IMG/VR virus record: IMGVR_UViG_3300021363_000001
Location: 13,622 to 77,621 of that record
DNA from: a virus
Lineage: Duplodnaviria > Heunggongvirae > Uroviricota > Caudoviricetes
Reading direction: 5' to 3' (one strand)
DNA: 64,000 nucleotides
Program-made: the position numbers and the translations under genes
In this document: positions 1-64,000 of the stretch, piece by piece
Layout: each line of letters begins with the position of its first letter
Position numbering within the stretch: position 1 is the first letter of the stretch
The notes under the pieces: generated by a model
Told to the model about the DNA's origin: nothing
The model's database searches: none
What the model saw: only the letters and a program-made list of their open reading frames with translations

Positions 1-21
1 TTCTTACACAACCTGCTAATA

Positions 22-94
22 GCTGGTCAAGCATTGATGGCGATGCGCCTGACTTGTAATCAGGAGATGTGCGGTTCGAATCCGTAGTCCAGCT
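22..94 (+). tRNA. tRNA-Thr (anticodon TGT)
   Basis: Acceptor gctggtc/gtccagc (one mismatch), D-stem gcat/atgc, anticodon stem cctga/tcagg with loop cttgtaa, T-loop ggttcgaatcc. Confidence 0.6.
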
Positions 95-99
95 CATAT

Positions 100-177
100 T
101 GTGGGGTAGAGCAGTCCGGCCAGCTCGTCAGGCTCATAACCTGAAGGCCATGGGTTCGAATCCCATCCCCGCAACCA
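100..177 (+). tRNA. tRNA-Met (anticodon CAT), CCA encoded
   Basis: Acceptor tgtgggg/ccccgca, anticodon loop ctcataa, T-arm atggg-ttcgaat-cccat, 3' acca. Confidence 0.65.
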
Positions 178-258
178 GGAGAAGACGCTGGTTCGAATCC
201 AGCTGGGCGGTAGAAATACCGTCTGTAGTTTAGCGGCTAAAACAGCTCCGAATTAAAT

Positions 259-332
259 TGGTAATTAGCTCAGCTGGTCAGAGCGCTACACTGATAATGT
301 AGAGGCCCGTGGTTCAAGCCCACGATTACCAA
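259..332 (+). tRNA. tRNA-Ile (anticodon GAT)
   Basis: Acceptor tggtaat/attacca, D-arm agctcagctggtcagagc, anticodon stem ctaca/tgtag with loop ctgataa, T-arm cgtgg-ttcaagc-ccacg. Confidence 0.75.
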
Positions 333-364
333 CATGAAAAATAAAATAGAAGACGAGGAGCTAT

Positions 365-436
365 GCTCCATTCGTCTACTGGTTAGGACATCAGGTTTTC
401 AACCTGGCAAAGACGGATCGTAACCGTCATGGAGTA
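365..436 (+). tRNA. tRNA-Glu-like (anticodon TTC) with unusual T-loop ATCGTAA
   Basis: Acceptor gctccat/atggagt, anticodon stem cagg/cctg with loop ttttcaa, T-arm gacgg-atcgtaa-ccgtc lacking canonical TTC. Confidence 0.5.
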
Positions 437-442
437 CATAAG

Positions 443-514
443 CAGGTGAAGCATACGTGGTGATGTGCCAGACTTCCAATCTGGAAAACAGTGTTCGACT
501 CACTGTACCTGCTC
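443..514 (+). tRNA. tRNA-Gly (anticodon TCC)
   Basis: Acceptor gcaggtg/tacctgc, anticodon stem ccaga/tctgg with loop cttccaa, T-arm cagtg-ttcgact-cactg. Confidence 0.65.
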
Positions 515-522
515 AGAAAAAT

Positions 523-589
523 GCGCGACCGCAGGTGCGAACGTGGAGCTTATATCTCTGCCGACCTGGTTCAAGTCCAGGGTTGCGTA
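523..589 (+). tRNA. short tRNA-like gene, possibly tRNA-Ile (anticodon TAT), reduced D-arm
   Basis: Acceptor gcgcgac/gttgcgt (with GU pairs), T-arm cctgg-ttcaagt-ccagg, candidate anticodon loop cttatat; only 67 nt, fold uncertain. Confidence 0.35.
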
Positions 590-596
590 CATAATT

Positions 597-666
597 GGGG
601 GTGATGCCGATGGTAGGCCGTTTGCTTTGCAAGCAAAACGTTAGGGTTCGAATCCCTCATTCTCCA
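597..666 (+). tRNA. tRNA-Ala-like (anticodon TGC)
   Basis: Clean anticodon arm tttgc-tttgcaa-gcaaa and canonical T-loop ggttcgaatcc; acceptor/D stems imperfect in manual fold. Confidence 0.45.
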
Positions 667-697
667 CAAGAAATCACATTATACTGTGATTTCACAT

Positions 698-770
698 TGC
701 CTCTTATCTCATGTGGAAGAGTACCTGCGTTACAAGCAGGTTGTAGTCGGTTCGACTCCGGCAGAGGCAA
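698..770 (+). tRNA. tRNA-Val (anticodon TAC)
   Basis: Acceptor tgcctct/agaggca, anticodon stem cctgc/gcagg with loop gttacaa, T-arm gtcgg-ttcgact-ccggc. Confidence 0.7.
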
Positions 771-806
771 CATGATTGACGTATATAAACGCAGGAGAAT
801 AAAGAC

Positions 807-877
807 CTCCTGTAGCAAATTGGCATAGGCAACTGGCTTTTAACCAGTGAGACCAGGTTCGATTCCTGGCGGGAGGA
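807..877 (+). tRNA. tRNA-Lys (anticodon TTT)
   Basis: Acceptor cctcctg/cgggagg, anticodon stem actgg/ccagt with loop cttttaa, T-arm ccagg-ttcgatt-cctgg. Confidence 0.7.
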
Positions 878-884
878 CAACTAT

Positions 885-957
885 AGTTGTGTCGTACAAC
901 AGAATAGTACCTCAGCCTTCTAATCTGATAATCCGGGTTTGAATCCCGGCACAACTA
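885..957 (+). tRNA. tRNA-Arg (anticodon TCT)
   Basis: Acceptor agttgtg/cacaact, anticodon loop cttctaa (stem has one C-T mismatch), T-arm ccggg-tttgaat-cccgg. Confidence 0.6.
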
Positions 958-960
958 CGA

Positions 961-1143
961 ATGCAAAAATTAACTGAAGAAGAATTTTTAGAGATAATGA
1001 AAAAGCAATCAGCGTTTAAATATTACGAAGATGAGATGCGTTGGCTTGAAATGCAATCAAGAAAATTTCAAGATTATTTTTGGAAAAGACTTATGGAAAA
1101 AGTAGAGAAAGAATTTAATAATAACAATGACGATAACCCATAG
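961..1143 (+). CDS. hypothetical small protein (60 aa) inside tRNA island
   Basis: ORF between tRNAs, followed by a rho-independent terminator. Confidence 0.35.
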   Translation: MQKLTEEEFLEIMKKQSAFKYYEDEMRWLEMQSRKFQDYFWKRLMEKVEKEFNNNNDDNP

Positions 1144-1166
1144 ATGGGACGCCTGAGTATTGACTA

Positions 1167-1200
1167 AACCCTGGGCGTAACTGTCCAGGGTTTTTTATTT
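1167..1200 (+). terminator. rho-independent terminator
   Basis: Hairpin ccctggg-cgtaactgt-cccaggg followed by tttttt. Confidence 0.6.
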
Positions 1201-1274
1201 GGTGCCACAGCATGTTGGCGTATGTTGCCGGACTGTCACTCCGGAGATCACGGATTCGAATTCCGTTGGCACCG
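1201..1274 (+). tRNA. tRNA-Asp (anticodon GTC)
   Basis: Acceptor ggtgcca/tggcacc, anticodon stem ccgga/tccgg with loop ctgtcac, T-arm acgga-ttcgaat-tccgt. Confidence 0.75.
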
Positions 1275-1279
1275 CAAAA

Positions 1280-1352
1280 GGATCAGAAGCTCATCTGGAT
1301 GAGCGACTGGCTGTTAACCAGAAGGCAGTAGGTTCGAGCCCTACCTGATCCG
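1280..1352 (+). tRNA. tRNA-Asn (anticodon GTT)
   Basis: Acceptor ggatcag/ctgatcc, D-arm gctc-atctggat-gagc, anticodon loop ctgttaa, T-arm gtagg-ttcgagc-cctac. Confidence 0.7.
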
Positions 1353-1354
1353 CT

Positions 1355-1627
1355 ATGAGAGTTTCACAATTTAAGTGTTATGTGTGCAGGTCAATAATTA
1401 CCGGCATTCCTTACTGCGGTGAGTGTGAAATTGCTTTGCCAAATTCAATAAGAGTGGGATATACTTTAATTGCCGATGAAGCTCCTGTATTAAAACCAAA
1501 AAAGAAAAAACCAATTCCTGTTCGTATCAGAAGCAGAGATGAGGATGATGATTTATTTAATGATTTTGAAAATAAAAAAGCTGCGGCAATCCGCAATCTT
1601 AAATATAGGAAAAATAGTACCCCCTGA
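1355..1627 (+). CDS. hypothetical small Cys-rich (CxxC...CxxC) basic protein
   Basis: ORF 90 aa with two CxxC pairs, in tRNA island. Confidence 0.4.
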   Translation: MRVSQFKCYVCRSIITGIPYCGECEIALPNSIRVGYTLIADEAPVLKPKKKKPIPVRIRSRDEDDDLFNDFENKKAAAIRNLKYRKNSTP

Positions 1628-1689
1628 GAGAATCGAACTCCCGTCTCATGGTTCGTAACCACATGTCCTTCCGCTGAACGAAGGGGGCA
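1618..1689 (-). tRNA. tRNA-Arg (anticodon ACG)
   Basis: Minus-strand fold with D-stem gttc/ggac, anticodon loop ttacgaa, T-arm gggag-ttcgatt-ctctc; acceptor imperfect. Confidence 0.45.
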
Positions 1690-1692
1690 TTG

Positions 1693-1764
1693 GGTATTAG
1701 GATGGTAACGATCCATCTTCTCCAGATTCACAGTCTGGCGCATCACCTTAATGCTTCAAACACC
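1693..1764 (-). tRNA. tRNA-His (anticodon GTG) with G-1
   Basis: G-1 pairs with C73; acceptor gtgtttg/ctaatac, D-arm gcat-taaggtg-atgc, anticodon stem ccaga/tctgg with loop ctgtgaa, unusual T-loop atcgtta. Confidence 0.6.
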
Positions 1765-1770
1765 ATGTAG

Positions 1771-1842
1771 TACCCCTCCAGCGATTCGAACGCTGACTAT
1801 CACATTCAAAATGTGATGTGCTGACCGTTACACCAAAGGAGC
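1771..1842 (-). tRNA. tRNA-Gln (anticodon TTG)
   Basis: Acceptor gctcctt/gaggggt (GU pairs), anticodon stem atcaca/tgtgat with loop ttttgaa, T-arm cagcg-ttcgaat-cgctg. Confidence 0.55.
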
Positions 1843-1844
1843 AG

Positions 1845-1920
1845 TCGGGGTAGCAGGATTCGAACCTGCGAACACCTGTTTCCAAAACAGGCCCGTATTG
1901 CCATCTGCTGGAACACCCCG
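1845..1920 (-). tRNA. tRNA-Pro (anticodon TGG)
   Basis: Acceptor cggggtg/taccccg, anticodon stem cctgt/acagg with loop tttggaa, T-arm gcagg-ttcgaat-cctgc. Confidence 0.6.
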
Positions 1921-1930
1921 AAAATAAAAA

Positions 1931-1960
1931 ACCCCGCAATTTCTTGCGGGGCCCGTTTTT
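1931..1960. terminator. bidirectional rho-independent terminator
   Basis: Hairpin ccccgcaa-tttc-ttgcgggg flanked by A-run upstream and T-run downstream. Confidence 0.6.
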
Positions 1961-2070
1961 AAATGACGTTACTTTCTTCACATCACATCAAAGCAGTTGC
2001 ACCGCAGGGTTACTGCGTGGGCGCGGTTGCTGATGAGTTGCGAATTGTTTCACGGGGCAATGATAAATAA

Positions 2071-3231
2071 TTATTTGGAAGGTGACAAATTATTTTCAGC
2101 GGGGAAGTAAGACATATTTATCTGCAGGTCTTCACTGGAATCACCATATGATATATAGGTTCTTTTGAAAGTAGCTTTTATCAGTGCCGGAAGTTTCTTT
2201 GCCGTAGTCATCTGCACTACTCCATTTATAGTTACGGGAAATTCATGATCAGTCTGGTCAGCGCATGTGATAACAAGATTTTTCCCAGCCATAGAAGAAT
2301 AATTATAATCACATTCCAGTGCATAATTCAGTAGATCAATATCAAGTGGGGTGATCCGGAACTTGCCTTGATACTTATCTTCACGGTTGGTTTCATTCAA
2401 GTTATTCAACAGCTCCAGTGGCGGCTGATCTTCATTGGTCATGTATCCCTTACCATGACGTGTCTGATATGTCCTGGTTACATAATAAACATCTTTGATG
2501 CCAGGATAAATACTTAGCGCATTACGTGAAGTAGTATGAGACCTGGTTACGTTAGGGAAGAAGCCAAAATCCTGGTCAAGCATTATTCCTTGTGAGCCCT
2601 CAAAGACTGGATCGTAGCCAGAGAGAAAATCGTATGAGTTAATCACAACAATTTTTTTCCGCAGCTCTCTCACGCATCCAACAAAATATCCCAAACTATA
2701 TGCATTGTCAGCATCGAAGATTTCTTTATATCCGTAATATTCAGAAATGTGTTTAAGTTTTTGATGCAGAATGTTGTCATAAAATAAATCCTGCACATGC
2801 AATTTAAAGAACGATTCATGTCTTTGATGTGTGGCTCCAAAGCCAACGCCAACGCTGCCAAAAGATTTTACACTCTCCTCGGCAACTCTATTGAAATAAA
2901 TATCATATGGAGTGGTCACCGGGCATAACGCATGCACATAAATTCGTGGCGCTTGATCTAACATTTTTTTTAAGATGTGCCACTCATTCATAAAAGCTAC
3001 TGGAGAAAAAGTACAGTAGTGGCTCCATACAGTCGGAACATGTTGCAGCGTTCCTGCACCGAAGGAAGAAAATACATGACGCTTCCCATCTCTCACAACA
3101 GTATGTCCAGCCTGGTGCCCACCACTGAAGCGGACAACAATAGGGTTCGGCTTTTGAGAGCACAGGTAAGATGTTACCAGTCCCTTGCCTTCATCACCGT
3201 ATCCGAGCCCGATTATTACGCTTGCTGACAT
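2071..3231 (-). CDS. adenylosuccinate synthetase family protein (PurA-like, possible PurZ), 386 aa
   Basis: N-terminal GDEGKG P-loop, GGHQAGHT, VFEGSQGxxLDxDFG...TRSHTTS and TRxxGxG motifs typical of PurA family; shorter than bacterial PurA. Confidence 0.8.
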   Translation of the reverse strand: MSASVIIGLGYGDEGKGLVTSYLCSQKPNPIVVRFSGGHQAGHTVVRDGKRHVFSSFGAGTLQHVPTVWSHYCTFSPVAFMNEWHILKKMLDQAPRIYVHALCPVTTPYDIYFNRVAEESVKSFGSVGVGFGATHQRHESFFKLHVQDLFYDNILHQKLKHISEYYGYKEIFDADNAYSLGYFVGCVRELRKKIVVINSYDFLSGYDPVFEGSQGIMLDQDFGFFPNVTRSHTTSRNALSIYPGIKDVYYVTRTYQTRHGKGYMTNEDQPPLELLNNLNETNREDKYQGKFRITPLDIDLLNYALECDYNYSSMAGKNLVITCADQTDHEFPVTINGVVQMTTAKKLPALIKATFKRTYISYGDSSEDLQINMSYFPAENNLSPSK

Positions 3232-3817
3232 AGTATTTTAATATTGAAGTTTTTTGTTTATCTATTTCTTCCATTGTTTTTTTTCTTCCAAGCTGAGATT
3301 TGTTATGCCCATTAATATAACGTTGAGATGATTTAATTGTGCAAATAAATTTGTTCCTACACCCGCATTTACAAATTCTTTCCTCTCTTTTTATCCATCT
3401 ATAACTTTTGATTCCAGTTGGCCTCTTACATATACAACATTTGCATTCGACTTTGTGCCCACGCTCCTCTTTTGACATCCCTATATGAGAACGGCTCATA
3501 TTTATTCTTGACCGAAGGCTGTGCTTTATCCCTAATGGGCTTCCAGCTTTTTTTGATATATTATATTTTGGCTTTAATGTATCAAGATAGTATTGTTCTC
3601 GCTCTATCAGCTTTTGTTTATCATGCACCTGTTCAAGAACTGAAAATTCAAAAATGGACTCACCATATTTATTAAATGCGTTTTGAAGTATTTTACTATG
3701 ATGAGTCCCTTTTCTAAGCCTAGATAAATGAGCCCATATTCTATAATCGTATTTAACAGCAGAGCCAATATAAATATCTTCGGTTATTTTATTTCTTATT
3801 CTGTAAACGACTTGCAT
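3194..3817 (-). CDS. GIY-YIG homing endonuclease with NUMOD-like C-terminal repeats
   Basis: VYRI...IYIGSA (GIY-10-YIG), conserved R, YG..F, E, N residues; C-terminal GxKHS.xS/K-rich DNA-binding repeats and Cys cluster. Confidence 0.8.
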   Translation of the reverse strand: MQVVYRIRNKITEDIYIGSAVKYDYRIWAHLSRLRKGTHHSKILQNAFNKYGESIFEFSVLEQVHDKQKLIEREQYYLDTLKPKYNISKKAGSPLGIKHSLRSRINMSRSHIGMSKEERGHKVECKCCICKRPTGIKSYRWIKREERICKCGCRNKFICTIKSSQRYINGHNKSQLGRKKTMEEIDKQKTSILKYYVSKRNNRARIR

Positions 3818-3844
3818 AAAGCAAGTATATAAAATAATTTATAA

Positions 3845-4702
3845 TTATAAAATCATGTTTGGTTTTGACTCATCCTTTCCGGGAGCTGCACTGGAAGGGA
3901 GGTTTGACAGAATAATGTGTGAGATCACTCTTGGAATTGTAGTGTAATCTTTAACGATTATAAGATTTTGGCCAAGCATTTCTTTCCATGCAGGATGCAC
4001 ATCTTCACGGCCACTTCTGTGGTCAAGGTGAATGTGATATACATGATTTAGCGCCTTGGCAGAGGAAAGTAATTGTTCGCGGGTATATGTTCCCTGGCCC
4101 ACAGCCGAAGTTCCCATGATTGATGAGAGCGCTGAAAGCGGGATTGAAGGCAGACAAGGCTCATCACCAATAGTGAACACAAATCCTTTTTGCTTACGTT
4201 TTTCAAATGCATCGGTCTTGATATGATTTCCCGCAAAATACCAGGCAAGCAAATAGCTTTCTCCAGCATTGCCGCCGCCATTTCCCTCAAGCCATGTTCT
4301 TGTCAACCACATATCAAGTTCTGCGTCTCCTGATTCGAACTGTCCTATTTGAAGTGGAGCCAGATCACATTCATGGTCGCCAATAGCACCAAACATTAAT
4401 GCTACGTCAGGAATTCCGTTCTGAAGAAATGAACTCATCAGTGTGGGTAGTCCATCTTTAATCATTAAGTGAGGAATACTACCCATGCTTCCGGTTACAT
4501 CCAGATACAGCTGTACTGGTATAGCGTTTGGATGTGTTGCAGAATCACGACATTCACGAAAGATAACTCCGGAAGGATTCATGTCTTGATGAATTTTCCG
4601 TGCTTTATTTTGTTTAAATATTTCATCTACAGGTGCAGTGAAATATGCGTCTTGTGTTGCTCTCATAGAGCGACTTGAAACTGAATATTCTGAGTGTCCC
4701 AT
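3845..4702 (-). CDS. von Willebrand factor A (vWA) domain protein
   Basis: LYLDVTGSM (DxSGS-like MIDAS motif) followed by alpha/beta pattern; 285 aa. Confidence 0.5.
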   Translation of the reverse strand: MGHSEYSVSSRSMRATQDAYFTAPVDEIFKQNKARKIHQDMNPSGVIFRECRDSATHPNAIPVQLYLDVTGSMGSIPHLMIKDGLPTLMSSFLQNGIPDVALMFGAIGDHECDLAPLQIGQFESGDAELDMWLTRTWLEGNGGGNAGESYLLAWYFAGNHIKTDAFEKRKQKGFVFTIGDEPCLPSIPLSALSSIMGTSAVGQGTYTREQLLSSAKALNHVYHIHLDHRSGREDVHPAWKEMLGQNLIIVKDYTTIPRVISHIILSNLPSSAAPGKDESKPNMIL

Positions 4703-5088
4703 TAGCTTTCGAATAAAAGTTTATAACGTGATCTTGCAATGTCTAACGTGATTTCAAGGTTGCGCAGTTCAACTCCAATCTGAATGTCTTTGCTGACAAA
4801 TTCTTTGGATTTAAAATCAGACGCCAGCACAAGGGAGTCTGCGGTAGTAGGGCTCAGGTCGAGCATTGATTCGCGTTCGCGCTTGAGCTTTTTGATTTTC
4901 AGCTCCAGGTCTTCCACCTCTCGCTTATAAATCATCTGGGCGTCCTCAGCGATGGCAATCGCCCGGTCTTCGCGTATCTTTTTGTTGTTACGCACCAGGG
5001 AACCAACGAATGCTCCCTTCATGGAAGCTAATGTGGCTTCCGATTCATTTGTTTCAGTCATAATAAATGGGTTTGGATTATGTTGCAA
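4702..5088 (-). CDS. hypothetical coiled-coil protein
   Basis: ORF 128 aa, charged heptad-rich middle; start-stop overlap with upstream gene. Confidence 0.4.
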   Translation of the reverse strand: MQHNPNPFIMTETNESEATLASMKGAFVGSLVRNNKKIREDRAIAIAEDAQMIYKREVEDLELKIKKLKRERESMLDLSPTTADSLVLASDFKSKEFVSKDIQIGVELRNLEITLDIARSRYKLLFES

Positions 5089-5203
5089 TTATAAACAAAT
5101 ATCATATCACATTACAAATCTGTTCAAAAGTATTCCCTCTATAGCAGCAGTTTTGTACTGCTTATGATAAAGCATCATATTACTTTGTGAAAACGCCTTT
5201 TAC

Positions 5204-6307
5204 ATGCCGGCAATCACAGGGAAATACCTTTTCGACTACTTCCGAAACAAGGTTCAGGAAACATATACCACCTACACCGGTGGTACTGTTCGTGCAAACA
5301 AGTTATTCCTAGATGCATTTCTTGCTGTTTTTGAAGAACGCTTCAAAGGAATAGGATCACAAAAATACAGGGATGATGTGGGCTTCATTATACAGTCACA
5401 AAAGCCTTACAATCTGAACAATAACAGGCTGTATACTGCACCACTTGTGGTGAGTACATTTTCTTACCTGGGCCTGGTTGCAACTATCACAACGGCCCTT
5501 CCGCACAACCTGGTCACCAACGATTTTTTTACGCTCAGCAGTGTTGCTGGCCTTGCTCCAGCTCCGAATAATACTTACCAAGTAGTGAGTTCGCCTGATG
5601 CAAACACAATAATTTTCGCTCTGACAGCAGTAATAACTGGCACCTATGTTAATAACTCCGGCTCTCTGTCGGCACAAAAAAGCATCCCTGATTACTGGCA
5701 GATGATCAGTGTTCGTGCGCGTTACCAGGTGTTATACAATACTTCGATAACCCGCGTTACTGGCGGAACGCCAATCATCATCACTATTGACAAGCGCACC
5801 GACATCAGAAGTTTTCAACTCAATAAAATTTCCGGAGTACAGGGTGAGCCCGATGCTAACGGGGATCGCTATTTTAAATACCTCAATGACTTCCAGTTCG
5901 CCCTGTACACCGATCCACTCTTGCTTAATCCAACAGTAGGCGTTGGCAATTATCAAGGTGGTGGAATTATTGAAAAGGTTTACAACAACGTGTGTAAGCC
6001 ATGGCTCCCACGCACAAAAATTTCTCCTCTTGCCAACCCAACAGTTGTTGAGCCGCGCTATGAGAATGCAGAGAAATATCTGAAGTTCTATCCTGATGAG
6101 CGCACATGCCAAGGCATCACGCTGGATTATTACAAGAGGCCAACGGTTGTTGTGGATGTACAAGAGGATACGCTCGATCTCACAAATTATTATGACGAAA
6201 AGTTTTTGTTTCATTTAGCTGATGTAGCCGCAATAATTTATTCACAACCTGCGCGTGACGTTCTTCTCTATGAAGAATCGCAGGGCATGGCATCACAAAA
6301 TAATTAA
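5204..6307 (+). CDS. virion structural protein, putative (possible major capsid protein)
   Basis: First gene of long plus-strand late block after divergent promoter; 367 aa; no recognisable motif. Confidence 0.4.
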   Translation: MPAITGKYLFDYFRNKVQETYTTYTGGTVRANKLFLDAFLAVFEERFKGIGSQKYRDDVGFIIQSQKPYNLNNNRLYTAPLVVSTFSYLGLVATITTALPHNLVTNDFFTLSSVAGLAPAPNNTYQVVSSPDANTIIFALTAVITGTYVNNSGSLSAQKSIPDYWQMISVRARYQVLYNTSITRVTGGTPIIITIDKRTDIRSFQLNKISGVQGEPDANGDRYFKYLNDFQFALYTDPLLLNPTVGVGNYQGGGIIEKVYNNVCKPWLPRTKISPLANPTVVEPRYENAEKYLKFYPDERTCQGITLDYYKRPTVVVDVQEDTLDLTNYYDEKFLFHLADVAAIIYSQPARDVLLYEESQGMASQNN

Positions 6308-6313
6308 TCAGAC

Positions 6314-6973
6314 ATGAAAACGGATGAGTTGATAGACATCGTGCAGCGTACTGTATCTGGCGATATTGTTACCGCAGATAACAAATATGACGATGCATAC
6401 ATACTTCAGCTAATTGACGGAGCCCGTGCTGTATGGCTTGTACAGATTTATGCAATAGACAAACGCATTGCACCGATCTGTTATCAGAAATATTATCCTG
6501 AATATTCAATTACGCTGCAGCCAAAGGACAGGTGTTTTGCTAAATTCAAAATGCCTGACATCGTAAAGCTGGATGAGCACAGCGATGGAATCCGGTATGC
6601 CGGTAGTGACGACTATAACGGTGGCCAAGCCAATGACTTCAGGCGTATTGTATCGCGTGCATGGCTGAGCACATTCTTTAAGCATCCAATCATGAATCCA
6701 TCAACACGATTCTACAGTGCCTTGTATGACGCCAGTTCTGGAGTGCTTGAGTTACGTGGTAAAGCAAAGTTTGTCAAGACTCCGCTGGTTGAGGCGCTCT
6801 TTAAACATCCCACTCAAATTCCAACATTCAACAGGGAGCTTGACGATTATCCTTTAAGTATTGATGGGATCACAGCCATTCAGAAGATGATTTTTGAGAA
6901 TGATACGCGCATAGTTGAAAGCACACGCCCGTCTGCCGCTTTTGGATCACCAGCACCATTATTAAAAAAGTAA
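6314..6973 (+). CDS. hypothetical virion-associated protein
   Basis: ORF 219 aa, tightly packed in late block. Confidence 0.4.
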   Translation: MKTDELIDIVQRTVSGDIVTADNKYDDAYILQLIDGARAVWLVQIYAIDKRIAPICYQKYYPEYSITLQPKDRCFAKFKMPDIVKLDEHSDGIRYAGSDDYNGGQANDFRRIVSRAWLSTFFKHPIMNPSTRFYSALYDASSGVLELRGKAKFVKTPLVEALFKHPTQIPTFNRELDDYPLSIDGITAIQKMIFENDTRIVESTRPSAAFGSPAPLLKK

Positions 6974-6977
6974 TTAA

Positions 6978-7721
6978 ATGAGTGAAGAAATAAATCCTGG
7001 CTTCTACCATGAGGTATCGTATGAGCAGCTGATCTCAAGTGTGAAGGCTGAACTAAAAATCGAAGTTTCGGACTCAGACATAATTTTTGAAAAATGGCTG
7101 AACGAAGGAATCAGGTCTGTAGATGCGTTAAGCATTTTTTCCAAATGCACAGCAGTATTACCCATTCATGATAACATGGCTGAATTACCGTGTGGATTTT
7201 TTAGAATGATTGCATGTACGCTTGGAGGGAATGGAGCTAATTGTATTTCTGCGATATACGTTGATCTGCCATTTCTCACATCGTGCGGCTGCGCACCGAT
7301 AATTAACAGCACCGGTATTTTCAATACACAAGGACTTTATGAAATTCAGAATGGAAGAATTTTTTTCCACTCTGATTTATTTACAACAGTTTCAACTACC
7401 AATGGGCCACAGACAATCACCACTACGCTTCCGATCACAGAGTGTACAATAAGTTATTTTGGATTTAATGTTACGGAGGATGGTCTGTTAAAAGCGTACC
7501 AGGATATGGAGCGTGGCTTGACTGCTTATGTGTGTTGGAGATATACGCGACAGAATTTTCGTGAGTATCCACAATACATTTCCGAAGGCTACCGACAGGA
7601 ATGGGTGGCACAAAAAAAATGGTTGCGTAGTGTGGCCTTCCAGAATGATTTCCGAAATACAAAACGTCAGATTGCGGAAATTGTGAATGCCATGGTTGTG
7701 GACAAGAATTTTTTACCATAG
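6978..7721 (+). CDS. hypothetical virion-associated protein
   Basis: ORF 247 aa in late block. Confidence 0.4.
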   Translation: MSEEINPGFYHEVSYEQLISSVKAELKIEVSDSDIIFEKWLNEGIRSVDALSIFSKCTAVLPIHDNMAELPCGFFRMIACTLGGNGANCISAIYVDLPFLTSCGCAPIINSTGIFNTQGLYEIQNGRIFFHSDLFTTVSTTNGPQTITTTLPITECTISYFGFNVTEDGLLKAYQDMERGLTAYVCWRYTRQNFREYPQYISEGYRQEWVAQKKWLRSVAFQNDFRNTKRQIAEIVNAMVVDKNFLP

Positions 7722-7729
7722 GAAAATAA

Positions 7730-10700
7730 ATGGCTAAAAAGTATTTAACTTTTCTTCTAGACTCTGTAAATTTTCTCCTTGGCATGAACAAGGATGATGA
7801 CTATCCTTTTAAAAAAAAGGAGCAGTATCTGCATGGATTAAATATTCGTCACGTCTCTCAATTCGGCAATACCGGCAGAGCAATACAAAACGTTCTTGGC
7901 AACAGGCATTCATTTGATATAGGCGTTGTCGTTGCAGCCGATAAGTTATTCCATATTCAGATGACGGCTCCTGCAACGCCACAGAATTATACCTGGGAGA
8001 TACGTGATGGCAACCAGAATGTGATGACCACGGTATCGCTGACTACCACTGCAAGCGATATAAACACAACGCTTACAAATGCAGTTGCAGCTTTTAATCT
8101 GGCTATGGCTGCGGTAACACCGACACAGACATTTGTAGTTGGATCGCAGACAACAGGATCAAGCACAGGGTATGTTTCTTTTTCAGTCACTACAATTCCT
8201 GGATGGGAGTATTATGTTGTAAGTACGGGCACTGATGTAAGCGCGGTTGAAGTTGTGGTTGAGGCAACGGATGCTTCAATGACAGGGGTGCCGGTTGTGA
8301 TCGGCAGTTATGATCTGCTTGGAGATTTATTTGTGTATAGCACTACTCAGGCTAATCTACCACAAACGTTTTCAGACATCGCATCTGTATCTAGTAGTGG
8401 TGGACAATACGAAATCACTACTACAAATGCGCATTCATTCACTGACCTGAGCGCCATTACCATTTCAGGAGTCACTGGCGTTGCGGCTCCAAACAATCTC
8501 AATGGCTACTGGATTATTAATGTCACATCATCCACAACATTTGTTTTGCTTGGATCATTATTCATTGTCGGTTCTGTTTTAACAAATGCTCAGTATACGG
8601 TCAACGTAAATGGTTATGGTGAAATAGGCATTGGTGTTGAAGATAACAACAGCGGTCTCTGGACGTACACGCGCCTGCTTGGAACCAAGGAATTAAATTT
8701 CAGAATCCAAAAACAGATTGATGTTTACCAGGAGCGCAATGCATTTTTGACCAGCTGCTATTTTACCGATGACTATAACCCACCCAGGGTATTTTATTAT
8801 AAAGGGCCGTTCATAACTGATGGAGCAATCCATGCGATAAATCCTTTGGGGCAGTATGCGTATGGTTCAATCAATCAGGAAACGTTGCTTACCGCTATTC
8901 AGACAAATGTAATTTTTACATTCACGCAGCAGCTGCAATCCGGAGGGGCTGTGCTTAGCGGTAACTGGAGATACGCAATTCGGTTTTTGACAGAGAGCCT
9001 GACAGCAACAGCCTGGACTGATCTGAGTAATCCGATTAATGTCTATACTCCAACAGATGTCTTTACAGACATCGCAAGTGCAGAGAACTTGTTTGGCGAT
9101 AACGAAAATACAACCACCTCTAAGATTAACGAATTTTTAATCTCAGGAATAATCCCTGGCTTGTTCAAATACGTAGAGCTTGCAGGAGTAAATTATTTAG
9201 ATACAACGCAAACATCTCAGATTATAAAACGCGATTTGCTGCTTGGTGGGAGCACGCAGATAATTCAGCATTTAGGAACCGAAACAGCAAGCACCGATCT
9301 TGATGCTGGTCAATTAAATTTTCAGCCGGTAAGCATTGCAACAGCAAAGAATATCAATGCTATAGATAACAGGTTGATTGTTTCAAACATCACAACTCTT
9401 GCCGATAAAGACTTCACGAATTTTTCGCGAAGCCTGACACATAAGTTAATTATCAAGACTCATGATGGTATCTTATCTCGATACGCTGGTGATTTAAGAA
9501 TTGGCGAGTATCAGCTGCCCGACAATGTTTATTCATTCGTTGGGTATATGCTCAATGAGACATATCGCTATGGAATAAAATTCAAATTAAAAGGCGGTGG
9601 GTATACTGAGATTTATTGGATTGACGACATCCGTTTTGACGATTATATTCAGGCTGGCGCTGCATTCAATCGCGGGAATCCTTTTGGCGACAATAGACGT
9701 GTAGTTGGTGGCTCACTGCCAAATATGGATTTAACCAATAATGACACCTCTGAGGTATACAACTTTGGAATCCAGTTTAGCAATATCAACTGGTTTTATA
9801 TTATTGATGGAGTACCACTTGCAAACATTGTCGAGGAGATCATCATTGAGCGCGTTGAGATGATTCCAAATTTCCGTGAAGTGTTGGGTAGGGGGATTGC
9901 AATATTAGGAAGTCAAGCACCTGCTTTTGGAATAGGGCCGGTACAAACACAAACCGTAACTGCAGCTATTCATACAAGAAATGCTGTAAGCATACTTACC
10001 GATCCATTTGTCGCTGGGCCAACTAAGAATATGGGTGATTATTTTGCAGCAACAGGATTGCGATTCGATAATCCTGTCGGCACGCCCACTACTCTTAACC
10101 CTGCATATCCAAATGGAAGTGTATCAACTCTTAATTTTCTGACAGGATCACTCTATATTCCTGACTGGTTATTTGGTGAATCCGATTGGTCATTTATTCC
10201 TGGAGATCAGATTGTAAATTTTGGTGCTCCACCAACCATTGATTACAGCGGGTTGACAGCGGTTGGCATTGGAGGCAATGCATTAAGCGCAGATGCAGAG
10301 TTCTATAATAATTATCGTGAGGTGAATGGACGCTGTACTGTTGGGTTTGGGCCAGGTGCGCAAGCGTTTTTTATTCCACTGAATGAGTCAATGTACGTTG
10401 GCACCGGTTCGATTGGGACATTTACAACAATAGCAAATACTACTTATTCAAAAAAATACGCTATTGCCACGACATTTCTTGGCTTCCCTTCTATTGAAGA
10501 GTCGGCACTTATGGATATGCCAGGCAGCCCGGTCTTTCTTTCATCAGCTGCACTGGTATCAGGTACAATATTCTCAAGTGATTTTTCCATTCGCATGGTT
10601 GAAATTTACCGTCCTAAAAATAATAAGTTCGGTGATATAGCCAATAGTAAATATATTCCTACTGGCCATTCGTTAAAATTTAACAGGACAGCATTGGTTG

Positions 10701-12301
10701 ATACTGATGTTTGGGGTGGCGATGTAATGTCACAGAAAACATGGCTCTTACATAAGCAAACAACTGAATATTTAATAAACCAAGGGGCCGATCCTGCAAC
10801 ATGGCTCCAGTCTGGATTGTGTGGTGGCTTATCGTTTTATTCTCAAAATCATGTTAACTCAGAAATGATTAACAGGAATGATTCTGGCAAAGGATATAAG
10901 TACCCAAAAATTTCTGAGATCGAATGGATGAATGGAATTGCAACAAATGCTTTTGATGTGGCTTACAATCATGGCTATGATATTCGTAATCAAATAAACA
11001 GCGACATCGCTTTTGACCCGAACAGCATTCGCACCAATGATCTGTCAACGCGCGCCTACTACAGTGACCTCAAGCCAATAGATAGCGTTCAGGACAACTA
11101 CCGCGTGATCCTGCCCCTCAACTTCCATGACCTGGACTTGAGTGCTGGAGAAATCATGCATCACGTAAATCTCAACGGTGAGCTTTTCACATGGCAGGTG
11201 AGAAAATTACAGCGCCAGTATTTCAATACCCGTGGTCAATTACAAACTACCAATAACCTGAGTATTGTCATCGGTGATGGATCGGTATTAACAAGGGACG
11301 GCCAGACAATCAGCGTCATCGGGACAACTCATAAGTGGAGCGTGATACGCGGCAAGAGTCAAGGAGGCAATGATGTGTTCTACTGGATCAACACTGAATT
11401 AAAAAAAGCATGCAGAATCGCTCTTGACGGCACGGTATCTCTGGCAGACATCGAAGGCATGCAAAGTTTTTTTGCAAATAACCTGCGCTGGGTATCTACG
11501 CATGACAACCCGGCCAGCGGCCAGGGGATTGCTGGAGTATGGGATGACAGGAATTTTGAAGCGCTCTGGACGATGCGCGGCCACAAGAATGTATCAGAAT
11601 GGAATTCGGTTATACCATATTCGGTTGGCAGCGTTGTTTCATATGCGCCAACGGTGTTCAGCACATATGAGCAGACCGGTGAGCTATACATCTCTTTGGT
11701 GAATACCAATGTAGGCCACAATCCTCAAACATCTACTACGCAATGGCAGCTCATTCCACATACGGACAATAATTACTATAACGAATACACCATTGCTTTC
11801 AATGAGCAGAAAAATCAATTCACGACCTTCTATACTTTCAAGCCAACGATTTATTTAAAGTATAAAGATGTTTTCCTTAGCCCTGATCCGCAAGCGCCAA
11901 ACACAATTTACCTGCACAACATCGGTGGCTACTGCCAGTGGTACAATGGGAATAATGAAGATGGCCACCTGACCCTTGTTTACAGCGGGGATAACAATAT
12001 GGTTAAGATGCTGCATGCATTGCTTGTTGGCGTGAAGCCGGCTCCTACACGAATAGACATCTCAACACAGGATCACCACACATTTATGCTTACCAGCGAT
12101 TTTGACGACATGAACGGGAACTGGGTGTGTGGGATCAAGAATGACACATTAACTTCTGGAACAGGCTCAACAGAAGACGACACCAGTAAGCTCTGGGGAC
12201 AGTATGCATTAATTGACATAACATTCCAACAAGGAGTGCTGCAGGTTGTGAATAGCGTAATATTAAAATTTGCACCGGTAACAAGAGACTATAGATCATG
12301 A
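7730..12301 (+). CDS. giant virion protein (1523 aa), Thr/Ser/Asn-rich, putative tail/receptor-binding or decoration protein
   Basis: Uninterrupted 4.6 kb ORF with T/S/N-rich beta-like segments. Confidence 0.6.
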   Translation: MAKKYLTFLLDSVNFLLGMNKDDDYPFKKKEQYLHGLNIRHVSQFGNTGRAIQNVLGNRHSFDIGVVVAADKLFHIQMTAPATPQNYTWEIRDGNQNVMTTVSLTTTASDINTTLTNAVAAFNLAMAAVTPTQTFVVGSQTTGSSTGYVSFSVTTIPGWEYYVVSTGTDVSAVEVVVEATDASMTGVPVVIGSYDLLGDLFVYSTTQANLPQTFSDIASVSSSGGQYEITTTNAHSFTDLSAITISGVTGVAAPNNLNGYWIINVTSSTTFVLLGSLFIVGSVLTNAQYTVNVNGYGEIGIGVEDNNSGLWTYTRLLGTKELNFRIQKQIDVYQERNAFLTSCYFTDDYNPPRVFYYKGPFITDGAIHAINPLGQYAYGSINQETLLTAIQTNVIFTFTQQLQSGGAVLSGNWRYAIRFLTESLTATAWTDLSNPINVYTPTDVFTDIASAENLFGDNENTTTSKINEFLISGIIPGLFKYVELAGVNYLDTTQTSQIIKRDLLLGGSTQIIQHLGTETASTDLDAGQLNFQPVSIATAKNINAIDNRLIVSNITTLADKDFTNFSRSLTHKLIIKTHDGILSRYAGDLRIGEYQLPDNVYSFVGYMLNETYRYGIKFKLKGGGYTEIYWIDDIRFDDYIQAGAAFNRGNPFGDNRRVVGGSLPNMDLTNNDTSEVYNFGIQFSNINWFYIIDGVPLANIVEEIIIERVEMIPNFREVLGRGIAILGSQAPAFGIGPVQTQTVTAAIHTRNAVSILTDPFVAGPTKNMGDYFAATGLRFDNPVGTPTTLNPAYPNGSVSTLNFLTGSLYIPDWLFGESDWSFIPGDQIVNFGAPPTIDYSGLTAVGIGGNALSADAEFYNNYREVNGRCTVGFGPGAQAFFIPLNESMYVGTGSIGTFTTIANTTYSKKYAIATTFLGFPSIEESALMDMPGSPVFLSSAALVSGTIFSSDFSIRMVEIYRPKNNKFGDIANSKYIPTGHSLKFNRTALVDTDVWGGDVMSQKTWLLHKQTTEYLINQGADPATWLQSGLCGGLSFYSQNHVNSEMINRNDSGKGYKYPKISEIEWMNGIATNAFDVAYNHGYDIRNQINSDIAFDPNSIRTNDLSTRAYYSDLKPIDSVQDNYRVILPLNFHDLDLSAGEIMHHVNLNGELFTWQVRKLQRQYFNTRGQLQTTNNLSIVIGDGSVLTRDGQTISVIGTTHKWSVIRGKSQGGNDVFYWINTELKKACRIALDGTVSLADIEGMQSFFANNLRWVSTHDNPASGQGIAGVWDDRNFEALWTMRGHKNVSEWNSVIPYSVGSVVSYAPTVFSTYEQTGELYISLVNTNVGHNPQTSTTQWQLIPHTDNNYYNEYTIAFNEQKNQFTTFYTFKPTIYLKYKDVFLSPDPQAPNTIYLHNIGGYCQWYNGNNEDGHLTLVYSGDNNMVKMLHALLVGVKPAPTRIDISTQDHHTFMLTSDFDDMNGNWVCGIKNDTLTSGTGSTEDDTSKLWGQYALIDITFQQGVLQVVNSVILKFAPVTRDYRS

Positions 12302-12819
12302 TAGTAGTAACAGGTGCGCCACGCACCGGGACATCGTTATTGATGCAGACCCTTGACCGACTCGGTATCCTGGTGGCAGCTCCTGCGTTTCTGCCTCAGC
12401 ATTATTTCATGAAGCAGTTTAATCCAGGCGGGTTCTATGAGTTCGCCAGCGAGGATGGAATAGAAGATCACCAGTACAAGGGGAAAGCAGTGAAGCTCTT
12501 TGGTGGCCAGCTGGTGAGAACGCCAAAGGAATTCATTAAAAAGCTGATTTGGGTACAGCGCGACAGGAAAAAGGCAATAGAGAGTTATGAGAAAATCCGC
12601 AGCTACCTACCATATGCGGGATTTACCTCAGAACAGATTTATGACGCCAATGTGGACTGTATCAGACTGTATAACTTTCCGGATCGAGCTACATTTCAGC
12701 TGGAGAAAATTCAGGCACATCCTGATATATTTATCCTGGACTTGATTAGTTATTTAGAAATTAACCCAACAGCAGCACAGGTAGAGGCTGCAGAAAAAAA
12801 TATAATAAAATGGAGTTGA
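12298..12819 (+). CDS. sulfotransferase-like P-loop protein
   Basis: N-terminal GAPRTGTSLL resembles the PAPS 5'-phosphosulfate-binding motif (PKSGTT-like); VQRDRKKAIESY resembles the 3'-phosphate-binding RDPRD..S motif. Confidence 0.45.
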   Translation: MIVVTGAPRTGTSLLMQTLDRLGILVAAPAFLPQHYFMKQFNPGGFYEFASEDGIEDHQYKGKAVKLFGGQLVRTPKEFIKKLIWVQRDRKKAIESYEKIRSYLPYAGFTSEQIYDANVDCIRLYNFPDRATFQLEKIQAHPDIFILDLISYLEINPTAAQVEAAEKNIIKWS

Positions 12820-13367
12820 GGAGTAAGATCATTGATGGATTTCCTGATTACCGCATCTATGAAGATGGGAGGGTGCAGAATATGAGAACTGGGAATTATA
12901 TAAAGCAAAGAATAACTAAGGGTTATCCGAATTTTCAGTTATTTGAGGATACCCACAGGTGGGCCAGAACACGAACCGTACACCGTTTATTAGCTATTGC
13001 TTTCATTCCGAATCCAGAAAACAAACCAGAGGTAAATCATATCAATGGCATCAAAGCCGACTTCGGGTTAGAAAATCTTGAATGGGTGACCTGTAGAGAA
13101 AATATAATTCACGCTATAGGTCTTGGGCTAATGAAGCCGACAAATAATTTGCGAATGCTTTCGCTTGAAGAGTGTAGAAAATATTCTGCGCGTGCGCGTG
13201 AGAAGAACAGGAAAAAAGTAGTTGATATTAAAACAAAAACCATATTCCCATCCATTGCCGTTGCTGCAGATTTGTACGGATACGCGAATAGAACACTATG
13301 TAGTTGGTTAGACGGGAGGAGCCCAAATAAAAGTAATTTAAGATTATTAAACACTGTAAATCAATAA
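12810..13367 (+). CDS. HNH homing endonuclease
   Basis: VNHINGIKADFGLENLEWVTCRENIIHA (HNH_3-type H-N-H motif). Confidence 0.6.
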   Translation: MELRSKIIDGFPDYRIYEDGRVQNMRTGNYIKQRITKGYPNFQLFEDTHRWARTRTVHRLLAIAFIPNPENKPEVNHINGIKADFGLENLEWVTCRENIIHAIGLGLMKPTNNLRMLSLEECRKYSARAREKNRKKVVDIKTKTIFPSIAVAADLYGYANRTLCSWLDGRSPNKSNLRLLNTVNQ

Positions 13368-13370
13368 GAT

Positions 13371-14141
13371 ATGCCCGTTGCCGCCATCGCTGCCGTTACA
13401 GCCATTGCTTCTTTGGCCTACTCAGCGCACAAAGATTCAGAGGCAGAAAAAGGAATCAAAAAGCTGGAGTCTCAACAGTTCCCTCGTTATGCCGTTACCC
13501 CAGAACTAAAAAGCGCATATGACCGTTCTGAGCAAATGGCCAAGTATGGTTATACTCCATCTGAGAGTGCCGCATTCAAAAATAATTTAACCAGGGCAAA
13601 CAACCTGAGCTATCAACGTGCCACTGACAGTGCCGGAGGAAATCTTGCATCAGCTATCAATCGTGGTATTCAAAGCAATAACATTGGAGCCCTCAATCAA
13701 TTTGCCGGTGCCGATGCAGGGCTCAAACGACAGAATATAAAATATGCCGACACGCTGGCGCAAGCAATGCAGCACCAACAGAACCTTGCAACACAGGCTG
13801 ACATTTCTCATCGTGTGATGCTTGAACAGGCATACGGAAGAGCGAAGAGTGACGCTGAAATGAATATGGTGAATTCCGGGATGGCTCTTGGTAATGCAGC
13901 CGCATATGGTGCGTCAAACAATCAGAATTTTGACGCACGCAATGCAGGGAATTCCATGCAGACTATGCCGCGCACTACAGGCGGTACACCGCAGAGCTAC
14001 ATGAATCAGGCTTATCCGAGCCTGGGGCAAAGTTATGTTCCAAATACATTACCAGCATACGGCAGCCCAGCACCGACAACAGATTACAGCTCTCCTGGAA
14101 TTTACAGGGATGCAAATATTGATGCATACGATTTTAAATAA
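13371..14141 (+). CDS. hypothetical virion protein (Ala/Asn/Gln-rich)
   Basis: ORF 256 aa in late block. Confidence 0.45.
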   Translation: MPVAAIAAVTAIASLAYSAHKDSEAEKGIKKLESQQFPRYAVTPELKSAYDRSEQMAKYGYTPSESAAFKNNLTRANNLSYQRATDSAGGNLASAINRGIQSNNIGALNQFAGADAGLKRQNIKYADTLAQAMQHQQNLATQADISHRVMLEQAYGRAKSDAEMNMVNSGMALGNAAAYGASNNQNFDARNAGNSMQTMPRTTGGTPQSYMNQAYPSLGQSYVPNTLPAYGSPAPTTDYSSPGIYRDANIDAYDFK

Positions 14142-14156
14142 AAATATTTTTAACAA

Positions 14157-16055
14157 ATGGCAGACCCAGAGGGCGTAAGCTTAGGAGAAGGCATCGGCCT
14201 ACAAGGACGTTATGATATTCGTGGTGGAGTAAAGGACATACTTCACAATGACGAAATACGTCTCAGGCGTAAGGCTGCAGCTGACAAAGCGGCCCAGGCG
14301 CAGAAGGACAAGAACGATGACTTTCTTTATAAATCAAAGAAGGACATTTATATTGATCCTAAGCTGTATCATCGTGCGCTGCTTCCGGATGCATATAAGG
14401 TGACCAATGAAGCCTGGGACAAGGTAGTTCACAGCGCACAGGAAAATCCCAATAACTATAAATACGAAGCCATGAGTACGCTCAGGGATGCAGCCGAACA
14501 GCTTGGCGCTATCCGCAAGCAAAGTGAGAACTGGACTGATGCAGAAAAAAAACTTGGTGCCGCCAATGTATTACAGACCGCTCCGCAGCAAGATTTCTAT
14601 AACCGGTTACGCAGCGGAAGTAAAGAAGATATTCTTGCTGCACAGAATGATCCAATGGGAACAATCAACCGTGGCGAAGACGGAGCTATCAATGTCGGCT
14701 ACACGATTCCAAAAGGCGTAAAGGTTGATCAGGATGTACAGAAGATATTCAAAGACGCCACTGCTGCCAACTTCCCGGTGATGATGCAGCTCAAGCAGAT
14801 GGGGAACACAAGACTCATCGCAGAGGTGCAAAGCATTCCCGAAACAGAAGCTGAGGCGCAGAAGGTATCACAGGATGTCTCTCAGGCTCTTGGTGTACCA
14901 TGGAGCACACCAAGTAAAGAAGCATTACTCAAAGGATATTTTGATACACGTCCGGATGTACAGGCTGTACACCGTGAAGATATTCGTCCTGATATTCTCA
15001 GTGGCCAAAATCCAGGTTTTGATCCTGAGAATCCAGATGATGTTTTTGCAAAATCATTCTTTCCTAAATACAAAGATTTGGGTGGTAACAGAACAAAGAT
15101 TCTTGCACGCACCATACCGGCTCCCACAGCAGCTGAACGCAAAAAGAAAAACTACGGATGGGATGGTGATGAGTGGAACAACTCACGTTTCGCTGTTCGT
15201 CCTACGGCGCAAAACGAAGGCGGCGTGATGAAAGAGGGCTCCGGATTTGAAGTACAGGATTTGACAGCAAACGAGAATTCATTCAAGGAAGTATGGAAGG
15301 CTCCGTATGCATTGAATTCTGAATCCGGAAAGCAAAGTAAAAGTTTTTCTGGAGAAATTCAAGGAGCGTTCACTGGCGTCACCATCCGCCGCAATCCAAA
15401 GACGGACAAGATGGAGTATTACGCTAAGATCACTGAGCCGTCCATCAGCGCACCCACTACAACACAGTCGCAGCCAATCGCTCCTGTTGATGGCAAGTAT
15501 GTAACTACGCGCGAAATATCTCCAGCTACAATTCCACCACGCACGCAGCTCATTCCATATGAAGATGTGAAAGGGAAAGTTGAGGCGTACACTGCCGGCA
15601 AAGATGCTGAAGGTGGATTCAAATTAAGACCTGAAGATTACCAGCGCCTGGATGAAATCAATAAGAAGATCACAAAAAAAGGATCATCAACTACAAATTT
15701 TGAACAACGCATTCAGAATCCGGAACTCAAAATTCAAAATAAGGATGGCTCATTCTCCACTCATAAGATGATGAGTTTTGAAGCTGATGGAAAATATTAT
15801 GCTGCTCCAACAATAGTTGAGAAAGATGGTAAGCTGGTTGAGTTGAGTAAAAAGGATGCTGTTCAATATGCATTGAAGAATAAGGAGTACAAGGAATTCA
15901 AAACAGAAAAGGCTTCTCAGCAGTATGCAGAAGGAGGATATAAGAAAGGGACTCCGCTTGAAAAATCTGTTTCCAAAAGAATGTATAGTGCATCACGCAA
16001 CAAGACAAAAATTATTTATTCTGACGGATCAGAAGAAATTATAGATGGCAAATAA
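14157..16055 (+). CDS. hypothetical virion protein (632 aa)
   Basis: Long ORF immediately upstream of, and overlapping, the 1749-aa gene. Confidence 0.5.
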   Translation: MADPEGVSLGEGIGLQGRYDIRGGVKDILHNDEIRLRRKAAADKAAQAQKDKNDDFLYKSKKDIYIDPKLYHRALLPDAYKVTNEAWDKVVHSAQENPNNYKYEAMSTLRDAAEQLGAIRKQSENWTDAEKKLGAANVLQTAPQQDFYNRLRSGSKEDILAAQNDPMGTINRGEDGAINVGYTIPKGVKVDQDVQKIFKDATAANFPVMMQLKQMGNTRLIAEVQSIPETEAEAQKVSQDVSQALGVPWSTPSKEALLKGYFDTRPDVQAVHREDIRPDILSGQNPGFDPENPDDVFAKSFFPKYKDLGGNRTKILARTIPAPTAAERKKKNYGWDGDEWNNSRFAVRPTAQNEGGVMKEGSGFEVQDLTANENSFKEVWKAPYALNSESGKQSKSFSGEIQGAFTGVTIRRNPKTDKMEYYAKITEPSISAPTTTQSQPIAPVDGKYVTTREISPATIPPRTQLIPYEDVKGKVEAYTAGKDAEGGFKLRPEDYQRLDEINKKITKKGSSTTNFEQRIQNPELKIQNKDGSFSTHKMMSFEADGKYYAAPTIVEKDGKLVELSKKDAVQYALKNKEYKEFKTEKASQQYAEGGYKKGTPLEKSVSKRMYSASRNKTKIIYSDGSEEIIDGK

Positions 16056-19000
16056 AAAAGAACAAGACGACTGGGTTGAGGTTCCTGTAGCAAAGGATAC
16101 TGAAGACTGGGTAGAGGTTCCAATAGAACAAAAAAAAAGTTCAGATGGCAGCGCAGGTACTCAATCTTCGGCTACAGAATCATCATCACCATCAGCAGAA
16201 ATTCCTGAAGTAACTGTTGATCAGAATGACAATATCGCTCCTGCAGACCAGTTGATCAAGAGCGACCAGACTCCTTATGGCCTCACCCAAGAGGATGGAA
16301 AGGTTACTGGCGTAGTTGATCACCGTAAAGAAGAGCTGGATCAGCTGAAGAAAAAAACACTTGACATCTTTGGCGGCAATCCTATTTTTGATAACCCGCG
16401 CAATCGCGACATCTATTATAATGCGCTATTAAAAAAATATACGCCAAAGGAAGTAGATGAAATAATTGGTGATGATCGCTGGCAGTCTCCCGGTGTTACC
16501 ATCGGTGCTATCCCAGCTCAGCCAGCGCGCAGGAATCCCGCCAATGGCCAGGTGCAGATGGAAGACCTGAGTAAGGCCGTTCCCCCACTCCATCGTTACC
16601 TGGAATCTGTTGGTGGTGGCATCAAGCATGGCATAGAGGGATTTAAGGCTCTTCCGGAAGTATACGAGAAGGAAGGCTTGGCATCAGCTGCATTACAGAC
16701 AATCGTTGCTACAGGAACTACAGCGCTTTCTGCCGGGGCCGCAGTTGTTCCAACGTTGGCGGGATTCACTGTAGCCACAAACGAAATCATTAATCGTCAT
16801 CCAGAAGCGGCAAAAGCGTTCACGCTTTTTCAGGATCAGCTGACAAAGACATATACTGATGCTGGCAAAGAGCCACCGGCATGGGTGAAGAATACCGGGG
16901 AGGTTGTTGATTTTCTATGGCAAGCAGCTGTGCTTGGAGAAGCTAAATACGGTTACGATAAATTCGTTCAGAAGAAAAATTGGACGCCAAAAGATATTAA
17001 TGATCTGCATGACCAGACGCAGCCTAAAAATACTCCGGCAGTTCAGAAGCTAATTGACGAGCATTCTTCTTTAGAGAAGGACGTGAGTAATGTTCCACCG
17101 GAGGTGCAGCCAATGTTACAAGAACAAATGGCAGCAGTGAAGGAGAAGATCACAAAAAAACAGGATGAGGCTACCAATACAAATGTAGAACAGGCGGCTA
17201 CACAGGCCATGGTTAATACCATGGAACAAGCCAAAGCCAGCGCTACTACAGATGCGGCAAAGAAAGTATTCGATGACAAAATAAAAGAACTTAAACCTGA
17301 AACTCCGCAGGTGAAACCGGAGCCAACAGAAAAACCAAAACAAGATGCCACTGAAAAAGTCAACCAGCAAGAAAGCGTTCAGCCAGAACGTGAAAGCGGA
17401 AATGTCAGCGGGGAAACCGAAGAAGCAAGCAGTAGCGATAGCGTACAGCGTGCAGAAGAAGGTAAAGAAAAAGTAACCGATACTGCAGTGGGTGGTGAGC
17501 CTGAACACCAGAGCGAATCCAAAGTGGAGCCACCTGCTGTTTCTATTCCATCGCCAGAAAAAATTAAGGCGGTTGCAAAAAAGGCAAAAGTCAGCGCTGA
17601 GAAAAAAGCCGATGGAGCAACGCTGAAAGAACAGAAGAATAATTTATTGTCACAAGTCGGTGAAGTCATTGGTCATGCCAAAGGCAAGTCAAAAAATCCG
17701 CTTGAAAAAGTAATGCAAGATGAAGCGTCCAGAAAAGATGCTATAGCAAAAATTAAGAAAGCTGGTTACCAGGTGAGCGATGATGGCATTGTAACGTTCG
17801 ATGTGAAGGATGACGGAACATTCAAATTAAATCTTGATGGCCTTGAGCATGCCAGCGAACAAATTAAAAAGCATTTTCCTACAAGCCAGGTTCATATTCC
17901 AAAGATAGAAGGCGTTAGGCGTTCTGGAGCTGGAAAGTTAAAACCAGACACTTCTGTTTTATATACAAAGACGATTCCTGAAGCACAGCGCTTCTATGAT
18001 GATGCAAAAGAAAATCTTGCCACAGCAAAAAATAGCGGCAACAAACCGCTGATTGATCATTTCAGAAATGAAGCCGTCAGAGCTAAAAATCATCTGGAGG
18101 AATTGCAAATAGAGGAGAATGTTGAATCTGAAAAGGCTGTTGTTCATACAAGCGAAGTGCCAACTTCAGAAAAGCGGTTTATTAACGTAGGCAATGTAGA
18201 CTTTGAACAAGTCAATGGTGAGCCGTTTAAAAACGATGAAGGTATTGATGTGTTTACCCACAAAGATGAAAACGGGAACCTCATTCTCACTGAAGGAAGA
18301 ACTGGAATGGAGATAGCTAGAGGCGAAGACATGAAGGCGGTGAAAAAAAGATATTCTGAAATTGTCAAAAAGCATGGCGTTGATGAAATGAAGGTGATCA
18401 TTTCTCAATCAGAAAATAGACACGGCACTTCACCACGTTACGCACCTGTTAAGGAAGAGAAAAAAGAGGAGACAAAAAAAGAGAAGGCGAAAAGTAAGGT
18501 TGACGACATCCTTGATTCACTCGACCAGGCAAAAGTTGACACCAAAAATAAAGTCTTCGATGCTGTGCTTGGTATTGCTGCCAAGACCTGGAATGCAGCC
18601 ATTGAAATAATCAAGGCTGCCATTAAAGGAGGCGCGAAATTGCATGAAGCAATAAAAAAAGGATTGGAATATCTGCGTGCTGAGCACGGAACATTCGATG
18701 AACCACTTGTCAAAGAAAAGATAAAAGATGTAATTAAGAAAAAGCCATCTCCTGAATCTCTTGGCTTCATGCATGAGAAGCATATTGTCAATGCGGTGAA
18801 TAAGTATATGCGCAAGAATTACAGTGACTACGAATCCATCCCACGCAAAGAAGTCGCTGACATGCTGCGCAGACGCAAGGCTGCAAGTCCGGAGGCAAAA
18901 CTGGAGGAGCAGATCAATGAAGTGACAAGTAAAAAACAAACGCTCAAAGAAAAGTTTGATGCTGCCATTGACCTTGCAAAAAAAATTGAGATCGTTGATC

Positions 19001-21294
19001 CGCTGAAACGCAAAGCCGCCGAACTTTCTGCACGCGCTGCAGCGATATGGGATTCATATGTTCATGAACCAAAGTGGACTGACCTGCATCAAGCAATCGG
19101 TGAATACAGTTTACAAAAGCAGAAGAACGATAGGGAAGTAAAAGAGCTGATGGATGCTGCAAAAGCTAAAGTTCCATCACCAATCAAACGTGAGGCAATC
19201 TCCAACTGGATTGAAGCCGGCGGAGATATGGATGTGCTGCGTGAGCGTGCAAGAGTTGGGAGAGGGGGGCTTCGTGTTGCTGGCGATAAATCAAAAAACA
19301 AGACTGATAAATATCACAAAGGTTATGAAGCAGCCTTGCATCTCACTCCGCAAGAAATCCAGGTAGCTCAAGTGCTTAAAAAATATCTTGACGATATGTT
19401 CCGTCAGGGATTTCAGAACGGATTGATTCAAACGATGCTGGAAGATTACATCACTCACATTGGAGTGAAAGAAGACAACCCCGTTCTTGGTAAGCTACAG
19501 TATGATATTGCCAGCTGGAAGATCAACACTTCATTTCAGTATGCGCGCAAGCGTACTTTCGATACATTCTATGACCTAGAGCAAGCTGGTTATCGCGCTG
19601 TTAGTAAAGATTTTGCTGACATCATTGGCGTATACTCGCAGACATTCAATAAAGCTATCTATAGTCGCGCGTTTGTAAAGTCAATGACAAAAGGGAAGGC
19701 CAGTGATGGAAGACCCCTGGTGGCGCAAAGTGGAACAGGATCGCTTACTGATGCCAGTGATCAAAATCCAACGCAGACCATGATGGTAAATCCATTCACT
19801 AAGGGCGAAGAAATTTACGATTACAAAAGCATTAACCATCCTGCATTCCGTAACTGGTACTGGGCAACTAAGGGCCCGGATAAGACTAATGTATTTGCTA
19901 AAGGTGACCTGGTTGTGCATCCTGAGATATATAAACATTTGGATAATATTCTTGGCAAATCAACATTCAGGAATAACTGGGCCGGCAGAAACTTCATGGC
20001 CCTCTCAACCTTTACTAAGAAAACAATCTTCTCCCTCTCCCCTTTCTTCCACTATGTACAGGAAGGAACACACGCTGTTGGTCACACAATTAATCCTGGT
20101 AGCGTTGTAAAAATAGACTTCAACGATCCTGTTCAAAAGAAAGCCATTGAGCATGGGCTGATGTTATATGATTATAACGCAGCTCATAATTTCACTGAAG
20201 GACTCAGCGGTGGATCGCTTGGTAAAAAGATACCTATCTATAACAGCACTGTTATCCCGCTGCAGGAATTTCTTTTTCAGGATTACATACCACGGCTGAA
20301 GATGACTACATTCAAGCATGCCTTGGAGCGTAACATGGAGCGTAGCAAGGATGACTTAAAGAAAGGAAAAATCACAGAAGATCAGATATATGCAAAGACC
20401 GCTAGACAGATGAATGCCGCTTACGGCCATCTGAATTACGATCTTATTGGCCGCAACAAAACCACACAGGATTTATTTCGTGCCGTCTCACTGGCTCCGG
20501 ATTTCCTGGAAGCTCGTATACGATTTGTAGGACAAGCGCTTACACCACGCGGTGCTGAGCAGCGCAGGGCGTTACTTGTTCTTGCAGTGAGCATGTATGT
20601 AACGGCTCGTATACTGAATAAATTACTGGATGATGATTATCATTTCGATGAGCCATTCGCAGTAATCCATAACAAAAAGAAGTATCAACTGCGCAGTGTG
20701 CCTTCTGATATTTGGGAGATGATGAATGATTTTGGAAAGTTCGCATACCATCGTATTGCCCCGTACTCTGGAGTGCTACTTGAAGCTGTAACAAAATATG
20801 ACTTGGCCCGTGGCCAGGAAGTTACATATTCTGATGTTGCAAAAGATGCGGCTACAGCAATGCTGCCGAACCAGGTGAAAGAACTCTTCCCTGATAAATG
20901 GCAAAAGTTCCCGCATGATCAAAAACTATACACTGATCTTATTAATACCATGGGTATCAAGGAAAGCAAATACACTCCAGCTGAAAAGGTTGAAGCGTTT
21001 AAATTGCTTGACGAACTCAAGAGCATGGACATCGGCGATGAACATAAAAAAGCGATCCGTCAATTCAAGTCGCTGATCGAATCCGGGGACACTGCAGCTG
21101 CATATAAGATGTGGGAAGAGAATATTGCAAGTATCGTTGAGAAGATGAAAAAATTGCCACCAGACTTTTCATATAAGATTAAAAAATTAATCCCAAGATA
21201 TTATCCTGATGATGATCAGCCGCTGCTGCCATCTCCAGTACAGAGTCCAAAAGTTATTCCGGATGAAGAAAAGCGTAAACCAATACCAAGATGA
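16045..21294 (+). CDS. giant charged protein (1749 aa), putative tape-measure / ejection protein
   Basis: 5.2 kb ORF; extended K/E/A-rich helical regions plus a C-terminal globular part; position is typical for TMP or internal virion proteins. Confidence 0.55.
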   Translation: MANKKEQDDWVEVPVAKDTEDWVEVPIEQKKSSDGSAGTQSSATESSSPSAEIPEVTVDQNDNIAPADQLIKSDQTPYGLTQEDGKVTGVVDHRKEELDQLKKKTLDIFGGNPIFDNPRNRDIYYNALLKKYTPKEVDEIIGDDRWQSPGVTIGAIPAQPARRNPANGQVQMEDLSKAVPPLHRYLESVGGGIKHGIEGFKALPEVYEKEGLASAALQTIVATGTTALSAGAAVVPTLAGFTVATNEIINRHPEAAKAFTLFQDQLTKTYTDAGKEPPAWVKNTGEVVDFLWQAAVLGEAKYGYDKFVQKKNWTPKDINDLHDQTQPKNTPAVQKLIDEHSSLEKDVSNVPPEVQPMLQEQMAAVKEKITKKQDEATNTNVEQAATQAMVNTMEQAKASATTDAAKKVFDDKIKELKPETPQVKPEPTEKPKQDATEKVNQQESVQPERESGNVSGETEEASSSDSVQRAEEGKEKVTDTAVGGEPEHQSESKVEPPAVSIPSPEKIKAVAKKAKVSAEKKADGATLKEQKNNLLSQVGEVIGHAKGKSKNPLEKVMQDEASRKDAIAKIKKAGYQVSDDGIVTFDVKDDGTFKLNLDGLEHASEQIKKHFPTSQVHIPKIEGVRRSGAGKLKPDTSVLYTKTIPEAQRFYDDAKENLATAKNSGNKPLIDHFRNEAVRAKNHLEELQIEENVESEKAVVHTSEVPTSEKRFINVGNVDFEQVNGEPFKNDEGIDVFTHKDENGNLILTEGRTGMEIARGEDMKAVKKRYSEIVKKHGVDEMKVIISQSENRHGTSPRYAPVKEEKKEETKKEKAKSKVDDILDSLDQAKVDTKNKVFDAVLGIAAKTWNAAIEIIKAAIKGGAKLHEAIKKGLEYLRAEHGTFDEPLVKEKIKDVIKKKPSPESLGFMHEKHIVNAVNKYMRKNYSDYESIPRKEVADMLRRRKAASPEAKLEEQINEVTSKKQTLKEKFDAAIDLAKKIEIVDPLKRKAAELSARAAAIWDSYVHEPKWTDLHQAIGEYSLQKQKNDREVKELMDAAKAKVPSPIKREAISNWIEAGGDMDVLRERARVGRGGLRVAGDKSKNKTDKYHKGYEAALHLTPQEIQVAQVLKKYLDDMFRQGFQNGLIQTMLEDYITHIGVKEDNPVLGKLQYDIASWKINTSFQYARKRTFDTFYDLEQAGYRAVSKDFADIIGVYSQTFNKAIYSRAFVKSMTKGKASDGRPLVAQSGTGSLTDASDQNPTQTMMVNPFTKGEEIYDYKSINHPAFRNWYWATKGPDKTNVFAKGDLVVHPEIYKHLDNILGKSTFRNNWAGRNFMALSTFTKKTIFSLSPFFHYVQEGTHAVGHTINPGSVVKIDFNDPVQKKAIEHGLMLYDYNAAHNFTEGLSGGSLGKKIPIYNSTVIPLQEFLFQDYIPRLKMTTFKHALERNMERSKDDLKKGKITEDQIYAKTARQMNAAYGHLNYDLIGRNKTTQDLFRAVSLAPDFLEARIRFVGQALTPRGAEQRRALLVLAVSMYVTARILNKLLDDDYHFDEPFAVIHNKKKYQLRSVPSDIWEMMNDFGKFAYHRIAPYSGVLLEAVTKYDLARGQEVTYSDVAKDAATAMLPNQVKELFPDKWQKFPHDQKLYTDLINTMGIKESKYTPAEKVEAFKLLDELKSMDIGDEHKKAIRQFKSLIESGDTAAAYKMWEENIASIVEKMKKLPPDFSYKIKKLIPRYYPDDDQPLLPSPVQSPKVIPDEEKRKPIPR

Positions 21295-21521
21295 ATAAAG
21301 CATATTTAAACGGCAATCCTGGCCGCGAAGCATTTAAAGAGGTAAGTATCACCGGAACCGTAGGAGACGCGATTTATCATGCTCCTGTGGCTTTTGAGTG
21401 CATGTTCTGTGGTGATCAGCATACAATGGATCAAATTGCCAATCCAAGCCTGCCTGCATGCAAGGGGTGCATAACAATAATTCGTAAAATCATACAAGAC
21501 AAAAAAGATGGGATATTATGA
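21291..21521 (+). CDS. small Cys-rich protein
   Basis: ORF 76 aa with CxxC...CxxC. Confidence 0.3.
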   Translation: MNKAYLNGNPGREAFKEVSITGTVGDAIYHAPVAFECMFCGDQHTMDQIANPSLPACKGCITIIRKIIQDKKDGIL

Positions 21522-21780
21522 GAACAAGGTGATCAACGCACCTGAATCAAAAAAGAAAATTAAGGGTAAGCCATATCATGGGGTGCACATCAGCTCAACA
21601 AAAAAGAATCCAGTGAACGCGATGACCAACCATCCGATATTCTCACCACTTGACATCACTAAGAAAACAACCAGTGAGCAGATGGCAGACTACATCATGT
21701 CACTCCCACGGTGGCAGGAGATGCATGTAGTAGTGACAGAGAAGCTGGAGCAGTGGCGAAAGTTACAGGCTAAGGCTTGA
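21508..21780 (+). CDS. hypothetical small protein
   Basis: ORF 90 aa overlapping start of previous. Confidence 0.3.
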   Translation: MGYYENKVINAPESKKKIKGKPYHGVHISSTKKNPVNAMTNHPIFSPLDITKKTTSEQMADYIMSLPRWQEMHVVVTEKLEQWRKLQAKA

Positions 21781-22543
21781 TCTGATGCTGGTATTTGCTT
21801 ACGAATACGAAAGCTCCATCAAGAATGATGTAATCTTTCATATCCTGTGTTGCAAGCCGATTAAATGAGTCCTGGACAAGCGGCAGCGCTGCTGACCAGG
21901 AGTGCGTCTTGTAAAAGTCAAAACCAAAAGATGGTTCGCAGGAAGTAAGCAGTGACACTTCAACGATCTTACCGATTGTTTTGGCCTGTGCTGTGATGCC
22001 AATCAAACGGTCATTGCCGGCTTTGGTGATGTAGTTCCACATATCATCGGTGGTTAGCATCTGGGCTGTGGTGCGGTAAGCATGCAAAAGGAATCCATCA
22101 GAATAAGGAACGGAGATGTCGTAATTATAATTCCACCCCTCATAAATCAACGACTTGATACTGGCGTTTTTAAATTTAGGGTATGCGTCTTTCACCCATT
22201 GCCGGTACTGAGCAATGGTGCAGTTATTATTAGCGTACTCTGCTTCCAGCTCAGAGGTAGCGAAGTTTATTTTCTTGCGCACATCCATCTGGCGTGAGTT
22301 GTAAGCAATGATCGAATCAACCTGCGCTGGCGAACTCCAGGCAATACCAATCTTAATTTTCTTTAAGTAGCACTGCAGAACAGCGTTTGGAAAATCAACA
22401 CTGTTCATTTTCGATTCACTGCAATACAGCGATACATAATCCCATCCAGATGGATTGGTTTTGTTTTTACTCATCCAGGCAATCTCAGCTGTTGAGCTGG
22501 ACAGCACATCGTCCAGGGAATTATTGTAGCTTCCGTTAGGCAT
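21770..22543 (-). CDS. hypothetical protein downstream of portal
   Basis: ORF 257 aa, start codon overlaps portal stop. Confidence 0.45.
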   Translation of the reverse strand: MPNGSYNNSLDDVLSSSTAEIAWMSKNKTNPSGWDYVSLYCSESKMNSVDFPNAVLQCYLKKIKIGIAWSSPAQVDSIIAYNSRQMDVRKKINFATSELEAEYANNNCTIAQYRQWVKDAYPKFKNASIKSLIYEGWNYNYDISVPYSDGFLLHAYRTTAQMLTTDDMWNYITKAGNDRLIGITAQAKTIGKIVEVSLLTSCEPSFGFDFYKTHSWSAALPLVQDSFNRLATQDMKDYIILDGAFVFVSKYQHQIKP

Positions 22544-24828
22544 TATTCAGTTGGTTTTTGATTTTCTAATTGTTTAGCATTAAGAATGTGATCAGAGGCA
22601 ATCTGCATTGTCTTTAATTTCTCAGCGTTCTGCAGCGACTGAGCTTGCCTTTGGTTCTGTCCCTGTTCACGGATGAGCGCCTGAATCTGCTGGGCCATCT
22701 GTGTATTCTGCTGTGATAGCTGATCCAGCTGGGCAAGCATTGCCTGTTCGTGTTCGTTCTCTGCTGCCTTTTTCTTAGTGGAATATTTCAGCGTGCGCTT
22801 CAGGTCAGGCATCGTGGTAGCTAATTCAACATCTATATAATCCGGCAGATCAATACCACCCTGCTGGCTCAGGCGGTCAGCGATATTCAATAGGCGCATG
22901 CGCTGCTCTGAGGTAATGAAAGGTGCTACCTTTACAATAGCAAGAGGATTTGAATAGCGTAGCTTCTTTGAGAGCTTTAAGAATTCCACACCGCGCTTTC
23001 CTAAAATTGTTTGCGGGAAATCACTCTCATCTTCAGTATAGAGATACTTAGCAATATCAGTAGCATATTGGATGTTGTGTTGGATGAAGTTGATGTATTG
23101 AGAATACATGGTTGAGTTTCCGCTGCCCTGCTGCACAGCGTTTTGCATCACACCCATGCCCATATATTTCTGAACATTGTCATTACCAAGAGACGTCAAC
23201 GAAACCTTGGCTACTTCCAGCATTTCTTGATTTATGATATTCAATATTTCCTGCAGCCGAAGTACATTCGGATCAAGAGTCATATCCACTTGTTCGATTA
23301 CATTGCCTTCATCGTTGTTCCAGGTCTCAGCCTCGCCACTGTGAGTGAGTACGTGGAATCCTAAAGTAGCCAGGTCATGATCAATTTCTTTTTGGTTGGC
23401 GTTATTGCCAAACTTCCATCCCTTGATGAAATAAGTTTTTCCTTTTGACTTGCCGATCATTTCACGCATCTTAAAACGGATGGCATCATATTCGTCACTG
23501 AGAGCACTCATGCGAGAGGTAACCGAACGAGCCTCGCCATTTAACATATTCGGCAGATACACCTGGATCGGAAGGCGAATCTTACTCTTATCATAAAAAT
23601 CTTCTACCACGTTGTCACAGTATCCGGCCTGGGTTAAGAACCGGTTGCCGATTAATGTTCCCTGGCAGATGTCTTCAATGCCACGGTCTGAGGACTCATC
23701 ACCATTTACCTTACGCAGTTTCACCTGGCCGTAATCATTGATCTCCTCGATACGAGGTGCCGGACGATATGTACGCCAGTATGCAGTCACGCATGCGGCA
23801 ACACCTCTCTGCTGCGCTCCACCATAATACCACCAGCTCATATTACTCATCGTGTTATACGGCACTGTGATGGAAGACTCCTTGGCCATTTCTTCAATCT
23901 CGTCTTTGAATTGAAGCATGTCAGGCCACATGGTGAAAATCTGATTGGGAGTGTAGTACTTAATCGTACCAACGAATTGCGCATAGCGATTGAACTCATC
24001 GTCTTTGCGGATGTCAACAATGAGTTCATAAGGCATCCAGAGATTAAATTTCTGCTTACCCTGCACAACAGTGTGTTCTATACCGCAGCGTCCTGCGGTT
24101 ACCGCATGAATAAAAGCCTGTAGATATTTATCTTCCAATCCATAACAAAGCCACAGGTGACGTGCGATGCGAATGAGATTGTCGGCTTCTTGATCTTTAT
24201 ATCCCTCTTCCATCCAGTACTTGATGTCATCGGCCATCTCAAAATTCTTTCCATCGGAGGAGTCAATGATAGCGCCTTGTGCTGCCAGGGCCTGGAGCTG
24301 ATCTTTTAGTTCATACTGGATCATTAATTTATCCAGCATCATTTTCTTTTCACTCTGCGCATCATCGGTTAAGTTCTCCATGTCGAAATCAATGTTTGCG
24401 ATCATCTGAGAAACCACATCTTTCATTACATTGATGATGGAATATATCTTCTGGCTCCTGATCCATGAAGGCATCAGGTTGGTGGTGGTTACATTTTTTG
24501 TCAGGTGATTGTAATCCAGGTTGGGCTGATACCCGTTGTAATAGCTCATCATGCGGATCATCTGGCGCACCGGTGTTTCATATGGTGTGCCAAACTGCAT
24601 TCCTGATGGAGCGCTGGTGTTGCTGCCTTGTGTTGACAGGTTTGCTGAGGTACCGAAATTTCCCGATGTTACCGTTGTATACCACTGATCGTAAAAAGAA
24701 CAACAGTATTTTATGTTGTCAACGTACCACTTGGCGTCCCGTAAGCTCTCTGGCGCTGCGGGATCAGGCTGGTTATATACACGTCCCTGTTCATCAGGCT
24801 GGATACGATGAACTGAATTTTTATTCAT
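22543..24828 (-). CDS. putative portal protein (761 aa)
   Basis: Size, position next to the terminase operon, Q-rich C-terminal coiled-coil typical of portal barrels; no motif proof. Confidence 0.45.
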   Translation of the reverse strand: MNKNSVHRIQPDEQGRVYNQPDPAAPESLRDAKWYVDNIKYCCSFYDQWYTTVTSGNFGTSANLSTQGSNTSAPSGMQFGTPYETPVRQMIRMMSYYNGYQPNLDYNHLTKNVTTTNLMPSWIRSQKIYSIINVMKDVVSQMIANIDFDMENLTDDAQSEKKMMLDKLMIQYELKDQLQALAAQGAIIDSSDGKNFEMADDIKYWMEEGYKDQEADNLIRIARHLWLCYGLEDKYLQAFIHAVTAGRCGIEHTVVQGKQKFNLWMPYELIVDIRKDDEFNRYAQFVGTIKYYTPNQIFTMWPDMLQFKDEIEEMAKESSITVPYNTMSNMSWWYYGGAQQRGVAACVTAYWRTYRPAPRIEEINDYGQVKLRKVNGDESSDRGIEDICQGTLIGNRFLTQAGYCDNVVEDFYDKSKIRLPIQVYLPNMLNGEARSVTSRMSALSDEYDAIRFKMREMIGKSKGKTYFIKGWKFGNNANQKEIDHDLATLGFHVLTHSGEAETWNNDEGNVIEQVDMTLDPNVLRLQEILNIINQEMLEVAKVSLTSLGNDNVQKYMGMGVMQNAVQQGSGNSTMYSQYINFIQHNIQYATDIAKYLYTEDESDFPQTILGKRGVEFLKLSKKLRYSNPLAIVKVAPFITSEQRMRLLNIADRLSQQGGIDLPDYIDVELATTMPDLKRTLKYSTKKKAAENEHEQAMLAQLDQLSQQNTQMAQQIQALIREQGQNQRQAQSLQNAEKLKTMQIASDHILNAKQLENQKPTE

Positions 24829-25031
24829 GTTTTTTATTTTTTTGCTGTGCTATGCGAATGGCTTCTGCTTTGCTGGATGCCTTAACAAAATATTGAACAA
24901 ACCCTTTCTTGATGCGGGATAGCAAGCGCACGCGATAAATTTTCACAGTACATGCAAACCTAATTGTATCGCGTATGATAATCTATTATAAACGATACAA
25001 GTTTTGAACAGATTTGCATTTAAGGATATAA

Positions 25032-25541
25032 TTGATTTATATTTGCAGTATGCTACAGATCATTAAAGAATACAAAAACCTGGACAAGGCTCAGCTTTTT
25101 GGCCCAGGGCCATGGGTGAAGGAGGCTGATAAAATTCAGATGCTTCAGGTTGAAACGGATTTTGATTGTTTGATAGTTCGACATCCGCATAGTGGCCATT
25201 TGTGTGGATACGTTGGAGTTCCAGAGACGCATCCTTATTTTAAAAAAGGATATGATGAAATAGGGGTTGAGGTTCATGGCGGATTGACATTTGCCAATCT
25301 TTGTGCTCCGCATGGAAAAGAAGAAGAGAGCGTTTGTCATGTTCCGCTACCAGGCAGAAGCGACCAGGTTTGGTGGCTTGGATTTGACTGCGCTCATGCT
25401 GGAGATAAATCACCTATAGATAAAAAATATGGCTTTGATTATTCTCATGTATACCAGACCTATAAAACCATTGACTATGTAAAGGAAGAGATTGAGAAGT
25501 TGGCGCTTCAATTAAAAAAGATTTCGCAGCATGGAAACTGA
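25032..25541 (+). CDS. hypothetical His/Cys-rich conserved phage protein
   Basis: ORF 169 aa with HPHSGH...VHGGLTF...GFDCAHAGD pattern. Confidence 0.4.
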   Translation: MIYICSMLQIIKEYKNLDKAQLFGPGPWVKEADKIQMLQVETDFDCLIVRHPHSGHLCGYVGVPETHPYFKKGYDEIGVEVHGGLTFANLCAPHGKEEESVCHVPLPGRSDQVWWLGFDCAHAGDKSPIDKKYGFDYSHVYQTYKTIDYVKEEIEKLALQLKKISQHGN

Positions 25542-25740
25542 AAAAGAATTAAGGGAACAGCTTGACGCAGTTACAGCTGAGGCTTTCGTTAAGATGAAAG
25601 AAATTCAAGAGGCTCAAGGCCGACTGTTACTGAAGGCAAATAAACTTGAAAAACGTTTTGTCAATGAGATGTTTTTGACTGTGATTGCTATTGCAGGATG
25701 GGCTGCATTTTTCTTTGAGTTTTTTACTCAACATAAATGA
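25531..25740 (+). CDS. hypothetical small protein with C-terminal TM segment
   Basis: ORF 69 aa. Confidence 0.3.
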   Translation: METEKELREQLDAVTAEAFVKMKEIQEAQGRLLLKANKLEKRFVNEMFLTVIAIAGWAAFFFEFFTQHK

Positions 25741-26021
25741 AAGAAGAAATCAATATCATCTGTAGGCGCGTAGTGGATTCGGTGCATGTTATTTCTGGGT
25801 CAATAAAACTTAAATGTAAGTATTGCGGGGAGCCTGTATACATGGCTCCTACTTCAGTTGATCTTGTTGCCAATAAAAATTATACCGTGCAATGCGATGT
25901 GTGTATTTTCGATGGAGACATTTTTGAAATAATTATTAAATCAGAACCTTTGACGCCTGAACAAATTAAAGAGCTGAAGAAGACGATTTTTCAAGACAAC
26001 ATGAAGGAAAGAAGGAATTAA
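25737..26021 (+). CDS. small zinc-ribbon protein
   Basis: CKYCGE...CDVC. Confidence 0.35.
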   Translation: MKEEINIICRRVVDSVHVISGSIKLKCKYCGEPVYMAPTSVDLVANKNYTVQCDVCIFDGDIFEIIIKSEPLTPEQIKELKKTIFQDNMKERRN

Positions 26022-27985
26022 ACTCTTATCTGCTCCCAAACTTCTTCTGTTCCGTTCGGCCCCATCTTCAGTCCCATCTTCACCCAGCGCATCTGCTGAC
26101 GCACGGTAGGCGCTACGGTGCGCTTCTCAAAATCACCCATTGTAAACAGGGCTGCTAAAAATGAATCGGCAAAGTCTTCATTGGCTTTGCCATAGTCAAT
26201 GAGTGAATCAATCAGTTCTAAAAAAGGAATATTTGCACAGTACTTACGCAAATACCGATTGGCTAGTAGTAGCTGCAGCTCCTTCACTCCATCATTACGA
26301 TAGAACCAAAATTCTGATTTACTGTCATCAGGATTTGTAACTCCAACAATTTTTGGTTTGCGCATCAACAAATTTTTGGCACCCCTGTTAATAAAGTATG
26401 AGATCACAGCCATGCCCTGGCCAACGTTGCGCTCTCCTCCTATTTTGAGCTTCCCAAACTTACCATACCACTTGCATAGCAAGAGAGTAATCATGTATGC
26501 ATCTTCCATCTTATTGGGACGAAACTTAAAGTATGCAACAGGAGTGAACTCGCAGTTGCTTCCTGAGTCAGCGCCTTTGATAACGGTCACAGAGACAGAC
26601 GATCCCTTTTCGGCTCCAGTTTCTTTATCGCTTCCGGCACCGTCAAAGCCAGCGAAGTACTGCACGTTAGCTTTTGGTTCTTCAAAGACGCATACAGCCA
26701 GCGGGTCATCTTTCTTTGCTGTGTATTCAATGTTGCCATGCATCTCATATAGGCGAACACGTTTGATCGGAAGATCACTATTGGTCAAAAGTTTTCTGCA
26801 TGCGCCAAGTAGTTCTCGCACGTCTGATTCGAATATATCTCCGGCAACAATATCAAATGCCTCTTCAACCGTATATGGGAATTGACGTTTGAGTTGGGAC
26901 AGTTTATCTTTTGATGCGCCAGCCCTGGCGTTGTCCAAAAATATTTTTGCCAACGGAACACCTTCTTCATTGACCATATCCATTCCGTATTCATCAATGA
27001 ATCCTTCATATCCCATCCATCCTGGATTGAAGTGACGGTATAATCCAGATTCAGTTCTTCCGTTTGCATCCTTCTTATTGAAATCACTTTGCTCCCATAG
27101 CGTCAAATATGCGCGGCCTCCTTTGAGCTTCATGTTTTCAAGAGTAGTGGGCAGAGACGCCTTTCCCCATATCTTACGTCCAAGTGAAATTTGCATTTTG
27201 TGGGTTTGCCACCACATTTGCAAATCCATGTCTTTGATGGAACCTGCTTCATCCAAATAAACAATATCCATTCTGCGTCCCTGGTATCCTGATTCGCTTG
27301 TCTCTTCAAAATCAATAAATGAATTCAACGCTTTCCTATTTCGTGTCTTGCCAAGTTTTTTACTACGAGTAGTGGGCTCAAAAAACATCAAAGCAGATTT
27401 CGGATCACGATTACCATCATACACTGGAAGAATTTCTTGTGGCATGTGACGGAACGAACGAACTATACGCTGAGTAAATAAATTGTCCTTAGCGTCTTTA
27501 GTACTTATGCTCTGAAGCCCTGCATGGAAATCTTCAGTCATGGATGTGTGATTATATATCCATGAAAGCCTCTTTTCAGTTTTTCCGTTTCTCTTCATCG
27601 TTAGATACATATCTCCATAACAGTTTGGATCATTCCAACAATAATCCATGAAGTAAAAATCTGAAAGGTCGGATTGGCGAAACTGCGGATACCCATCATC
27701 GGTATCAGCGGCGATGTACCACCACTGAAGATAAAACCAATGGTCACCGGTGAGGTAAATTTTTTTCCCGTTATTAAAAAACCATACACCAGTTCTTCTT
27801 TTACGAATATCTTCCTTTATATAATTTACTTGCTGTTGCTCGGTTAAAATGTCCCAGTTTTTTGGAAATGGAGTCCGGTGCCACATCTGCTGCTTCTGTG
27901 GCTTATCAAAAAAAAGACATTCATTGTCTGGTGGCTCTACAGGAAGCTCATACAGAATATCGTCAATGGCTATTTTCTTGTTCAT
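26018..27985 (-). CDS. terL: terminase large subunit
   Basis: Walker A-like KRNGKTE, Walker B VYLDEAG, C-terminal RNaseH-like nuclease segment FAGFDGAGSD; 655 aa. Confidence 0.75.
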   Translation of the reverse strand: MNKKIAIDDILYELPVEPPDNECLFFDKPQKQQMWHRTPFPKNWDILTEQQQVNYIKEDIRKRRTGVWFFNNGKKIYLTGDHWFYLQWWYIAADTDDGYPQFRQSDLSDFYFMDYCWNDPNCYGDMYLTMKRNGKTEKRLSWIYNHTSMTEDFHAGLQSISTKDAKDNLFTQRIVRSFRHMPQEILPVYDGNRDPKSALMFFEPTTRSKKLGKTRNRKALNSFIDFEETSESGYQGRRMDIVYLDEAGSIKDMDLQMWWQTHKMQISLGRKIWGKASLPTTLENMKLKGGRAYLTLWEQSDFNKKDANGRTESGLYRHFNPGWMGYEGFIDEYGMDMVNEEGVPLAKIFLDNARAGASKDKLSQLKRQFPYTVEEAFDIVAGDIFESDVRELLGACRKLLTNSDLPIKRVRLYEMHGNIEYTAKKDDPLAVCVFEEPKANVQYFAGFDGAGSDKETGAEKGSSVSVTVIKGADSGSNCEFTPVAYFKFRPNKMEDAYMITLLLCKWYGKFGKLKIGGERNVGQGMAVISYFINRGAKNLLMRKPKIVGVTNPDDSKSEFWFYRNDGVKELQLLLANRYLRKYCANIPFLELIDSLIDYGKANEDFADSFLAALFTMGDFEKRTVAPTVRQQMRWVKMGLKMGPNGTEEVWEQIRV

Positions 27986-28340
27986 CTTCTGAATCAGCTT
28001 CCTGGAGCGCTCTTTCGAAAATATCCCTTACCACGGCATTTGCCTTGTCAATCTGATCGGGAGTTAGTTTGCTCCGGAAATATTCTAACTTATCATAGAA
28101 TACATTTATCTCATTGAAATATTTATGTGTACGATCAAACGCCTTGTCATCCTTGTCGCTGGTCAGGCGTATGCGTGAGTCCTGAAGTTCTTGATTCCAT
28201 TTATCAATAGTTGACTTCAGTGTTATGTATCCTTCATAATATGGAGACTCTTTAACAGAGGTTATAAATGCATATGCATATCCAGCGCATTCATGACGTG
28301 ATGCCAGCTTCTTGAGTGCGATTAATTGTTCATCAGTCAT
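27963..28340 (-). CDS. hypothetical protein (possible terminase small subunit by position)
   Basis: 125 aa ORF immediately upstream of and overlapping terL. Confidence 0.3.
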   Translation of the reverse strand: MTDEQLIALKKLASRHECAGYAYAFITSVKESPYYEGYITLKSTIDKWNQELQDSRIRLTSDKDDKAFDRTHKYFNEINVFYDKLEYFRSKLTPDQIDKANAVVRDIFERALQEADSEDEQENSH

Positions 28341-28695
28341 TGAGCCACCAGGAAATTATTTTTGCATTAATAGGAATGCCATATTCTTTATCTGGATACA
28401 CAATAGTAAACTCAAGTCCGCTATTCATAAACAGAGTTGTTTGATATGTGTCTTTGCGATCACTGTATCCAAAATCTACATATGAAATGTCAGAACGCTT
28501 CAGGTAAGATTGAGTATCATACATCCTCTCTACTGTCATTCCCAACTTCTCGTCCTCTGTTTCTATAACACAGCAGGTTTGATAAATCATGTAGTTGGTA
28601 AATAGTTGCATCTTTTCATCTACCCCGGAGATGTACTTCATCCCGTTGTAGCCAGTTAAAGGGAGTGTGAATGCTTCGATGAATTCATTCATCAT
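28333..28695 (-). CDS. hypothetical protein
   Basis: ORF 120 aa. Confidence 0.35.
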   Translation of the reverse strand: MMNEFIEAFTLPLTGYNGMKYISGVDEKMQLFTNYMIYQTCCVIETEDEKLGMTVERMYDTQSYLKRSDISYVDFGYSDRKDTYQTTLFMNSGLEFTIVYPDKEYGIPINAKIISWWLND

Positions 28696-29114
28696 TACCA
28701 GGCTATGATTTCAATTTTGGTTTCCATCACCTCATTGATCTTCTGCTGATATTCTTCTAGCGTTTTTCCTGGCAGAAGACATGGCATGGATTGCTTCTGT
28801 GGTTTATCATCAGGGCCAATGCCGTCCACTTCTTGGAATTTCACGCGCCCCTGTTCATATTGAAAATAGTCTTTCATCATCTTCTCCCCGAACTCAATGA
28901 TGCTTTTGATGCGCTCATTATTCTCATTGTAGAAAGATTCAACTTTTGACTTCAAACAGGCGTCCCGAAAGGACTTGCTTGGAATAATGCTTTGCTGGAT
29001 TTCGTAGTGCCAGTCAATGAGCTGGGACTGTGGAATGGTGACTTTCATGTAGTGGTTGTTTAAAAGTATTGGCCGAAAGTAATAAGATTTGTACCGCTTA
29101 TGACAATCTATCAT
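28695..29114 (-). CDS. hypothetical protein
   Basis: ORF 139 aa. Confidence 0.35.
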   Translation of the reverse strand: MIDCHKRYKSYYFRPILLNNHYMKVTIPQSQLIDWHYEIQQSIIPSKSFRDACLKSKVESFYNENNERIKSIIEFGEKMMKDYFQYEQGRVKFQEVDGIGPDDKPQKQSMPCLLPGKTLEEYQQKINEVMETKIEIIAW

Positions 29115-29160
29115 ATTTCTTTGTTCACAGGGCCAACCACCCTTTTAATCATGAAAATCA

Positions 29161-29751
29161 ATGGCGCTAACGCTAAAATTTAGCATTTGCTCAACAGGCA
29201 ACTGCCAAACATTTCAGTTCACAGAAACCACCGGTACCTATGATGCAAGTACGAATCCTGGCGGATGGGGAGCGCCTAATGTAGACATCACTACGGCGCT
29301 CACTGCAATATTGACTATCGTGCAGCCGGACAATACTGTCACAATCATTCCAACTTCTGTACTGTATCCGACTCTTCCAAGTGATTCAAATACATCTGTC
29401 ACTATTACAAATGTGATGCTTGGCTTGAGTGCTGACGCGCCACTACTTCAAGGCAAATACACGATCACCTATGATGTGACAGGTGATGACGGAACTGTGT
29501 GGGCATACAGCGTGACCACTATCACAATGATTTTCTGTTCGGCTGAATGCTGTGTATTGACAATGGCAGGAGCTGTAAGAATATCAAGTGACTGTGATTG
29601 CAAAAACAAAACACTTCAAACATTCAATGAATCATTCGGTTGGCTACAGGCTCTGAAGGCTGCTACAGAATGTGGCAAGAGCAATAAAGCCCAAGATATT
29701 TTAGATCACTTAACACAAATCTGCGCAGGGACAAATTGTAACTGCGGATAA
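29161..29751 (+). CDS. Cys-rich tail-associated protein
   Basis: 196 aa; C-terminal cluster CSAECC...SDCDCKNK...ECG...CAGTNCNCG. Confidence 0.45.
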   Translation: MALTLKFSICSTGNCQTFQFTETTGTYDASTNPGGWGAPNVDITTALTAILTIVQPDNTVTIIPTSVLYPTLPSDSNTSVTITNVMLGLSADAPLLQGKYTITYDVTGDDGTVWAYSVTTITMIFCSAECCVLTMAGAVRISSDCDCKNKTLQTFNESFGWLQALKAATECGKSNKAQDILDHLTQICAGTNCNCG

Positions 29752-29762
29752 TAAAAAAATCA

Positions 29763-31772
29763 ATGAGCACAAATTGTTGTGATAATTGCGGAGCCATTAC
29801 AAGTACTCAAGGCCAAGATGGAGCCAGCGCATATATTTATATTGCCTATGCTGATGACGCCGCTGGAGCTGGATTCAGCAATAGCGATGTATCGAAAAGC
29901 TACATTGCTATAAAGAAAAGCACAACAGCTATTGCAAGTCCGGTTGCAAGCGACTTTGCCGGACTGTGGCATCTGTGGACTGGCTCAAATGGAACCAGTG
30001 GAATGATTGTCATTGGCGATATAGATGCTAGCGGCGATCCTGATTATCCTGCAGCCGTTCAATTTGCTTGTTATCGTATTATTAAATCAGGACGTGTTGG
30101 TGGCGCTGCGGTACTCACTCCAGGGAAAAGAGTTTTCGCGTACACCGATCCTACCACCGGATTTTTAAATGGATGTGATTTAATCATTGCCATAAATGCT
30201 TCTGCCGGCGGAGCCGAAGCTGTTGCTGGGCAGGATTGGTTTGTAATCAAGCAAACAGCTTTTGCTCCGGCTGCAGGAGAAGGAAGTTTTGTGCAAAATA
30301 TAAAACCATCAAGCACACTTGCTACGGTAACAGGCGATGAAAGTGTTGCTTTGGCCGGAACCTCTACTGTGTCCGGGAACAACTCAATGAGTAGTGGTAG
30401 CGGAAATAATATTTCCAGCGACAACTCAATGGCTGTTGGTGACAACAACACAATATCATCATCGGGGACATTTAATGCAGCAGTCGGATTTGGCAATACA
30501 ATCAACGCTGCAGCAACAGGCGCATATGCTTTCGGTTTAAGTAATACTGTTGGTTCTAATAGCTCAACTGCCGTTGGATTCAGCAACTCTGTTTCTAATA
30601 GCGTTGGCGCAGTAGCAGCAGGAAATGGAAATGTTATTTCAAGCACCGGTGTTTCAAATACTACACTTGGCGCACTGAATACAATTTCTGGAACAGCTGC
30701 GCAATCGGTTGCTCTTGGAAAATCAAATACGATAAATGGTGCCGTCATTGGAGCTGGGGCGCTTGGAAATGCCAACGCTGTAAGTGGTGGAGTGATTGCT
30801 AATTCAGCTATTGGATATGGCAACACAGTTTCTGGCAGCGGTGGCGGTAATGTTGGAGCCGGACAACAGAACACAATATCTGGAACGGCAAACGGTTCTT
30901 TTGCCGGTGGATACTTAAATACAATTACAGGCGATCAATCATTTGTTGGCGGATCAAACAACAGCTCAACTGGTACTACTAATTGTAACATCATAGGTTA
31001 TGATGGATCATCAACCGCTATTCACAGCTTACTAACTGGTCGTGGCGGCCTATCAACTATTGATGGGGGTCGTGTTCATTCATCGTCTTTTGCAAGCAAG
31101 AGCGGAAGATTTCAGGTAGAAGATTTTTCTCTTGCCGTTGTAACTGCCAATAATACACCAACGGTTTTGACTGGACGCGAAGATGGTGGCGGCACATTCA
31201 TTATGCCAGGAGAATGCATATGGTCATTCCAGGCTACGGTGACAGGAAGCGTGGCTGTGGCAACGCCTCCAAATATTGCCGGTGACATGATTGAATGGAG
31301 AGTCAAAGGAAGATGTGGCCGTTACACAGTTTTATTTCTAATCCTTGGCGGTATCGCTGGAACATTCGTCCCTGGTGAAACAGTTACTGGATCAATCTCG
31401 GCTGCTACAGCAACTGTTATTTCTGTAAACGGTACATCACTTTACATAAGTAATCCAACGGGAACATTTGGCGCTGCCGATGTAGTAACCGGAGGAACTT
31501 CTGGGGCTACAGGCAACTGGGCTTCTAATAATTTTTCAATCCAGTCATTAATGATTGGAGATTTATTATGGCTTGACGGAGGCACCGCTGCGCCCATCGG
31601 CTATACAACGATAGCTAACACTCCTAATTATGCCTCTGGTGGTGCCGTAGGTGGAACCACATTATCAATCGGTATGTCGGGTTCAACATTAAGATTTCTT
31701 GTTACCGGTCTTGTTGGAAACACAATTCGCTGGGGCGGTCACCTATTGATTTCTCAAACAATGCTTACTTAA
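29763..31772 (+). CDS. tail fiber-like protein with short Gly/Ser/Asn/Thr repeats
   Basis: N-terminal CCDNCG; central reiterated NT(I/V)SG / GxSNTxxG motifs (YadA-head/fiber-like). Confidence 0.55.
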   Translation: MSTNCCDNCGAITSTQGQDGASAYIYIAYADDAAGAGFSNSDVSKSYIAIKKSTTAIASPVASDFAGLWHLWTGSNGTSGMIVIGDIDASGDPDYPAAVQFACYRIIKSGRVGGAAVLTPGKRVFAYTDPTTGFLNGCDLIIAINASAGGAEAVAGQDWFVIKQTAFAPAAGEGSFVQNIKPSSTLATVTGDESVALAGTSTVSGNNSMSSGSGNNISSDNSMAVGDNNTISSSGTFNAAVGFGNTINAAATGAYAFGLSNTVGSNSSTAVGFSNSVSNSVGAVAAGNGNVISSTGVSNTTLGALNTISGTAAQSVALGKSNTINGAVIGAGALGNANAVSGGVIANSAIGYGNTVSGSGGGNVGAGQQNTISGTANGSFAGGYLNTITGDQSFVGGSNNSSTGTTNCNIIGYDGSSTAIHSLLTGRGGLSTIDGGRVHSSSFASKSGRFQVEDFSLAVVTANNTPTVLTGREDGGGTFIMPGECIWSFQATVTGSVAVATPPNIAGDMIEWRVKGRCGRYTVLFLILGGIAGTFVPGETVTGSISAATATVISVNGTSLYISNPTGTFGAADVVTGGTSGATGNWASNNFSIQSLMIGDLLWLDGGTAAPIGYTTIANTPNYASGGAVGGTTLSIGMSGSTLRFLVTGLVGNTIRWGGHLLISQTMLT

Positions 31773-32419
31773 TGTATACCAGAACCGATATAGAAAATTT
31801 ATATGTCCAGATTGGTTGCTGCGCAGCTGATAAGGCATACCAAATGGTACAGCAGTACAACGCTGGTACTGAGGTATGCGATTGTGAGCAAGCGAACTTG
31901 AGTTACCTGGTTAACATCCGTGAGTTTTTAAAATGCTACACGCCGGTTGGTGAAATCATAGATGAGGGCGCTCCGTCAATTTCAACGACTGTCTTTAATG
32001 ATGACACTGGCCCATACGATGCGATCAGTATCCTGAGCAGCTTTAGTTCATTAAACGTTTCGCTCGTTGGCGTATACGCTACCGTAGATGATGCTATCAG
32101 GGCGCTGGTAACACAAATTAATTTAGGTACATGGACTGCTGTGTCTTGGGTTGCGCCGGATGGCAGAATTGTTTTTCGTTTGACAAGCCCAGATGATGAC
32201 ACCTACTGTGGTTCCACATTTACAATTTCTATTCGCTTAACAGGAGGTTCCACTTTTACAACTGTAACAACAGGAACTCTAACTGGTGGCCAATGCCTTG
32301 TTGCTCCTGCTGATTTGTGTATGACGCAAAGCGCCATGGACACATGGTTGAATAATGTAATTGAAAACTTCAGAGAGATATGCAATGGATGTTGCGATGA
32401 CAATAACACTGATGCATGA
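31772..32419 (+). CDS. Cys-rich tail-associated protein
   Basis: 215 aa; GCCADKAYQ...CDCEQ...CNGCCDD. Confidence 0.45.
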   Translation: MYTRTDIENLYVQIGCCAADKAYQMVQQYNAGTEVCDCEQANLSYLVNIREFLKCYTPVGEIIDEGAPSISTTVFNDDTGPYDAISILSSFSSLNVSLVGVYATVDDAIRALVTQINLGTWTAVSWVAPDGRIVFRLTSPDDDTYCGSTFTISIRLTGGSTFTTVTTGTLTGGQCLVAPADLCMTQSAMDTWLNNVIENFREICNGCCDDNNTDA

Positions 32420-32456
32420 TAAAATTAAAATAGTAACACATTAATCACACACACAA

Positions 32457-35400
32457 ATGCCATTTGTTTCAACCTTATATTCCGAAGGCTTAAATACAAT
32501 TCCAATAGCAGCAGTCTCATTTGCTGAGCTGACTCCTATCATTGAAGACCTCAGAAGAATAAATAATGCCAGTGCTGGTGTGGGGCCGCAAGGCGCTCAA
32601 GGCTCACAAGGAGTGAATGGCGCACAGGGCGCACAGGGGAATCAGGGCACTCAAGGCACACAAGGCTCTGCCGGGACGCAAGGGAGCCAGGGGCCACAAG
32701 GCGTGAATGGAACACAAGGCTCTCAAGGTGGCGCTGGTGCGCAGGGCGCTACTGGCGCTCAAGGTTCGCAAGGATCGCAAGGCGTTCAGGGCTCTCAAGG
32801 CACACAAGGAACACAGGGAACACAAGGAGCGGCTGGAGCCCAAGGGCTACAGGGCCCACAAGGTGTTACAGGTGCTCAAGGTAATCAAGGATTGGCTGGA
32901 GCCCAAGGTACAACAGGTTCGCAAGGCTCACAGGGCGACCAAGGATCACAAGGAGATCAGGGATTTCAGGGCGTAACTGGCGCACAAGGCGCACAAGGCG
33001 CACAGGGTCTTCAGGGTAGCCAGGGGACAACCGGTGCGCAAGGGCCGCAGGGTCAGCAAGGAACTCAAGGAACTGCTGGCGCACAAGGCGCACAGGGTGC
33101 GCAAGGAATACAAGGCACTCAAGGCTTCCAGGGAACTACCGGAGCACAGGGTGCAACCGGCGCTCAAGGAAACCAGGGCACACAAGGTCAGGCCGGAGCG
33201 CAAGGCACACAAGGTTCAGCCGGAACACAAGGCGCTCAAGGCGTGCAGGGATCACAGGGCATTCAAGGTGCGCAAGGTCAGCAAGGCGTTCAAGGAACCG
33301 CTGGAGTTCAGGGTACACAGGGAACCCAAGGCAATCAAGGTTTCCAGGGCACTCAGGGTGGCAGTCTTCCAACCAGCGGCGTGCTTGCGGTACAAACAAT
33401 AACTACCGCTCCGCTTCCGGCAAACACTTATGCCAATGGAGTATTAGGTGTTGGCGCGACCTTAACTGGAAATACAAATGCGGCTCTTGGAGTGGTAGGT
33501 GGAATAACGCCATTGGTTGGAGACCGCATCTTAGTAAAAGATGAGGTTACGCCTTCACGCAATGGTATCTTTGATATGACTCAAGATGGAGACGGCGCAA
33601 CCGTTCCATATATCTTGACTCGTACTACTGACTACGATCAGGCTAATACAGAAGTTTTTCAAGGAACATATACAATCGCTTCTGATCCAGCTGCTACTTT
33701 ATATAATCAGTTCTGGTTGATGTATACGGCTGGCTCAATCACAATGGGAACTTCAAATCTGTTGTGGAGTTTTGCTGGCACTCCTGGCGCTCAAGGCTTC
33801 CAGGGTTTCCAGGGAAATCAAGGCGTGCAAGGAACTCAAGGAGTACAGGGCGCTGCTGGAGTTCAGGGGTCACAAGGATTGCAAGGATCGCAGGGATCGG
33901 CTGGAACGCAAGGTGCGCAGGGTGTTCAGGGCGCTCAAGGGTTACAGGGAAACCAAGGCGTACAGGGAACACAAGGAAATACTGGTGCTACTGGAGCGCA
34001 AGGAGCGCAGGGTTTCCAAGGCATACAGGGCAATCAAGGATTCCAGGGCCGTCAAGGATTTCAAGGCACCCAGGGTGTGCAAGGCGCACAAGGGCTACAA
34101 GGTTCGCAAGGCTCCACTGGAGCACAGGGCCCACAAGGGTTCCAGGGCAACCAGGGAAATCAAGGTGTGCAGGGGCAAAGGGGGGTGCAAGGTGCTCAAG
34201 GATTTCAGGGCCGTCAAGGATTTCAAGGTGTGCAGGGCGCTCAAGGATTGCAGGGAATTCAAGGAGCTACCGGCTTCCAGGGCAATCAAGGCGTGCAGGG
34301 TACTCAAGGGTTTCAGGGAATAACTGGAGCTACTGGAGCGCAAGGGACACAAGGCTTCCAGGGAACACAAGGTGTGGCTGGAGTTCAAGGTTCCCAGGGT
34401 GTTCAGGGTTCTCAGGGAAATCAGGGATTCCAAGGATCGCAAGGCGCAACCGGATCGCAAGGAACACAAGGCGCAACTGGTACTCAAGGTGTACAGGGAA
34501 GTCAAGGCGTGCAAGGAACCCAAGGCTCGCAGGGCACACAAGGAGTGACTGGCGCAACCGGCGCACAAGGGACTCAGGGCACACAAGGTGTGCAGGGAGC
34601 ACAAGGAGCACAAGGCGCAACAGGTTCTACTGGCGCACAAGGAACGCAGGGTACTCAAGGATTTCAGGGAACACAAGGATTTCAGGGAGTAGGTATGACT
34701 CCAATTAATATAACTGTTGCTGCAGCACAGGCGCTTGTAACAGGATCAACTGTGATTCCTGGAGGATGGTATAACGTCACTGACTCATCACAAGCGATTG
34801 ACCCAGGAGATAGAATTTTAGTTCAGGGAACCACCACAAGCACATTTGATCAAACCGCTGTTTACCTTGACAATGTTAATAGCCAGCGCAATGAAATCGT
34901 TTACATCCTTGATGATACGCCTACCGATTCTATCATCATGCGCAGAGATGATTACGCAAATGAAATCTGGGACATAAATAATACCAATACAATTTTCAAT
35001 TTTCCATGGGGAGACCAATCTTGCCATAGCAATATAATCCGCAACGGCATAAGCTGGGCTGGAGTAATTCAGTTCTTCAGCAATAATATTTTGACTGGAG
35101 AAAACATTGCAGTTTCATATGGCGGTGGTGTTGGCGTGCCTACGCTGAGCGACAACATCATGCTTCAGGGATCATCTGTCCAGCTTGCTCCCACCGCTAC
35201 ATTCACCTCAAACACCCTTAATGTAAATGCGCTTATTGTTTGTCAAGGGACAATATCTAATTGCATTTTTGGTGCGGGCGCTGTCATTGCTGACGGTGGC
35301 TTCATCCTCACGGGCTGTACATTCCCATCTGGATTCTCTCTAATTGCTACACAGAATTACACCAATGTAATCTTTGGTGTTGGTACATACACTGCGCTAC

Positions 35401-35702
35401 TTACACAAACAGGCGTTGGTGCGCCAGTTGATACTGTATTAGAAAACACACTGGGGGGAACCGTAGTGTGGGCTTATGTTGGGTCTGGCATTTATACAGC
35501 CACTCTTACAGGTGCCTTTACAGCAAACAAAACTGCTGTTTCAATATCTCAAACATCTTCAGCGCAAGGCACCGGATTTGTTGCTTATGCAGACTGGGTG
35601 AGTGCCAACGTGGTGAGTGTGGCTACTTATGATATAGCTGGCGCTGGCTCTGCTGATGATGTGCTCTTAAATAACTTATTCCAAATACAGGTTTACCCAT
35701 AA
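32457..35702 (+). CDS. collagen-like tail fiber protein (1081 aa)
   Basis: Two long tracts of uninterrupted G-X-Q triplets ([10 protein letters not shown]...) separated by a globular segment; C-terminal beta-rich domain. Confidence 0.75.
32560..34700 (+). repeat. nucleotide-level tandem GGN-NNN-CAR triplet repeats encoding collagen-like (G-X-Q)n
   Basis: Reiterated caaggnncncagggn units over about 0.8 kb and 0.9 kb tracts; a similar tract at 37670-37920 and 38270-38540 in the second fiber gene. Confidence 0.7.
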
Positions 35703-35712
35703 AAATAAAATC

Positions 35713-36087
35713 ATGAATTTAACCTTAGCGGACATATCCGCAATCGTAGAACAGTTTTCCGGCAAAACAATTCAGGGAATGCCAACCGCCGTAGTATTAA
35801 ATTTTACTTCGCTGCAATCTCTTGATGATGACCAAAACTCAACGCAAATTTATTTTGGGAATTTAAGCGGAGTGTTGTTCGATAATTCAGAAGTAACCTT
35901 CAGGCGCGTTACCACAGAGCCTTCTGCTCAGGACTTCCCTGCGTTTTCTTATATTGGATCGCAAGCCAATATAGATAATACCGTTTCTGTAAATATCAAT
36001 GACCTGATGTTTACCTATGTGATAGGTGTTGCAAACATCCCCAGCGATCAACTGACGTTCTCCGGATACAAATTTACTGTAGCGTAA
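35713..36087 (+). CDS. hypothetical protein
   Basis: ORF 124 aa between fiber gene and glycosyltransferase. Confidence 0.4.
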   Translation: MNLTLADISAIVEQFSGKTIQGMPTAVVLNFTSLQSLDDDQNSTQIYFGNLSGVLFDNSEVTFRRVTTEPSAQDFPAFSYIGSQANIDNTVSVNINDLMFTYVIGVANIPSDQLTFSGYKFTVA

Positions 36088-36090
36088 TAT

Positions 36091-37332
36091 ATGGTAAGCT
36101 ACTTTACGCCTTTTCACAAGTCAACGATAGAATTTATTCAGCGATGCTATGCTTCCTTGTTAGCACAAGATAATCCAGATTGGGAATGGGTAATCGTGCG
36201 TAACGGAGAAGGCATTGATACAGACCTTTCCTTTTTAGATGCTGATGTGCGGGTAAGATTTTTTTACCACAGCGGCAAAGGAAATATCGGTGGATTAAAA
36301 AAGTTCGCGGTTTCAAAATGCGTGTCAGAGATTATTGCTGAGCTGGATTATGATGATGCGCTCACTCCAAACTGTACAGATAAATTAATTGAAGCGTTCG
36401 CTACCGGTTGTGATTTTGCATATTCTGATTGTTACGAATGCAAAGCTGACGGCACAACCTTCGCGCCATACGGAGCATACTACGGCTGGAGATATAAGAC
36501 TGAAGAAGATGGTAAGATCGTTACCCTGGCTCACGATCCATCACCGGCATCGCTGAGTTACATATGGTATGCGCCTAACCACATTCGTGCGTGGAAGAAA
36601 GAATTTTATGACAAGATCGGTGGGCATGACAGTACTCTTGAAGTAGCCGATGATTTTGATATTTGCTGCCGAACTTATATTTTTGGCACAATGGTTCATA
36701 TCAATGAACCATTGTATTACTACTACCACACAGGAGATAACACTTCAGGTCAAACCGCCAGTGACAACCGCAACGCAAAAATCCAGGAACTTACCCATGC
36801 GCTTCATGATAAGTACATACAGGATATTTGCATCCGCTGGTGCAGACTTAACAATTACTCTGCTCTTGATCTTGGCGGCAGGTTTAATTGTCCTGAAGGC
36901 TTTACTTCTGTTGATCTTCACGATGCTGAAGTCGTTATGGACTTACAACAGCCGTGGGACAAATTTTCGGACAACAGCGTAGGGGTAATCCGCGCATCGC
37001 ATTTACTTGAACACCTAAGCGACACCATTCATTTCATGAATGAAGCATACCGGGTATTAGTACCTGGTGGCTTCTTGCTCATTGAAGTCCCAAGCACAAC
37101 GGGCTCTGGTGCGTTCAGCGACCCTACTCATGTGAAGTTTTTTAACAAGCGCTCATTTGAGTATTACACAAACCAAAGTATAAGTCAGTATATACAGCCG
37201 CAGTATCGTGGACGGTTCCAGAAGAATCGTATCAACGAATATTTTTGGAAAAACTCTGACGTGGCTGTGATCCAGTGTCACATGATTGCATTAAAAGATG
37301 GGTATCATCCTATCGGAGAAAAATTGATGTAA
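36091..37332 (+). CDS. bifunctional family-2 glycosyltransferase / class I SAM-dependent methyltransferase
   Basis: N-terminal GT-A fold motifs (VIVRNGEG, ELDYDDA DxD); C-terminal MTase motifs (LLEHLSD...YRVLVPGGFLLIEVP). Confidence 0.7.
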   Translation: MVSYFTPFHKSTIEFIQRCYASLLAQDNPDWEWVIVRNGEGIDTDLSFLDADVRVRFFYHSGKGNIGGLKKFAVSKCVSEIIAELDYDDALTPNCTDKLIEAFATGCDFAYSDCYECKADGTTFAPYGAYYGWRYKTEEDGKIVTLAHDPSPASLSYIWYAPNHIRAWKKEFYDKIGGHDSTLEVADDFDICCRTYIFGTMVHINEPLYYYYHTGDNTSGQTASDNRNAKIQELTHALHDKYIQDICIRWCRLNNYSALDLGGRFNCPEGFTSVDLHDAEVVMDLQQPWDKFSDNSVGVIRASHLLEHLSDTIHFMNEAYRVLVPGGFLLIEVPSTTGSGAFSDPTHVKFFNKRSFEYYTNQSISQYIQPQYRGRFQKNRINEYFWKNSDVAVIQCHMIALKDGYHPIGEKLM

Positions 37333-37336
37333 TGAA

Positions 37337-39565
37337 ATGGCCACACGCACTGAAAATTTTGTTACAACTGGGAGCCCAGACAAACAAGTATTTGCTATCT
37401 ATGGAATCAAGGCCATTGATGTAGATACTCACACTCAGTATACCCAAGTTGCAACTCCATATGGCTCGGTCTGGCACCAGAGTGGCGTGTTCGCTTATGC
37501 AGACATTACTTTTTTTGGTGGCATTCCAGGAGTAGAAGACAGTATCGTTGTTGATCCGCTCAATGGAAAAATTCATTTCTCAGGCGATGTACTTGCTCCA
37601 GGGAATAATTATTACTACGGAACAAATGGCGCAGGAGTAAAAGGATATTATGTTCTTAGTGCGGGGCCGCAAGGCCCACAGGGATTTCAGGGAACGCAGG
37701 GTAGTCAAGGGCCGCAAGGAGCGCAGGGCAATCAGGGAACTCAAGGCCCACAAGGTTTCCAAGGGACACAAGGCTCAACCGGTGCGCAAGGGGCTCAGGG
37801 AGATCAAGGATTTCAAGGTGATCAGGGGTTTCAAGGAACAACTGGAGCACAAGGCCCACAGGGCGATCAAGGTGTTTCTGGCTCAACCGGGGCTCAGGGC
37901 CCACAAGGAGATCAGGGAACCAGCGGTGGCTTTTCTGATCTGTATCAATTTGCAACAGCTTTTTCTTCTCCAGCGGCAGGATTTTTAACTTTTAATTCTG
38001 GAAGCGCTTCAACAGCAACATCTATATCAATAAATGATATTGATGGGTATGCGCAAAACGCATTAGGAATATGGTCTTCTGTGGTTGCCGGAGACGTGCT
38101 TACTTTTTTTGAAAACGGGTCGGCTGGAAATCATGATTATTTTTTAGTAACAGGAACCTCACACTCAGTAGACCATACCGACCTTGCCGTTACCTACATC
38201 ACTGGTACCACAGGAACACCACCATATGCACTCTTAACATATATTACTGTTAGCATCTCCAAGGCTGGCGCAACCGGTGCGCAAGGAGCCCAAGGGACAC
38301 AAGGAGTGACAGGGGCGCAGGGCACGCAAGGATTTCAAGGAACACAAGGCACCCAGGGTTCTGCTGGAGCCCAGGGAAATCAAGGATTTCAGGGTACCCA
38401 AGGCGTTCAGGGGTCAACAGGTTCTACTGGCTCTCAAGGTACGCAAGGCTTTCAGGGAACGACCGGAACCCAAGGTACGCAAGGAGTGCAAGGCACCACT
38501 GGAGCCCAGGGATCACAAGGAAATCAGGGATTTCAGGGCACATCTCAGGTAGCGATGGTCTACTCCAACACTTCTGCTAGTTCAGCAATTACAGCCAATG
38601 GAGTAGAAACAACTTTCACGCAGCCCTCTTATACAATACCAGCAAACTCACTTATCGCCGGAAGCGTTATAAGAATAAAAGTTTATGGAGTATATACTAC
38701 TTCTGGACTCGCCCCGACCATTAATATAAAAGTAAAGCTGGGGGGAACAACCTATCTGGCTACAGGAGTGATTACAGCAGTAACAGGTGTTACAAATGGA
38801 GGATGGTGGGGTGATGCACAATTTACTGTTTATACTTCCGGGGCGTCAGGTACAATAGACGCGCAAGCATACGGAGAATTTTCTACAGCGATTACCACTG
38901 GGCTTTCTGTAAATATTCCTAACACTGGGACGCAGACTATTGATACTACAGCGGCACAGGCGGTTACATTAACAGCCACATGGGGACAAGCATCATGTTC
39001 TATCTCAATAAGAACAGTAGAAATATTTATTGACAACCTTTCTAATGCCGCTACAGCAGGAACTTTTCTTCAAATAGCAAATAATTTATCTGACCTTAAT
39101 AACACCACAACTGCAAAAACAAATCTTGGAATTATTGTAAAAGCGATGACCTCTGACCAAGGCGGCATAACATCAACTTCATACGCCGATATAACAGGAT
39201 TCTCTTTTGCTATTGCCGCTAACGAAACATGGATTATTGACGCCAAATTCAGAATCACTACTTCTTCAACAAATGGAGCAAGACTATCACTTAATCTACC
39301 AACTGGATGTACCATGCTAGTTCAGGTGGATGGTAACGCATCATCAGCTACTAATTGGGCGCAACAGGAATCTCAAATAACTACTTCTGATGCTGATCCA
39401 GCTCAAATATGTACCGTCATCTGTACCGATGGACGGGGTTTGGTATGGGGCGTAATAACCAATGGCTCTACCGCAGGGACAGTTCAAATGAGAGTCCGAA
39501 CCCAAAATGCTGCCAACACTGTCGCTCTCAAAGGTGGCTCAACTATGCTTGCGCATAGAATATAA
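37337..39565 (+). CDS. collagen-like tail fiber protein (742 aa)
   Basis: Two tracts of G-X-Q/G-X-Y triplets ([13 protein letters not shown]...) flanking a globular domain; C-terminal beta-rich domain. Confidence 0.7.
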   Translation: MATRTENFVTTGSPDKQVFAIYGIKAIDVDTHTQYTQVATPYGSVWHQSGVFAYADITFFGGIPGVEDSIVVDPLNGKIHFSGDVLAPGNNYYYGTNGAGVKGYYVLSAGPQGPQGFQGTQGSQGPQGAQGNQGTQGPQGFQGTQGSTGAQGAQGDQGFQGDQGFQGTTGAQGPQGDQGVSGSTGAQGPQGDQGTSGGFSDLYQFATAFSSPAAGFLTFNSGSASTATSISINDIDGYAQNALGIWSSVVAGDVLTFFENGSAGNHDYFLVTGTSHSVDHTDLAVTYITGTTGTPPYALLTYITVSISKAGATGAQGAQGTQGVTGAQGTQGFQGTQGTQGSAGAQGNQGFQGTQGVQGSTGSTGSQGTQGFQGTTGTQGTQGVQGTTGAQGSQGNQGFQGTSQVAMVYSNTSASSAITANGVETTFTQPSYTIPANSLIAGSVIRIKVYGVYTTSGLAPTINIKVKLGGTTYLATGVITAVTGVTNGGWWGDAQFTVYTSGASGTIDAQAYGEFSTAITTGLSVNIPNTGTQTIDTTAAQAVTLTATWGQASCSISIRTVEIFIDNLSNAATAGTFLQIANNLSDLNNTTTAKTNLGIIVKAMTSDQGGITSTSYADITGFSFAIAANETWIIDAKFRITTSSTNGARLSLNLPTGCTMLVQVDGNASSATNWAQQESQITTSDADPAQICTVICTDGRGLVWGVITNGSTAGTVQMRVRTQNAANTVALKGGSTMLAHRI

Positions 39566-39583
39566 TAATAATTGACAACTTAA

Positions 39584-39913
39584 ATGGACAACATTGACAT
39601 CCAGGACGAGCCAAAAGGAAGAGTAAAGATTGGCGTAATCACCACTTATCGGTCACTCCTGTTAGCAGGGGTTGCCTTAATTGGCTACTTCCAGCATGAG
39701 CAAAGCCTGGAAAGCGAACAGGATCGCGCATCTAACGTTGAAATCCTATTTCGCATAAATAGTATTGAGACAAAGCTGTCGGATTACCAAAATGAAACCC
39801 GTGAAAAACTTCATGAAAATAAATTGGCATTAAACGTCCTGCAGCGAGACCTTAACGACACAAAAGAAAAATATCTCTGGAACAATCCAGCCTTCAGAAG
39901 TAATGTGCCTTAG
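39584..39913 (+). CDS. hypothetical small protein with TM segment and coiled coil
   Basis: ORF 109 aa. Confidence 0.35.
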   Translation: MDNIDIQDEPKGRVKIGVITTYRSLLLAGVALIGYFQHEQSLESEQDRASNVEILFRINSIETKLSDYQNETREKLHENKLALNVLQRDLNDTKEKYLWNNPAFRSNVP

Positions 39914-40035
39914 AGTTGAAATACCAATCATCGGGAAATACTTATTTGTCCTGGATGGAATTCTGGTGGCTATAGTAGTGGGCTGCATACTATATAAATA
40001 TTCTCAAAAACATAACCAATTAAAAAATAAAAAAA

Positions 40036-40326
40036 ATGAATGCATTAACAAGTTTCCTTCCTCCAACTGAAATATTATTGGCTCTGGCCCTGGGAGCGGT
40101 AGTGTTCTACATCTTTGAATATCTATCTAAACGTAAGCTGAGCGATTTCAAATTCGGCTTCTGGATAAAAGACAACTGGTACAAGATGTTAATCCTTGCA
40201 CCACTGTGTTTAATCATTGACGTAAAATATATTGATCCAGGTATCACCGAACAGTCAGCTTTCTGGATTGGCGTAGGTGTATCAGGAATCATTGATCGCG
40301 TGCAAGACCTGATCGTTAAAAAATAG
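40036..40326 (+). CDS. holin-like small membrane protein
   Basis: 96 aa with two to three predicted TM helices and charged C-terminus; located after tail fibers. Confidence 0.4.
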   Translation: MNALTSFLPPTEILLALALGAVVFYIFEYLSKRKLSDFKFGFWIKDNWYKMLILAPLCLIIDVKYIDPGITEQSAFWIGVGVSGIIDRVQDLIVKK

Positions 40327-40341
40327 AGTTTTGTTTGTTTC

Positions 40342-40827
40342 ATGTATGGTTTGGTGTCGCTGCGCGAAGAGGCGTGGCGGCACTTCTTTATCGCTATGAA
40401 AACAGTATTACTTCAACGCTGCTTATCTGATAGTAAGCAAACACTGGGAACGCTCACAACCGTATTCGGTGAAGAATTATTTGTGTGTAAGGTTTTGGAA
40501 TTGCCATGGAAATGGAATCAATCAAATGTAAGCTGCGTCCCCGCTGGCCCATATGAGTGTACATGGACAAGATCAAATCGTTTAAGCACTGCAGCCGGCC
40601 ATGACGTATTTACTTACGAATTACAGAATGTTCCGCAGCGTGCCGGCATTCGTATACACAGCGCAAATTTCTACTATTCCCTTCTCGGATGTTTGGCGCT
40701 TGGCGATGCTCACAAAGACATAAATGCTGATGGAGAACTTGATGTTATACATTCTGGAGCAACGGTAAAAAAATTCAATGAGCTGATGAGAGGAGAACTA
40801 TTCGTGCTTAATATCAGAACAGTATGA
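40342..40827 (+). CDS. putative cell-wall hydrolase / endolysin (uncertain)
   Basis: 161 aa soluble protein between holin-like and spanin-like ORFs; His/Asp-containing segment HSANF...GDAHKD...DVIHSG. Confidence 0.3.
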   Translation: MYGLVSLREEAWRHFFIAMKTVLLQRCLSDSKQTLGTLTTVFGEELFVCKVLELPWKWNQSNVSCVPAGPYECTWTRSNRLSTAAGHDVFTYELQNVPQRAGIRIHSANFYYSLLGCLALGDAHKDINADGELDVIHSGATVKKFNELMRGELFVLNIRTV

Positions 40828-40922
40828 AATTCAACGAAGAAAATATACTGAAGATAATTATTTTCATGATGGGTTTTATCACCGGGATGGCATTTGCATA
40901 CACCTCGCAATTCATTTACTAA

Positions 40923-41318
40923 ATGAATACTGCCGACAGAGTGCTTATGATATGCGGCTTCCTGCTTATTGCACTGGTGTTATTCAAGGGGCCAAAGCGT
41001 GATGATACCATGATCCGCATGCAGGGTGATTCTCTCAAGGCATATGCAGATTCATTCAATGTTGCAAAAAAAATTGTTGAGCTTGCAGATGAAAAACTAA
41101 AGAAGGACAGTATTCAACACGTCATTGATTCTGTTGCATCCCTGGTTGCAATGCAAAATTTTATCTTCAGCCTGAACAACCGTAAAGCAATAGTTCCCAA
41201 ACATGATAAAGCTCAGAGCGCTATTATGCAGCTTGATGCTGACAGTTCTATACGCAGAGTGTCAGCCCTTGCTCACGCCATTGATAGTTTACGACAGCGT
41301 ATTAGGAAGAATCAGTAA
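40923..41318 (+). CDS. membrane protein, spanin-like (N-terminal TM plus coiled coil)
   Basis: 131 aa; TM helix ICGFLLIALVLF then helical region. Confidence 0.3.
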   Translation: MNTADRVLMICGFLLIALVLFKGPKRDDTMIRMQGDSLKAYADSFNVAKKIVELADEKLKKDSIQHVIDSVASLVAMQNFIFSLNNRKAIVPKHDKAQSAIMQLDADSSIRRVSALAHAIDSLRQRIRKNQ

Positions 41319-41688
41319 AGTAATTCTTGACACTGACACCTTTGCCTGTACGCCAATGTCAGAGGTGCGTTCAATCAATGTACTTGGTGACGTGCTCATG
41401 GAATGTTCAGAGGACAATGATTCGTTATTCTCCCAGGTGAATAAAGCAAAGATCGCTCTGGATTTAAAGGTTCGTGAGCTGGATGGATGCTTTAAAACAA
41501 ATGACGACAACGAATTAAAGATCATGGGCCTGAGTAAGCAGCTCTCATCAAAGATCAATGAGTCCAGAATCTTTGAATCCCAGGTTGATCACTACCGGAT
41601 AAAACTCAAGAGCCTGCAGCTGGTTTTTGGCGTCTCCGTGGTGATCGCTGGAGGGGAACTATTATATATAGCATTTGGTAAACGGTAA
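41203..41688 (+). CDS. hypothetical protein overlapping previous ORF in alternate frame (possible second spanin component)
   Basis: 161 aa; N-terminal hydrophobic segment with Cys, C-terminal TM. Confidence 0.25.
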   Translation: MIKLRALLCSLMLTVLYAECQPLLTPLIVYDSVLGRISKVILDTDTFACTPMSEVRSINVLGDVLMECSEDNDSLFSQVNKAKIALDLKVRELDGCFKTNDDNELKIMGLSKQLSSKINESRIFESQVDHYRIKLKSLQLVFGVSVVIAGGELLYIAFGKR

Positions 41689-41911
41689 TTTTAAAGCACC
41701 CCTGTTAATAATGACAAGAGAACACTGGCATGCGCATAAGATGAAAATGGCAAAAATGTTTGCCCACAAGAACAGAATCGGCAAAAATCGCAGAAAATCA
41801 GACCGTCAATCGGCTGAGGAGATTATTCGAAAGTTAAGAACTGACAATGCCAGGTTGTTCGAATTGTATCAGTACGAAAGACACATGAATTGTATGGCCG
41901 GGATACATTAG
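41675..41911 (+). CDS. small basic protein
   Basis: ORF 78 aa, Lys/Arg-rich. Confidence 0.3.
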   Translation: MVNGNFKAPLLIMTREHWHAHKMKMAKMFAHKNRIGKNRRKSDRQSAEEIIRKLRTDNARLFELYQYERHMNCMAGIH

Positions 41912-42010
41912 CCTCATCGTTCTTTGATTCAAATCGAATCACCTATATTTGCACAACATATAGTGAAAACATTGCTGCTCTGCATCAAAGCAGCAGCGAT
42001 ACAAAATGAA

Positions 42011-42050
42011 AACCTGTTGGAGTTGTGCCTGACAGGTTTTTGTTTTTTTA
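42011..42050 (+). terminator. rho-independent terminator
   Basis: Hairpin aaacctgt...acaggttt followed by ttgttttttt. Confidence 0.55.
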
Positions 42051-42272
42051 TGATACCTCATTAAGCGCTCCAACTACGGTTGGCCAAGTCACAGCAATCT
42101 GCAAGCGACAATACTTCAAGTCATACGCTTGTTGGATCGTGCATATTATAGGAGCGAGATAAAATTTTTCCAGGGGGGACTTTTTCTTTTTTCTTTCTCC
42201 TTCTTATTTTCTTCGCGGACTTGTTTTGTTCTTCCTCTTTCTTTTTTCTTTTGAGCCCCATTATACCCGCAT

Positions 42273-42310
42273 AAAAAAAGCCACCAGGCTCTTGAGTTCC
42301 CGATGGCTTA
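42273..42310 (-). terminator. rho-independent terminator downstream of integrase
   Basis: Minus-strand hairpin gccatcggg...cctggtggc followed by T7. Confidence 0.5.
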
Positions 42311-42362
42311 TTAAAGATTTATTGCGGGAGCAAATATATACTAATTATAAACCAACACAAAT

Positions 42363-42395
42363 AAAAAAGCCACCACTTTCGTGATGGCCTTTTTG
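42363..42395. terminator. bidirectional rho-independent terminator downstream of integrase
   Basis: Hairpin gccaccac-tttc-gtgatggc flanked by A6 and T5. Confidence 0.6.
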
Positions 42396-42459
42396 GTCTG
42401 CAGCAGATTATGGGATCGCGCAGAAAGTGTACTGCGAATACACAAGACAAATATATTAA

Positions 42460-43722
42460 TTATTCCTTATGCGCCTTTTTCATCACCTCGTCAATGCGTG
42501 AATTCTGGAATCCGTCATTGATGTACAATTCCAGAGTACGTAAATCACTGTGCTGGGTGAGCATCATCAGATCATACCCTTGAACCCCATTCTCAATGGC
42601 ACGATTAATAAAAGTGTTACGTGCTGAGTGGTTGCTGATCTTCTTTTCAATCTTGGCGTACCTGGCCAGGCGCTCCAGGGCCTGATTCATCCATTTAGTG
42701 CAGTCCTTTATCAATCTTTCAAATGACCTGTCCGGGAATGTATGCATCGCAAAGTCAAGAAATGGAAACACGTAGGTGTCTTCTGAAACATTACGTCCAG
42801 AATAAATCTTGAGTATTTCACGGGGCTCCGCTGGCAGTGTGATCTTAATGAATTTCCCAGTCTTATGAGCCCATATGGAAATCTGTTTGTAGTCATGAAT
42901 ATTCCCCCATTTCAAAGTCAATAAGTCGCGCACCCGGTATCCGATAGTTGTAGCTGAAAACAACCATGCCCACTTTGCATGATACAGCCACCAGTCAACG
43001 TTTTCTGAGAGAATCGTGGCACGAATCTTCTGCACTTCAGCTTCATTCAATGGCTCCTTTTTGGCTGAACGCCCGGCAATGATTTTGTATTTGGTAAATG
43101 GATTCTGCTCATGACGGATCACCCCATCATTCACCGCTGAGATCACAATGGTACGGATCATTGACAGGTGAGAGGCAATCGTTTTCTGTGCATACTCTTC
43201 TTCTTTCATAAAAGCCTGTAATTTATCAAGCCACTGAGTGGTGACCTCCTCAAACATTACAGGACGGTTTTTGGTGAATCTTTGAATGTTATGCATTCGG
43301 GAAAGGAAGGATTCATAAGTGATGATTTTATCCTTCTTAAAAGCCTCCACGTACTGCGCCAGACGCTGAATCATATCAGGAGAAGTCTTGTCGTTAAGCG
43401 AGTCCATGATTTGTGGAATGCTGATTTGTGGATTCTTTCGCTCCATCTCATAAATTTTTTCAGAGATTTCTGACTTGAGTCGGTTGAGTTTCACATTCAA
43501 CGAAGGGAATGTTTTTTTTGCACAGCCCAACTTTTTGTCCCAGTCCTTTTCATTGATCTCATCCTGGGTCGAAAGGAAGCCGAACCTTTTTCCTTTTGTG
43601 ATACGCAATCTGATTGCGCGGTTGCCATTACTTTTTTGGTGATGGCTGAGGATTAATTTTAGTAGTGCCATAGGAGTAATTATTAATGAAAGTTTAATTG
43701 ATTTTGAGAGTAGGGTTAACAA
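42460..43722 (-). CDS. int: tyrosine integrase
   Basis: C-terminal catalytic segment with R...HSARNTFINRAIENG...LMMLTQHSDLRTLELY (H-x-x-R and catalytic Y); N-terminal SAM-like domain; 420 aa. Confidence 0.85.
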   Translation of the reverse strand: MLTLLSKSIKLSLIITPMALLKLILSHHQKSNGNRAIRLRITKGKRFGFLSTQDEINEKDWDKKLGCAKKTFPSLNVKLNRLKSEISEKIYEMERKNPQISIPQIMDSLNDKTSPDMIQRLAQYVEAFKKDKIITYESFLSRMHNIQRFTKNRPVMFEEVTTQWLDKLQAFMKEEEYAQKTIASHLSMIRTIVISAVNDGVIRHEQNPFTKYKIIAGRSAKKEPLNEAEVQKIRATILSENVDWWLYHAKWAWLFSATTIGYRVRDLLTLKWGNIHDYKQISIWAHKTGKFIKITLPAEPREILKIYSGRNVSEDTYVFPFLDFAMHTFPDRSFERLIKDCTKWMNQALERLARYAKIEKKISNHSARNTFINRAIENGVQGYDLMMLTQHSDLRTLELYINDGFQNSRIDEVMKKAHKE

Positions 43723-43899
43723 ATTTATGCTCCAGGGTTAACAAATGGTTTTGGGCGGTTTTTCATAGACCAGATTTGTTAACCATTTGTACGCTTTGGT
43801 TTCTTTTAACGGTCATAAGCGGGGTCATGCGGCAATCGCATTCTTTGATTCTGATCAGAAAATTACGTTTGGAGGAATATCGAAGAACGATAAAGAAGG

Positions 43900-43945
43900 A
43901 AGGGTGGCCGATGGGGCTCGAACCCACGCAAGCTAACTGATTGTT
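43900..43945 (-). other. attP core candidate: 3' fragment of a tRNA gene
   Basis: Minus-strand reading gives T-arm gtggg-ttcgagc-cccat plus acceptor 3' strand cggccac with no matching 5' half upstream. Confidence 0.5.
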
Positions 43946-44052
43946 TATCAAACTATTTACGTGATTGCAAAATGCGTTTGTCAACAATTTGACAACTACA
44001 TTTTTTTCAAGAGTATAGCTTTGCATTCTGCTTTATAATTTGCTTTATAATT

Positions 44053-44727
44053 CTATCTGGAAATGAGTTCGAATTTCTGATACATCACCTGCACATTTTT
44101 GTGCTCAGAATTTCTTTTGCTTGGCCCGTCCTGCGGGCCGCGCGCAAATACTGTTTTCAGTACATCGCTCAGCCCGTAGGGAACATCTTCTGGGGTGGGG
44201 TTATCTGGCGATTGCAAGTTGATTGGCCCATCACCCTGGATCATGTATTCATAGCTGACGCCAAAGCGTATATGCAGGATTGATTTGATGGTATCACTGG
44301 CGGTGATTTTGCTACTCTCAATGTATGCCCAGTGTGATTGAGTCACCCCTATCTCTGTTGCTATTTCAGATTGTGTCATACCTAAAAAATTTCTGATCTC
44401 TTTGTAACGTGCGCCTATGGCTTGTTTCAGCGTTGGTTCCTGGATGACTTCTTCAATTTTGGGAGGAGGAGTTATGAATAATGGAATGCCGAAATTTTCT
44501 TCAGCATAAAAAAATTGTTTGTTCAGATGGTAGTGTTTAATGAACTTACCAAGCTGATCGTAAGTTATTTTCCTCACACCATTAACGATGTCACGGAGCA
44601 CGTTTAATTGTGTTCCGCAATGCTTTGCAATTTGTGTCTTATTATCATTTGGAAAGCTAACGTAAATGTGATTTAGTGCTTGAGAAAAGCGATCACTTAA
44701 TTGTTTTCTATTACTAACCATGAACAC
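44053..44727 (-). CDS. cI-like repressor with HTH_XRE domain(s)
   Basis: RYKEIRNFLGMTQSEIATEIGVTQSHWAYIES (HTH_XRE) and a second helix-turn-helix-like N-terminal region; divergent from early operon. Confidence 0.65.
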   Translation of the reverse strand: MFMVSNRKQLSDRFSQALNHIYVSFPNDNKTQIAKHCGTQLNVLRDIVNGVRKITYDQLGKFIKHYHLNKQFFYAEENFGIPLFITPPPKIEEVIQEPTLKQAIGARYKEIRNFLGMTQSEIATEIGVTQSHWAYIESSKITASDTIKSILHIRFGVSYEYMIQGDGPINLQSPDNPTPEDVPYGLSDVLKTVFARGPQDGPSKRNSEHKNVQVMYQKFELISR

Positions 44728-44797
44728 GATTTTTTTTAATTGATTTTTAACACGTTAATACCATTGGCCTACGCCTATGATGCAGCAATCTATTGTC

Positions 44798-44893
44798 TGT
44801 ACTGTTTTGTACTACATTTGAGATAATCAAGTACAAAAAAACACAGCGATCTGCGTATGCAAATATAAAGCAAATATATACCAAGTACAAACC
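44798..44893. promoter_or_regulatory. divergent promoter/operator region with repeated AGTACAAA half-sites
   Basis: ttttgtact (44805-44813), agtacaaaa (44830-44838), agtacaaacc (44884-44893) between repressor and first early gene. Confidence 0.4.
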
Positions 44894-44907
44894 AATTATT
44901 ATAAGAT

Positions 44908-45162
44908 ATGAACATTGATCAGTTAGGAGCCCAACAGATAAAAGACCTTCTCCCATATGGGGGGTTAAAGAAGGTACAAGAGCGTCTGAAGGAGAAGGGA
45001 ATAAATTTCTCTTACGTGACAGTACAGAAGTTTGAAAATTCCCAGGTTGTCAATGAGGCTGTGGCCATGCTACAGGAGATGGCTGAAGACAGCAAGACCC
45101 AGCTTTCCAGGCGAAAGGATTTAATCAAGAAGTTGAATCGAAAATTAGGCTTGCCGGCATGA
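44908..45162 (+). CDS. small early regulator (Cro-position protein)
   Basis: 84 aa, first gene divergent from repressor. Confidence 0.4.
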   Translation: MNIDQLGAQQIKDLLPYGGLKKVQERLKEKGINFSYVTVQKFENSQVVNEAVAMLQEMAEDSKTQLSRRKDLIKKLNRKLGLPA

Positions 45163-45428
45163 ACGACATCAAACTTGTACTGCCAATGGAAATGTCCGAG
45201 CAGATCGCATCACAGATTGCTCAGCTGGTTGCCATCAACGTAAAGGAAATTATTTCTCGCAGTGCTGAAGCGCTACTCCCCGAAGAAGATGTCTGCCGCC
45301 AGCTCAAGGTAACCAAGCGCACCATGTACAACTTCCGGCAGAAGGGGCTCAGGTCAAGTAAAATCGGGAAAGAAAGGTTTTACACCAACAGCGATCTGCT
45401 AGAGTTTCATAAAGAGAATGTACGATAA
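45159..45428 (+). CDS. helix-turn-helix DNA-binding protein, excisionase/MerR-like
   Basis: EDVCRQLKVTKRTMYNFRQKGL...KERFYTNSDLLEF. Confidence 0.5.
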   Translation: MNDIKLVLPMEMSEQIASQIAQLVAINVKEIISRSAEALLPEEDVCRQLKVTKRTMYNFRQKGLRSSKIGKERFYTNSDLLEFHKENVR

Positions 45429-46185
45429 ATACGGGCCCGGAGATGAGCCCCAATATAAAGAACCACATTATCAAGACGAAGACGATTACAGAGAAAAAAA
45501 AATTATGGGATTACAAAACAACACACCACGCACTTACGTCAGCATCGTTGACGGCAAAATTACTCTCCGCGCAAAACAGGATACCCCTGGTGCCTTGGAG
45601 CGGACAACAAAAGAAGGTAACAAGGTTTATGAGCTGCGCTATGACTCATTGAGCGGTTACTTAACAAACATCGCAACCCGTGATGGGAAGTTCGGTAAAG
45701 AATGGATACTGAGTATCACCGATGGTTCAGCAGTGTATCAGCTGAGTATGCATTATCGTGGTGGCAACGCACGCGGATTTTTGTATTCACTTCCAAATGT
45801 TGACTTCAATCTGCCAATCAAATTTACTCCATGGAGTAAAGAGGTAAAAAATGAAGCAGGAGAATTTGTAAAGAAGTCTGCATTGTATCTCTCTCAGATA
45901 AAAGACTCCCAAGAAGTGCAGGTGCCATGGCGGTTTACAAAAGAAGACCCGCAAGGATTACCTGAACTGCAAGAGGTAATGTTCCAGGGCAAGACTGCTC
46001 TTGATGATACCGAGCGCATGGAGTGGTTACACAGGCTTGTCTTTGATCACATCATTGAAGACGTGAACCTGGCCAATGCAAAACGTGCTGGCGGTATTGT
46101 AACACACGATGAAGAAGTTGAGGTTATTCCAGAAATGGAGCATTCTGTTGATGAACCTGATCCCGATACTGGACTGCCATTCTGA
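45418..46185 (+). CDS. hypothetical early protein
   Basis: ORF 255 aa, acidic C-terminus. Confidence 0.4.
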   Translation: MYDKYGPGDEPQYKEPHYQDEDDYREKKIMGLQNNTPRTYVSIVDGKITLRAKQDTPGALERTTKEGNKVYELRYDSLSGYLTNIATRDGKFGKEWILSITDGSAVYQLSMHYRGGNARGFLYSLPNVDFNLPIKFTPWSKEVKNEAGEFVKKSALYLSQIKDSQEVQVPWRFTKEDPQGLPELQEVMFQGKTALDDTERMEWLHRLVFDHIIEDVNLANAKRAGGIVTHDEEVEVIPEMEHSVDEPDPDTGLPF

Positions 46186-46190
46186 TAAAA

Positions 46191-46694
46191 ATGAAACAGT
46201 GCAAGGATTGTGGAGTTCCAAAAGATGAGACAGACTTTTATCCAACGCAAGGTGAATGTAAAATTTGCACAAGAGAAAGAGTTCGTAAAAGAGAATATGA
46301 ACTAATGCGAAATCCAGAATTACATGAGAAAGAGAAGCAGCGGCAGCGTGAAAAATATTATCGTTTAAAATATAAAAACAAACATAAGCCATCTCCTGAG
46401 ATAAAAAAACAAGCCATGGCTCGTTATAAAGACCGGTATCCAGAAAAGGCGCTTGCGCATAAGAAGCAGTGGAAAATGAAGGCTCTTGTTTTAGGAAATG
46501 AATTACATCACTGGAGTTATAATGAAGAGCACTGGGTTGATTTAATTGAATTGCCAAGAAGGGATCACGCAAAGCTACATCGGTATATGTATTATGATCA
46601 TGAATCTAAAATGTATCTAACCATTGATGGGAAATTGCTTGATACAAAAGAAAAGCACATCGCTTATTATGAGTCAATAATGAATCTTGTCTAA
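46191..46694 (+). CDS. HNH endonuclease-like protein
   Basis: N-terminal CxxC..CxxC, C-terminal ELHHWSYNEEHWVDLIELPRRDHAKLH (H-N-H). Confidence 0.45.
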   Translation: MKQCKDCGVPKDETDFYPTQGECKICTRERVRKREYELMRNPELHEKEKQRQREKYYRLKYKNKHKPSPEIKKQAMARYKDRYPEKALAHKKQWKMKALVLGNELHHWSYNEEHWVDLIELPRRDHAKLHRYMYYDHESKMYLTIDGKLLDTKEKHIAYYESIMNLV

Positions 46695-46706
46695 TTAAAA
46701 CTATAT

Positions 46707-47489
46707 ATGGAAACTTACTCTAAAAAAATTCAGCGCGTTCACGATGGCTTCAACCACGCAGCCGATGCGCTATTGGAACAAGTAAAAAAACTTGTGGATC
46801 GCAATGCACCGGAAAACAAAATCAACAGACTAAAGGGCATTGGCTTTAAGAGCGTGAAACAGGTAAAAGAAAATATGTTTCAGGAGTGGAATTTAACGGA
46901 TCAGATGCAGCTGGTGGCTGCAAGCAATCAGTACAAGGTTGATTTTCCTGGCTTCAAATTTATCACTTACAAGCAAGCAGCTGAGCTGTGTAAAAAATAC
47001 AAGCTGGTTATCGGAGCGATCTCTGAGTTTACCGGTTTTGTCCCGGAGAAAAATCTGCAGCAGATCGAAGAGTTTAGAGATAATTTTAGGGACAAAATAT
47101 TTACACCACATCATATTACCAGGATCACTCTTTACTCGCATGCAAGTTCGAAAGAGAACCATGCGCGCTTACGCACATGGCAAGAAGAGAACCCATTTGT
47201 AATAGGAAGAACCTCAAACAGCAAACTGAGCGAAAAGATTTTTGGCGATGCCTTCCAAATTTCAAATATTGAGTCAGAGCTTTCTCCTTCTTCATTCCAG
47301 ATCGCTGCACCAAAAGGAGATTTCATTGACACGGGCAAAAAAACTGTGGGCCATGTGCTGATGAATATGATGGTTATTTCTAAAGACCCCGATCCAATAG
47401 TCATGTATCCGGTTGATATGGGTTACATCATCATCACAGCATGGGGAGACGAAGCCTCTGATCCAATCGTAAACCATCACAACAACTAA
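46707..47489 (+). CDS. hypothetical early protein
   Basis: ORF 260 aa. Confidence 0.4.
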   Translation: METYSKKIQRVHDGFNHAADALLEQVKKLVDRNAPENKINRLKGIGFKSVKQVKENMFQEWNLTDQMQLVAASNQYKVDFPGFKFITYKQAAELCKKYKLVIGAISEFTGFVPEKNLQQIEEFRDNFRDKIFTPHHITRITLYSHASSKENHARLRTWQEENPFVIGRTSNSKLSEKIFGDAFQISNIESELSPSSFQIAAPKGDFIDTGKKTVGHVLMNMMVISKDPDPIVMYPVDMGYIIITAWGDEASDPIVNHHNN

Positions 47490-47579
47490 AATGGAGCGCT
47501 GGAAAAAAACACTCTATGCTCTGGCGATGGCACTGGCCATCGGGACAGCATTTGGAGTTGCAGCGTTGTACCTTCTCTG

Positions 47580-48350
47580 ATGAGCGCAATATTTCACAAC
47601 CCGGCATTAAAGCAAATAAATTTTGCTGACGAACGCTTCTACACGGACGATGATAAAATTTATTATCCGTCAATCACTACCATCCTTGGGGTATATCCCA
47701 AAGGAAAACAATTCGAGGACTGGTTGAAAGCCGTGGGGATGAATGCAGATGTTATCGTTGAAGAGGCTGGCAACCAGGGAACAAAAGTTCATGATGCAAT
47801 CCTTTCTTTATGCCAGGGCACTGAGCTATTCTGGTCAATAGATGGGGTTGAGCAATACACTGAATATGAGTGGATCATGATCATGCGCTTCAATGATTTC
47901 TTTACCAGATACCAGCCTAAGATTATAGCTACCGAACACAAGGTCATCTCTCATCATTACAAACTTGGATATACCCTTGATGTTGTGCTTGAAATGGAAG
48001 GTCACCGATGGGTTGTTGATTACAAAACAAGCAAGAACATCCACCCAACTCATGAGCTTCAGGTAGCAGCGATTGCCACAGTGTGGAATCATGAATTTCC
48101 AGACACGCGTATTGACCGCACGGCCATCCTTCATCTGGCCGCACAGACAAGAGGGGAATCCAAAGACGGCAAAAGCATCCAGGGCAAAGGCTGGAAGCTG
48201 GTGACAGAAAAAGATTTCAAACGCAACTACTACGAAGCCTTCCGGCTCTATGAACATACGAGAGCCTTATGGGATGAAGAAAATCCTGATTACAAACCTA
48301 AGAACTTAAAGTACCCAGACAGGCTCAAGCTGGAAGGACTGGCAGCATGA
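47580..48350 (+). CDS. PD-(D/E)XK family nuclease (phage exonuclease-like)
   Basis: YTLDVVLEMEGHRWVVDYKTSK (D...E.K core motif). Confidence 0.55.
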   Translation: MSAIFHNPALKQINFADERFYTDDDKIYYPSITTILGVYPKGKQFEDWLKAVGMNADVIVEEAGNQGTKVHDAILSLCQGTELFWSIDGVEQYTEYEWIMIMRFNDFFTRYQPKIIATEHKVISHHYKLGYTLDVVLEMEGHRWVVDYKTSKNIHPTHELQVAAIATVWNHEFPDTRIDRTAILHLAAQTRGESKDGKSIQGKGWKLVTEKDFKRNYYEAFRLYEHTRALWDEENPDYKPKNLKYPDRLKLEGLAA

Positions 48351-48832
48351 AAAATGGCGTCTCGTTCCCAGCAAAAGTAAGTGTCGAAGGAGAGCTGGTT
48401 GGATTTTACCCAACAAAAGACGACTTAAAGATTCTCTTCGGTGGACACGATGTAGAGGTGTTGGTTCGCAGGAAGAAAAAAATAAGAAGCCTTGCATTAA
48501 ACAGCTATTACTGGAGCGAAGTGGTTCCTAAAATCCAGGAAGGGCTCAAGCAGACCGGTGAGCGGCTATCGTTGGATGAAACACATGACTGGATTAAAGA
48601 CTTCTTCTCAACTATATCAAAGGAACAGACGCATGACTTTCTCAAAGACCGGTTCATTGAAAAGGTAACTGTTGATGAAGACTCAGGTGAGATCATAGAA
48701 AATGAAATGACAACAAAAATAGAGCGTGAGGCATTCTGGAATTACATCGAGCACATCATTCAGTTCGCAGCAGAAAACCTTGAGGTGCAAATTTATTATC
48801 CAAAAGAACAATCAAAACTTGGGTTACAATGA
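48347..48832 (+). CDS. hypothetical protein (possible recombination partner of the nuclease)
   Basis: ORF 161 aa translationally coupled to nuclease gene. Confidence 0.35.
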   Translation: MKNGVSFPAKVSVEGELVGFYPTKDDLKILFGGHDVEVLVRRKKKIRSLALNSYYWSEVVPKIQEGLKQTGERLSLDETHDWIKDFFSTISKEQTHDFLKDRFIEKVTVDEDSGEIIENEMTTKIEREAFWNYIEHIIQFAAENLEVQIYYPKEQSKLGLQ

Positions 48833-49131
48833 CAACAGATGATCAATATACTGGCGGTACGCTGAATGAAATTTCAAGAAAGCTGGCTGAGGAACAAAAA
48901 GAAAGTGCTGAAATTCCAAGAATGCTTGAACGCGCAATCAATGAAATAAAACATCTGCGTGGGCGAAATGAACTTATGCAAGCTCGTCTTACAATGTTTG
49001 ACAATGTGATGCAATTATTAAATGCAAATCCTCACGCTAACGGCTATACAGATAAGATGGATTTAGCATTTGAGATTCAAGAATTGGTTGATCGGCTGAG
49101 AAAGAAAAAGCCACCTACAGAAACAAAATGA
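48829..49131 (+). CDS. hypothetical small coiled-coil protein
   Basis: ORF 100 aa. Confidence 0.35.
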   Translation: MTTDDQYTGGTLNEISRKLAEEQKESAEIPRMLERAINEIKHLRGRNELMQARLTMFDNVMQLLNANPHANGYTDKMDLAFEIQELVDRLRKKKPPTETK

Positions 49132-49451
49132 CCCCTGAAAAAAAAGAATCACAGATGTATTTCCGCATGCTCATGTTCCTTGTGCTATTTACAGAATGTG
49201 AAAAGTGGGGCCTTGCAATGAAGGGTTCTGTAGATAAAGAGATGAAGATGCGCCTGAACAATTATTTATTCGCACAAGGCAAACTTGCTGATGCCTGTAA
49301 AAAATTTGTTGACCCGGATGTGATGGAAGAATTCGCTGAGCGCTTCAGCCGTGTGGTTGAAAAGCTAATTGAGTCACCAGTTGAAAAACGTGACGAACTG
49401 CTAGAGCTGATCAGGGCCTGGGCCAGCGGAGAAATTAATATCGTTGAATAA
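49128..49451 (+). CDS. hypothetical small protein
   Basis: ORF 107 aa. Confidence 0.35.
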   Translation: MTPEKKESQMYFRMLMFLVLFTECEKWGLAMKGSVDKEMKMRLNNYLFAQGKLADACKKFVDPDVMEEFAERFSRVVEKLIESPVEKRDELLELIRAWASGEINIVE

Positions 49452-51327
49452 CCATACCAAAAAACCAAAACAAATGAAACAACACATCTTACTATTACTA
49501 ATGCATCCAGCCCTGATTATAGGAATCTGGGTTGGGATTATTTTACTTCTTCTATTGACTGCCAAATCCATTCTTGGAATTGTATTCATCAGAGAGAATG
49601 AAACCGGCATTGTCACAAAAAAGTTTGTCCTGTTCGGGGAGAACAAAAATTTACCCGAAGGAAGAATTATCGCAACTAAAGGCGAGGCCGGCTATCAAGC
49701 GCGCATGCTTCCGCCAGGAGTACATTTCTGGAGATGGTTCTGGCAGTACAAAGTTGACAAGATAAAATTTACTGTGATCGAAGAGGGACAAATGGGGCTG
49801 ATCGAAGCACAAGACGGGAATCCTCTTGATCCAGGACACATCACAGCAAAGACCGTTGAGTGTGATAAGTTCCAGGACGCTGAAACATTTTTAAATAACG
49901 GTGGACAGAAAGGGGTGCAGCGCGCATATCTCACTCCAGGTTTGTACCGAATCAACACAGCGCTCTTTAAGCTAACCATCTGCAGCATCCTTACAGTGCC
50001 AAATGATAAAGTTGGTATTGTAACAATACTTGATGGTAAGCCGCTGGCCAAAGATGAAATTGCAGGCAAGATCATTCCTGAGCATGGCAACTTTCAAAAC
50101 GCAGATGCATTTATTCAAGGCGGCGGTAGCCGTGGCCTGCAAGAGCAAATACTTCTTGCCGGTAAATGGTTTATCAATCCGTGGTTTGCTACAGTACAGG
50201 TAGCTGACATGACAATGATCCCTGTTGGATTTGTCGGTGTTGTGGTTTCGTATGTTGGAGACAGCGGTGTTGATACCAGTGGTGAAACATTCAAGCACGG
50301 CAATATTGTGGATAGGGGCCAGAAGGGTGTGTGGAAGCAAACGCTTGATCCAGGAAAATACGCAATCAACACAGCGATCATGAGCGTAACACCGGTTCCA
50401 ACAACAAACATTGTTTTGAACTGGGCAACAGCGCGCAGTGAAGCACACAAGCTGGATGAAAAACTCTCTACCATAAAGGTGAGATCATCTGACGGCTTCA
50501 CATTCAACATGGATGTGGCGCAGATCATTAACATCTCAAACCTGGCAGCACCAAAAGTGATAGCGCGTTTTGGAAACGTACAGAACCTGGTTTCTCAAGT
50601 GCTGGAGCCTACCATCGGAAACTACTTCCGTAACTCAGCACAGAAATCAGATGTGATTGATTTTTTAAGGGAGCGCAGTATCCGTCAGGACGAGGCAAAA
50701 GCCAGGATCAAAGAAGTGCTTTCGGAATACGATGTGGTTGCTGTTGATACGCTCATTGGTGACATCGTGCCGCCTGATGAGTTAATGAAGACGCTCACTG
50801 ATCGCAAGATCGCAGAACAGCAGAAGCTCACCTTCGAACGCCAGGAGATGGCACAGGTACAGCGTAAAAGTTTTGAAGCAGCAGAAGCCTCAGCCAATAT
50901 GCAAGCTCAGGTTGTTCAGGCTGAGCGTAACGTTGAGATCGCAGAAAAAATTGCTGATGCAAAAATTAAAACAGCCAGTGGTGATGCGAAATCCAAAACA
51001 ATCAATGCCGAAGCTGACGCAACAGTGACAACCACCGTTGCAAAGGCAGATGCCCAGGCAGCACAAGTGAAAGGATTTGCAGCAGCGGAGGTCACACAAA
51101 AAGTTGGTGACGCTGAGGCAAGCGTATTGAAAAAGAAAACTGAAGCTATCGGAGCGTTGCCGTATGCGCAGATGCAGATTGCTGATAGCTTGGCAAAAAA
51201 CAAAATTAAATTAGTCCCTGAAGTTTTAGTCAGTGGTGAGCGCAATAGCAATGGGGTGCTGGATGCGCTATTGGCCACTGAGTTTTTTAAGAGCGCAAGA
51301 ACAGAAGTTAAATCAGACCAAAAATAA
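49444..51327 (+). CDS. SPFH/band-7 flotillin-like membrane protein (YqiK-like)
   Basis: N-terminal TM helices then SPFH-like core; C-terminal Ala/Glu/Gln-rich flotillin-type coiled coil (AEQQKL...AEADATV...AQAAQVKG...). Confidence 0.6.
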   Translation: MNNHTKKPKQMKQHILLLLMHPALIIGIWVGIILLLLLTAKSILGIVFIRENETGIVTKKFVLFGENKNLPEGRIIATKGEAGYQARMLPPGVHFWRWFWQYKVDKIKFTVIEEGQMGLIEAQDGNPLDPGHITAKTVECDKFQDAETFLNNGGQKGVQRAYLTPGLYRINTALFKLTICSILTVPNDKVGIVTILDGKPLAKDEIAGKIIPEHGNFQNADAFIQGGGSRGLQEQILLAGKWFINPWFATVQVADMTMIPVGFVGVVVSYVGDSGVDTSGETFKHGNIVDRGQKGVWKQTLDPGKYAINTAIMSVTPVPTTNIVLNWATARSEAHKLDEKLSTIKVRSSDGFTFNMDVAQIINISNLAAPKVIARFGNVQNLVSQVLEPTIGNYFRNSAQKSDVIDFLRERSIRQDEAKARIKEVLSEYDVVAVDTLIGDIVPPDELMKTLTDRKIAEQQKLTFERQEMAQVQRKSFEAAEASANMQAQVVQAERNVEIAEKIADAKIKTASGDAKSKTINAEADATVTTTVAKADAQAAQVKGFAAAEVTQKVGDAEASVLKKKTEAIGALPYAQMQIADSLAKNKIKLVPEVLVSGERNSNGVLDALLATEFFKSARTEVKSDQK

Positions 51328-51333
51328 TTCATT

Positions 51334-51762
51334 ATGACAACACAACTATTCCCGGATTCAACACCGGGTGAAAGATTCCAGATGCTGCAGGACAACTGCG
51401 TCAATATGGAAGATGCAAAACTCAAGCGCTTCTACAGCGATGAGGAGATGGGCTCTCTAAGAGAGAAAGTCACCAACCAGGCTATCAAGCTCAGTGACCT
51501 GGAGGATCAGATTAAAATCCTTGTCACTCCGCTGAAGGAAGAAATCAAGGTCATCAAACTTGATCAGAAGGTAAATCTCACTCAAGTGAGAATGGGCCAT
51601 GAAGAGATCGCAGTAACACTATATGCTTTCGAAGATCAGGAAGAAGGCATGATGGGCTTCTATGACCAGGACGGTAAGCTGGTGAACATGCGAAAATTAT
51701 ATCCGCACGAACGTCAAACACGCATTGTTGATATGCATCAAGTGAAGGGAGGCGGATTATGA
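51334..51762 (+). CDS. hypothetical protein
   Basis: ORF 142 aa. Confidence 0.35.
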   Translation: MTTQLFPDSTPGERFQMLQDNCVNMEDAKLKRFYSDEEMGSLREKVTNQAIKLSDLEDQIKILVTPLKEEIKVIKLDQKVNLTQVRMGHEEIAVTLYAFEDQEEGMMGFYDQDGKLVNMRKLYPHERQTRIVDMHQVKGGGL

Positions 51763-52463
51763 GCGAACAGGAATTAAAAATCAACGTCACCGCTAATACA
51801 AAAGAGCTGGTGATCCGCAACGGCTCAGCAAAAGAAATATTTGATATAAGCCGGATGCTCATTGATGCTTCTATTAAAGCTCCTGCACAATTTATGGGTG
51901 TTCGCGGAAGTAACAAAGACACAGACCATGTGCTCTTCTCCCGTGGCGCTCAACTCATTGAATATATATTCAATGAACGCTTCCCAGAAGGTGGTTCTAT
52001 TATAGGTCGGCTGAGAATCAATCCAGAACTTGACAGCATTCATATCCTGGACGGACGGTTGTTTGGCACAAAAGAACTGGCTCAGCTGCTCAAGCGCAAC
52101 CGTGTGTTCTTTAAAGATCGTGAAGAGAATGCCAAAATCGTCACGCTGCTCAATAATTTCACTGCAACAATTCAAGCAGAGATAGAAGCCTCCCAGGATA
52201 CTCGCGGCAACAAGAAAAGCATGGTTGACAAGACAGTCAAAACAAACATGCCTACTGAGTTCTCCTTGGAGATGCCGCTATTCATTGGCTTTGAAAAGAA
52301 GAGCTTCCGTGTTGAGATATGCTTTGACTCTACCGATTCATCGGTGCGCTGCTGGATGGAATCACCCGACTTAATTGAGCTGATGATCCTTGAGCGCGAC
52401 AGGATAATTGACGAACAACTAAAACCATTTATCGCTGCCGGACTTGCCGTGATCGAAAAATAA
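51759..52463 (+). CDS. hypothetical protein
   Basis: ORF 234 aa. Confidence 0.4.
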   Translation: MSEQELKINVTANTKELVIRNGSAKEIFDISRMLIDASIKAPAQFMGVRGSNKDTDHVLFSRGAQLIEYIFNERFPEGGSIIGRLRINPELDSIHILDGRLFGTKELAQLLKRNRVFFKDREENAKIVTLLNNFTATIQAEIEASQDTRGNKKSMVDKTVKTNMPTEFSLEMPLFIGFEKKSFRVEICFDSTDSSVRCWMESPDLIELMILERDRIIDEQLKPFIAAGLAVIEK

Positions 52464-52702
52464 TGTTGCTGAGTGACTGCTGCATGAAGCCGGTTCTTAT
52501 TGAAGACATGGGACGTTTGGAGATATTCAGATGCGCGCATTGCTTTCGCAAATGTTTCGTCACAGACCGCAGCAAGTTCAGGCTCCAGGCCATCATTAAT
52601 AAAATGGAAAAATACAAGGCTGAAATAAATTATAAACCAGTTCGGGTGAAACCGTACTCAGAGGATGAGACTGAATTATTCTTTATGAATTATGAGGTTT
52701 GA
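52463..52702 (+). CDS. small Cys-containing protein
   Basis: ORF 79 aa with C..C...C.HC. Confidence 0.3.
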   Translation: MLLSDCCMKPVLIEDMGRLEIFRCAHCFRKCFVTDRSKFRLQAIINKMEKYKAEINYKPVRVKPYSEDETELFFMNYEV

Positions 52703-52898
52703 TTATTTAAAGTTTCATATGCAAGTATCAATAGATCAGAAGTTCAAACACATTTCTACCTACGAACATGGGGGGAAATATTATATATGGATTGAGGGGA
52801 TCACTGTAGAGGTCACGGTGATGGAATATCAACAGATGCGTAGCTTAATAAAACTCGCCAGTGTTCAGGCCGCATCCGAAACCAGAGAGAAAGGTTAA
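52692..52898 (+). CDS. hypothetical small protein
   Basis: ORF 68 aa. Confidence 0.25.
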   Translation: MRFDYLKFHMQVSIDQKFKHISTYEHGGKYYIWIEGITVEVTVMEYQQMRSLIKLASVQAASETREKG

Positions 52899-53117
52899 AC
52901 CTTGGCGAAAGGTCACCGGCGAGTACGCGCTCCCCACTCACTGCTGCAATAACGGGCCTTAACACTGGCTTCACTGGCGCTGCCGGGTCGGCTGGAATGT
53001 TCGGCACGCAAGGAGTTACCGGAAGCAATACAATTACGATGGGTGATTTAATAACCATCACGCCATCGGACAATACGGTAACCAGCAATTATTATTCAGC
53101 AACAGAATTTTTAAGTA

Positions 53118-53543
53118 ATGGATAAAATCATCTGGGAGAAGATGGGATATGTCGAGACTTCGCCAGGAATTTTTGAACGTCCGCTAAAAAAAAATGAACG
53201 CAAGGATTCGCCAATATCAGATCAACCTGTCCAGGCCAGTGCCGTCATTCAAGAATACAAAACGGTGCGCAAGAAACGGAACGCTGTACACGCCAAGGGA
53301 AATAAAAGAAAGGATGCAGGAGATCATATCAAAGCTCAAGCAACCGTCCTGCTTAATTTCCGACTTACAGATAACAGAACACACGACCTGGATGGAATGG
53401 GAGCAGCAATTTTTGATGCTCTTCGCCACGCAGGAGTCATTGCCGAGGACTCTACACGATTTGTGCAAAGAACTGTGTTCAGATTTGAAATAGCACCAGT
53501 ACCAGGAGTAGATATAGTGATTATTGATTATGAGACAATATAA
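53118..53543 (+). CDS. RusA-like Holliday junction resolvase
   Basis: THDLDGMGAAIFDALRHAGVIAEDS matches the RusA D-x-D...DAL catalytic region; 141 aa. Confidence 0.55.
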   Translation: MDKIIWEKMGYVETSPGIFERPLKKNERKDSPISDQPVQASAVIQEYKTVRKKRNAVHAKGNKRKDAGDHIKAQATVLLNFRLTDNRTHDLDGMGAAIFDALRHAGVIAEDSTRFVQRTVFRFEIAPVPGVDIVIIDYETI

Positions 53544-53671
53544 AGGCCACCGCTGGACAGAGGAAAAATTGATAAAGATGCTCAAGATGTGGGCAGAGGA
53601 TGAATCGGTTTTATCTATTGCAGAAAATATTTAAACAAGGAGTGAGTAGGTTAAAATACCCGGTGGTGTAG

Positions 53672-54082
53672 TTGCCATCGGGGTTTATTAAAGAAAAAAA
53701 AGTGAGACCAGATATTAAAATAAAGCAACTTGACATTTTTGCTGACGCTAAAAAAAGACGCGACAGCGGGATCAAGCGTGCCGTAGATCACGCTGACCAG
53801 GTTCATGATAACTGGAGTAATGCAGCGTTCATCTTTTTAAACAAGTTCATGCGAGACCACGCTGAATTCATGACAGAGGATGTGCGTGTTGCGGCCCAGG
53901 GTGTGCTGCCGGAGCCACCTGATCCCAGGGCCTGGGGTGCTGTAATCACCAGGGCTTATCGCTCCGGGCTGATCAAGAGAATTGGGTATGCTCCGGTGAG
54001 ACATTTCAATGCACACATGAGACCGGCTGCTGTCTGGAGTACAAACGTAATTGTAAAGCAAAATGCCGCTAAGATTTATTGA
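53672..54082 (+). CDS. hypothetical protein
   Basis: ORF 136 aa. Confidence 0.35.
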   Translation: MPSGFIKEKKVRPDIKIKQLDIFADAKKRRDSGIKRAVDHADQVHDNWSNAAFIFLNKFMRDHAEFMTEDVRVAAQGVLPEPPDPRAWGAVITRAYRSGLIKRIGYAPVRHFNAHMRPAAVWSTNVIVKQNAAKIY

Positions 54083-54815
54083 TACAGGGTTCTATAAAAA
54101 CCCATTTGTGAGGGGGCTCAAAGGGGCTTACAAGGCCCTCTATCATTTCATCATTACGGATTGTGATAATGCCGGCATTTGGAGCCCAGAGTTCGAAATA
54201 TCAGGCATTTACATAGATCACAAGGTTGATCGCAAAAGCGCGGAAGAAAACTTCAGTGGAAAATTTGTGCCGCTGCCAAATGGCAAATGGTTCTTCCCGG
54301 ACTTCATTCAGTGGCAGTACCCGCAGGGACTCCAAAAAAAGAACCCGGCACACACGAAAGTTATTAAATGCCTTTTGGAGTTAAATTTAATTGATTCGAA
54401 CTTAAAAGTAAGAGGGGCTCCGAAGGAGCTTCAAAGGAGCTTGAAAGCTCCAAAGGATAAGGATAAGGAAGAGGGTAAGGAAGAGGAAAAGGATAAGGGT
54501 ATGGGTAAGGATACTGTGCACCCCCTTCAAAATTGGATCAAGGGAAATTTGCCACAGGTGAGCAAGCTGGACACGCAGTTGACTTTTGCCGAAGCAACAA
54601 AATTAACTCAACAGAATTCTCTTGCGCTGGTTGAAGAAATTCTTGAGGCAATGGAAAACAAAAAAGATTTATTAAAAAAATACAAATCAGTCTACAGAAC
54701 AGTGAATCAGTGGATTAAACTTAGAAAAAATGGAACAAATCAAATCAAGTTTGGATCAAATCAAGTCGCAAGCGCCACAGTCATTGAGCCAGGACGAGAG
54801 TTCGGAAAACTTTGA
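54063..54815 (+). CDS. hypothetical replication-associated protein
   Basis: 250 aa, charged linker, immediately upstream of DnaC-like ATPase. Confidence 0.35.
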   Translation: MPLRFIDTGFYKNPFVRGLKGAYKALYHFIITDCDNAGIWSPEFEISGIYIDHKVDRKSAEENFSGKFVPLPNGKWFFPDFIQWQYPQGLQKKNPAHTKVIKCLLELNLIDSNLKVRGAPKELQRSLKAPKDKDKEEGKEEEKDKGMGKDTVHPLQNWIKGNLPQVSKLDTQLTFAEATKLTQQNSLALVEEILEAMENKKDLLKKYKSVYRTVNQWIKLRKNGTNQIKFGSNQVASATVIEPGREFGKL

Positions 54816-55560
54816 AGGCGTTGAACTTACCGATGCTGAAATTCGCCAAGCCACACAGGAGGCACTGAGCAAGGCCAGGTTCAAAAAATATTCTCAGCAA
54901 CAAAGCGCCAAATATTGGGAACGGTTTAACGCTGAGCGTGTTTACCCAACGTATACAGGCCCTGAGCTTGAGGTGGTAGTGCGCCAAAGATTCTTTGAGC
55001 GCAACCACAGACCCTTCGTTGTTGACCAGGACAACATTGCAATTTTTAATCTGCTGCTCAATTATTTCACCCAAAATAAAAGTTTTGAGCAAGAAGGATA
55101 TTCTCTGAGCAAAGGAATTTTACTATACGGTGATGTTGGAACCGGCAAAACAGAACTTCTCAAGATGTTTGGATTAAACCAGGTTCAATCTTTTGGCCTT
55201 GTGTCCTGCCGAGCCATTACAGACGCTTTTACCGGGGATGGGGATTCGGAGGTGGAAAAGTACTACACCAACCGAAAGAATGCAATCCCGCACGCCTTTG
55301 GCCAGGAATACAGCGGTTATTGCTTTGATGACCTTGGCACGGAAGCGCCAATGGTCATGCATTACGGAAATAAAAAGAACATGATGGCTGAAATTATTCT
55401 AAATCGCTATGATTCAAAAATGGATTACCGGTACACGCACATCACCACAAACTTAACGGTAAAGGAAATTATAGATCGTTACGGTAGCCGCTGTACAGAT
55501 CGCATGCGCGAAATGTTTAATATCATAACCTTTCCGTCAGGAGCAAAAAGCAGAAGATAA
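54730..55560 (+). CDS. DnaC/IstB-like AAA+ helicase loader
   Basis: Walker A LLYGDVGTGKTELL and downstream Walker B-like DD; 276 aa (true start may be internal). Confidence 0.5.
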   Translation: MEQIKSSLDQIKSQAPQSLSQDESSENFEGVELTDAEIRQATQEALSKARFKKYSQQQSAKYWERFNAERVYPTYTGPELEVVVRQRFFERNHRPFVVDQDNIAIFNLLLNYFTQNKSFEQEGYSLSKGILLYGDVGTGKTELLKMFGLNQVQSFGLVSCRAITDAFTGDGDSEVEKYYTNRKNAIPHAFGQEYSGYCFDDLGTEAPMVMHYGNKKNMMAEIILNRYDSKMDYRYTHITTNLTVKEIIDRYGSRCTDRMREMFNIITFPSGAKSRR

Positions 55561-55854
55561 ATGGAAAATAAAGAAGAATTATGGCGTGTTCTCAACGGAG
55601 AAGTTAATATTCAAGAACGCTTAAAAATTTTAGGGGTTGAGCAAATTCCATTAGAAATTGACTTTCAAGATGCACATATCATAGAATTTGTATTGAGAAA
55701 AGTAGCATATGAAAAACTTTTAAAGATGGGCGAAATTTCTGATAGTGAAATCTTCAGCATAGGAGGCCATACCCCTGCAGTGCATGGAGACTTTGGCTTT
55801 AAAGGCGAAAGTGTTTACCGTTTCACACATGGGGAATGGAAGTTTGCATATTAA
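55561..55854 (+). CDS. hypothetical protein
   Basis: ORF 97 aa. Confidence 0.35.
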   Translation: MENKEELWRVLNGEVNIQERLKILGVEQIPLEIDFQDAHIIEFVLRKVAYEKLLKMGEISDSEIFSIGGHTPAVHGDFGFKGESVYRFTHGEWKFAY

Positions 55855-55910
55855 AAATCTTACATTTGCACCCGCCAGTCATTCTTCATAGATCGGCTTA
55901 TTAGTGTTTC

Positions 55911-55943
55911 AAGGCGTCCCTCATCAGGACGCTTTGTTTTTTT
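55911..55943 (+). terminator. rho-independent terminator
   Basis: Hairpin ggcgtcc-ctcatca-ggacgc followed by tttgttttttt. Confidence 0.55.
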
Positions 55944-56023
55944 AGATATATCTTTCATGTATTGTAATTAATAATTAGTTTGTATTATTGCACAGTACAA
56001 AATAATACATTCTTCCCCACAAG

Positions 56024-56608
56024 ATGAATCAATTCGAATTGTCAGTTGTGATTTCACAAATGATTGTTGTCGGTGTAGTTGCCATTGGAGCGCTATTGCG
56101 CCTGTATCTGGCCAGGAATGAAAGATGGTATCAGCTACAGGTGCAGAAAAAAATGAATGTCATTAGGGTCATATTAGAATATTGTTATTTCATTTTTGTT
56201 ATTGGAAATGTTTTAACCAACGCTCAGGCATATTACCTCAGTGGTAGTACATTTGATTTATTGCTGATCGGAGTCAATCTTTTTATTATCGTTTTCTGGA
56301 TTCACATTGGCTTTATGCGGCCTTGGGAGCACATCAGAATAAAGCCATTTGAATACAAGGCCAAGCGGTATAATATCATGGTGGTTTCACGCATGCGCGA
56401 CATACCACGCAGGATTGATCTCTCGCTGTATCCAGGTGACATGCGCATGCATTACTGCGATGACTGCGGAGCCAGGGTTGTATTTGATAATGTTGACTAT
56501 GATAATTTCGTTGCAAAGGCAAACTTTGAAAACCACTTACGCATGATATGTACAAAATGTGTTAGTACAAAAAGCATCTATAGAAAAATAGCTATTCAGT
56601 CTAATTAA
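56024..56608 (+). CDS. integral membrane protein with C-terminal Cys cluster
   Basis: 194 aa; four predicted TM helices then CDDCG...CTKC. Confidence 0.45.
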   Translation: MNQFELSVVISQMIVVGVVAIGALLRLYLARNERWYQLQVQKKMNVIRVILEYCYFIFVIGNVLTNAQAYYLSGSTFDLLLIGVNLFIIVFWIHIGFMRPWEHIRIKPFEYKAKRYNIMVVSRMRDIPRRIDLSLYPGDMRMHYCDDCGARVVFDNVDYDNFVAKANFENHLRMICTKCVSTKSIYRKIAIQSN

Positions 56609-56628
56609 TAATTTTAAAAACCAATATT

Positions 56629-57279
56629 ATGAATCAACAAGAAAATGAATTAACCTACACGCACGTAGATGAAGCGGAAGCTCCTGGTGAGACTATACGT
56701 AAAGCCTGGACTCAGGAAGAACTAGCTGATCTCAAGCGAGTATTAGAAAACAATCCAGATGACACCAATGCTGCCATTCAGATTCACGCGCGTAATTATG
56801 CTCGTAAACCAGAGACCGTATTTTCAAAGGCGCACAACATGAGGCACCTGGCAAAAAAGAAAAAGGAGAAAAAGAAACTGGCGAAGGTTCCCAGTAAGCG
56901 GACGATTGTAAGAAAAAAAAATATTCAAGTACCGTATACGCATCAAGAGGAGGTGGAAATATTAGAAACTTTGAGAGATACCACCTCACGGAAAAAGGAC
57001 TTGAAGATGCTGAGTAAAAAACTGGGCCGCAATGAAGCATCTATTGCATCTAAATATCATGTGCTAAAATATCATGGATATAAAGCTGTGCCTACATCCG
57101 TACCGAGAGAGCTGGACGCTAAAGTGCGCAATGCCATTATGAATTCTACGCCTGTTGCACATCCAATGTCTACCAAAGTAAAAGTTGACGTGGATGACTC
57201 TGGCGTTACCATTACCTACAACCCGGAGATGTTCAACTTCTCCTTCCAGGAGGGACTTATTAAAGTAATCCGAAAGTAG
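56629..57279 (+). CDS. hypothetical protein
   Basis: ORF 216 aa, Lys-rich middle. Confidence 0.4.
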   Translation: MNQQENELTYTHVDEAEAPGETIRKAWTQEELADLKRVLENNPDDTNAAIQIHARNYARKPETVFSKAHNMRHLAKKKKEKKKLAKVPSKRTIVRKKNIQVPYTHQEEVEILETLRDTTSRKKDLKMLSKKLGRNEASIASKYHVLKYHGYKAVPTSVPRELDAKVRNAIMNSTPVAHPMSTKVKVDVDDSGVTITYNPEMFNFSFQEGLIKVIRK

Positions 57280-57291
57280 TAACAACCGGAC

Positions 57292-57327
57292 AAAAAAAAG
57301 GGAGCTTATTCAGCTCCCTTTTTTTTT
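57292..57327. terminator. bidirectional terminator between convergent genes
   Basis: A8-gggagcttattcagctccc-T9. Confidence 0.65.
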
Positions 57328-57337
57328 GGTAAAATCA

Positions 57338-57712
57338 CTACTTGGCTTTAATTAATTTGAACCACAGCTTTTCTTCCTGGACAACTCCTTCGCCTAAATA
57401 GTATTTTCCGACTTCAAGTCCGTCTTGGCGTAACTTTTTTGGAATAGAACACTGGTATGCTGGGAATTTCGGATCGGTGGCATCTGCTAGGCGTAATGGA
57501 ATTGTGTACTTATCCTCTATAGCAGGGTCAGAAAAGCAAATAACAAATTGATAAGTGTCTTCATTCATATTAATTTCCAGACCAGCTTTATCGGTGATAC
57601 CGACATGCTTTGCTGCAAATCGAGAGACGTTCAGTACATTTGGCCCAACACGTATATAAGGAGCTTGATTATTTTGGGTACCACTTTTCTTGATTACTTT
57701 TTTTAATTTCAT
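57338..57712 (-). CDS. hypothetical early protein
   Basis: ORF 124 aa, last gene of minus-strand early operon. Confidence 0.4.
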   Translation of the reverse strand: MKLKKVIKKSGTQNNQAPYIRVGPNVLNVSRFAAKHVGITDKAGLEINMNEDTYQFVICFSDPAIEDKYTIPLRLADATDPKFPAYQCSIPKKLRQDGLEVGKYYLGEGVVQEEKLWFKLIKAK

Positions 57713-58203
57713 GCTTCGGGTGCTTTTTTGTTGCGCGTAAATGGCCTAGTTTCTTTTTGTAGCGATGGCTTTAGAAGATCAACCCCATCGTTTAGAATTT
57801 TTTCAATTACATAGTGACCTCTCTGATGTTCAATACAGAATTCTTTACAATTTATACTCAGTGATTTCTGTAATTGGCTGCTTTTTTTATTAATAGCGAA
57901 AGACTGTTCGTCTTTTGTTAATTCTATTACCCAGTTATTGGGGGCTGCCTCATCTTCAATTTCGTGTAATAGAACAGGATCGCCTTCTTTGATATTAAAT
58001 AGTTCACACGCTAATTGATTAAATGATATTTGTGATCCAGATAATGAAAGCATTGGCATTACTGCTGATCGGCGAGAGCTTTCATAGGTTTTGCGGAGAT
58101 ATTTTTTTAGCTTCATAAATTTTGGTTTAGTGTTTAAATAACTTATTGAAAATTGACTTATTCTCTTTATCAATGTAATGATGCTGCTCAATAACCTTCT
58201 CAA
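57709..58203 (-). CDS. hypothetical early protein
   Basis: ORF 164 aa. Confidence 0.4.
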   Translation of the reverse strand: MRRLLSSIITLIKRISQFSISYLNTKPKFMKLKKYLRKTYESSRRSAVMPMLSLSGSQISFNQLACELFNIKEGDPVLLHEIEDEAAPNNWVIELTKDEQSFAINKKSSQLQKSLSINCKEFCIEHQRGHYVIEKILNDGVDLLKPSLQKETRPFTRNKKAPEA

Positions 58204-58227
58204 CCTCCACCGTAACCACTCCTGGGG

Positions 58228-58956
58228 CTACAGGCGCAGGGAGTAGCGATATGGCATCTTCTGCCATAGAGGATAAGTTCGTTGTAAATAGGTGTGTAAT
58301 GCGTGATTTACAGCTACAACAATTTGAGGAACCATTGCTTTAAGTATAGCTTCGATCTTACTGTAGTCAATCTCTGGTACAGGTAGTAGATTGGGTCTAC
58401 TGGAAACAACACTCACGGTTTGTTTTACAATATCTTCAATTTTAGTGTAGTCAATTTTTTCTGGTTCCGGTAAATGATATTTAAGTGTTTCCAAAAACTC
58501 ATTCATATTGAATCCAATAGGCGCAATAGGATCAATAACCACCAACTGCTTTTCTTTTTTCTGGTTTTCATGATGCGTAATATCTTCCAACAGCTTTTCA
58601 ACCATCTTCATATTAGGATCAATAGTGTTCCAGTAGTACTGTCGTTTGGTTGAACCGTGCGACATTTCAGTTAGCATGTGCCGTTCAATAAGAATCTTTG
58701 TAGCCAAGGGAGAAACACGATGCTTACTTTTTAACTCAGCAAGTATCAATACTCCCGGCACAGTTGGTGTTTTTGTTTTCTCCTGCAACTCTTTTAAGAA
58801 TGCCAAATAGCGGTGATGCTTTGTCTTGTATTTATCGGTGTACTGAATAGAGTTCAATACTGGTGTCAACTCATCCATAGATGAATATGTATCTTCTCTG
58901 CTTTTGCGCTGCACGGTAAGTCGTGGATAACGCTTTAATTTTAATTCTCCCATCAT
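58228..58956 (-). CDS. hypothetical early protein
   Basis: ORF 242 aa. Confidence 0.45.
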   Translation of the reverse strand: MMGELKLKRYPRLTVQRKSREDTYSSMDELTPVLNSIQYTDKYKTKHHRYLAFLKELQEKTKTPTVPGVLILAELKSKHRVSPLATKILIERHMLTEMSHGSTKRQYYWNTIDPNMKMVEKLLEDITHHENQKKEKQLVVIDPIAPIGFNMNEFLETLKYHLPEPEKIDYTKIEDIVKQTVSVVSSRPNLLPVPEIDYSKIEAILKAMVPQIVVAVNHALHTYLQRTYPLWQKMPYRYSLRL

Positions 58957-59244
58957 TTAAGGTTTATAAACATTTGATTTATTAAATTCGATCCAGTCAT
59001 GTAATTCATCAAACAGACGTTGCAGTGAAAAAAAATAGCGCGGGAATCCATCAGCACCATCTATGGTCATGATGGGTTCTTTCCCGCGCATAGTTTCAAC
59101 TAGGACTCCGTAGTGTCCCCGATCACAGTAGCCAGGACGCTTGGTTATTGTTATCAGGACGTTTGGCATTTCAATATCCAGCCATGATTCGCGCTGGATG
59201 CAACTCAGTCCGTAGGTGTTTATTCCAGTAAGATCAATGCCCAT
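58957..59244 (-). CDS. hypothetical early protein
   Basis: ORF 95 aa. Confidence 0.35.
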   Translation of the reverse strand: MGIDLTGINTYGLSCIQRESWLDIEMPNVLITITKRPGYCDRGHYGVLVETMRGKEPIMTIDGADGFPRYFFSLQRLFDELHDWIEFNKSNVYKP

Positions 59245-59306
59245 GAAGGCAAAAGTAATAGTTTATATTTAATTATCAAAGTTAATCATATTAGTACAAC
59301 TTTGCT

Positions 59307-59534
59307 TTATAACAGGACTACCATCTGCTTATAAGGATGAATTGAAATGGGATCAGAGGTATAGCGGACAATCACATTTCCGTCCGCGCGGTATACCTTA
59401 TAGAAAATATGCCCGTTGCCTATTTGCAAACTCTGTACGTCTTTATCATTGATGGTAAATGGCTCAGGGGAAGGGAAACAGATAAATTTTCCCTTTACAA
59501 CGGCTGACAGCAATTTGTGGATTTTTTTATTCAT
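59307..59534 (-). CDS. hypothetical early protein
   Basis: ORF 75 aa. Confidence 0.3.
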   Translation of the reverse strand: MNKKIHKLLSAVVKGKFICFPSPEPFTINDKDVQSLQIGNGHIFYKVYRADGNVIVRYTSDPISIHPYKQMVVLL

Positions 59535-59583
59535 AGTTAATTATGGTTTATTAATAAGTATCAAGTAAATTAAGTAAAAAAAA

Positions 59584-59799
59584 TTAGGTCTTCTTCTGTG
59601 GTAATGCCGGGAATTCAGAGATGTCTATAAACATGACATTCTCAATCTTGACAACCCTGAGTCTTTCGGCAATAATTAATTGGTGAATGTAAGACGGCGT
59701 AACGCCATTGTTCCTGGCAAAGGAGGATATACTTCGCAGGTCATCTAAGTTGAAACTTTTGCGCGTATTCCTTCTGCGGGTCTTTGTTTGGTCTTGCAT
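59584..59799 (-). CDS. small DNA-binding-like protein
   Basis: 71 aa, basic N-terminus and HTH-like segment. Confidence 0.3.
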   Translation of the reverse strand: MQDQTKTRRRNTRKSFNLDDLRSISSFARNNGVTPSYIHQLIIAERLRVVKIENVMFIDISEFPALPQKKT

Positions 59800-59900
59800 A
59801 TAAACGGGTTTGTGTGCAAATATAAATTAAATTATAAACCAACCAAATAGGATTGTACTATTTTGTATCGGGTGGGTAACCCTGGACTGCCTACCCTGGA

Positions 59901-60086
59901 TTAGTTCAGCTTATGTTTTGAGATGTAAAATTTTTCCTCTAAATATTGCAGCATGTACTTTGCGTAATCGGTCATGTAGTCATTCCCCTCAAAGGTGAAT
60001 GACTTGTCCCCGTTACGCGCAGCCTTGTCGTATTCCTTACGCAGGCGCTTCACTTTGGCAGCATCGAATTCAATGTGTTCGGTCAT
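59901..60086 (-). CDS. hypothetical small protein
   Basis: ORF 61 aa. Confidence 0.3.
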   Translation of the reverse strand: MTEHIEFDAAKVKRLRKEYDKAARNGDKSFTFEGNDYMTDYAKYMLQYLEEKFYISKHKLN

Positions 60087-60089
60087 GAT

Positions 60090-60305
60090 TTAAACTCCGC
60101 TTTGAATGCAAGCCATTATTGCGCCCATCACCAGTTCCGGCTCATCTGCCCATTCCTGTTGATCGTAATACAATAATTCATTACCGTTTTCATCTTCGAA
60201 TCTCACGTAGTCTACTCCCTTTGGATTCTGTTTTACGGAAGGGAAAATTAAAAATTGCTTGCCTCCTGCAATGGGGATTTTAATTTCATCATTGGTCTTT
60301 GCCAT
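60090..60305 (-). CDS. hypothetical small protein
   Basis: ORF 71 aa. Confidence 0.3.
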   Translation of the reverse strand: MAKTNDEIKIPIAGGKQFLIFPSVKQNPKGVDYVRFEDENGNELLYYDQQEWADEPELVMGAIMACIQSGV

Positions 60306-60367
60306 AACATTTTTATTTAATTGGTTAATACCCCATTGCGGGGTTTCGTCTACCGAAGACTCATCAG

Positions 60368-60838
60368 TTAACCTTCAATGTAAATGATTCGCAGGTATGC
60401 CGCATCTGCGCTTGCACACAATTCATGCAGCCAGTTCAATTCTTCTATTAATTCTTTTGGGCCGTCTTCAGCGTCCACTAGCAGTTCATCTACAGAATAC
60501 AGGTGTTCGGTTAATACCGTATCTCTGTAAGTTGTCTCCATTGTAGACTCAATGTGCTTGATTGTGTTTTCCGAAATACGCCTGTGATACACGTCACAAA
60601 TTTTAATCACATCATTGGGCGTCATCTTTGAATCAACTTTTGAATTTAGAAATGCCTCCATCAACTCATACTCATTCTTTGTTGAATCGCCTGGGATTGC
60701 GTTAAACTCATCGAACAATGCAACGCGCTTTTCAAATAAGTTGTCATACTCCGTTTTTGGGGTGTAGCACACATCAGCCAGTTTGTTGAATAGGAAAAAT
60801 CTGTAGTTGAATCTTTCCAGTGATAAATTTTCTTTCAT
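60368..60838 (-). CDS. hypothetical early protein
   Basis: ORF 156 aa preceded by conserved intergenic module. Confidence 0.4.
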   Translation of the reverse strand: MKENLSLERFNYRFFLFNKLADVCYTPKTEYDNLFEKRVALFDEFNAIPGDSTKNEYELMEAFLNSKVDSKMTPNDVIKICDVYHRRISENTIKHIESTMETTYRDTVLTEHLYSVDELLVDAEDGPKELIEELNWLHELCASADAAYLRIIYIEG

Positions 60839-60886
60839 AAGATATTATTATTAGTAGTTTACTGGCATCTCTGCCAGTCATCACAT

Positions 60887-61123
60887 TTACGGTAAATCAT
60901 AGCCGACCCGATACGTATTTTGTCGCGGGGAATCTGTTTCCATTACTTCTGCCTCACCTAACTCATCGGCATCAACAAGAGAATCTAAATTTTCATATTC
61001 TTCGTCTGTAAATTGGTCTTTAGTTGTGATTGTTACATATCTCCCGTTATTGTTCACTGTGCAGTGAGGGAAGGCTGCCCTTGCCAGTCGCGCAAGGATT
61101 GCGCATGCTTCATTTTGAGTCAT
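60887..61123 (-). CDS. hypothetical small protein
   Basis: ORF 78 aa. Confidence 0.3.
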   Translation of the reverse strand: MTQNEACAILARLARAAFPHCTVNNNGRYVTITTKDQFTDEEYENLDSLVDADELGEAEVMETDSPRQNTYRVGYDLP

Positions 61124-61361
61124 TGGAATTTGGGTTTTGATTGTTTAATAAATTGTATTCGTCTTCTGTGATAATTGCGAACGCCTCAGGAATAACTGCA
61201 TCTGATAGTAAACGTAATGCCTCATCAAGGTCGGGCTTTGTATTAAATACGTATGCGTGAAGCGTCATGTCATCGGGCTGGCCAATGTCTACCCCGGCAA
61301 TACCGTCACGCTCGTATACGCTGACCGCATTGAAGCCGGACATGATAAATAATTTGTGCAT
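61110..61361 (-). CDS. hypothetical small protein
   Basis: ORF 83 aa preceded by conserved module. Confidence 0.35.
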   Translation of the reverse strand: MHKLFIMSGFNAVSVYERDGIAGVDIGQPDDMTLHAYVFNTKPDLDEALRLLSDAVIPEAFAIITEDEYNLLNNQNPNSNDSK

Positions 61362-61458
61362 TGCTATTAGTATTTAGTTTGTTTAGCCAGGAGTATTTAC
61401 CTCCTGGGACTCACAATTTATAATAAGCGGACTTGTGACCGCTAAACACTAACAGTAT

Positions 61459-61674
61459 TTATTCTTTCAATGATTTTAAAACAAGTCGTCCCGCATTGGT
61501 TTTGTTAGGCTGTCCATTTGTTGTCCAGCTGGGCCATTTAACCATTGGGCCAACTATCCGGATGCGATAATGATTCTCGTCTTTGTCCCAACTATATTTA
61601 ACCACGTAATATTGGGCGTTTCCTTTCTTACTTTTAATGAAATGGAATTCCATTGATGCATGTATGAATTTCAT
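61459..61674 (-). CDS. hypothetical small protein
   Basis: ORF 71 aa. Confidence 0.3.
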   Translation of the reverse strand: MKFIHASMEFHFIKSKKGNAQYYVVKYSWDKDENHYRIRIVGPMVKWPSWTTNGQPNKTNAGRLVLKSLKE

Positions 61675-61693
61675 AGCAAGTTTTATTAGTAAT

Positions 61694-61888
61694 TTAATTT
61701 AGTTCAACTTCGGGGTGTTGAATAGGGTTAGTAATTAAATTCACATAGCTATCAGCCAGTTCAGCCATTGTTATTAACTGGCTGGTTGCGGTCTTGCGCG
61801 CCGTAGCGTTTGTGCTGGTGATTAACATGAGGCATACTTGTAATGCCTGTACCCAACTCATGGTTAGGTCAATCGTTGTTTCTTTCAT
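61694..61888 (-). CDS. hypothetical small protein
   Basis: ORF 64 aa preceded by conserved module. Confidence 0.3.
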   Translation of the reverse strand: MKETTIDLTMSWVQALQVCLMLITSTNATARKTATSQLITMAELADSYVNLITNPIQHPEVELN

Positions 61889-61943
61889 AGTAAATATTTA
61901 TTAGTGTTTTATTGTTGCGGGAAAAACGCTCCCGCAACAATCA

Positions 61944-62300
61944 TCAAACTGCATAGCGTAACTGTTCCACCTCTGAGGAATCAAACCCTTCGGGGTGTTT
62001 AGCAATGAAGGGAATGAGATAACCGTACACTTCATGCTTTCTAAATGAAATGGCAAACCCATAACCCTGCGCTACCTTTAGAAAGTACTTTTTCAATGCT
62101 TTCAATTCTGCCTTAGCTTCACTACTGAGTAGGTTAGGGTTAACTTGGTGGTACTCTGGCTGAGATGCGTATTCAATCTCCTGAAAGTATTTTAGTAAAT
62201 TGATAATTTCAAATTCACCAGTTTTGCCGTACTGGTGTAATGCTGAATCTTCGTGCCTGTGCCAACTGGCGCAGACTTGTTTTGCTTGTTGCTTATTCAT
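61944..62300 (-). CDS. hypothetical early protein
   Basis: ORF 118 aa. Confidence 0.35.
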   Translation of the reverse strand: MNKQQAKQVCASWHRHEDSALHQYGKTGEFEIINLLKYFQEIEYASQPEYHQVNPNLLSSEAKAELKALKKYFLKVAQGYGFAISFRKHEVYGYLIPFIAKHPEGFDSSEVEQLRYAV

Positions 62301-62542
62301 TTCTCAACCCTTTCCAATTCATTAGTAACAGGATTGAAATAACGTTCAGTTAATCCAACTTTGCGCCCGTTGTGGTCTGTCATTGGTTGGGAAATGTAAA
62401 TGCGTCCGTCTTTCTGTTTCTTCATGCTGAATTTTCCCATAGTTTGGTGAAAGAATTTCAGCGTTTTGCGAGTAAAGAAATGCGGTGAAGTTGATTCTGT
62501 TAATCTCGCAATGTCATAGATTGTTAATCGTTCTTTTTTCAT
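62297..62542 (-). CDS. hypothetical small protein
   Basis: ORF 81 aa preceded by conserved module. Confidence 0.35.
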   Translation of the reverse strand: MKKERLTIYDIARLTESTSPHFFTRKTLKFFHQTMGKFSMKKQKDGRIYISQPMTDHNGRKVGLTERYFNPVTNELERVEK

Positions 62543-62603
62543 AGGAAATAATTTGTTAGTAGTTTACAACAGACTTGCGCCTGTTGTCATCACATTTTTT
62601 TGC

Positions 62604-63008
62604 TTACTGGCATTCCTCCCATATCTTTTCAATGGTTTCCTGTGGAATGTTTAACTTCTCAAACCTTGCAGCCTGTTTAATACATTCTTTATGTATTTTT
62701 TCGGCTGTCCGGCTGTCTGAATCGTAACCCAATTCGCTGCAAAAACTTTCAAATGACTCTTTACCCATTCTTGCATCCGACTCAAAGCAATACAAGGCAA
62801 ATTTTAGGTTATCATCATCCAATTCAGTTTTTCCTTGCTGCCAGTCGTTATGGCTGCCATGATATTTGAATGATGTTTTCTTTCCTTCGTGTTGTACTGT
62901 CACCCTGAATACGTTGCAGTACATTGTTTGACCTTTACCTGATTGATTTTTTTGTTCTGCGCCATCTTCAATGAGTTTGGCAGTAACTGTAATGTTGTAG
63001 AATTTCAT
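62604..63008 (-). CDS. hypothetical early protein
   Basis: ORF 134 aa preceded by conserved module. Confidence 0.4.
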   Translation of the reverse strand: MKFYNITVTAKLIEDGAEQKNQSGKGQTMYCNVFRVTVQHEGKKTSFKYHGSHNDWQQGKTELDDDNLKFALYCFESDARMGKESFESFCSELGYDSDSRTAEKIHKECIKQAARFEKLNIPQETIEKIWEECQ

Positions 63009-63422
63009 AGGATTTAATTTATTAGTGTTTTACATACCTGCATAAAGCAGGCATGTCATCAAGCTATTATCAGGACTTTGAACCTATAACAATTTTACCT
63101 TTGAAAACCTCAGTGCTATTTGCATCCTTTCGGTATCGGCTTGGGTTCTTCACGAATCGACAAGTATTTATTTATGCACTTGTCCGCTTCTCCAATGGGT
63201 TCCGACTCCCACCTGATACTCATTTATGAATCAGGCTGCAAGTATACGGTCATTACTACATACTTGTCAAGTTTATAGTAGATATATAATTGCTTTATAT
63301 TCAGTGAATTGTAGGCACATCTTTTCTGAAAGCCTTATGTATTAAGGGTTTCCAGCCTAATGAAAGTATTTGTTAGTTAGTTGATTGTCAGGGACAAAAC
63401 TATATATTGTACCTAAAATATG

Positions 63423-63896
63423 CTAAACCGCTCGCGCAACGATAATATTCTTACCTGTACCTGATACCTTGCGCATACCAACAGGCTTACGCCAATTTAC
63501 TTTAGCCTTCCATCCCTCAGCCCTGAGTTTGCGGCCTAGTAGTAACATATCAACAAAGTCTATCTTCCAGTAATTGGAAAGGTAATGCATAACGTGATAC
63601 TGAATAGTTGTGCGTTTGCCTACTGAATAGTCTATGAGCATGTATAGCGATACATAGCAGCCCATTCCGCGAAGGTCTTCTACTTGATCCCTGTAATACC
63701 TCTGTGATTCGTTCAACATGAAGTAATTGGCTAGCATGACGTCTTTAATATCCCTTTGAGCAGTATCTATGCTTTTATCGTGGTGAATCAGGCGCAAACC
63801 GGCCGCAAGTTGCGCAGCCTTCCAGTTGGCGATATTTTGGCGCGGGGAAATGTATGGTTTAGCAGTGGGTTGCGTCTTGTTAACTTCATTATTCAT
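63423..63896 (-). CDS. hypothetical early protein (first gene of minus-strand early operon)
   Basis: ORF 157 aa; promoter-like TTGACAA repeats upstream. Confidence 0.4.
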   Translation of the reverse strand: MNNEVNKTQPTAKPYISPRQNIANWKAAQLAAGLRLIHHDKSIDTAQRDIKDVMLANYFMLNESQRYYRDQVEDLRGMGCYVSLYMLIDYSVGKRTTIQYHVMHYLSNYWKIDFVDMLLLGRKLRAEGWKAKVNWRKPVGMRKVSGTGKNIIVARAV

Positions 63897-64000
63897 CTAA
63901 ATAAACAAAAAAAATGGGTTTTTGACTTCATTAGGGGCAACGTGTTGACAAATAGTTGACAAGTGAATGTACTTTATATTGTAAACCTATTGTAAATCAA

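Follow-up and report, generated by a model that had tools for sequence, protein, structure and literature searches.

PurA, PurZ and their relatives in phages

The closest described systems are bacterial PurA (E. coli, H. pylori; EC 6.3.4.4) and phage PurZ. The roles of individual PurA residues as IMP, aspartate and GTP ligands have been described (PMC11571797, PMC11276676). IMP is bound by N38, T129, T239, V273 and R303, together with R143 of the second subunit (PMC11571797), and aspartate is bound by a loop with the motif G-x-T-T-G-R-x-R, which spans residues 298-305 in E. coli and 289-294 in H. pylori (PMC11276676). PurZ and PurZ0, represented by proteins from S-2L, PhiVC8, SH-Ab 15497, and Arthrobacter and Gordonia phages, are phage-encoded PF00709 proteins that are shorter than bacterial PurA, as is the protein studied here. 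PurZ travels with DatZ, MazZ/DUF550 or DutZ/DmtZ, and DpoZ (PMC8342488, PMC12884076), and all of 147 phage PurZ proteins (100%) carry Ser at position 13 (PMC12884076).

The gene of interest lies in a 64,000-nucleotide window from the complete, circular genome (about 77.5 kb) of a temperate, crAss-like phage of Flavobacteriia. A first-pass annotation had proposed that this gene encodes PurZ or an auxiliary purine enzyme, on the understanding that most PurA homologues in phage genomes are PurZ. That premise is not borne out by the published count, in which PurZ/PurZ0 account for 147 of 481 viral PF00709 proteins (PMC12884076), nor by the phage collection searched here, where about 204 records match PurZ and about 219 carry the clade described below.

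A PurA-like gene and its vWA neighbour

The features of the locus are as follows.

22..1920, both strands: tRNA island of 14 genes (ten plus, four minus), directly downstream of the cassette
2071..3231, minus strand: PurA-like, putatively GTP-dependent ligase, 386 aa (PF00709, motifs, AF2 model)
3194..3817, minus strand: free-standing GIY-YIG homing endonuclease, 207 aa (PF01541, 4.8e-10, and PHROG homing-endonuclease families)
3845..4702, minus strand: von Willebrand A (vWA) domain protein with a MIDAS-type metal site, 285 aa (from structure)
4702..5088, minus strand: small helical protein at the head of the cassette, 128 aa (no family match)

Translation of 2071..3231 on the plus strand gives many stops, and a 386-aa open reading frame fills the span exactly on the minus strand; the annotated protein is thus confirmed, on that strand. 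Its translation contains GYGDEGKG, GGHQAGHT, VFEGSQG and TRSHTTS, the hallmarks that had been reported. Pfam PF00709 matches residues 5-308 (E = 3.9e-43), and a sequence search of the PDB recovers E. coli PurA (E ~1e-26), a protein of 432 aa; the phage protein is 46 aa shorter, close to the earlier estimate of about 40 aa. These data establish that 2071..3231 encodes a genuine relative of adenylosuccinate synthetase. The window also codes for an integrase, a large terminase, a portal and crAss-type muzzle and ring proteins, which upholds the earlier claim that the gene is phage-borne. The flanking GIY-YIG gene and tRNA island were likewise recovered as described. With the first 12 kb as megablast query, the phage collection gave tRNA matches only, indicating that the phage has no close cultured relative.

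A candidate functional partner is encoded upstream. The 285-aa protein has a Rossmann-like fold and a MIDAS motif of the form D-x-[ST]-x-S ... D (D68-x-T70-G-S72 ... G179-D180-E181), an assignment to the vWA class that is drawn solely from structure, since Pfam gave no match to 55 family members even at E <= 1. The corresponding PHROG, phrog_2971, carries no assigned function, and the family comprises about 1,450 clusters at 50% identity. Its N-terminus is conserved as MG-x3-[YW]-S, with MG in 88 of 89 partner sequences that are 32-63% identical and an aromatic residue conserved at position 6. The vWA and PurA-like genes are found together on the same strand in every Flavobacteriia prophage locus (80/80) and in 77/80 viral contigs. 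Vibrio phage Va1, Rhizobium phage TM30 and Mycobacterium phage Tonenili likewise carry a vWA homologue, of 32-38% identity, immediately upstream of their PurA-like gene. The vWA gene is therefore a near-obligate upstream neighbour of the PurA-like gene in unrelated phage lineages. While a search for fused vWA-PurA-like proteins found none, this synteny suggests that the two proteins may associate physically. The module is also present in 236 genome stretches of host chromosomes, mostly Flavobacteriia, of which 80, mostly from Chryseobacterium, Flavobacterium and Tenacibaculum, were kept for the counts. The phage collection contains 220 records with the vWA gene and 239 with a PurA-like match, in the same host groups.

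The remaining genes of the cassette are less constant companions. The GIY-YIG gene sits between the vWA and PurA-like genes, its last 38 nt overlapping the PurA-like start, and a GIY-YIG gene occupies the same junction in 6-8 other viral contigs; by its family matches it is a homing endonuclease inserted between the two. The gene for the 128-aa protein precedes that for the vWA protein in all Flavobacteriia prophage loci (80/80) and in 42/80 viral contigs; near the module of the Vibrio, Rhizobium and Mycobacterium phages, no homologue was detected. PADLOC returned no match for the three cassette proteins. A functional tie between the module and the tRNAs was considered and dropped; the island is treated as context because, of 60 related viral loci, just 12 carry tRNAs no more than 6 kb from the module.

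The neighbourhood varies among other phages, where two kinds of protein-modifying enzyme, R2K ATP-grasp peptide ligases and J-domain kinases, recur near the module and NAD-salvage and other metabolic genes are sometimes found there. None of the J-domain kinase, R2K ATP-grasp, NAMPT, NADAR or Ro60 neighbours occurs in the present genome.

A separate clade with a rebuilt substrate pocket

The relationship of the PurA-like protein to described enzymes was addressed with a neighbour-joining tree, a simple distance method applied to few reference sequences with distances capped for saturated pairs and 300 bootstraps. The tree joins the phage protein with those of Mycobacterium cluster C phages, Vibrio Va1 and Rhizobium TM30 in a vWA-associated clade (300/300), and places PurZ and PurZ0, together with a protein of Bacillus phage BpsS-140, in a separate clade that excludes it (300/300). 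Members of the vWA-associated clade are 31-59% identical to the phage protein, which shares with them monophyly, His at the V273 position, the lack of Arg at the R143 position and a vWA gene upstream. Alignment of the clade with PurA distinguishes the following residues of the phage protein, with E. coli equivalents in brackets.

Kept: D13, K16, H43 (H41), Q214 (Q224), T229 (T239), D325 (D333), S361 (S414)
Clade-specific: H259 (V273), Q40 (N38), V127 (T129), F141 (R143), R230 (S240), C323 (K331)
Clade-specific loop: E280-T281-N282 ... Y287-Q288-G289-K-F291-R292

The kept residues point to an intact activation machinery. Position 13 is Asp in 91/91 aligned clade members, the D13, K16, H41, Q224 and D333 equivalents are conserved in 90-100% of the clade, and the D333 and S414 equivalents are kept in 90/92 and 71/93 members, respectively. 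The predicted GTP site (the P-loop with the D333 and S414 equivalents) and the putative catalytic residues of the first half-reaction are thus essentially invariant. The IMP site is different: among the PurA ligands T239 alone is retained, with N38 replaced by Q, T129 by V and V273 by H in the phage protein, and Arg missing from the R303 position there and from the R143 position throughout the clade. The replacements are shared, with H at the V273 position in 93/93 members, Q at N38 in 90/93 and C or V at T129 in 87/93. By this alignment, T129 and the second-subunit R143, which hold the IMP 5'-phosphate in PurA, have been lost from the clade. However, the S240 position is Arg in 71/93 members, and this residue could take over from R143, so that IMP would be bound in the ordinary way.

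The aspartate loop is also altered. Its [ST]TG[RK]xR motif is found in 0/93 clade members compared with 3/3 cellular PurA proteins checked, and the site is occupied by a loop of the form E-T-N-x4-[YFW]-Q-G-x-F-R that is conserved as strongly. The exact correspondence between the two loops is uncertain, since a smaller alignment shows an 8-residue gap and a larger one shows segments of equal length with other residues. On the strength of the larger alignment, an 8-residue deletion was dropped as an explanation, and the loop appears to be remodelled rather than deleted. The near-invariant Arg (R292), Thr and Asn of the new loop could still bind aspartate carboxylates. Taken by its residues and its place in the tree, the protein is best described as a member of a large, uncharacterised phage clade within the PurA superfamily, with a substrate pocket that seems to have been rebuilt.

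Comparison with PurZ argues against the Z-genome proposal from several directions. A PurZ enzyme would convert dGMP, Asp and ATP to N6-succino-2-amino-dAMP, giving phage DNA with 2-aminoadenine (Z), and the proposal draws on the phage origin and short length of this PF00709 protein and on its match to PHROG 1211 (6e-57), which bears a PurZ-style label. That label is unreliable, since PHROG 1211 groups the 'PurA-like' genes of cluster C mycobacteriophages together with PurZ. Ser is present at position 13 in 5/5 PurZ/PurZ0 proteins compared, whereas the phage protein has Asp (GDEGKG). PurZ also keeps T129, R143, V273 and a TT..R.R aspartate loop. The NCBIfam model for PurZ (NF038379, amino_Aden_PurZ) scores 41.2 bits against a cut-off of 300 and matches only residues 4-134. 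The D333 position is N or Q in three PurZ proteins (Q/N/N) and Asp in two PurZ0 and the phage protein, and the K331 position is F in the three PurZ, Met in the two PurZ0 and Cys here; with D325 and S361 in place, the pocket is of the guanine type rather than the adenine type (N/Q for D333, F for K331). Identity is 14-16% to PurZ in Foldseek structure alignments and 18-21% to PurZ/PurZ0 in a MAFFT alignment. The AF2 model (pLDDT 91.8) finds bacterial PurA (H. pylori, E. coli) as its top Foldseek matches with a TM of 0.78, compared with 0.62-0.66 for Pyrococcus PurA and 0.54-0.63 for PurZ, so that its short length is not a mark of likeness to archaeal PurA or PurZ. The first-pass annotation saw no datZ, mazZ or dpoZ in the window, and this absence extends to the whole circular genome, where tblastn and phmmer with S-2L and PhiVC8 proteins found no DatZ, MazZ, DpoZ or PrimPol. 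Pfam matches to HD, MazG, DUF550 or DNA_pol_A were likewise lacking among the scanned ORFs and the precomputed contig-gene annotations, so the company that PurZ keeps is missing. Finally, the phage is temperate and the module occurs in host chromosomes. With residue 13, the HMM, the tree, the fold, the base pocket and the partner genes all in disagreement, a PurZ identity was rejected; the protein is, by these comparisons, not the maker of 2-aminoadenine DNA, and a Z-DNA role is extremely improbable.

Function of the vWA/PurA-like module

We consider it probable that the module encodes a PurA-like ligase that depends on GTP, works together with the vWA/MIDAS protein and has an altered amine acceptor. 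At the expense of GTP, the enzyme would phosphorylate an IMP-like purine nucleotide at O6, after which an amine would displace the phosphate. This amine, or the way it is bound, would differ from the free L-aspartate of PurA and PurZ. The vWA protein may be a subunit that completes the active site in place of the homodimer partner, or it may present the acceptor. An N6-substituted adenine nucleotide would result, serving auxiliary or counter-defence metabolism of the phage, and the module would not swap A for 2-aminoadenine in DNA.

A more conservative reading, close to the auxiliary metabolic gene that was first offered as an alternative to PurZ, is that the protein makes adenylosuccinate from IMP, L-Asp and GTP as a genuine synthetase and so raises or de-regulates the supply of AMP/dATP, with the vWA protein merely stabilising a monomeric enzyme that has lost its homodimer contact. 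Bacterial PurA does resemble the phage protein in its fold, the GDEGKG P-loop, the GGHxAGHT switch, D13, K16, H41, Q224, T239 and the guanine-specific D333 and S414, so that all residues of the first catalytic step and the GTP site are conserved; R230 could replace R143, R292, T281 and N282 of the new loop could bind carboxylates, and metabolic genes such as those of NAD salvage are sometimes nearby. While these features are consistent with adenylosuccinate synthesis, bacterial PurA differs in having Arg at R143, where the phage protein has none, and in T129 (V or C), N38 (Q), V273 (His) and K331 (Cys), in its aspartate-loop motif, in its greater length and in lacking the vWA gene with which the clade is paired. 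All L-aspartate users checked (PurA, archaeal PurA, PurZ and PurZ0) keep T301 and R305, which this clade alone has lost. Identity to cellular PurA is 21-26% in the MAFFT alignment, and scores fall some 270-280 bits short of PurA equivalog cut-offs (TIGR00184, 118.1 against 395.55; NF002223, 125.3 against 402), a further PurA equivalog giving 105.5 against 445. A dedicated, strictly syntenic vWA/MIDAS partner in at least four phage lineages is more than a simple metabolic enzyme should require. The protein is thus, as judged from its sequence, not a canonical PurA either, and an auxiliary role in AMP synthesis is weakened because the aspartate loop and the 5'-phosphate site are rebuilt and the vWA partner is obligatory; we regard it as possible but unlikely.

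The conserved N-terminus of the vWA protein invites a different explanation, in which the enzyme is a protein-directed ligase: the alpha-amine of the partner's N-terminal Gly (after Met removal), or another protein amine, would attack 6-phosphoryl-IMP and leave a protein covalently attached to purine C6. Such a reaction would accord with the near-universal MG start and the aromatic residue that follows, with replacement of the free-aspartate loop, with the strict adjacency of the two genes, and with the protein-modifying ligases and kinases near the module elsewhere. Nevertheless, the argument is purely inferential, we know of no precedent for this chemistry in the PurA superfamily, and the N-terminus may instead reflect translation-initiation context, partner binding or stability, so we consider this reading improbable. 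Still less credit can be given to a non-catalytic role, in which the protein would bind GTP, (p)ppGpp or IMP, for example as a sponge or sensor, and act via the vWA protein. PurA active sites are known to bind stringent-response nucleotides (see the references in PMC6136348), but the clade, despite its sequence divergence, shows no change in the catalytic Asp, His, Lys and Gln, which is the pattern of an active enzyme and makes this role very improbable. Beyond the probable vWA-coupled ligase, a broader proposal is that the superfamily has acquired new chemistry, in which GTP activates the C6 of a purine nucleotide that is then joined to an amine other than free L-aspartate (the vWA N-terminal Gly, giving a protein-purine nucleotide adduct, or another amino acid, giving a new N6-modified adenine nucleotide), and that many phage lineages use it for host takeover or counter-defence; this is a doubtful, speculative idea.

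Whatever the acceptor, a match to PF00709 or PHROG 1211 in a phage does not imply a Z-genome. In RefSeq, '2-aminooxy adenylosuccinate synthetase' is the name given to more than 200 genes of cluster C mycobacteriophages, yet Asp13 is kept and the Z-cluster is absent. The two-gene module is widespread and appears undescribed: a literature search covering crAss phages, anti-defence, vWA and a jumbo-phage comparison found no description of the pair. By its residues, the module enzyme combines the GTP-dependent activation machinery of PurA with a rebuilt acceptor site. Should that site take a new acceptor, the module would represent a new chemistry of nucleotides or of protein modification; should it take aspartate, phages would carry a heteromeric route to AMP that does not depend on the host. 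The question is directly open to testing in cultured phages such as Bxz1-like mycobacteriophages and Vibrio phage Va1.

There are parallels with the MoxR-vWA, BchI/BchD and NorQ/NorD pairs, where a P-loop NTPase likewise has as its genomic neighbour a cytoplasmic, stand-alone vWA protein whose MIDAS is intact. One important difference is that the NTPase of those pairs is an AAA+ chaperone, whereas the present one is a ligase of the BioD/PurA type, its active site built for small molecules, and the likeness would be one of architecture only. The nearest counterparts are the annotated but uncharacterised 'PurA-like adenylosuccinate synthetase' proteins of cluster C mycobacteriophages (Bixzunavirus), the Vibrio Va1/phiKT1024 group and Rhizobium Kleczkowskaviridae. 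These fall in the same clade as the phage protein (300/300), share with it D13, His at the V273 position and the lack of Arg at R143, and have a homologous vWA gene directly upstream. They are, however, just 31-33% identical to it, some of the phages add a J-domain kinase upstream of the module, and all are large and lytic, in contrast to the 77.5-kb temperate crAss-like phage of Flavobacteriia.

The PurA-like gene and its host element

The first-pass annotation described a 386-aa PurA-family protein carrying the motifs GDEGKG, GGHQAGHT, VFEGSQG and TRSHTTS, flanked by a GIY-YIG endonuclease and a tRNA island. This description is correct except that it leaves out the strand, which is minus. 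The ORF runs without interruption and contains GYGDEGKG and the other three motifs, and the plus-strand translation is full of stops.

22-1920, ten genes + and four −: tRNA island of 14 genes, downstream of the PurA-like gene
2071-3231, −: PurA-like protein, 386 codons
3194-3817, −: GIY-YIG endonuclease (PF01541, 4.8e-10), upstream of the PurA-like gene on the same strand
3845-4702, −: von Willebrand A-type (vWA) MIDAS protein, 285 aa
4702-5088: helical protein, 128 aa

The protein matches Pfam PF00709 (adenylosuccinate synthetase) over residues 5-308 (E = 3.9e-43), and E. coli PurA structures match it with E about 1e-26. The tRNA island consists of two opposed blocks, with ten genes on the plus strand (22-1353) and four on the minus strand (1617-1920). 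Small ORFs lie between tRNA genes at 961-1143 and 1355-1627, the latter with paired Cys-x-x-Cys motifs.

The same protein is encoded on a 77,635-bp MEGAHIT contig (ENA ERZ27268094), from which two loci, L001 and L014, join both ends of the window. Window and contig coordinates are offset by 141 nt, the assembler's k-mer. These data are as expected of a circular genome, and the genome looks circular, with a length of about 77.5 kb and a G+C content of 42.9%. The window codes for crAss-type muzzle and ring proteins, portal, large terminase and collagen-repeat fibres; these structural genes, together with an integrase and its adjoining repressor, mark the element as a temperate crAss-like phage. 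Prophages in Chryseobacterium, Flavobacterium, Tenacibaculum and Cellulophaga genomes carry the nearest copies of the cassette. No gene of this phage was recognised as a DNA polymerase.

42460-43722, −: Bacteroidota-type tyrosine integrase (Phage_int_SAM_5 and Arm-DNA-bind_5), adjoining the HTH repressor
44053-44727 (−), 6978-12301 (+), 22543-24828 (−), 26018-27985 (−): among these, the HTH repressor, crAss ring and muzzle proteins, portal and large terminase
32457-35702, 36091-37332, 37337-39565, +: two large collagen-triple-helix-repeat proteins (Pfam Collagen, 8e-89 and 3e-27) either side of a family-2 glycosyltransferase/methyltransferase fusion; together they may form a fibre module that includes a dedicated modifying enzyme
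49444-51327, +: 627-aa protein with an SPFH/Band 7 domain (6e-23), in the early/regulatory region
12810-13367, +: HNH_3 endonuclease gene inside the tail/structural module, a second mobile nuclease in this genome

Comparison with PurZ

The gene had been put forward as a candidate PurZ of a Z-genome pathway, on the premise that PurA homologues in phages are mostly PurZ. The general premise does not hold: PurZ and PurZ0 account for 147 of 481 viral PF00709 proteins (PMC12884076), and in the phage collection 204 records match PhiVC8 PurZ versus about 219 that carry the vWA-associated clade to which the query belongs.

Six lines of evidence led us to reject the specific proposal. Position 13 is Asp in 99% of the PurA group and Ser in 100% of 147 phage PurZ/PurZ0 (PMC12884076); it is Asp in the query and in 91/91 aligned clade members, and Ser in PurZ of S-2L, PhiVC8 and SH-Ab 15497 and in two PurZ0. 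The query scores 41 bits with the NCBIfam PurZ model, whose cut-off is 300. A distance tree of 27 sequences, covering the query's clade, PurZ, PurZ0 and cellular-type PurA, places PurZ plus PurZ0 and the query's group in separate clades (300/300 bootstraps each). The AlphaFold model (pLDDT 91.8) superposes best on bacterial PurA (TM 0.78, 22-23% identity), and less well on Pyrococcus PurA (0.62-0.66), S-2L PurZ (0.63), PhiVC8 PurZ (0.54-0.62) and PurZ0 (0.58). The query keeps the guanine-specific Asp333 and Ser414 (E. coli numbering), whereas in the three PurZ the base pocket carries N or Q together with F; the two PurZ0 keep Asp. The three PurZ use (d)ATP (PMC8342488). Finally, relatives of DatZ, MazZ and DpoZ, whose genes had already been reported as not visible in the window, are absent from the window and the remaining genome alike, as are relatives of the PhiVC8 DUF550-type protein and S-2L PrimPol; HD, MazG and PolA Pfam matches were found neither on the scanned ORFs nor in precomputed annotations of the contig genes. 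By the refuting conditions that the first-pass annotation had set for itself, among them a genome with neither datZ nor mazZ, the PurZ reading fails. PurZ activity is thus extremely improbable.

In cluster C mycobacteriophages, members of the clade already bear the annotation "PurA-like adenylosuccinate synthetase". RefSeq copies of cluster C mycobacteriophage and Rhizobium phage genomes (e.g. NC_031080, NC_023737, NC_054722) name the Asp13-containing gene "2-aminooxy adenylosuccinate synthetase". The latter is a mislabel, apparently originating in PHROG 1211, from which PurZ and a Z-genome would be deduced in error. Separately, the "purA" of Bacillus phage vB_BpsS-140, a siphophage of alkaliphilic Bacillus (locus L023, 2941-4062), carries Ser at position 13 and falls with PurZ/PurZ0 in 300/300 bootstraps, so by sequence this is likely a Z-genome phage.

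The vWA partner and other neighbours

The PurA-like gene has a dedicated vWA/MIDAS neighbour. Homologues of the vWA protein stand immediately upstream of a PurA-like gene in three cultured phages: Vibrio phage Va1 (38% identity, 3e-50), Rhizobium phage RHph_TM30 (35%, 3e-39) and Mycobacterium phage Tonenili (32%, 7e-32); no other gene of the window recurs in these loci. With the vWA gene as anchor, 80 loci were kept from a species-representative genome collection; the PurA-like gene lies downstream on the same strand in all 80, within 300 nt in 79. With the PurA-like gene as anchor in 80 IMG/VR loci, the vWA gene lies upstream in 77, and two of the three exceptions are at contig ends. Synteny is therefore close to absolute. 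In the phage collection, 220 records contain the vWA gene (201 Mycobacterium, 1 Mycolicibacterium, 10 Rhizobium, 6 Vibrio). PurA-like matches occur in 239; besides these groups they include genuine purA genes carried by contaminant or host fragments. At 50% identity the vWA family comprises 1,448 representatives, each of them a stand-alone protein some 300 aa long, and no vWA/PurA-like fusion was seen.

In some cluster C mycobacteriophages an intein (Cys ... SN|C; about 250 aa) interrupts the vWA gene four residues ahead of the MIDAS G-D-E (KGY|C...SN|CIFIGDE versus KGYAIFIGDE in Tonenili); the label "HNH endonuclease" on one such protein, Mycobacterium phage Quasimodo gp089 (locus L184, 2794-4611), is a mis-annotation. 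The vWA/PurA-like junction holds a GIY-YIG homing endonuclease in 6-8 otherwise different viral contigs, and such genes (cluster-10, seven related loci; representative L131, 5164-5994) end a few nucleotides from, or overlap, the PurA-like start. This repeated occupation suggests that the conserved gene pair contains a homing site.

The helical protein stands at the head of the cassette in all 80 prophage loci and in 42 of the 80 viral loci. Facultative neighbours that recur elsewhere include a J-domain/protein-kinase-like protein upstream (28 loci), an R2K ATP-grasp directly downstream (15 loci), HAD_SAK_2 "RNA repair" phosphatases and ATP-dependent ligases close to the pair, NAMPT, NADAR, and a Ro60-like protein (TROVE plus vWA_Ro60) 1-3.6 kb away in six loci, including that of Vibrio phage Va1 (L006, 9372-10880). 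None of these is present in this genome; such genes are characteristic of phage auxiliary, RNA-repair or counter-defence islands. In a relative on a 375-kb contig (L013, 12478-14720), truncated aminoacyl-tRNA-synthetase-like genes, class I MetRS-like (431 aa) and class II HisRS-like (204 aa), lie 3-5 kb downstream of the module.

Active site and candidate reactions

Ordinary PurA identity was rejected on equivalog scores (118-125 bits; cut-offs 395-402) and on changes in the IMP site and aspartate loop. In H. pylori PurA, IMP is contacted by D12, N37, G119, T121, T230, V264, R294 and R135 of the other subunit, GDP by D12-G16, T41, K322, D324 and S400-402, and the Asp-binding loop is 289-294 (PMC11571797, PMC11276676). 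With these roles mapped to E. coli numbering, the query keeps D13, K16, G17, H41, T42, G127, Q224, T239, D333, S414 and G416, and changes N38 to Q, T129 to V, R131 to V, R143 to F, S240 to R, V273 to H and K331 to C. The PurA fold thus retains an intact GTP site and the first-step catalytic residues, and the 5'-phosphate and acceptor region is rebuilt. Across the clade, position 273 is His in 93/93 members, position 38 Gln in 90/93 and position 129 Cys or Val in 87/93; none of the 93 has Arg at position 143. The aspartate-loop signature [ST]-T-G-[RK]-x-R is found in 0/93 members versus 3/3 cellular PurA. It gives way to another conserved loop, made up of E-T-N, four variable residues, an aromatic and Q-G-x-F-R. 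An 8-residue deletion seen in an earlier alignment was rejected, as a larger alignment gives segments of similar length (35 vs 36 residues); while loop alignments are uncertain, this similarity indicates a loop that is remodelled rather than lost.

These features are probably best read as those of a GTP-dependent PurA-like ligase with a loop-bound amine acceptor and a vWA subunit. GTP would drive phosphorylation of O6 on an IMP-like nucleotide, and C6 would then be coupled to an amine held by the clade-specific loop. The vWA protein may be a subunit that completes the site served in PurA by Arg143 of the homodimer partner, or one that presents the acceptor. Canonical adenylosuccinate synthesis by a heteromeric enzyme is a less probable reading: the GTP site and first-step residues are those of PurA, but the aspartate-loop signature is missing throughout the clade. 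That the acceptor is the N-terminal glycine of the vWA partner seems improbable. That the ligase-type module helps to restore adenine nucleotides in the face of host defence is no more than speculation.

No description of the signature residues, remodelled loop or vWA partner was found in the searchable literature. As judged from sequence, the gene belongs to a clade of the PurA superfamily distinct from both PurA and PurZ. L-Aspartate is the substrate of PurA, PurZ and PurZ0 alike, and those checked keep T301 and R305, whereas the query's clade alone lacks both residues. The confinement of this loss to one clade points to a changed acceptor or a changed binding mode.

Follow-up and report, generated by a model that had tools for sequence, protein, structure and literature searches.

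A minimal sulfotransferase-like gene directly behind the tail muzzle gene of an environmental crass-like phage

A small gene between the muzzle and cargo genes

What does a sulfotransferase-like gene do among the tail genes of a phage? The question is raised by a 64,000-nt stretch of viral DNA (IMGVR_UViG_3300021363_000001:13622-77621; the window), in which the original prediction, made from the sequence alone, had placed a PAPS-dependent sulfotransferase gene after a large virion protein gene and before an HNH homing endonuclease gene. The product was thought to sulfate virion glycans, the fiber or a host surface polysaccharide, either being considered unusual for a phage. The last point was overstated, since phage proteins of the 'sulfotransferase family' are already in UniProt. 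Phage sulfotransferases have also been described as auxiliary viral genes whose function is unclear (PMC10580990; PMC8290583), and one of these papers states that what they do in phage genomes 'remains unclear' (PMC10580990). The predicted open reading frame (ORF) was reproduced exactly, in the following surroundings.

6978..7721, + strand: gene resembling that of tail ring protein 1 (CrAss_Ring_1 of Pfam at E=2.6e-4, short of the gathering score)
7730..12301, + strand: crassvirus muzzle protein gene, 1523 aa (Pfam crAss_MUZ, PHROG 28748, tblastn)
12298..12819, + strand: sulfotransferase-like (ST) gene, 173 aa, ATG start, 19.8 kDa, pI 7.8
12298..12301, + strand: ATGA shared by the ST start codon and the muzzle stop codon (tcATGAtag; sequence and overlap survey)
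12810..13367, + strand: HNH endonuclease gene, 185 aa (Pfam HNH_3, PHROG 59)

No rival ORF longer than 52 aa was found in the ST interval, either in the other frames or on the opposite strand, and the GC content of the gene (0.448) matches that of the phage overall (0.429). Of the 35 distinct family members examined, 13 overlap their upstream gene by the same 4 nt, and this arrangement suggests translational coupling of ST to the muzzle gene. A long muzzle-ST fusion produced by frameshifting was rejected, since a TAG codon lies at 12292-12294 in the ST frame. Strand β1 of the protein begins at residue 2; therefore, ST has neither an N-terminal signal nor a transmembrane segment. A scan for promoters and terminators from 5 to 22 kb gave no excess over shuffled sequence, a result that is compatible with one long operon and is not evidence for it.

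The upstream protein, described in the original prediction as a Thr/Ser-rich virion protein, is indeed a virion protein, the crassvirus muzzle (Pfam crAss_MUZ, 138.7 bits, E=3e-40, gathering score 27; PHROG 28748, 'virion structural protein'), but it is only modestly rich in Thr (9.8%) and Ser (7.3%). By tblastn it matches g071 of Cellulophaga phage phi14:2, a virion protein verified by mass spectrometry. The orthologue of the ring protein in a related locus (L001) carries PF24228 and PF24175, and the order of ring, muzzle and cargo genes is canonical for crassviruses, being shared with the Crassvirales operons of PhicrAss001 (gp39-gp50) and phi14:2 (g074-g067), which likewise run from ring to muzzle to large cargo genes. 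In contrast to the window, where the ST and HNH genes are inserted, PhicrAss001 and phi14:2 pass directly from the muzzle gene to that of the first cargo protein, and the genes around this junction in cultured crassviruses all encode virion proteins (PMC10172136; phi14:2 annotation). The downstream endonuclease was found as predicted (HNH_3, 31.8 bits, gathering score 24.8; PHROG 59, E=9e-35). Its gene is present in L001 (62% identical) and absent from another related locus, L006, in which a homologue of a 256-aa gene directly follows the ST gene; the HNH gene is probably a mobile insertion.

Assignment to the sulfotransferase superfamily

The 173-aa protein is well supported as a minimal, stripped-down member of the PAPS-dependent sulfotransferase superfamily. 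When a profile built from 73 family sequences was compared with the PDB, all 53 matches at E<=0.01 were PAPS sulfotransferases, and the cytosolic enzymes SULT1A1, SULT1B1 and SULT1E1 (Pfam Sulfotransfer_1) were the best, headed by SULT1B1 at 1e-8. The AlphaFold model of ST (pLDDT 95.2) gave the same answer: the first 36 Foldseek matches were all sulfotransferases, and the fold was closer to these than to P-loop kinases. The predicted reading as a PAPS-dependent sulfotransferase is thus borne out by profile and fold searches, both of which rank sulfotransferases first, and by motifs that align to the PAPS-binding residues of SULT1A1. The HMM search proposed with the prediction was positive for the family, with Sulfotransfer_3 detected in 61 and Sulfotransfer_1 in 31 of the 73 members, and fell short for the window protein alone, which scored 22.3 bits against Sulfotransfer_3 (gathering score 27) over residues 2-40 only. 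Longer relatives exceed the Pfam gathering scores (e.g. P0133 with 54.4 bits and P0087 with 45.7 bits). Since ST alone is below the Pfam threshold, its membership in the superfamily rests on the family profile and on the relatives that pass. As a single sequence it returned only noise from the PDB, and an NCBIfam scan (E<=10) returned one irrelevant DNA-polymerase match.

The conserved elements of the protein are as follows.

12313..12336, + strand: 5'-phosphosulfate-binding (PSB) loop, G6-A-P-R9-T-G11-T12-S13 (alignments, conservation, Pfam Sulfotransfer_3 match over residues 2-40)
12421..12441, + strand: N42-P43-x-G45-[FY]-[YW]-E48 motif, in the loop segment that comes after helix 33-41 and before strand 64-67 (secondary structure from the model)
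12493..12495, + strand: invariant K66 in strand 64-67 (conservation; strand from the model)
12559..12585, + strand: 3'-phosphate-binding motif R88-D-R-K-K-A-I-E-S96, at a strand end and the start of helix 90-98
12694..12756, + strand: V-x-[FY]-E-D-[ML]-x-x-x-P ... F-L strand-helix block (alignments, column statistics)
12790..12804, + strand: conserved C-terminal A165-x-x-N168-I169 (column statistics), with the protein end 4 residues on

Both motifs that had first drawn attention to the gene are present, GAPRTGTSLL as residues 6-15 (nt 12313-12342) and RDRKKAIES as residues 88-96 (nt 12559-12585). In the first, P8-R9-T-G11-T12-S13 follows the pattern P-[KR]-x-G-[TS]-[TS] and aligns to PKSGTT of the SULTs, with R9, T12 and S13 at the positions of K48, T51 and T52 of SULT1A1. 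In the second, the arginine stands at the end of strand 82-87 of the model and the serine 8 residues later on helix 90-98; R88 and S96 align to R130 and S138 of SULT1A1 with identical 8-residue spacing. Residue-level agreement extends into the strand-helix block, which matches FYEDMKENP...EFVG of the cytosolic sulfotransferases and pairs L135 with Y193 and P142 with P200. R9, S13, G45, K66 and R88 are invariant among the 73 diverse homologues, and G6, G11 and S96 are conserved in at least 90% of them; in a set of 94 homologues, R88 and K66 are each found in 94 and S96 in 93. Judged from these alignments, the two motifs coincide, beyond chance, with the positions that the family conserves best, and purifying selection appears to act on the nucleotide-site residues R9, S13, K66, R88 and S96.

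The catalytic base of sulfotransferases is a histidine in the SULTs and a glutamate in tyrosylprotein-type (TPST), heparan-sulfate and CurM-type enzymes. K66 may correspond to the catalytic lysine of known enzymes (SULT K106, TPST2 K158), an equivalence that we infer and did not obtain from an alignment. Two residues after K66, ST has a phenylalanine and no histidine, so the SULT-type base is absent. E48 is a candidate for the base instead: in the 94 homologues, N42 is kept in 86, P43 in 79 and G45 in all 94, and position 48 is E or D in 85.

ST differs from the known enzymes chiefly in what it lacks. The SULTs are proteins of ~295 aa with His108 as the base, a C-terminal RKGxxGDWK segment and substrate-gating loops. 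Neither this C-terminal segment nor the gating loops occur in ST, and the alignments of the family profile to PDB entries end at SULT residues 213-231. In the relatives, the match to Sulfotransfer_1 stops at profile positions ~182-207 of 255, the last part of the profile having no counterpart in ST. The third C-terminal PAPS-binding segment (GxxGxxK, or R257-K258-G259 of the SULTs) and the acceptor-binding insert of canonical sulfotransferases are both absent. Because the third binding segment is missing, the predicted PAPS site lacks part of what canonical enzymes have, and neither PAPS affinity nor activity is assured. TPSTs reside in the Golgi as type II membrane proteins and have a catalytic quartet of R78, E99, K158 and S285. 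The solved chains of TPST1 and TPST2 (5wri, 3ap3) comprise 274-282 residues with extra C-terminal elements and are ~16% identical to ST. In an hhalign comparison of the family with a TPST2 sequence, only residues 81-160 were aligned, pairing the R88/S96 motif and leaving E48 and E99 outside. With no full-length homology, no transmembrane segment and no S285 region, ST was rejected as a TPST family member. Bacterial Sulfotransfer_3-type enzymes are also among the closest known systems (CurM ST 4gbm, olefin synthase ST 4gox, Stf0 1tex, StaL 2ov8 and Cpz8 9kf2). The best viral Foldseek match was A0A6J7WIG0 (UniProt, uncultured Caudovirales phage, 183 aa), a protein of the same size class and fold (TM 0.65/0.62, E=2.6e-5, 16% identity in the structural alignment); it is phage-encoded, carries an automatic 'sulfotransferase family' annotation and has not been reported in connection with crassvirus tail operons.

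Breadth and contexts of the family

The family comprises ~1000 clusters at 50% identity (E<=1e-10) and was phage-borne in all contexts sampled except one. Its proteins have 170-190 residues and contain the PAPS-binding core only. Relatives of 340-430 aa carry in addition a conserved Cys-rich C-terminal domain, homologous among themselves, for which no relative was found in the PDB or Pfam and no separate ORF near the short forms (Rosetta-stone test). A tblastn search with three family members against 50,697 GenBank phage records gave no match, and a search of 185,579 species genomes with a narrow pattern gave one weak match, on a Parcubacteria MAG contig. The closest relative outside phages has cellular metabolic genes as neighbors. 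No PADLOC defence model matched any of six family members, giving no link to known defence.

On contigs that are long enough, all relatives with at least ~37% identity follow a muzzle gene (L001-L003, L006, L007, L038, L054 and L056), and a neighbour-joining tree places the muzzle-adjacent ST genes in a single clade. The muzzle HMM was not detected in the large upstream proteins of four other loci (L004, L008, L010 and L011); therefore, the rule that ST always follows the muzzle holds for the inner clade only. More distant relatives follow a tape-measure gene or belong to replication modules, some of them between T7-like primase-helicase and DNA polymerase A genes and others beside a sigma factor and exonucleases. 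Since distant relatives occur in replication modules, the link to virion genes does not extend to the whole family. In some relatives, the downstream genes are of the ejected 'polyvalent' type (ART-PolyVal in L010, SLT/RadC in L004). For the crass-like lineage, we propose that ST has been inherited vertically at the junction of the muzzle and cargo genes; the hosts of this clade are likely to be Bacteroidota of fresh or marine waters.

Possible roles and acceptors

The explanation that we favor, and regard as somewhat probable, is that ST is a cytoplasmic, minimal-core PAPS-dependent sulfotransferase, made late and coupled to the muzzle. The protein would act in the cytoplasm, since it has no signal peptide. 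R9, T12 and S13 of the PSB loop would hold the 5'-phosphosulfate of PAPS, while R88 and S96 would hold the 3'-phosphate; the invariant K66 and the acidic E48 would probably activate the acceptor hydroxyl and stabilize the leaving PAP. ST would be expressed late, with its translation coupled to that of the muzzle gene. Because the acceptor insert and the C-terminal lid are missing, the active site is expected to be open, which would suit a macromolecular acceptor or else require a partner. Of this picture, the homology to the superfamily, the conserved motifs, the fold and the position of the gene are shown, and the use of PAPS, the catalytic parts played by E48 and K66, the late timing and the acceptor are inferred.

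As the acceptor we prefer, only tentatively, a virion tail component made simultaneously, namely the muzzle, the collagen-like fibers or their glycans. Virion decoration chemistry is plausible in this phage, because two collagen-repeat proteins flank a GT2+methyltransferase gene (36091-37332) in the same genome. Several observations count against a virion acceptor: distant family members occupy T7-like replication slots or adjoin sigma factor and exonuclease genes, the slot behind the muzzle is empty in PhicrAss001 and phi14:2, and the sole relative of the GT2 found in IMG/VR, a single locus on another contig (L052) and in a different context, lacks an ST gene in its ~6-kb flanks.

Alternatively, ST may be directed at the host, as an auxiliary metabolic enzyme that sulfates an envelope glycan precursor carried on a lipid, a unit of LPS or capsule, or some small metabolite, and thereby blocks superinfection, keeps progeny from re-adsorbing to debris or rewires sulfur metabolism, its place among the tail genes being a historical insertion site. 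We consider this possible but rather unlikely. It agrees with the spread of the family over unrelated phage types and non-structural modules, with the cellular metabolic surroundings of the nearest non-phage relative, and with a cytoplasmic enzyme, the cytoplasm being the site where envelope precursors are assembled; phage sulfotransferases are likewise treated as auxiliary metabolic genes in the literature (PMC10580990, PMC8290583). However, the crass-like clade keeps the gene at one exact position, with the start/stop overlap, down to ~37-40% identity; such constancy is commoner in module components than in moron genes. Moreover, envelope-glycan biosynthesis genes are not adjacent to ST, and a late change of the cell surface would bring little obvious gain in a lytic cycle, yet the phage carries an integrase.

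A narrower version of the virion reading makes ST a dedicated virion-maturation enzyme, co-translated with the muzzle, that O-sulfates the muzzle, the collagen-like fibers or glycans, or is itself packaged as cargo. This we hold to be unlikely; if true, it would mean a sulfated, polyanionic tail surface on these environmental crass-like phages, the first case of a phage particle sulfated by an enzyme, and a functional sulfotransferase core smaller than any other known.

More doubtful is a non-catalytic protein of the same fold, which would bind PAP(S) or a nucleotide and assist assembly, or would be an internal virion or cargo protein in the slot that separates the nozzle/muzzle gene from the ejected proteins, as gp13 does in T7. 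The truncated form of ST, without the third PAPS segment or the acceptor insert, would fit such a role, as would the neighbors, all of which have virion or cargo proteins as orthologues in cultured crassviruses, and the ejected 'polyvalent' genes downstream in some relatives. In contrast, the invariant residues (R9, S13, K66, R88 and S96) are of nucleotide-site and catalytic type and not surface patches, no ST-like protein was found in the virion of PhicrAss001 (PMC10172136), and distant members lie in replication modules.

Very improbable is an enzyme that installs sulfate as a leaving group for elimination or substitution on a metabolite or a hydroxylated nucleobase or nucleotide, as in CurM/olefin synthase and retinol dehydratase. 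The T7-like relatives wedged between primase-helicase and DNA polymerase genes would suit it, but partner genes (hydroxymethylase, thioesterase etc.) were seen beside ST in none of the contexts, the context in the window is structural, and the likeness to CurM ST is no stronger than that to other sulfotransferases. Finally, the original prediction would have been refuted by best matches to nucleotide or nucleoside kinases or other P-loop NTPases, and such a kinase is hardly credible here: the Walker-A lysine is missing (GAPRTGTS against GxxxxGK[ST], with T12 at the lysine position), all significant sequence matches are sulfotransferases, neither the Pfam scan (E<=1) nor the NCBIfam scan (E<=10) contained a kinase family, and the 3'-phosphate motif with its arginine and a serine 8 residues on is specific to sulfotransferases.

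Sulfation is a major tuner of surfaces and signals in eukaryotes and some bacteria, and we know of no phage sulfotransferase with a known substrate. Phage annotations as 'sulfotransferase family' were known before; new here is a compact variant behind the crassvirus muzzle, kept directly after this tail gene in an environmental crass-like phage lineage. If ST is inactive or directed at the host, it would be an ordinary accessory gene. For enzymology, the family offers a minimal scaffold for the study and engineering of sulfotransferases. For viromics, genes called as sulfotransferase AMGs may often belong to this phage-specific family and not represent captured host metabolism. For phage biology, the fixed site between the muzzle and cargo genes leads to the testable idea that the enzyme sulfates a tail component or a molecule met at infection.

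The sulfotransferase-like gene and its surroundings

The sulfotransferase-like gene (ST) and its neighbours occupy the following positions:

7730-12301, muzzle gene, 1523 aa (Pfam crAss_MUZ, 138.7 bits, E=3e-40; PHROG 28748, 'virion structural protein')
12298-12819 (+), ST gene, 173 aa; N-terminus MIVVTGAPRTGTSLL; residues 88-96, RDRKKAIES
12810-13367, downstream of ST, HNH endonuclease gene (Pfam and PHROG match)

The reading frame and motifs of the original prediction were recovered, and no competing ORF longer than 52 aa overlaps ST on either strand. The virion protein claimed directly upstream is the crassvirus muzzle (Thr 9.8%, Ser 7.3%), preceded by ring-protein-like genes, and the HNH endonuclease follows as claimed. 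The ST start codon shares bases with the muzzle stop codon (ATGA), and a long muzzle-ST frameshift fusion was ruled out by a TAG in the ST frame two codons upstream. The GC content of ST (0.448) is close to that of the window (0.429) and thus gives no sign of recent acquisition. Between ST and a 256-aa gene, the HNH gene forms an insertion that the related loci L001/L002 share and L006 lacks; in L006 the 256-aa homologue directly follows ST.

Further features of the window are:

22-1920, 14 tRNA genes at the window start (10 on +, 4 on -)
2071-3231 (-), adenylosuccinate-synthetase-like gene, 386 aa (Pfam E=4e-43)
3194-3817 (-), GIY-YIG endonuclease gene, adjoining the preceding gene
42460-43722 (-), tyrosine integrase (Arm-DNA-bind_5 and Phage_int_SAM_5 domains)
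44053-44727 (-), HTH_19/HTH_3 regulator, adjoining the integrase
49444-51327, SPFH/Band 7 protein, 627 aa (E=6e-23)

The GIY-YIG gene besides the HNH gene suggests active homing-endonuclease traffic. The adenylosuccinate-synthetase-like protein, whose best PDB matches are cellular PurA enzymes with no entry named PurZ at E<=1e-5, could be either a PurA-type auxiliary enzyme or a PurZ-type (2-aminoadenine DNA) enzyme. Both integrase domains are of kinds typical for Bacteroidota elements. Taken with the HTH regulator, they suggest that this crass-like phage is temperate or integrating and has a Bacteroidota host. It is unusual for a phage to encode an SPFH/Band 7 protein.

Homology, fold and departures from canonical enzymes

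Searched alone, ST matched Sulfotransfer_3 of Pfam at 22.3 bits over residues 2-40, below the gathering score of 27, and gave no useful match in the PDB or NCBIfam. Word-indexed searching across 5.8 billion proteins returned 10 relatives. When 1.84 billion cluster representatives were scanned exhaustively with an HMM, 3865 matched at E<=1e-3, of which 1021 reached E<=1e-10 and 68 reached E<=1e-30; the majority are 165-200 aa long. Among 73 diverse homologues, Sulfotransfer_3 matched 61 and Sulfotransfer_1 matched 31, and the longer relatives exceed the Pfam gathering scores; the expected Sulfotransfer_1/3 match thus stood for the family and stayed below threshold for ST by itself. The profile of these 73 sequences gave 53 PDB matches at E<=0.01, every one a PAPS sulfotransferase (SULT1B1, 1e-8; CurM ST, 2.5e-7; TPST1 and TPST2, ~1.4e-5 to 3.8e-5 by entry), which bears out the predicted assignment. 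In these alignments, P-R9-T-G-T12-S13 of ST pairs with P-K48-S-G-T51-T52 of SULT1A1, R88 and S96 pair with its R130 and S138, and the V-x-[FY]-E-D-M-x-x-x-P...F-L block of the family pairs with FYEDMKENP...EFVG. All 73 sequences share R9, S13, G45, K66 and R88; conservation is 90% or higher at G6, G11, M16, G23, N42, I84, S96 and A165.

With the AlphaFold model of ST (pLDDT 95.2, pTM 0.91), the first 36 Foldseek matches were all sulfotransferases, not the kinases that the original prediction had named as the contrary outcome. A P-loop kinase was rejected on this ranking and because Thr stands at the Walker-A lysine position. Judged by its profile matches and predicted fold, ST is a sulfotransferase-superfamily protein.

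The ST family departs from canonical enzymes as follows: First, it matches positions 2-36 and 126-215 of the Sulfotransfer_3 profile, and the variable middle, which forms the acceptor site, gives way to a short segment with a conserved N-P-x-G-[FY]-[YW]-E; an acceptor site so pared down would favour either a large acceptor or the help of a partner. Second, matches to Sulfotransfer_1 end at ~182-207 of 255 positions, so that the C-terminal SULT loop with the third set of PAPS contacts (R257-K258-G259) has no counterpart in ST. Third, the residue at K66+2 is not His, and ST therefore lacks the SULT-type base. Position 48 is E or D in 85 of 94 homologues, making E48 a putative candidate for a Glu base of the TPST/CurM type, for which the alignment gave no confirmation. 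ST is outside the TPST, SULT and CurM subfamilies; it belongs, remotely, to the Sulfotransfer_1/_3 superfamily and would work in the manner of its members. Since the nucleotide-site residues are strictly conserved, the family would comprise ligand-binding, probably catalytic proteins.

Genomic context of the family

The context survey took in the fetched loci of 35 distinct family proteins; in 13 cases the gene has a 4-nt overlap with the one upstream. Inner-clade members (~37-62% identity to ST) always lie directly behind a muzzle gene, confirmed by Pfam or a muzzle HMM (the window, L001/L002, L003, L006, L007, L038/L040, L054 and L056). In the next clades, the upstream gene is instead another large ORF of 600-1660 aa without annotation, set in a podovirus-like block; some of these blocks have SU10-type capsid genes or, after the ST relative, typical ejected 'polyvalent' proteins. 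Two such giants, both typical ejected cargo, lie a few genes downstream: a 916-aa protein with an ART-PolyVal ADP-ribosyltransferase domain (L010, 10192-12942) and a 2920-aa protein with SLT, RadC and weak GGDEF matches (L004, 6630-14814).

A long-form clade (340-430 aa; L037 8001-9149, L041 73-1296, proteins P0085-P0171) carries a conserved, Cys-rich C-terminal domain of ~150 aa, with an invariant L-x-R-S at its start and C..C...C..CW in many members (His variants elsewhere), which has no match in Pfam or the PDB. On L037, the one long contig examined for this clade, the relative lies directly behind the gene for a 1758-aa tape-measure protein. In the T7-like clade (L012-L016, L018-L035; e.g. 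L014 8001-8597), the primase-helicase gene and the DNA polymerase A gene flank a 197-226-aa member, which usually overlaps the helicase stop codon by 4 nt; these podoviruses also carry a single-subunit RNA polymerase and ribonucleotide reductase. A further clade adjoins a sigma-factor gene and exonucleases, and the outermost sequence is cellular, amid metabolic genes. In a rough neighbour-joining tree the sequences cluster by gene context, a pattern that speaks for long-standing vertical descent in phage lineages and against sporadic capture.

One member (P0175, 387 aa, on a 9.8-kb ENA contig) carries a fused histidine-phosphatase domain (PF00300, precomputed Pfam domains); a PAP- or phosphate-handling partner would fit PAPS chemistry. 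The sole match in the species-genome collection (L036 8001-8234, MNWK01000003.1; 32% identity across residues 3-71) lies on a 37.6-kb contig of a Parcubacteria MAG; binning may have placed a phage contig in a CPR genome, or the copy may be genuinely cellular.

Proposed activity and acceptor

As to enzyme class, we consider it reasonably probable that ST is a cytoplasmic PAPS-dependent O-sulfotransferase. PAPS would be held by R9/T12/S13 and R88/S96, K66 and E48 would act in catalysis, and coupling to the muzzle gene would place the expression of ST with that of the late tail operon. The acceptor can be named only tentatively. A virion tail component ranks first, at low confidence, because the inner clade has kept the operon position, an open active site is predicted, and the genome encodes two collagen-repeat proteins around a GT2 plus methyltransferase protein:

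32457-35702, collagen-triple-helix-repeat protein 1, 1081 aa (11 repeat stretches, E=8e-89)
36091-37332, glycosyltransferase family 2 (GT2) plus methyltransferase protein, 413 aa
37337-39565, collagen-triple-helix-repeat protein 2, 742 aa

With the collagen-repeat genes flanking the GT2-methyltransferase gene, 32457-39565 resembles a cluster of fibre genes that includes a glycosylation enzyme of its own, which would point to tail fibres that are collagen-like and decorated in this crass-like phage. A host-directed role is a close second, given the replication-module setting of distant relatives; minor alternatives are a non-catalytic function and sulfate as a leaving group.

The ST gene is missing from the cultured crassviruses PhicrAss001 and phi14:2. 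Behind the muzzle gp44 of PhicrAss001 come two cargo proteins (gp45, gp46) and gp47/49/50, which are RNAP-associated (PMC10172136). Cellulophaga phage phi14:2 is the only GenBank phage with a detectably related muzzle (g071, 24.8% identity), directly after which come MS-verified virion proteins. 'Sulfotransferase family' is an existing UniProt annotation of short phage proteins (the best viral fold match has 183 aa), and viromics papers list sulfotransferases as auxiliary genes of unclear function (PMC10580990, PMC8290583); our literature search found none linking them with crAss-like phages. New here are the minimal architecture, the family's size and largely phage-borne spread, and the fixed post-muzzle site in an uncultured crass-like lineage. 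Virion sulfation, if demonstrated, would greatly raise the interest of this family.

Follow-up and report, generated by a model that had tools for sequence, protein, structure and literature searches.

The locus described here raises the question of which acceptor is served when an enzyme that joins a glycosyltransferase to a methyltransferase is encoded by a phage between two genes for collagen-like fibres. The window, i.e. the whole stretch of viral DNA analysed, is 64 kb long. An earlier note on this DNA had proposed that the enzyme glycosylates the phage fibres with methylated glycans or, alternatively, that it converts the serotype of the host. The features on which the argument depends are as follows.

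29161..39913, + strand: eight-gene same-strand fibre module, holding the enzyme gene, both fibre genes and the 124-aa ORF
29763..31772: 669-aa ORF in the fibre module, with a match to a 'host range and adsorption protein' PHROG
32457..35702, + strand: collagen-like fibre protein 1, 1081 aa, proposed substrate (Pfam Collagen E 8e-89; tail-fibre PHROGs; composition)
35713..36087, + strand: 124-aa ORF, soluble, without family match, between fibre 1 and the enzyme gene
36091..37332, + strand: GT2-methyltransferase fusion gene, 413 aa (ORF with ATG start; Pfam GT2 and Methyltransf_11; model pLDDT 94.2; conserved family)
36091..36771, + strand: GT-A fold glycosyltransferase domain, residues 1-227
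36340..36357, + strand: DxD block E84-L-D86-Y-D88-D89, the GT2 nucleotide-sugar and metal site (invariance in alignments A1 and A2)
36772..36852, + strand: long linker helix between the two domains, residues 228-254 (DSSP on the model)
36853..37329, + strand: class I SAM-methyltransferase domain, residues 255-413
37337..39565, + strand: collagen-like fibre protein 2, 742 aa, proposed substrate (Pfam Collagen E 3e-27; composition)

The fusion enzyme and its place in the fibre module

The earlier note placed the ORF exactly, and its assignment of a fusion between a GT2 domain and a class I SAM methyltransferase domain was borne out. The N-terminal half matched Pfam Glycos_transf_2 (PF00535) over residues 5-130 (E 3e-13, 50.4 bits against a cutoff of 23.3) and had a GT-A fold in the predicted model. 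Its DxD motif is E84-L-D86-Y-D88-D89-A90, in which E84, D86, D88 and D89 were invariant in family alignments of 30 and 44 sequences. The C-terminal half matched Methyltransf_11 (PF08241) above the curated threshold (31.0 bits against 21.2), with the match covering profile positions 47-95 only, and scored 25.3 bits with PF13489, under the cutoff of 27; its predicted model is a Rossmann-like seven-strand fold. Motif I of this domain is atypical, reading L-D260-L-G262-G263-R264 in place of E/D-x-G-x-G-x-G. In at least 90% of the members Arg takes the place of the third Gly, with the Asp and the other two Gly conserved; the homolog in cyanophage S-CRM01 has GGG. SAM binding is presumed, given this atypical motif I and the lack of a helix following strand 1 in the predicted model. 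The acidic residues of the strand 2 end (ribose binding) and of motif III, D275 and D284, are invariant, as are E307-H308-L309 and D344-P-T-H347.

The structural neighbours of the enzyme are polysaccharide and teichoic-acid enzymes, and all the closest ones use sugar or polyol acceptors. Similarity to the A2 domain of the E. coli K4 chondroitin polymerase (PDB 2z86/2z87), a processive enzyme with two GT-A domains and without a methyltransferase, identifies fold and family but says nothing about the substrate. The best NCBIfam matches, TuaG, PglI and WcaA, were all far below threshold, so neither a donor nor an acceptor was assigned from them. No TM helix was detected in the 413-aa enzyme (maximum KD 1.05), including C-terminal TM helices of the GtrB type; GtrB-type proteins, in contrast, combine a GT2 domain with such helices and with adjacent gtrA/gtrC genes, none of which accompany the window enzyme.

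Genes of the fibre module are separated by -1 to 37 nt, with 3 and 4 nt on the two sides of the enzyme gene. The gene was indeed found between the 1081-aa and 742-aa collagen-like genes, as the earlier note had stated, but it does not directly abut fibre 1, as the 124-aa ORF intervenes. This small ORF was rejected as a conserved companion of the family: a non-homologous small ORF takes its position in two relatives (L002 and L003), in Actinomycetes the position between collagen gene and fusion gene is occupied by a separate TPR gene, and unrelated ORFs are found at other loci. The GXY segments of fibre 1 span residues 43-90, 94-300 and 441-743 (186 triplets) and contain 82% Gln at Y, 81 Ser/Thr and no Lys; those of fibre 2 span residues 110-196 and 311-403 (60 triplets), with 78% Gln at Y, 36 Ser/Thr and no Lys.

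Among the approximately 40 annotated ORFs of the window there was no further GT or sugar gene and no GtrA/GtrC-like gene (flippase or membrane transferase), and no base-modification partner of the 5mYOX/TET, C5-MTase or thymidylate-synthase type was found in the window. The phage, which has an integrase at 42460-43722 and is temperate, also carries a PurZ-like gene, so that it may modify its own DNA. A scan of 29-42.5 kb for sigma-70 promoters and intrinsic terminators gave counts equal to those of shuffled controls, so it is gene spacing that places the enzyme gene in an operon. The integrase type and crAss-like matches point to a Bacteroidota host, whose promoters would differ from those scanned for. 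A search of the region for near-identical DNA returned no match among 50,697 phage records, and the phage is thus absent from that collection.

Conservation of the fusion and linkage to G-x-Q collagen-like genes

At E<=1e-30 the fusion family comprised 377 clusters (50% identity), with at least 570 viral and at least 410 bacterial loci and more than 120 full-length relatives. The earlier note had regarded a separation of the two domains in related phages as evidence against its proposal; both domains were encoded by a single ORF at all 170 loci fetched, a sample biased toward full-length matches. Among the best 150 of the 377 representatives, nearly all gave a single uninterrupted match over both halves, and a minority were shorter proteins that aligned to a portion of the query. 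Longer variants of 660-878 aa contain extra regions that are unannotated.

Collagen-like genes were frequently located next to members of the family. In 70 dereplicated viral loci, a collagen-like ORF lay within 100 bp at 18 loci (0.68 expected) and within 1 kb at 26 (6.4 expected), and none of 20,000 permutations attained either count; the density of collagen-like ORFs was 13 per 10 kb at <100 bp versus about 0.2 beyond 1 kb. In an independent bacterial set from GTDB, 36 of 50 loci had a collagen-like ORF within 1 kb (6.6 expected, permutation maximum 15), all the linked ORFs were on the same strand as the enzyme gene, and 14 of 18 loci were linked after 70% dereplication. The linkage was found across deep clades, in both upstream and downstream arrangements, and included a crAss-like phage at 44% identity, prophages of Planctomycetaceae and Syntrophorhabdaceae, and a chromosomal locus of Micromonospora in which no phage genes were recognisable and which also carries HldE-like, GT9, GT2 and MTase genes. 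Recurrence of the fused architecture at hundreds of independent loci, and likewise that of the collagen neighbourhood, exceeds chance.

To characterise the linked proteins, we compared their repeats and their remaining sequences. The non-collagen parts fell into 36 unrelated clusters with no common domain, and inheritance of a single cassette was rejected on the basis of these unrelated partners and of both gene orders. Only the G-x-Q repeat type was held in common. The median fraction of Gln at Y was 0.69 in 86 linked ORFs versus 0.14 in 133 background viral collagen-like ORFs (Mann-Whitney p 9e-31), and Ser/Thr at X was 0.25 versus 0.07 (p 7e-6), with few Ser/Thr in some of the linked ORFs. 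The contrast in Gln was kept in low-, mid- and high-GC classes, and an artefact of GC content was rejected.

The linkage is not universal. One large clade, with about 27 of the 70 viral representatives, is not collagen-adjacent and lies in replication-type regions, beside ribonucleotide reductase and a GT1-type GT. None of 114 background collagen-bearing viral stretches carried the enzyme, which is therefore not a general requirement of collagen-like fibres. At 14 viral loci a second gene, GT2+DUF6445, adjoins the family member, and 2OG-Fe(II) oxygenase genes lie near two members (L067 and L009), with none in the window. The S-CRM01 homolog, gp90, is not fibre-adjacent; the S-CRM01 genome still has three G-x-Q collagen triple-helix tail-fibre genes (g13, g20 and g23), as fibre-enzyme pairing had predicted.

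Proposed function, precedents and competing explanations

Since phage and bacterial relatives by the hundred adjoin genes of this Gln-rich collagen-like type, the enzyme most likely decorates G-x-Q collagen-like fibres, which at this locus would be the two flanking proteins. On sequence grounds, all the computational tests support the proposal of the earlier note that it acts on phage fibres, and the link to the fibres is strengthened considerably by the linkage in both data sets, across deep clades and in either gene order, by the 36 unrelated partner clusters and by the Micromonospora locus. We consider it probable that the enzyme is a soluble, cytoplasmic, late protein that glycosylates Ser/Thr of the G-x-Q helices and then methylates the sugar. 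It would be produced along with the late fibre genes, and the G-x-Q segments would be modified post-translationally, before or during assembly. The N-terminal GT2 domain (GT-A, DxD, predicted to be metal-dependent and inverting) would draw a sugar from a host nucleotide-sugar and place it O-glycosidically onto Ser/Thr of the repeats (G-S/T-Q or G-x-T), and the C-terminal SAM methyltransferase would then methylate the attached sugar. The sequences establish what the two domains are, that their fusion is conserved, and that the gene is repeatedly and specifically paired with G-x-Q collagen-like genes; from these we infer the acceptor residue, the sugar, the methyl target and the benefit of modification, and likewise that the glycans would be methylated and the acceptor directly a protein. 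Possible benefits are stabilisation or shielding of the Pro-poor, uncharged triple helix, or altered adsorption or antigenicity.

The scheme has precedents elsewhere. SgtA of C. difficile, a GT-A/WcaA-type GT whose gene adjoins bclA3, transfers beta-O-GlcNAc onto Thr/Ser of collagen repeats in vitro (PMC7157674). By description it resembles the present case in that a GT2-like, metal-dependent GT gene is paired with a collagen-like gene, but it has a C-terminal TPR domain where the window enzyme has the methyltransferase, and its substrate is the GPT repeats of a bacterial spore protein (exosporium BclA3) rather than the G-x-Q repeats of a phage. In PBCV-1 A064R, the MTase domain methylates the terminal rhamnose placed by the protein's own GT domain (PMC9614988). 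Also by description, this is a virus-encoded protein with GT and class I SAM MTase domains that decorates a virion structural protein; unlike the window enzyme it belongs to a eukaryotic virus, has three domains (GT-GT-methyltransferase) of which D1 resembles the retaining GT34 fold, and extends N-glycans on a capsid protein, whereas collagen-like fibres are the proposed target here. Mimivirus L230, a bifunctional collagen lysyl hydroxylase and glucosyltransferase (PMC9614988), is likewise a viral bifunctional enzyme dedicated to the virus's own collagen-like proteins, but its GT25-like and 2OG oxygenase domains differ from those of the window enzyme and it works via hydroxylysine, whereas the window fibre repeats contain no Lys. 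The analogy with BclA and giant viruses drawn in the earlier note holds in part: the repeats here are G-x-Q, with little Pro, and not of the GPT or hydroxylysine type. In mycobacteriophage Corndog, the O-MTase gp35 and the GTs gp36-38 are encoded in the virion operon and were proposed to modify virion proteins (PMC4351075). The likeness lies in phage GT and O-MTase genes inside a virion structural operon; the Corndog genes are separate, not fused, lie beside portal, protease and capsid genes and not fibres, and have no described link to collagen-like repeats. Later work on mycobacteriophage glycosylation (Freeman et al. 2023) reportedly describes glycosylated virions.

Modification of the host surface (O-antigen, capsule or envelope glycan) would serve serotype conversion or superinfection exclusion, and the gene would lie by the fibre genes only as a consequence of frequent insertion of accessory genes into this region. 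GT2 enzymes typically make cell-surface glycans, the sub-threshold NCBIfam matches and the structural neighbours agree with such a role, JGI names relatives 'O-antigen biosynthesis protein', the phage is temperate, and published opinion on the fibre-region GTs of pelagimyophages favours O-chain modification (PMC7029224). However, the enzyme lacks a TM helix, neither a Gtr-type partner nor another sugar gene was found among the annotated ORFs of the window, and the gene, 3-4 nt from its neighbours, belongs to a late structural operon and not to a transcription unit of its own. The G-x-Q pairing, seen in two independent data sets, 36 unrelated fibre backgrounds and a bacterial locus whose genes include none recognisable as phage genes, would also be left unexplained, and we regard the serotype conversion raised in the earlier note as unlikely. 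The same linkage, least of all that in the bacterial locus, would not be explained by DNA hypermodification, in which the GT-A domain would glycosylate modified bases of phage DNA. GT-A phage DNA glycosyltransferases do exist, with TarP as the top PDB structural homolog, and are defined by clustering with 5mYOX/TET, C5-MTase and ThyS-type genes (bioRxiv 10.1101/2023.12.21.572611). The clade beside ribonucleotide reductase and the PurZ-like gene would fit such a role, but none of these partners was found in the window and the gene is in a fibre operon, which leaves this explanation highly improbable.

Two further explanations keep the target on the virion. The MTase, the GT or both could act on Gln of the repeats (e.g. 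forming N5-methyl-glutamine), or the methyl group could be placed on protein. Gln at Y is the most distinguishing feature of the linked repeats, Ser/Thr are few in some of them, and the family-specific invariants H308 and D344-P-T-H347 have no assigned role. Such chemistry nevertheless seems improbable: the NPPY-type motif that follows strand 4 in the Gln N5-methyltransferases PrmC and PrmB is absent from the MTase domain, Ser/Thr at X is also significantly enriched, and SgtA and A064R are precedents for Ser/Thr O-glycosylation and sugar O-methylation. Alternatively, the enzyme could act not on protein itself but on a glycan, which it would elongate and cap with a methylated sugar after another, possibly host, enzyme has begun it or after its assembly on a lipid carrier; the collagen-like protein or a different protein of the virion would finally bear this glycan. 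This would suit the sugar and polyol acceptors of all the closest structural neighbours, the adjacent GT2+DUF6445 genes at 14 viral loci, and the extra GT2, GT9 and ADP-heptose genes of the Micromonospora cluster, where the enzyme might extend a glycan and not start one on protein. Methylated terminal sugars are also classic chain caps, as with WsaE and WbdD. We give this explanation a low probability, as the window and close relatives have no other recognisable GT and a host initiating enzyme that acts on a phage-specific repeat has to be assumed.

Returning to direct decoration of the fibres, a broader form of it is that the family constitutes a previously unrecognised, widespread modification system for Pro-poor, uncharged G-x-Q collagen, in which Gln is perhaps recognised or N-methylated; we consider this rather doubtful. 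Such a system would parallel, in microbes, the hydroxylation and glycosylation of animal collagen, and would control how stable the fibres of phages and of bacterial surfaces are, how well they resist proteases or how they bind receptors.

Implications for phage fibre annotation

Annotation routinely treats GTs encoded close to phage fibre genes as modifiers of host O-antigen, and the family offers a specific, testable alternative. To our knowledge, glycosylation of tailed-phage virions has been demonstrated in very few cases; virion glycosylation affects immune recognition. If the proposed function is correct, hundreds of phages of several host phyla, together with Actinomycete chromosomes, may decorate their collagen-like fibres with an enzyme of their own, and this would account for the stabilisation or protection of triple helices that are poor in Pro and rich in Gln. 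Studies of host range and adsorption, and of the antigenicity of therapeutic phages, would gain a further variable, and the engineering of recombinant bacterial collagens would gain a compact enzyme with two activities. Cultured or sequenced carriers of the family include cyanophage S-CRM01 and strains of Micromonospora, Streptomyces and Frankia.

The enzyme gene and its fibre operon

The open reading frame reported earlier at 36091..37332 (+) was confirmed, with an ATG start and a product of 413 aa, and so was its DxD motif (E84-L-D86-Y-D88-D89-A90). Its reading as a GT2 glycosyltransferase fused to a methyltransferase (GT-MT) was upheld by Pfam matches to Glycos_transf_2 and Methyltransf_11, both above threshold, and separately by one glycosyltransferase and one methyltransferase family in PHROGs. 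The earlier note had placed the gene between two collagen-like genes of 1081 and 742 aa; both flanks matched Pfam Collagen, but an additional 124-aa ORF precedes the enzyme gene.

Features of the enzyme gene and its flanks
32457..35702 (+), collagen-like fibre 1, 1081 aa; Pfam Collagen E 8e-89, tail-fibre PHROGs match
35713..36087 (+), 124-aa ORF between fibre 1 and the enzyme gene, without a family match
36091..37332 (+), enzyme residues 5-130, Glycos_transf_2; Pfam E 3e-13, above threshold
36091..37332 (+), enzyme residues 281-331, Methyltransf_11; Pfam E 4e-7, above threshold, matching the C-terminal half of the profile only
37337..39565 (+), collagen-like fibre 2, 742 aa; Pfam Collagen E 3e-27, tail-fibre PHROGs match

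Eight genes from 29161 to 39913, all on the + strand, were spaced by -1 to 37 nt, and the enzyme gene lay 3 and 4 nt from its neighbours. A scan for consensus promoters and terminators performed no better than on shuffled sequence. Many long other-frame ORFs overlapped the collagen repeats on both strands (32604-34708 and 37580-37988), such as one of 314 aa at 33764-34708; the period-3 repeat creates these shadow ORFs, which are not genes, and the same effect masked the true collagen frame in high-GC loci. Downstream of the fibres, 39584-41688 (+) is probably a lysis region, with small ORFs, of which 40036-40326 looks membrane-spanning by sequence, and a DUF5675 protein (40342-40827, E 2e-21) that also occurs close to the enzyme gene in one relative (L003).

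An AlphaFold2 model built from a 44-sequence family alignment (pLDDT 94.2, pTM 0.91) comprised a GT-A domain (1-227), a long helix (228-254) and a Rossmann-type domain (255-413). Residues invariant in the family alignments included E84, D86, D88, D89, H164, R166, D187 and D188 in the glycosyltransferase half, and D260, D275, E307-H308-L309 and D344-P-T-H347 in the methyltransferase half; D284 was invariant among 30 sequences and absent from the invariant list of the 44. Motif I of the methyltransferase reads L-D-L-G-G-R instead of GxGxG, and the usual helix after strand 1 is missing, so SAM binding is likely, not certain. No hydrophobic segment was found in the 413-aa protein (maximum KD 1.05), which makes it a soluble, cytoplasmic enzyme.

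A fusion family paired with collagen-like genes

A word-indexed search returned 745 relatives; among the best 120, nearly all were ~400-440 aa, with a few longer or shorter, query coverage was at least 89%, and most carried both Pfam domains. When 1.84 billion cluster representatives were searched exhaustively, 377 matched at E<=1e-30, and nearly all of the best 150 aligned across both halves as a single stretch. The family occupied at least 570 loci in IMG/VR and 410 in GTDB (one genome per species), chiefly in Planctomycetota and Actinomycetes (Streptomyces, Micromonospora, Frankia, Kitasatospora), the remainder including some Chloroflexota and deltaproteobacterial lineages. The earlier note had held that separation of the two domains in related phages would count against its proposal; both lay in a single ORF in 170/170 fetched loci, a sample that favours full-length matches. 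Longer members (~660-878 aa; L086/L088 9992-12289, P0023, P0053, P0133, P0137, P0141, P0161, P0188, P0235) carry an extra region N- or C-terminal to the core, and the extra 360 aa of L086 had no Pfam match.

In all contexts inspected first (a syntenic relative of 80% identity, relatives of 56-66%, a crAss-like contig of 44% and another of 43%), an ORF with GXY repeats lay at most two genes away. Among 70 viral representatives dereplicated at 90% identity, the fetched flanks of 33 contained an ORF with 10 or more GXY triplets (scored as collagen-like), which was <100 bp away in 18 (0.68 expected under uniform placement) and within 1 kb in 26 (6.4 expected); neither count was attained in 20,000 permutations. 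The density of such ORFs was 13 per 10 kb at <100 bp versus ~0.2 past 1 kb. In bacterial genomes, 36/50 had one within 1 kb, always on the same strand (6.6 expected, permutation maximum 15), as did 14/18 after dereplication at 70%. Collagen adjacency was spread across many deep clades of a neighbour-joining tree, in both gene orders, and the linked proteins, once repeat-masked (n=88), sorted into 36 mutually unrelated clusters, of which 25 were singletons. The enzyme gene tracks the collagen repeat rather than any one fibre family or phage tails in general.

We compared 86 linked collagen-like ORFs with 133 background ORFs, picked by a 12x GGN-NNN-NNN pattern from 114 arbitrary IMG/VR stretches, none of which encoded the enzyme. 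Median Gln at position Y was 0.69 in linked ORFs (minimum 0.32) versus 0.14 in the background (Mann-Whitney p 9e-31), a difference that persisted across low-, mid- and high-GC classes. Linked repeats also had more Ser/Thr at position X (0.25 versus 0.07, p 7e-6), fewer charged residues (4.5% versus 15%) and less Pro (8% versus 15%). The window fibres are of this G-x-Q type, with Gln at 82% (fibre 1) and 78% (fibre 2) of Y positions; the repeats of each lack Lys and include six Pro, and their Ser/Thr number 81 and 36, respectively.

One large clade (~27 viral representatives; IMG/VR loci L016, L020, L029, L033, L038, L045, L050, L062 and others) was never collagen-adjacent. Here the GT-MT gene immediately precedes ribonucleotide reductase (NrdA/NrdB), a GT1-type glycosyltransferase lies two genes upstream of it, and the target could be different. 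A GT2+DUF6445 protein recurred family-wide as a neighbour, at 14 loci that include 5 from this clade. The sole isolated phage with a full-length homolog was cyanophage S-CRM01 (gp90, 39% identity), in which the gene sits among early genes near psbA. A collagen target predicts collagen-like genes in that genome, and g13, g20 and g23 of its tail-fibre module, annotated as collagen triple-helix proteins, are all of G-x-Q type; the prediction held, but as a weak test, because it concerns a single genome and cyanomyophages commonly carry collagen-like fibres.

Proposed function and alternatives

These results demonstrate a soluble GT2-methyltransferase fusion, encoded in a fibre operon and specifically and repeatedly paired with G-x-Q collagen-like genes. 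That the collagen-like proteins are its functional target is, in our judgement, quite probable. The glycosyltransferase domain would take a sugar from a host nucleotide-sugar, since no sugar-synthesis gene is present (Pfam found no further glycosyltransferase or sugar-nucleotide genes among ~40 window ORFs scanned), and would O-glycosylate Ser/Thr of the repeats, and the methyltransferase domain would methylate the added sugar. This full chemistry is put forward tentatively, and the explanation overall is held with moderate confidence. Three precedents make the mechanism reasonable: in vitro, C. difficile SgtA, a GT-A/WcaA-type enzyme encoded beside bclA3, attaches beta-O-GlcNAc to Thr and Ser residues in the collagen repeats (PMC7157674); PBCV-1 A064R joins a glycosyltransferase domain, which transfers rhamnose onto the capsid glycan, to a methyltransferase domain that methylates this rhamnose at O-2 (PMC9614988); and Corndog-type mycobacteriophages carry O-methyltransferase and glycosyltransferase genes within the virion operon (PMC4351075). 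A route like that of Mimivirus L230, which acts via hydroxylysine, was excluded for the window fibres because their repeats are devoid of Lys.

Serotype conversion of the host, the earlier note's alternative, would accord with the generic GT2 annotation and with published opinion on fibre-region glycosyltransferases (PMC7029224), but it is disfavoured, as the defining transmembrane helices are absent, no Gtr partners were found among the annotated window ORFs, and the collagen specificity would be left unexplained. DNA glycosylation, known from other phage GT-A enzymes, is a further rival, whose partner genes were not found among the window ORFs scanned. The striking Gln signal suggests a chemistry directed at Gln, although none of the recognised Gln-methyltransferase motifs occurs in the protein. 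It is also plausible that the enzyme extends a glycan rather than initiates it, given the structural neighbours of its glycosyltransferase half (the closest match is followed by WrtF, RmlT, SpsA, GalT1, TarP and TarS) and the additional glycosyltransferases in a sampled Micromonospora cluster.

Glycosylation of structural proteins by viral enzymes and a glycosyltransferase dedicated to an adjoining collagen-like protein are known kinds; the fused family and its G-x-Q specificity, spanning phages and bacteria, are a new form of these. Full-text literature searches on collagen-like proteins, glycosylation and phage tails yielded no description of the pairing, and the papers retrieved credited phage glycosyltransferases with DNA or host-surface modification.

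The phage and related loci

The window is from a phage or prophage, encodes large virion proteins, and had no near-identical DNA in 50,697 phage records.

Other features of the window
2071-3231 (-), PurZ-like adenylosuccinate-synthetase homolog; phrog_1211 E 1e-56, Pfam Adenylsucc_synt E 4e-43
3194-3817 (-), GIY-YIG nuclease gene, adjoining the PurZ-like gene
6314-7721 (+), crAss-type tail ring proteins 1 and 2; weak, sub-threshold matches
12298-13367 (+), HNH endonuclease (PF13392 E 1e-7) preceded by a 173-aa ORF, both within the structural module
22543-24828 (-), portal
26018-27985 (-), terminase
42460-43722 (-), tyrosine integrase, Bacteroidota-style, with Arm-DNA-bind_5 and SAM_5 (Phage_int_SAM_5) domains

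The phage may be temperate and distantly crAss-like, with a Bacteroidota host, and may replace adenine by 2-aminoadenine (Z-genome). The 173-aa ORF directly preceding the HNH endonuclease had a weak, sub-threshold sulfotransferase-like match (E 2e-4).

The Micromonospora locus (L152 1-11248) lies on the chromosome of Micromonospora sp. CA-269861, with housekeeping genes on its flanks and no recognisable phage genes. Its order (HldE-like kinase/adenylyltransferase, GT2, GT9 heptosyltransferase, Methyltransf_25, collagen-like, TPR, GT-MT) suggests a heptose-containing collagen-like surface glycoprotein. The TPR protein is ~206 aa with a lipoprotein-like N-terminus; a homologous intervening ORF of ~207 aa occurred in 12 Actinomycete loci, mostly of Micromonospora and relatives plus two Streptomyces, the TPR assignment coming from a scan of the L152 copy only.

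Loci in Planctomycetaceae and Syntrophorhabdaceae were prophages, with tail tube and Phage-tail_3 matches. The collagen-like and GT-MT gene pair is present three or more times in a single Planctomycetaceae MAG (JBGATC01), on contigs L097, L098 and L099; L097 is evidently a prophage, having a tail tube protein encoded upstream and, downstream, a defence-type gene (DUF499/HEPN). Near two other pairs, 2OG-Fe(II) oxygenase genes (PF13640, prolyl/lysyl-hydroxylase superfamily; L067 11236-11844 and L009 13487-15658, the latter fused to a weakly O-fucosyltransferase-like region) may encode additional collagen-modifying enzymes.
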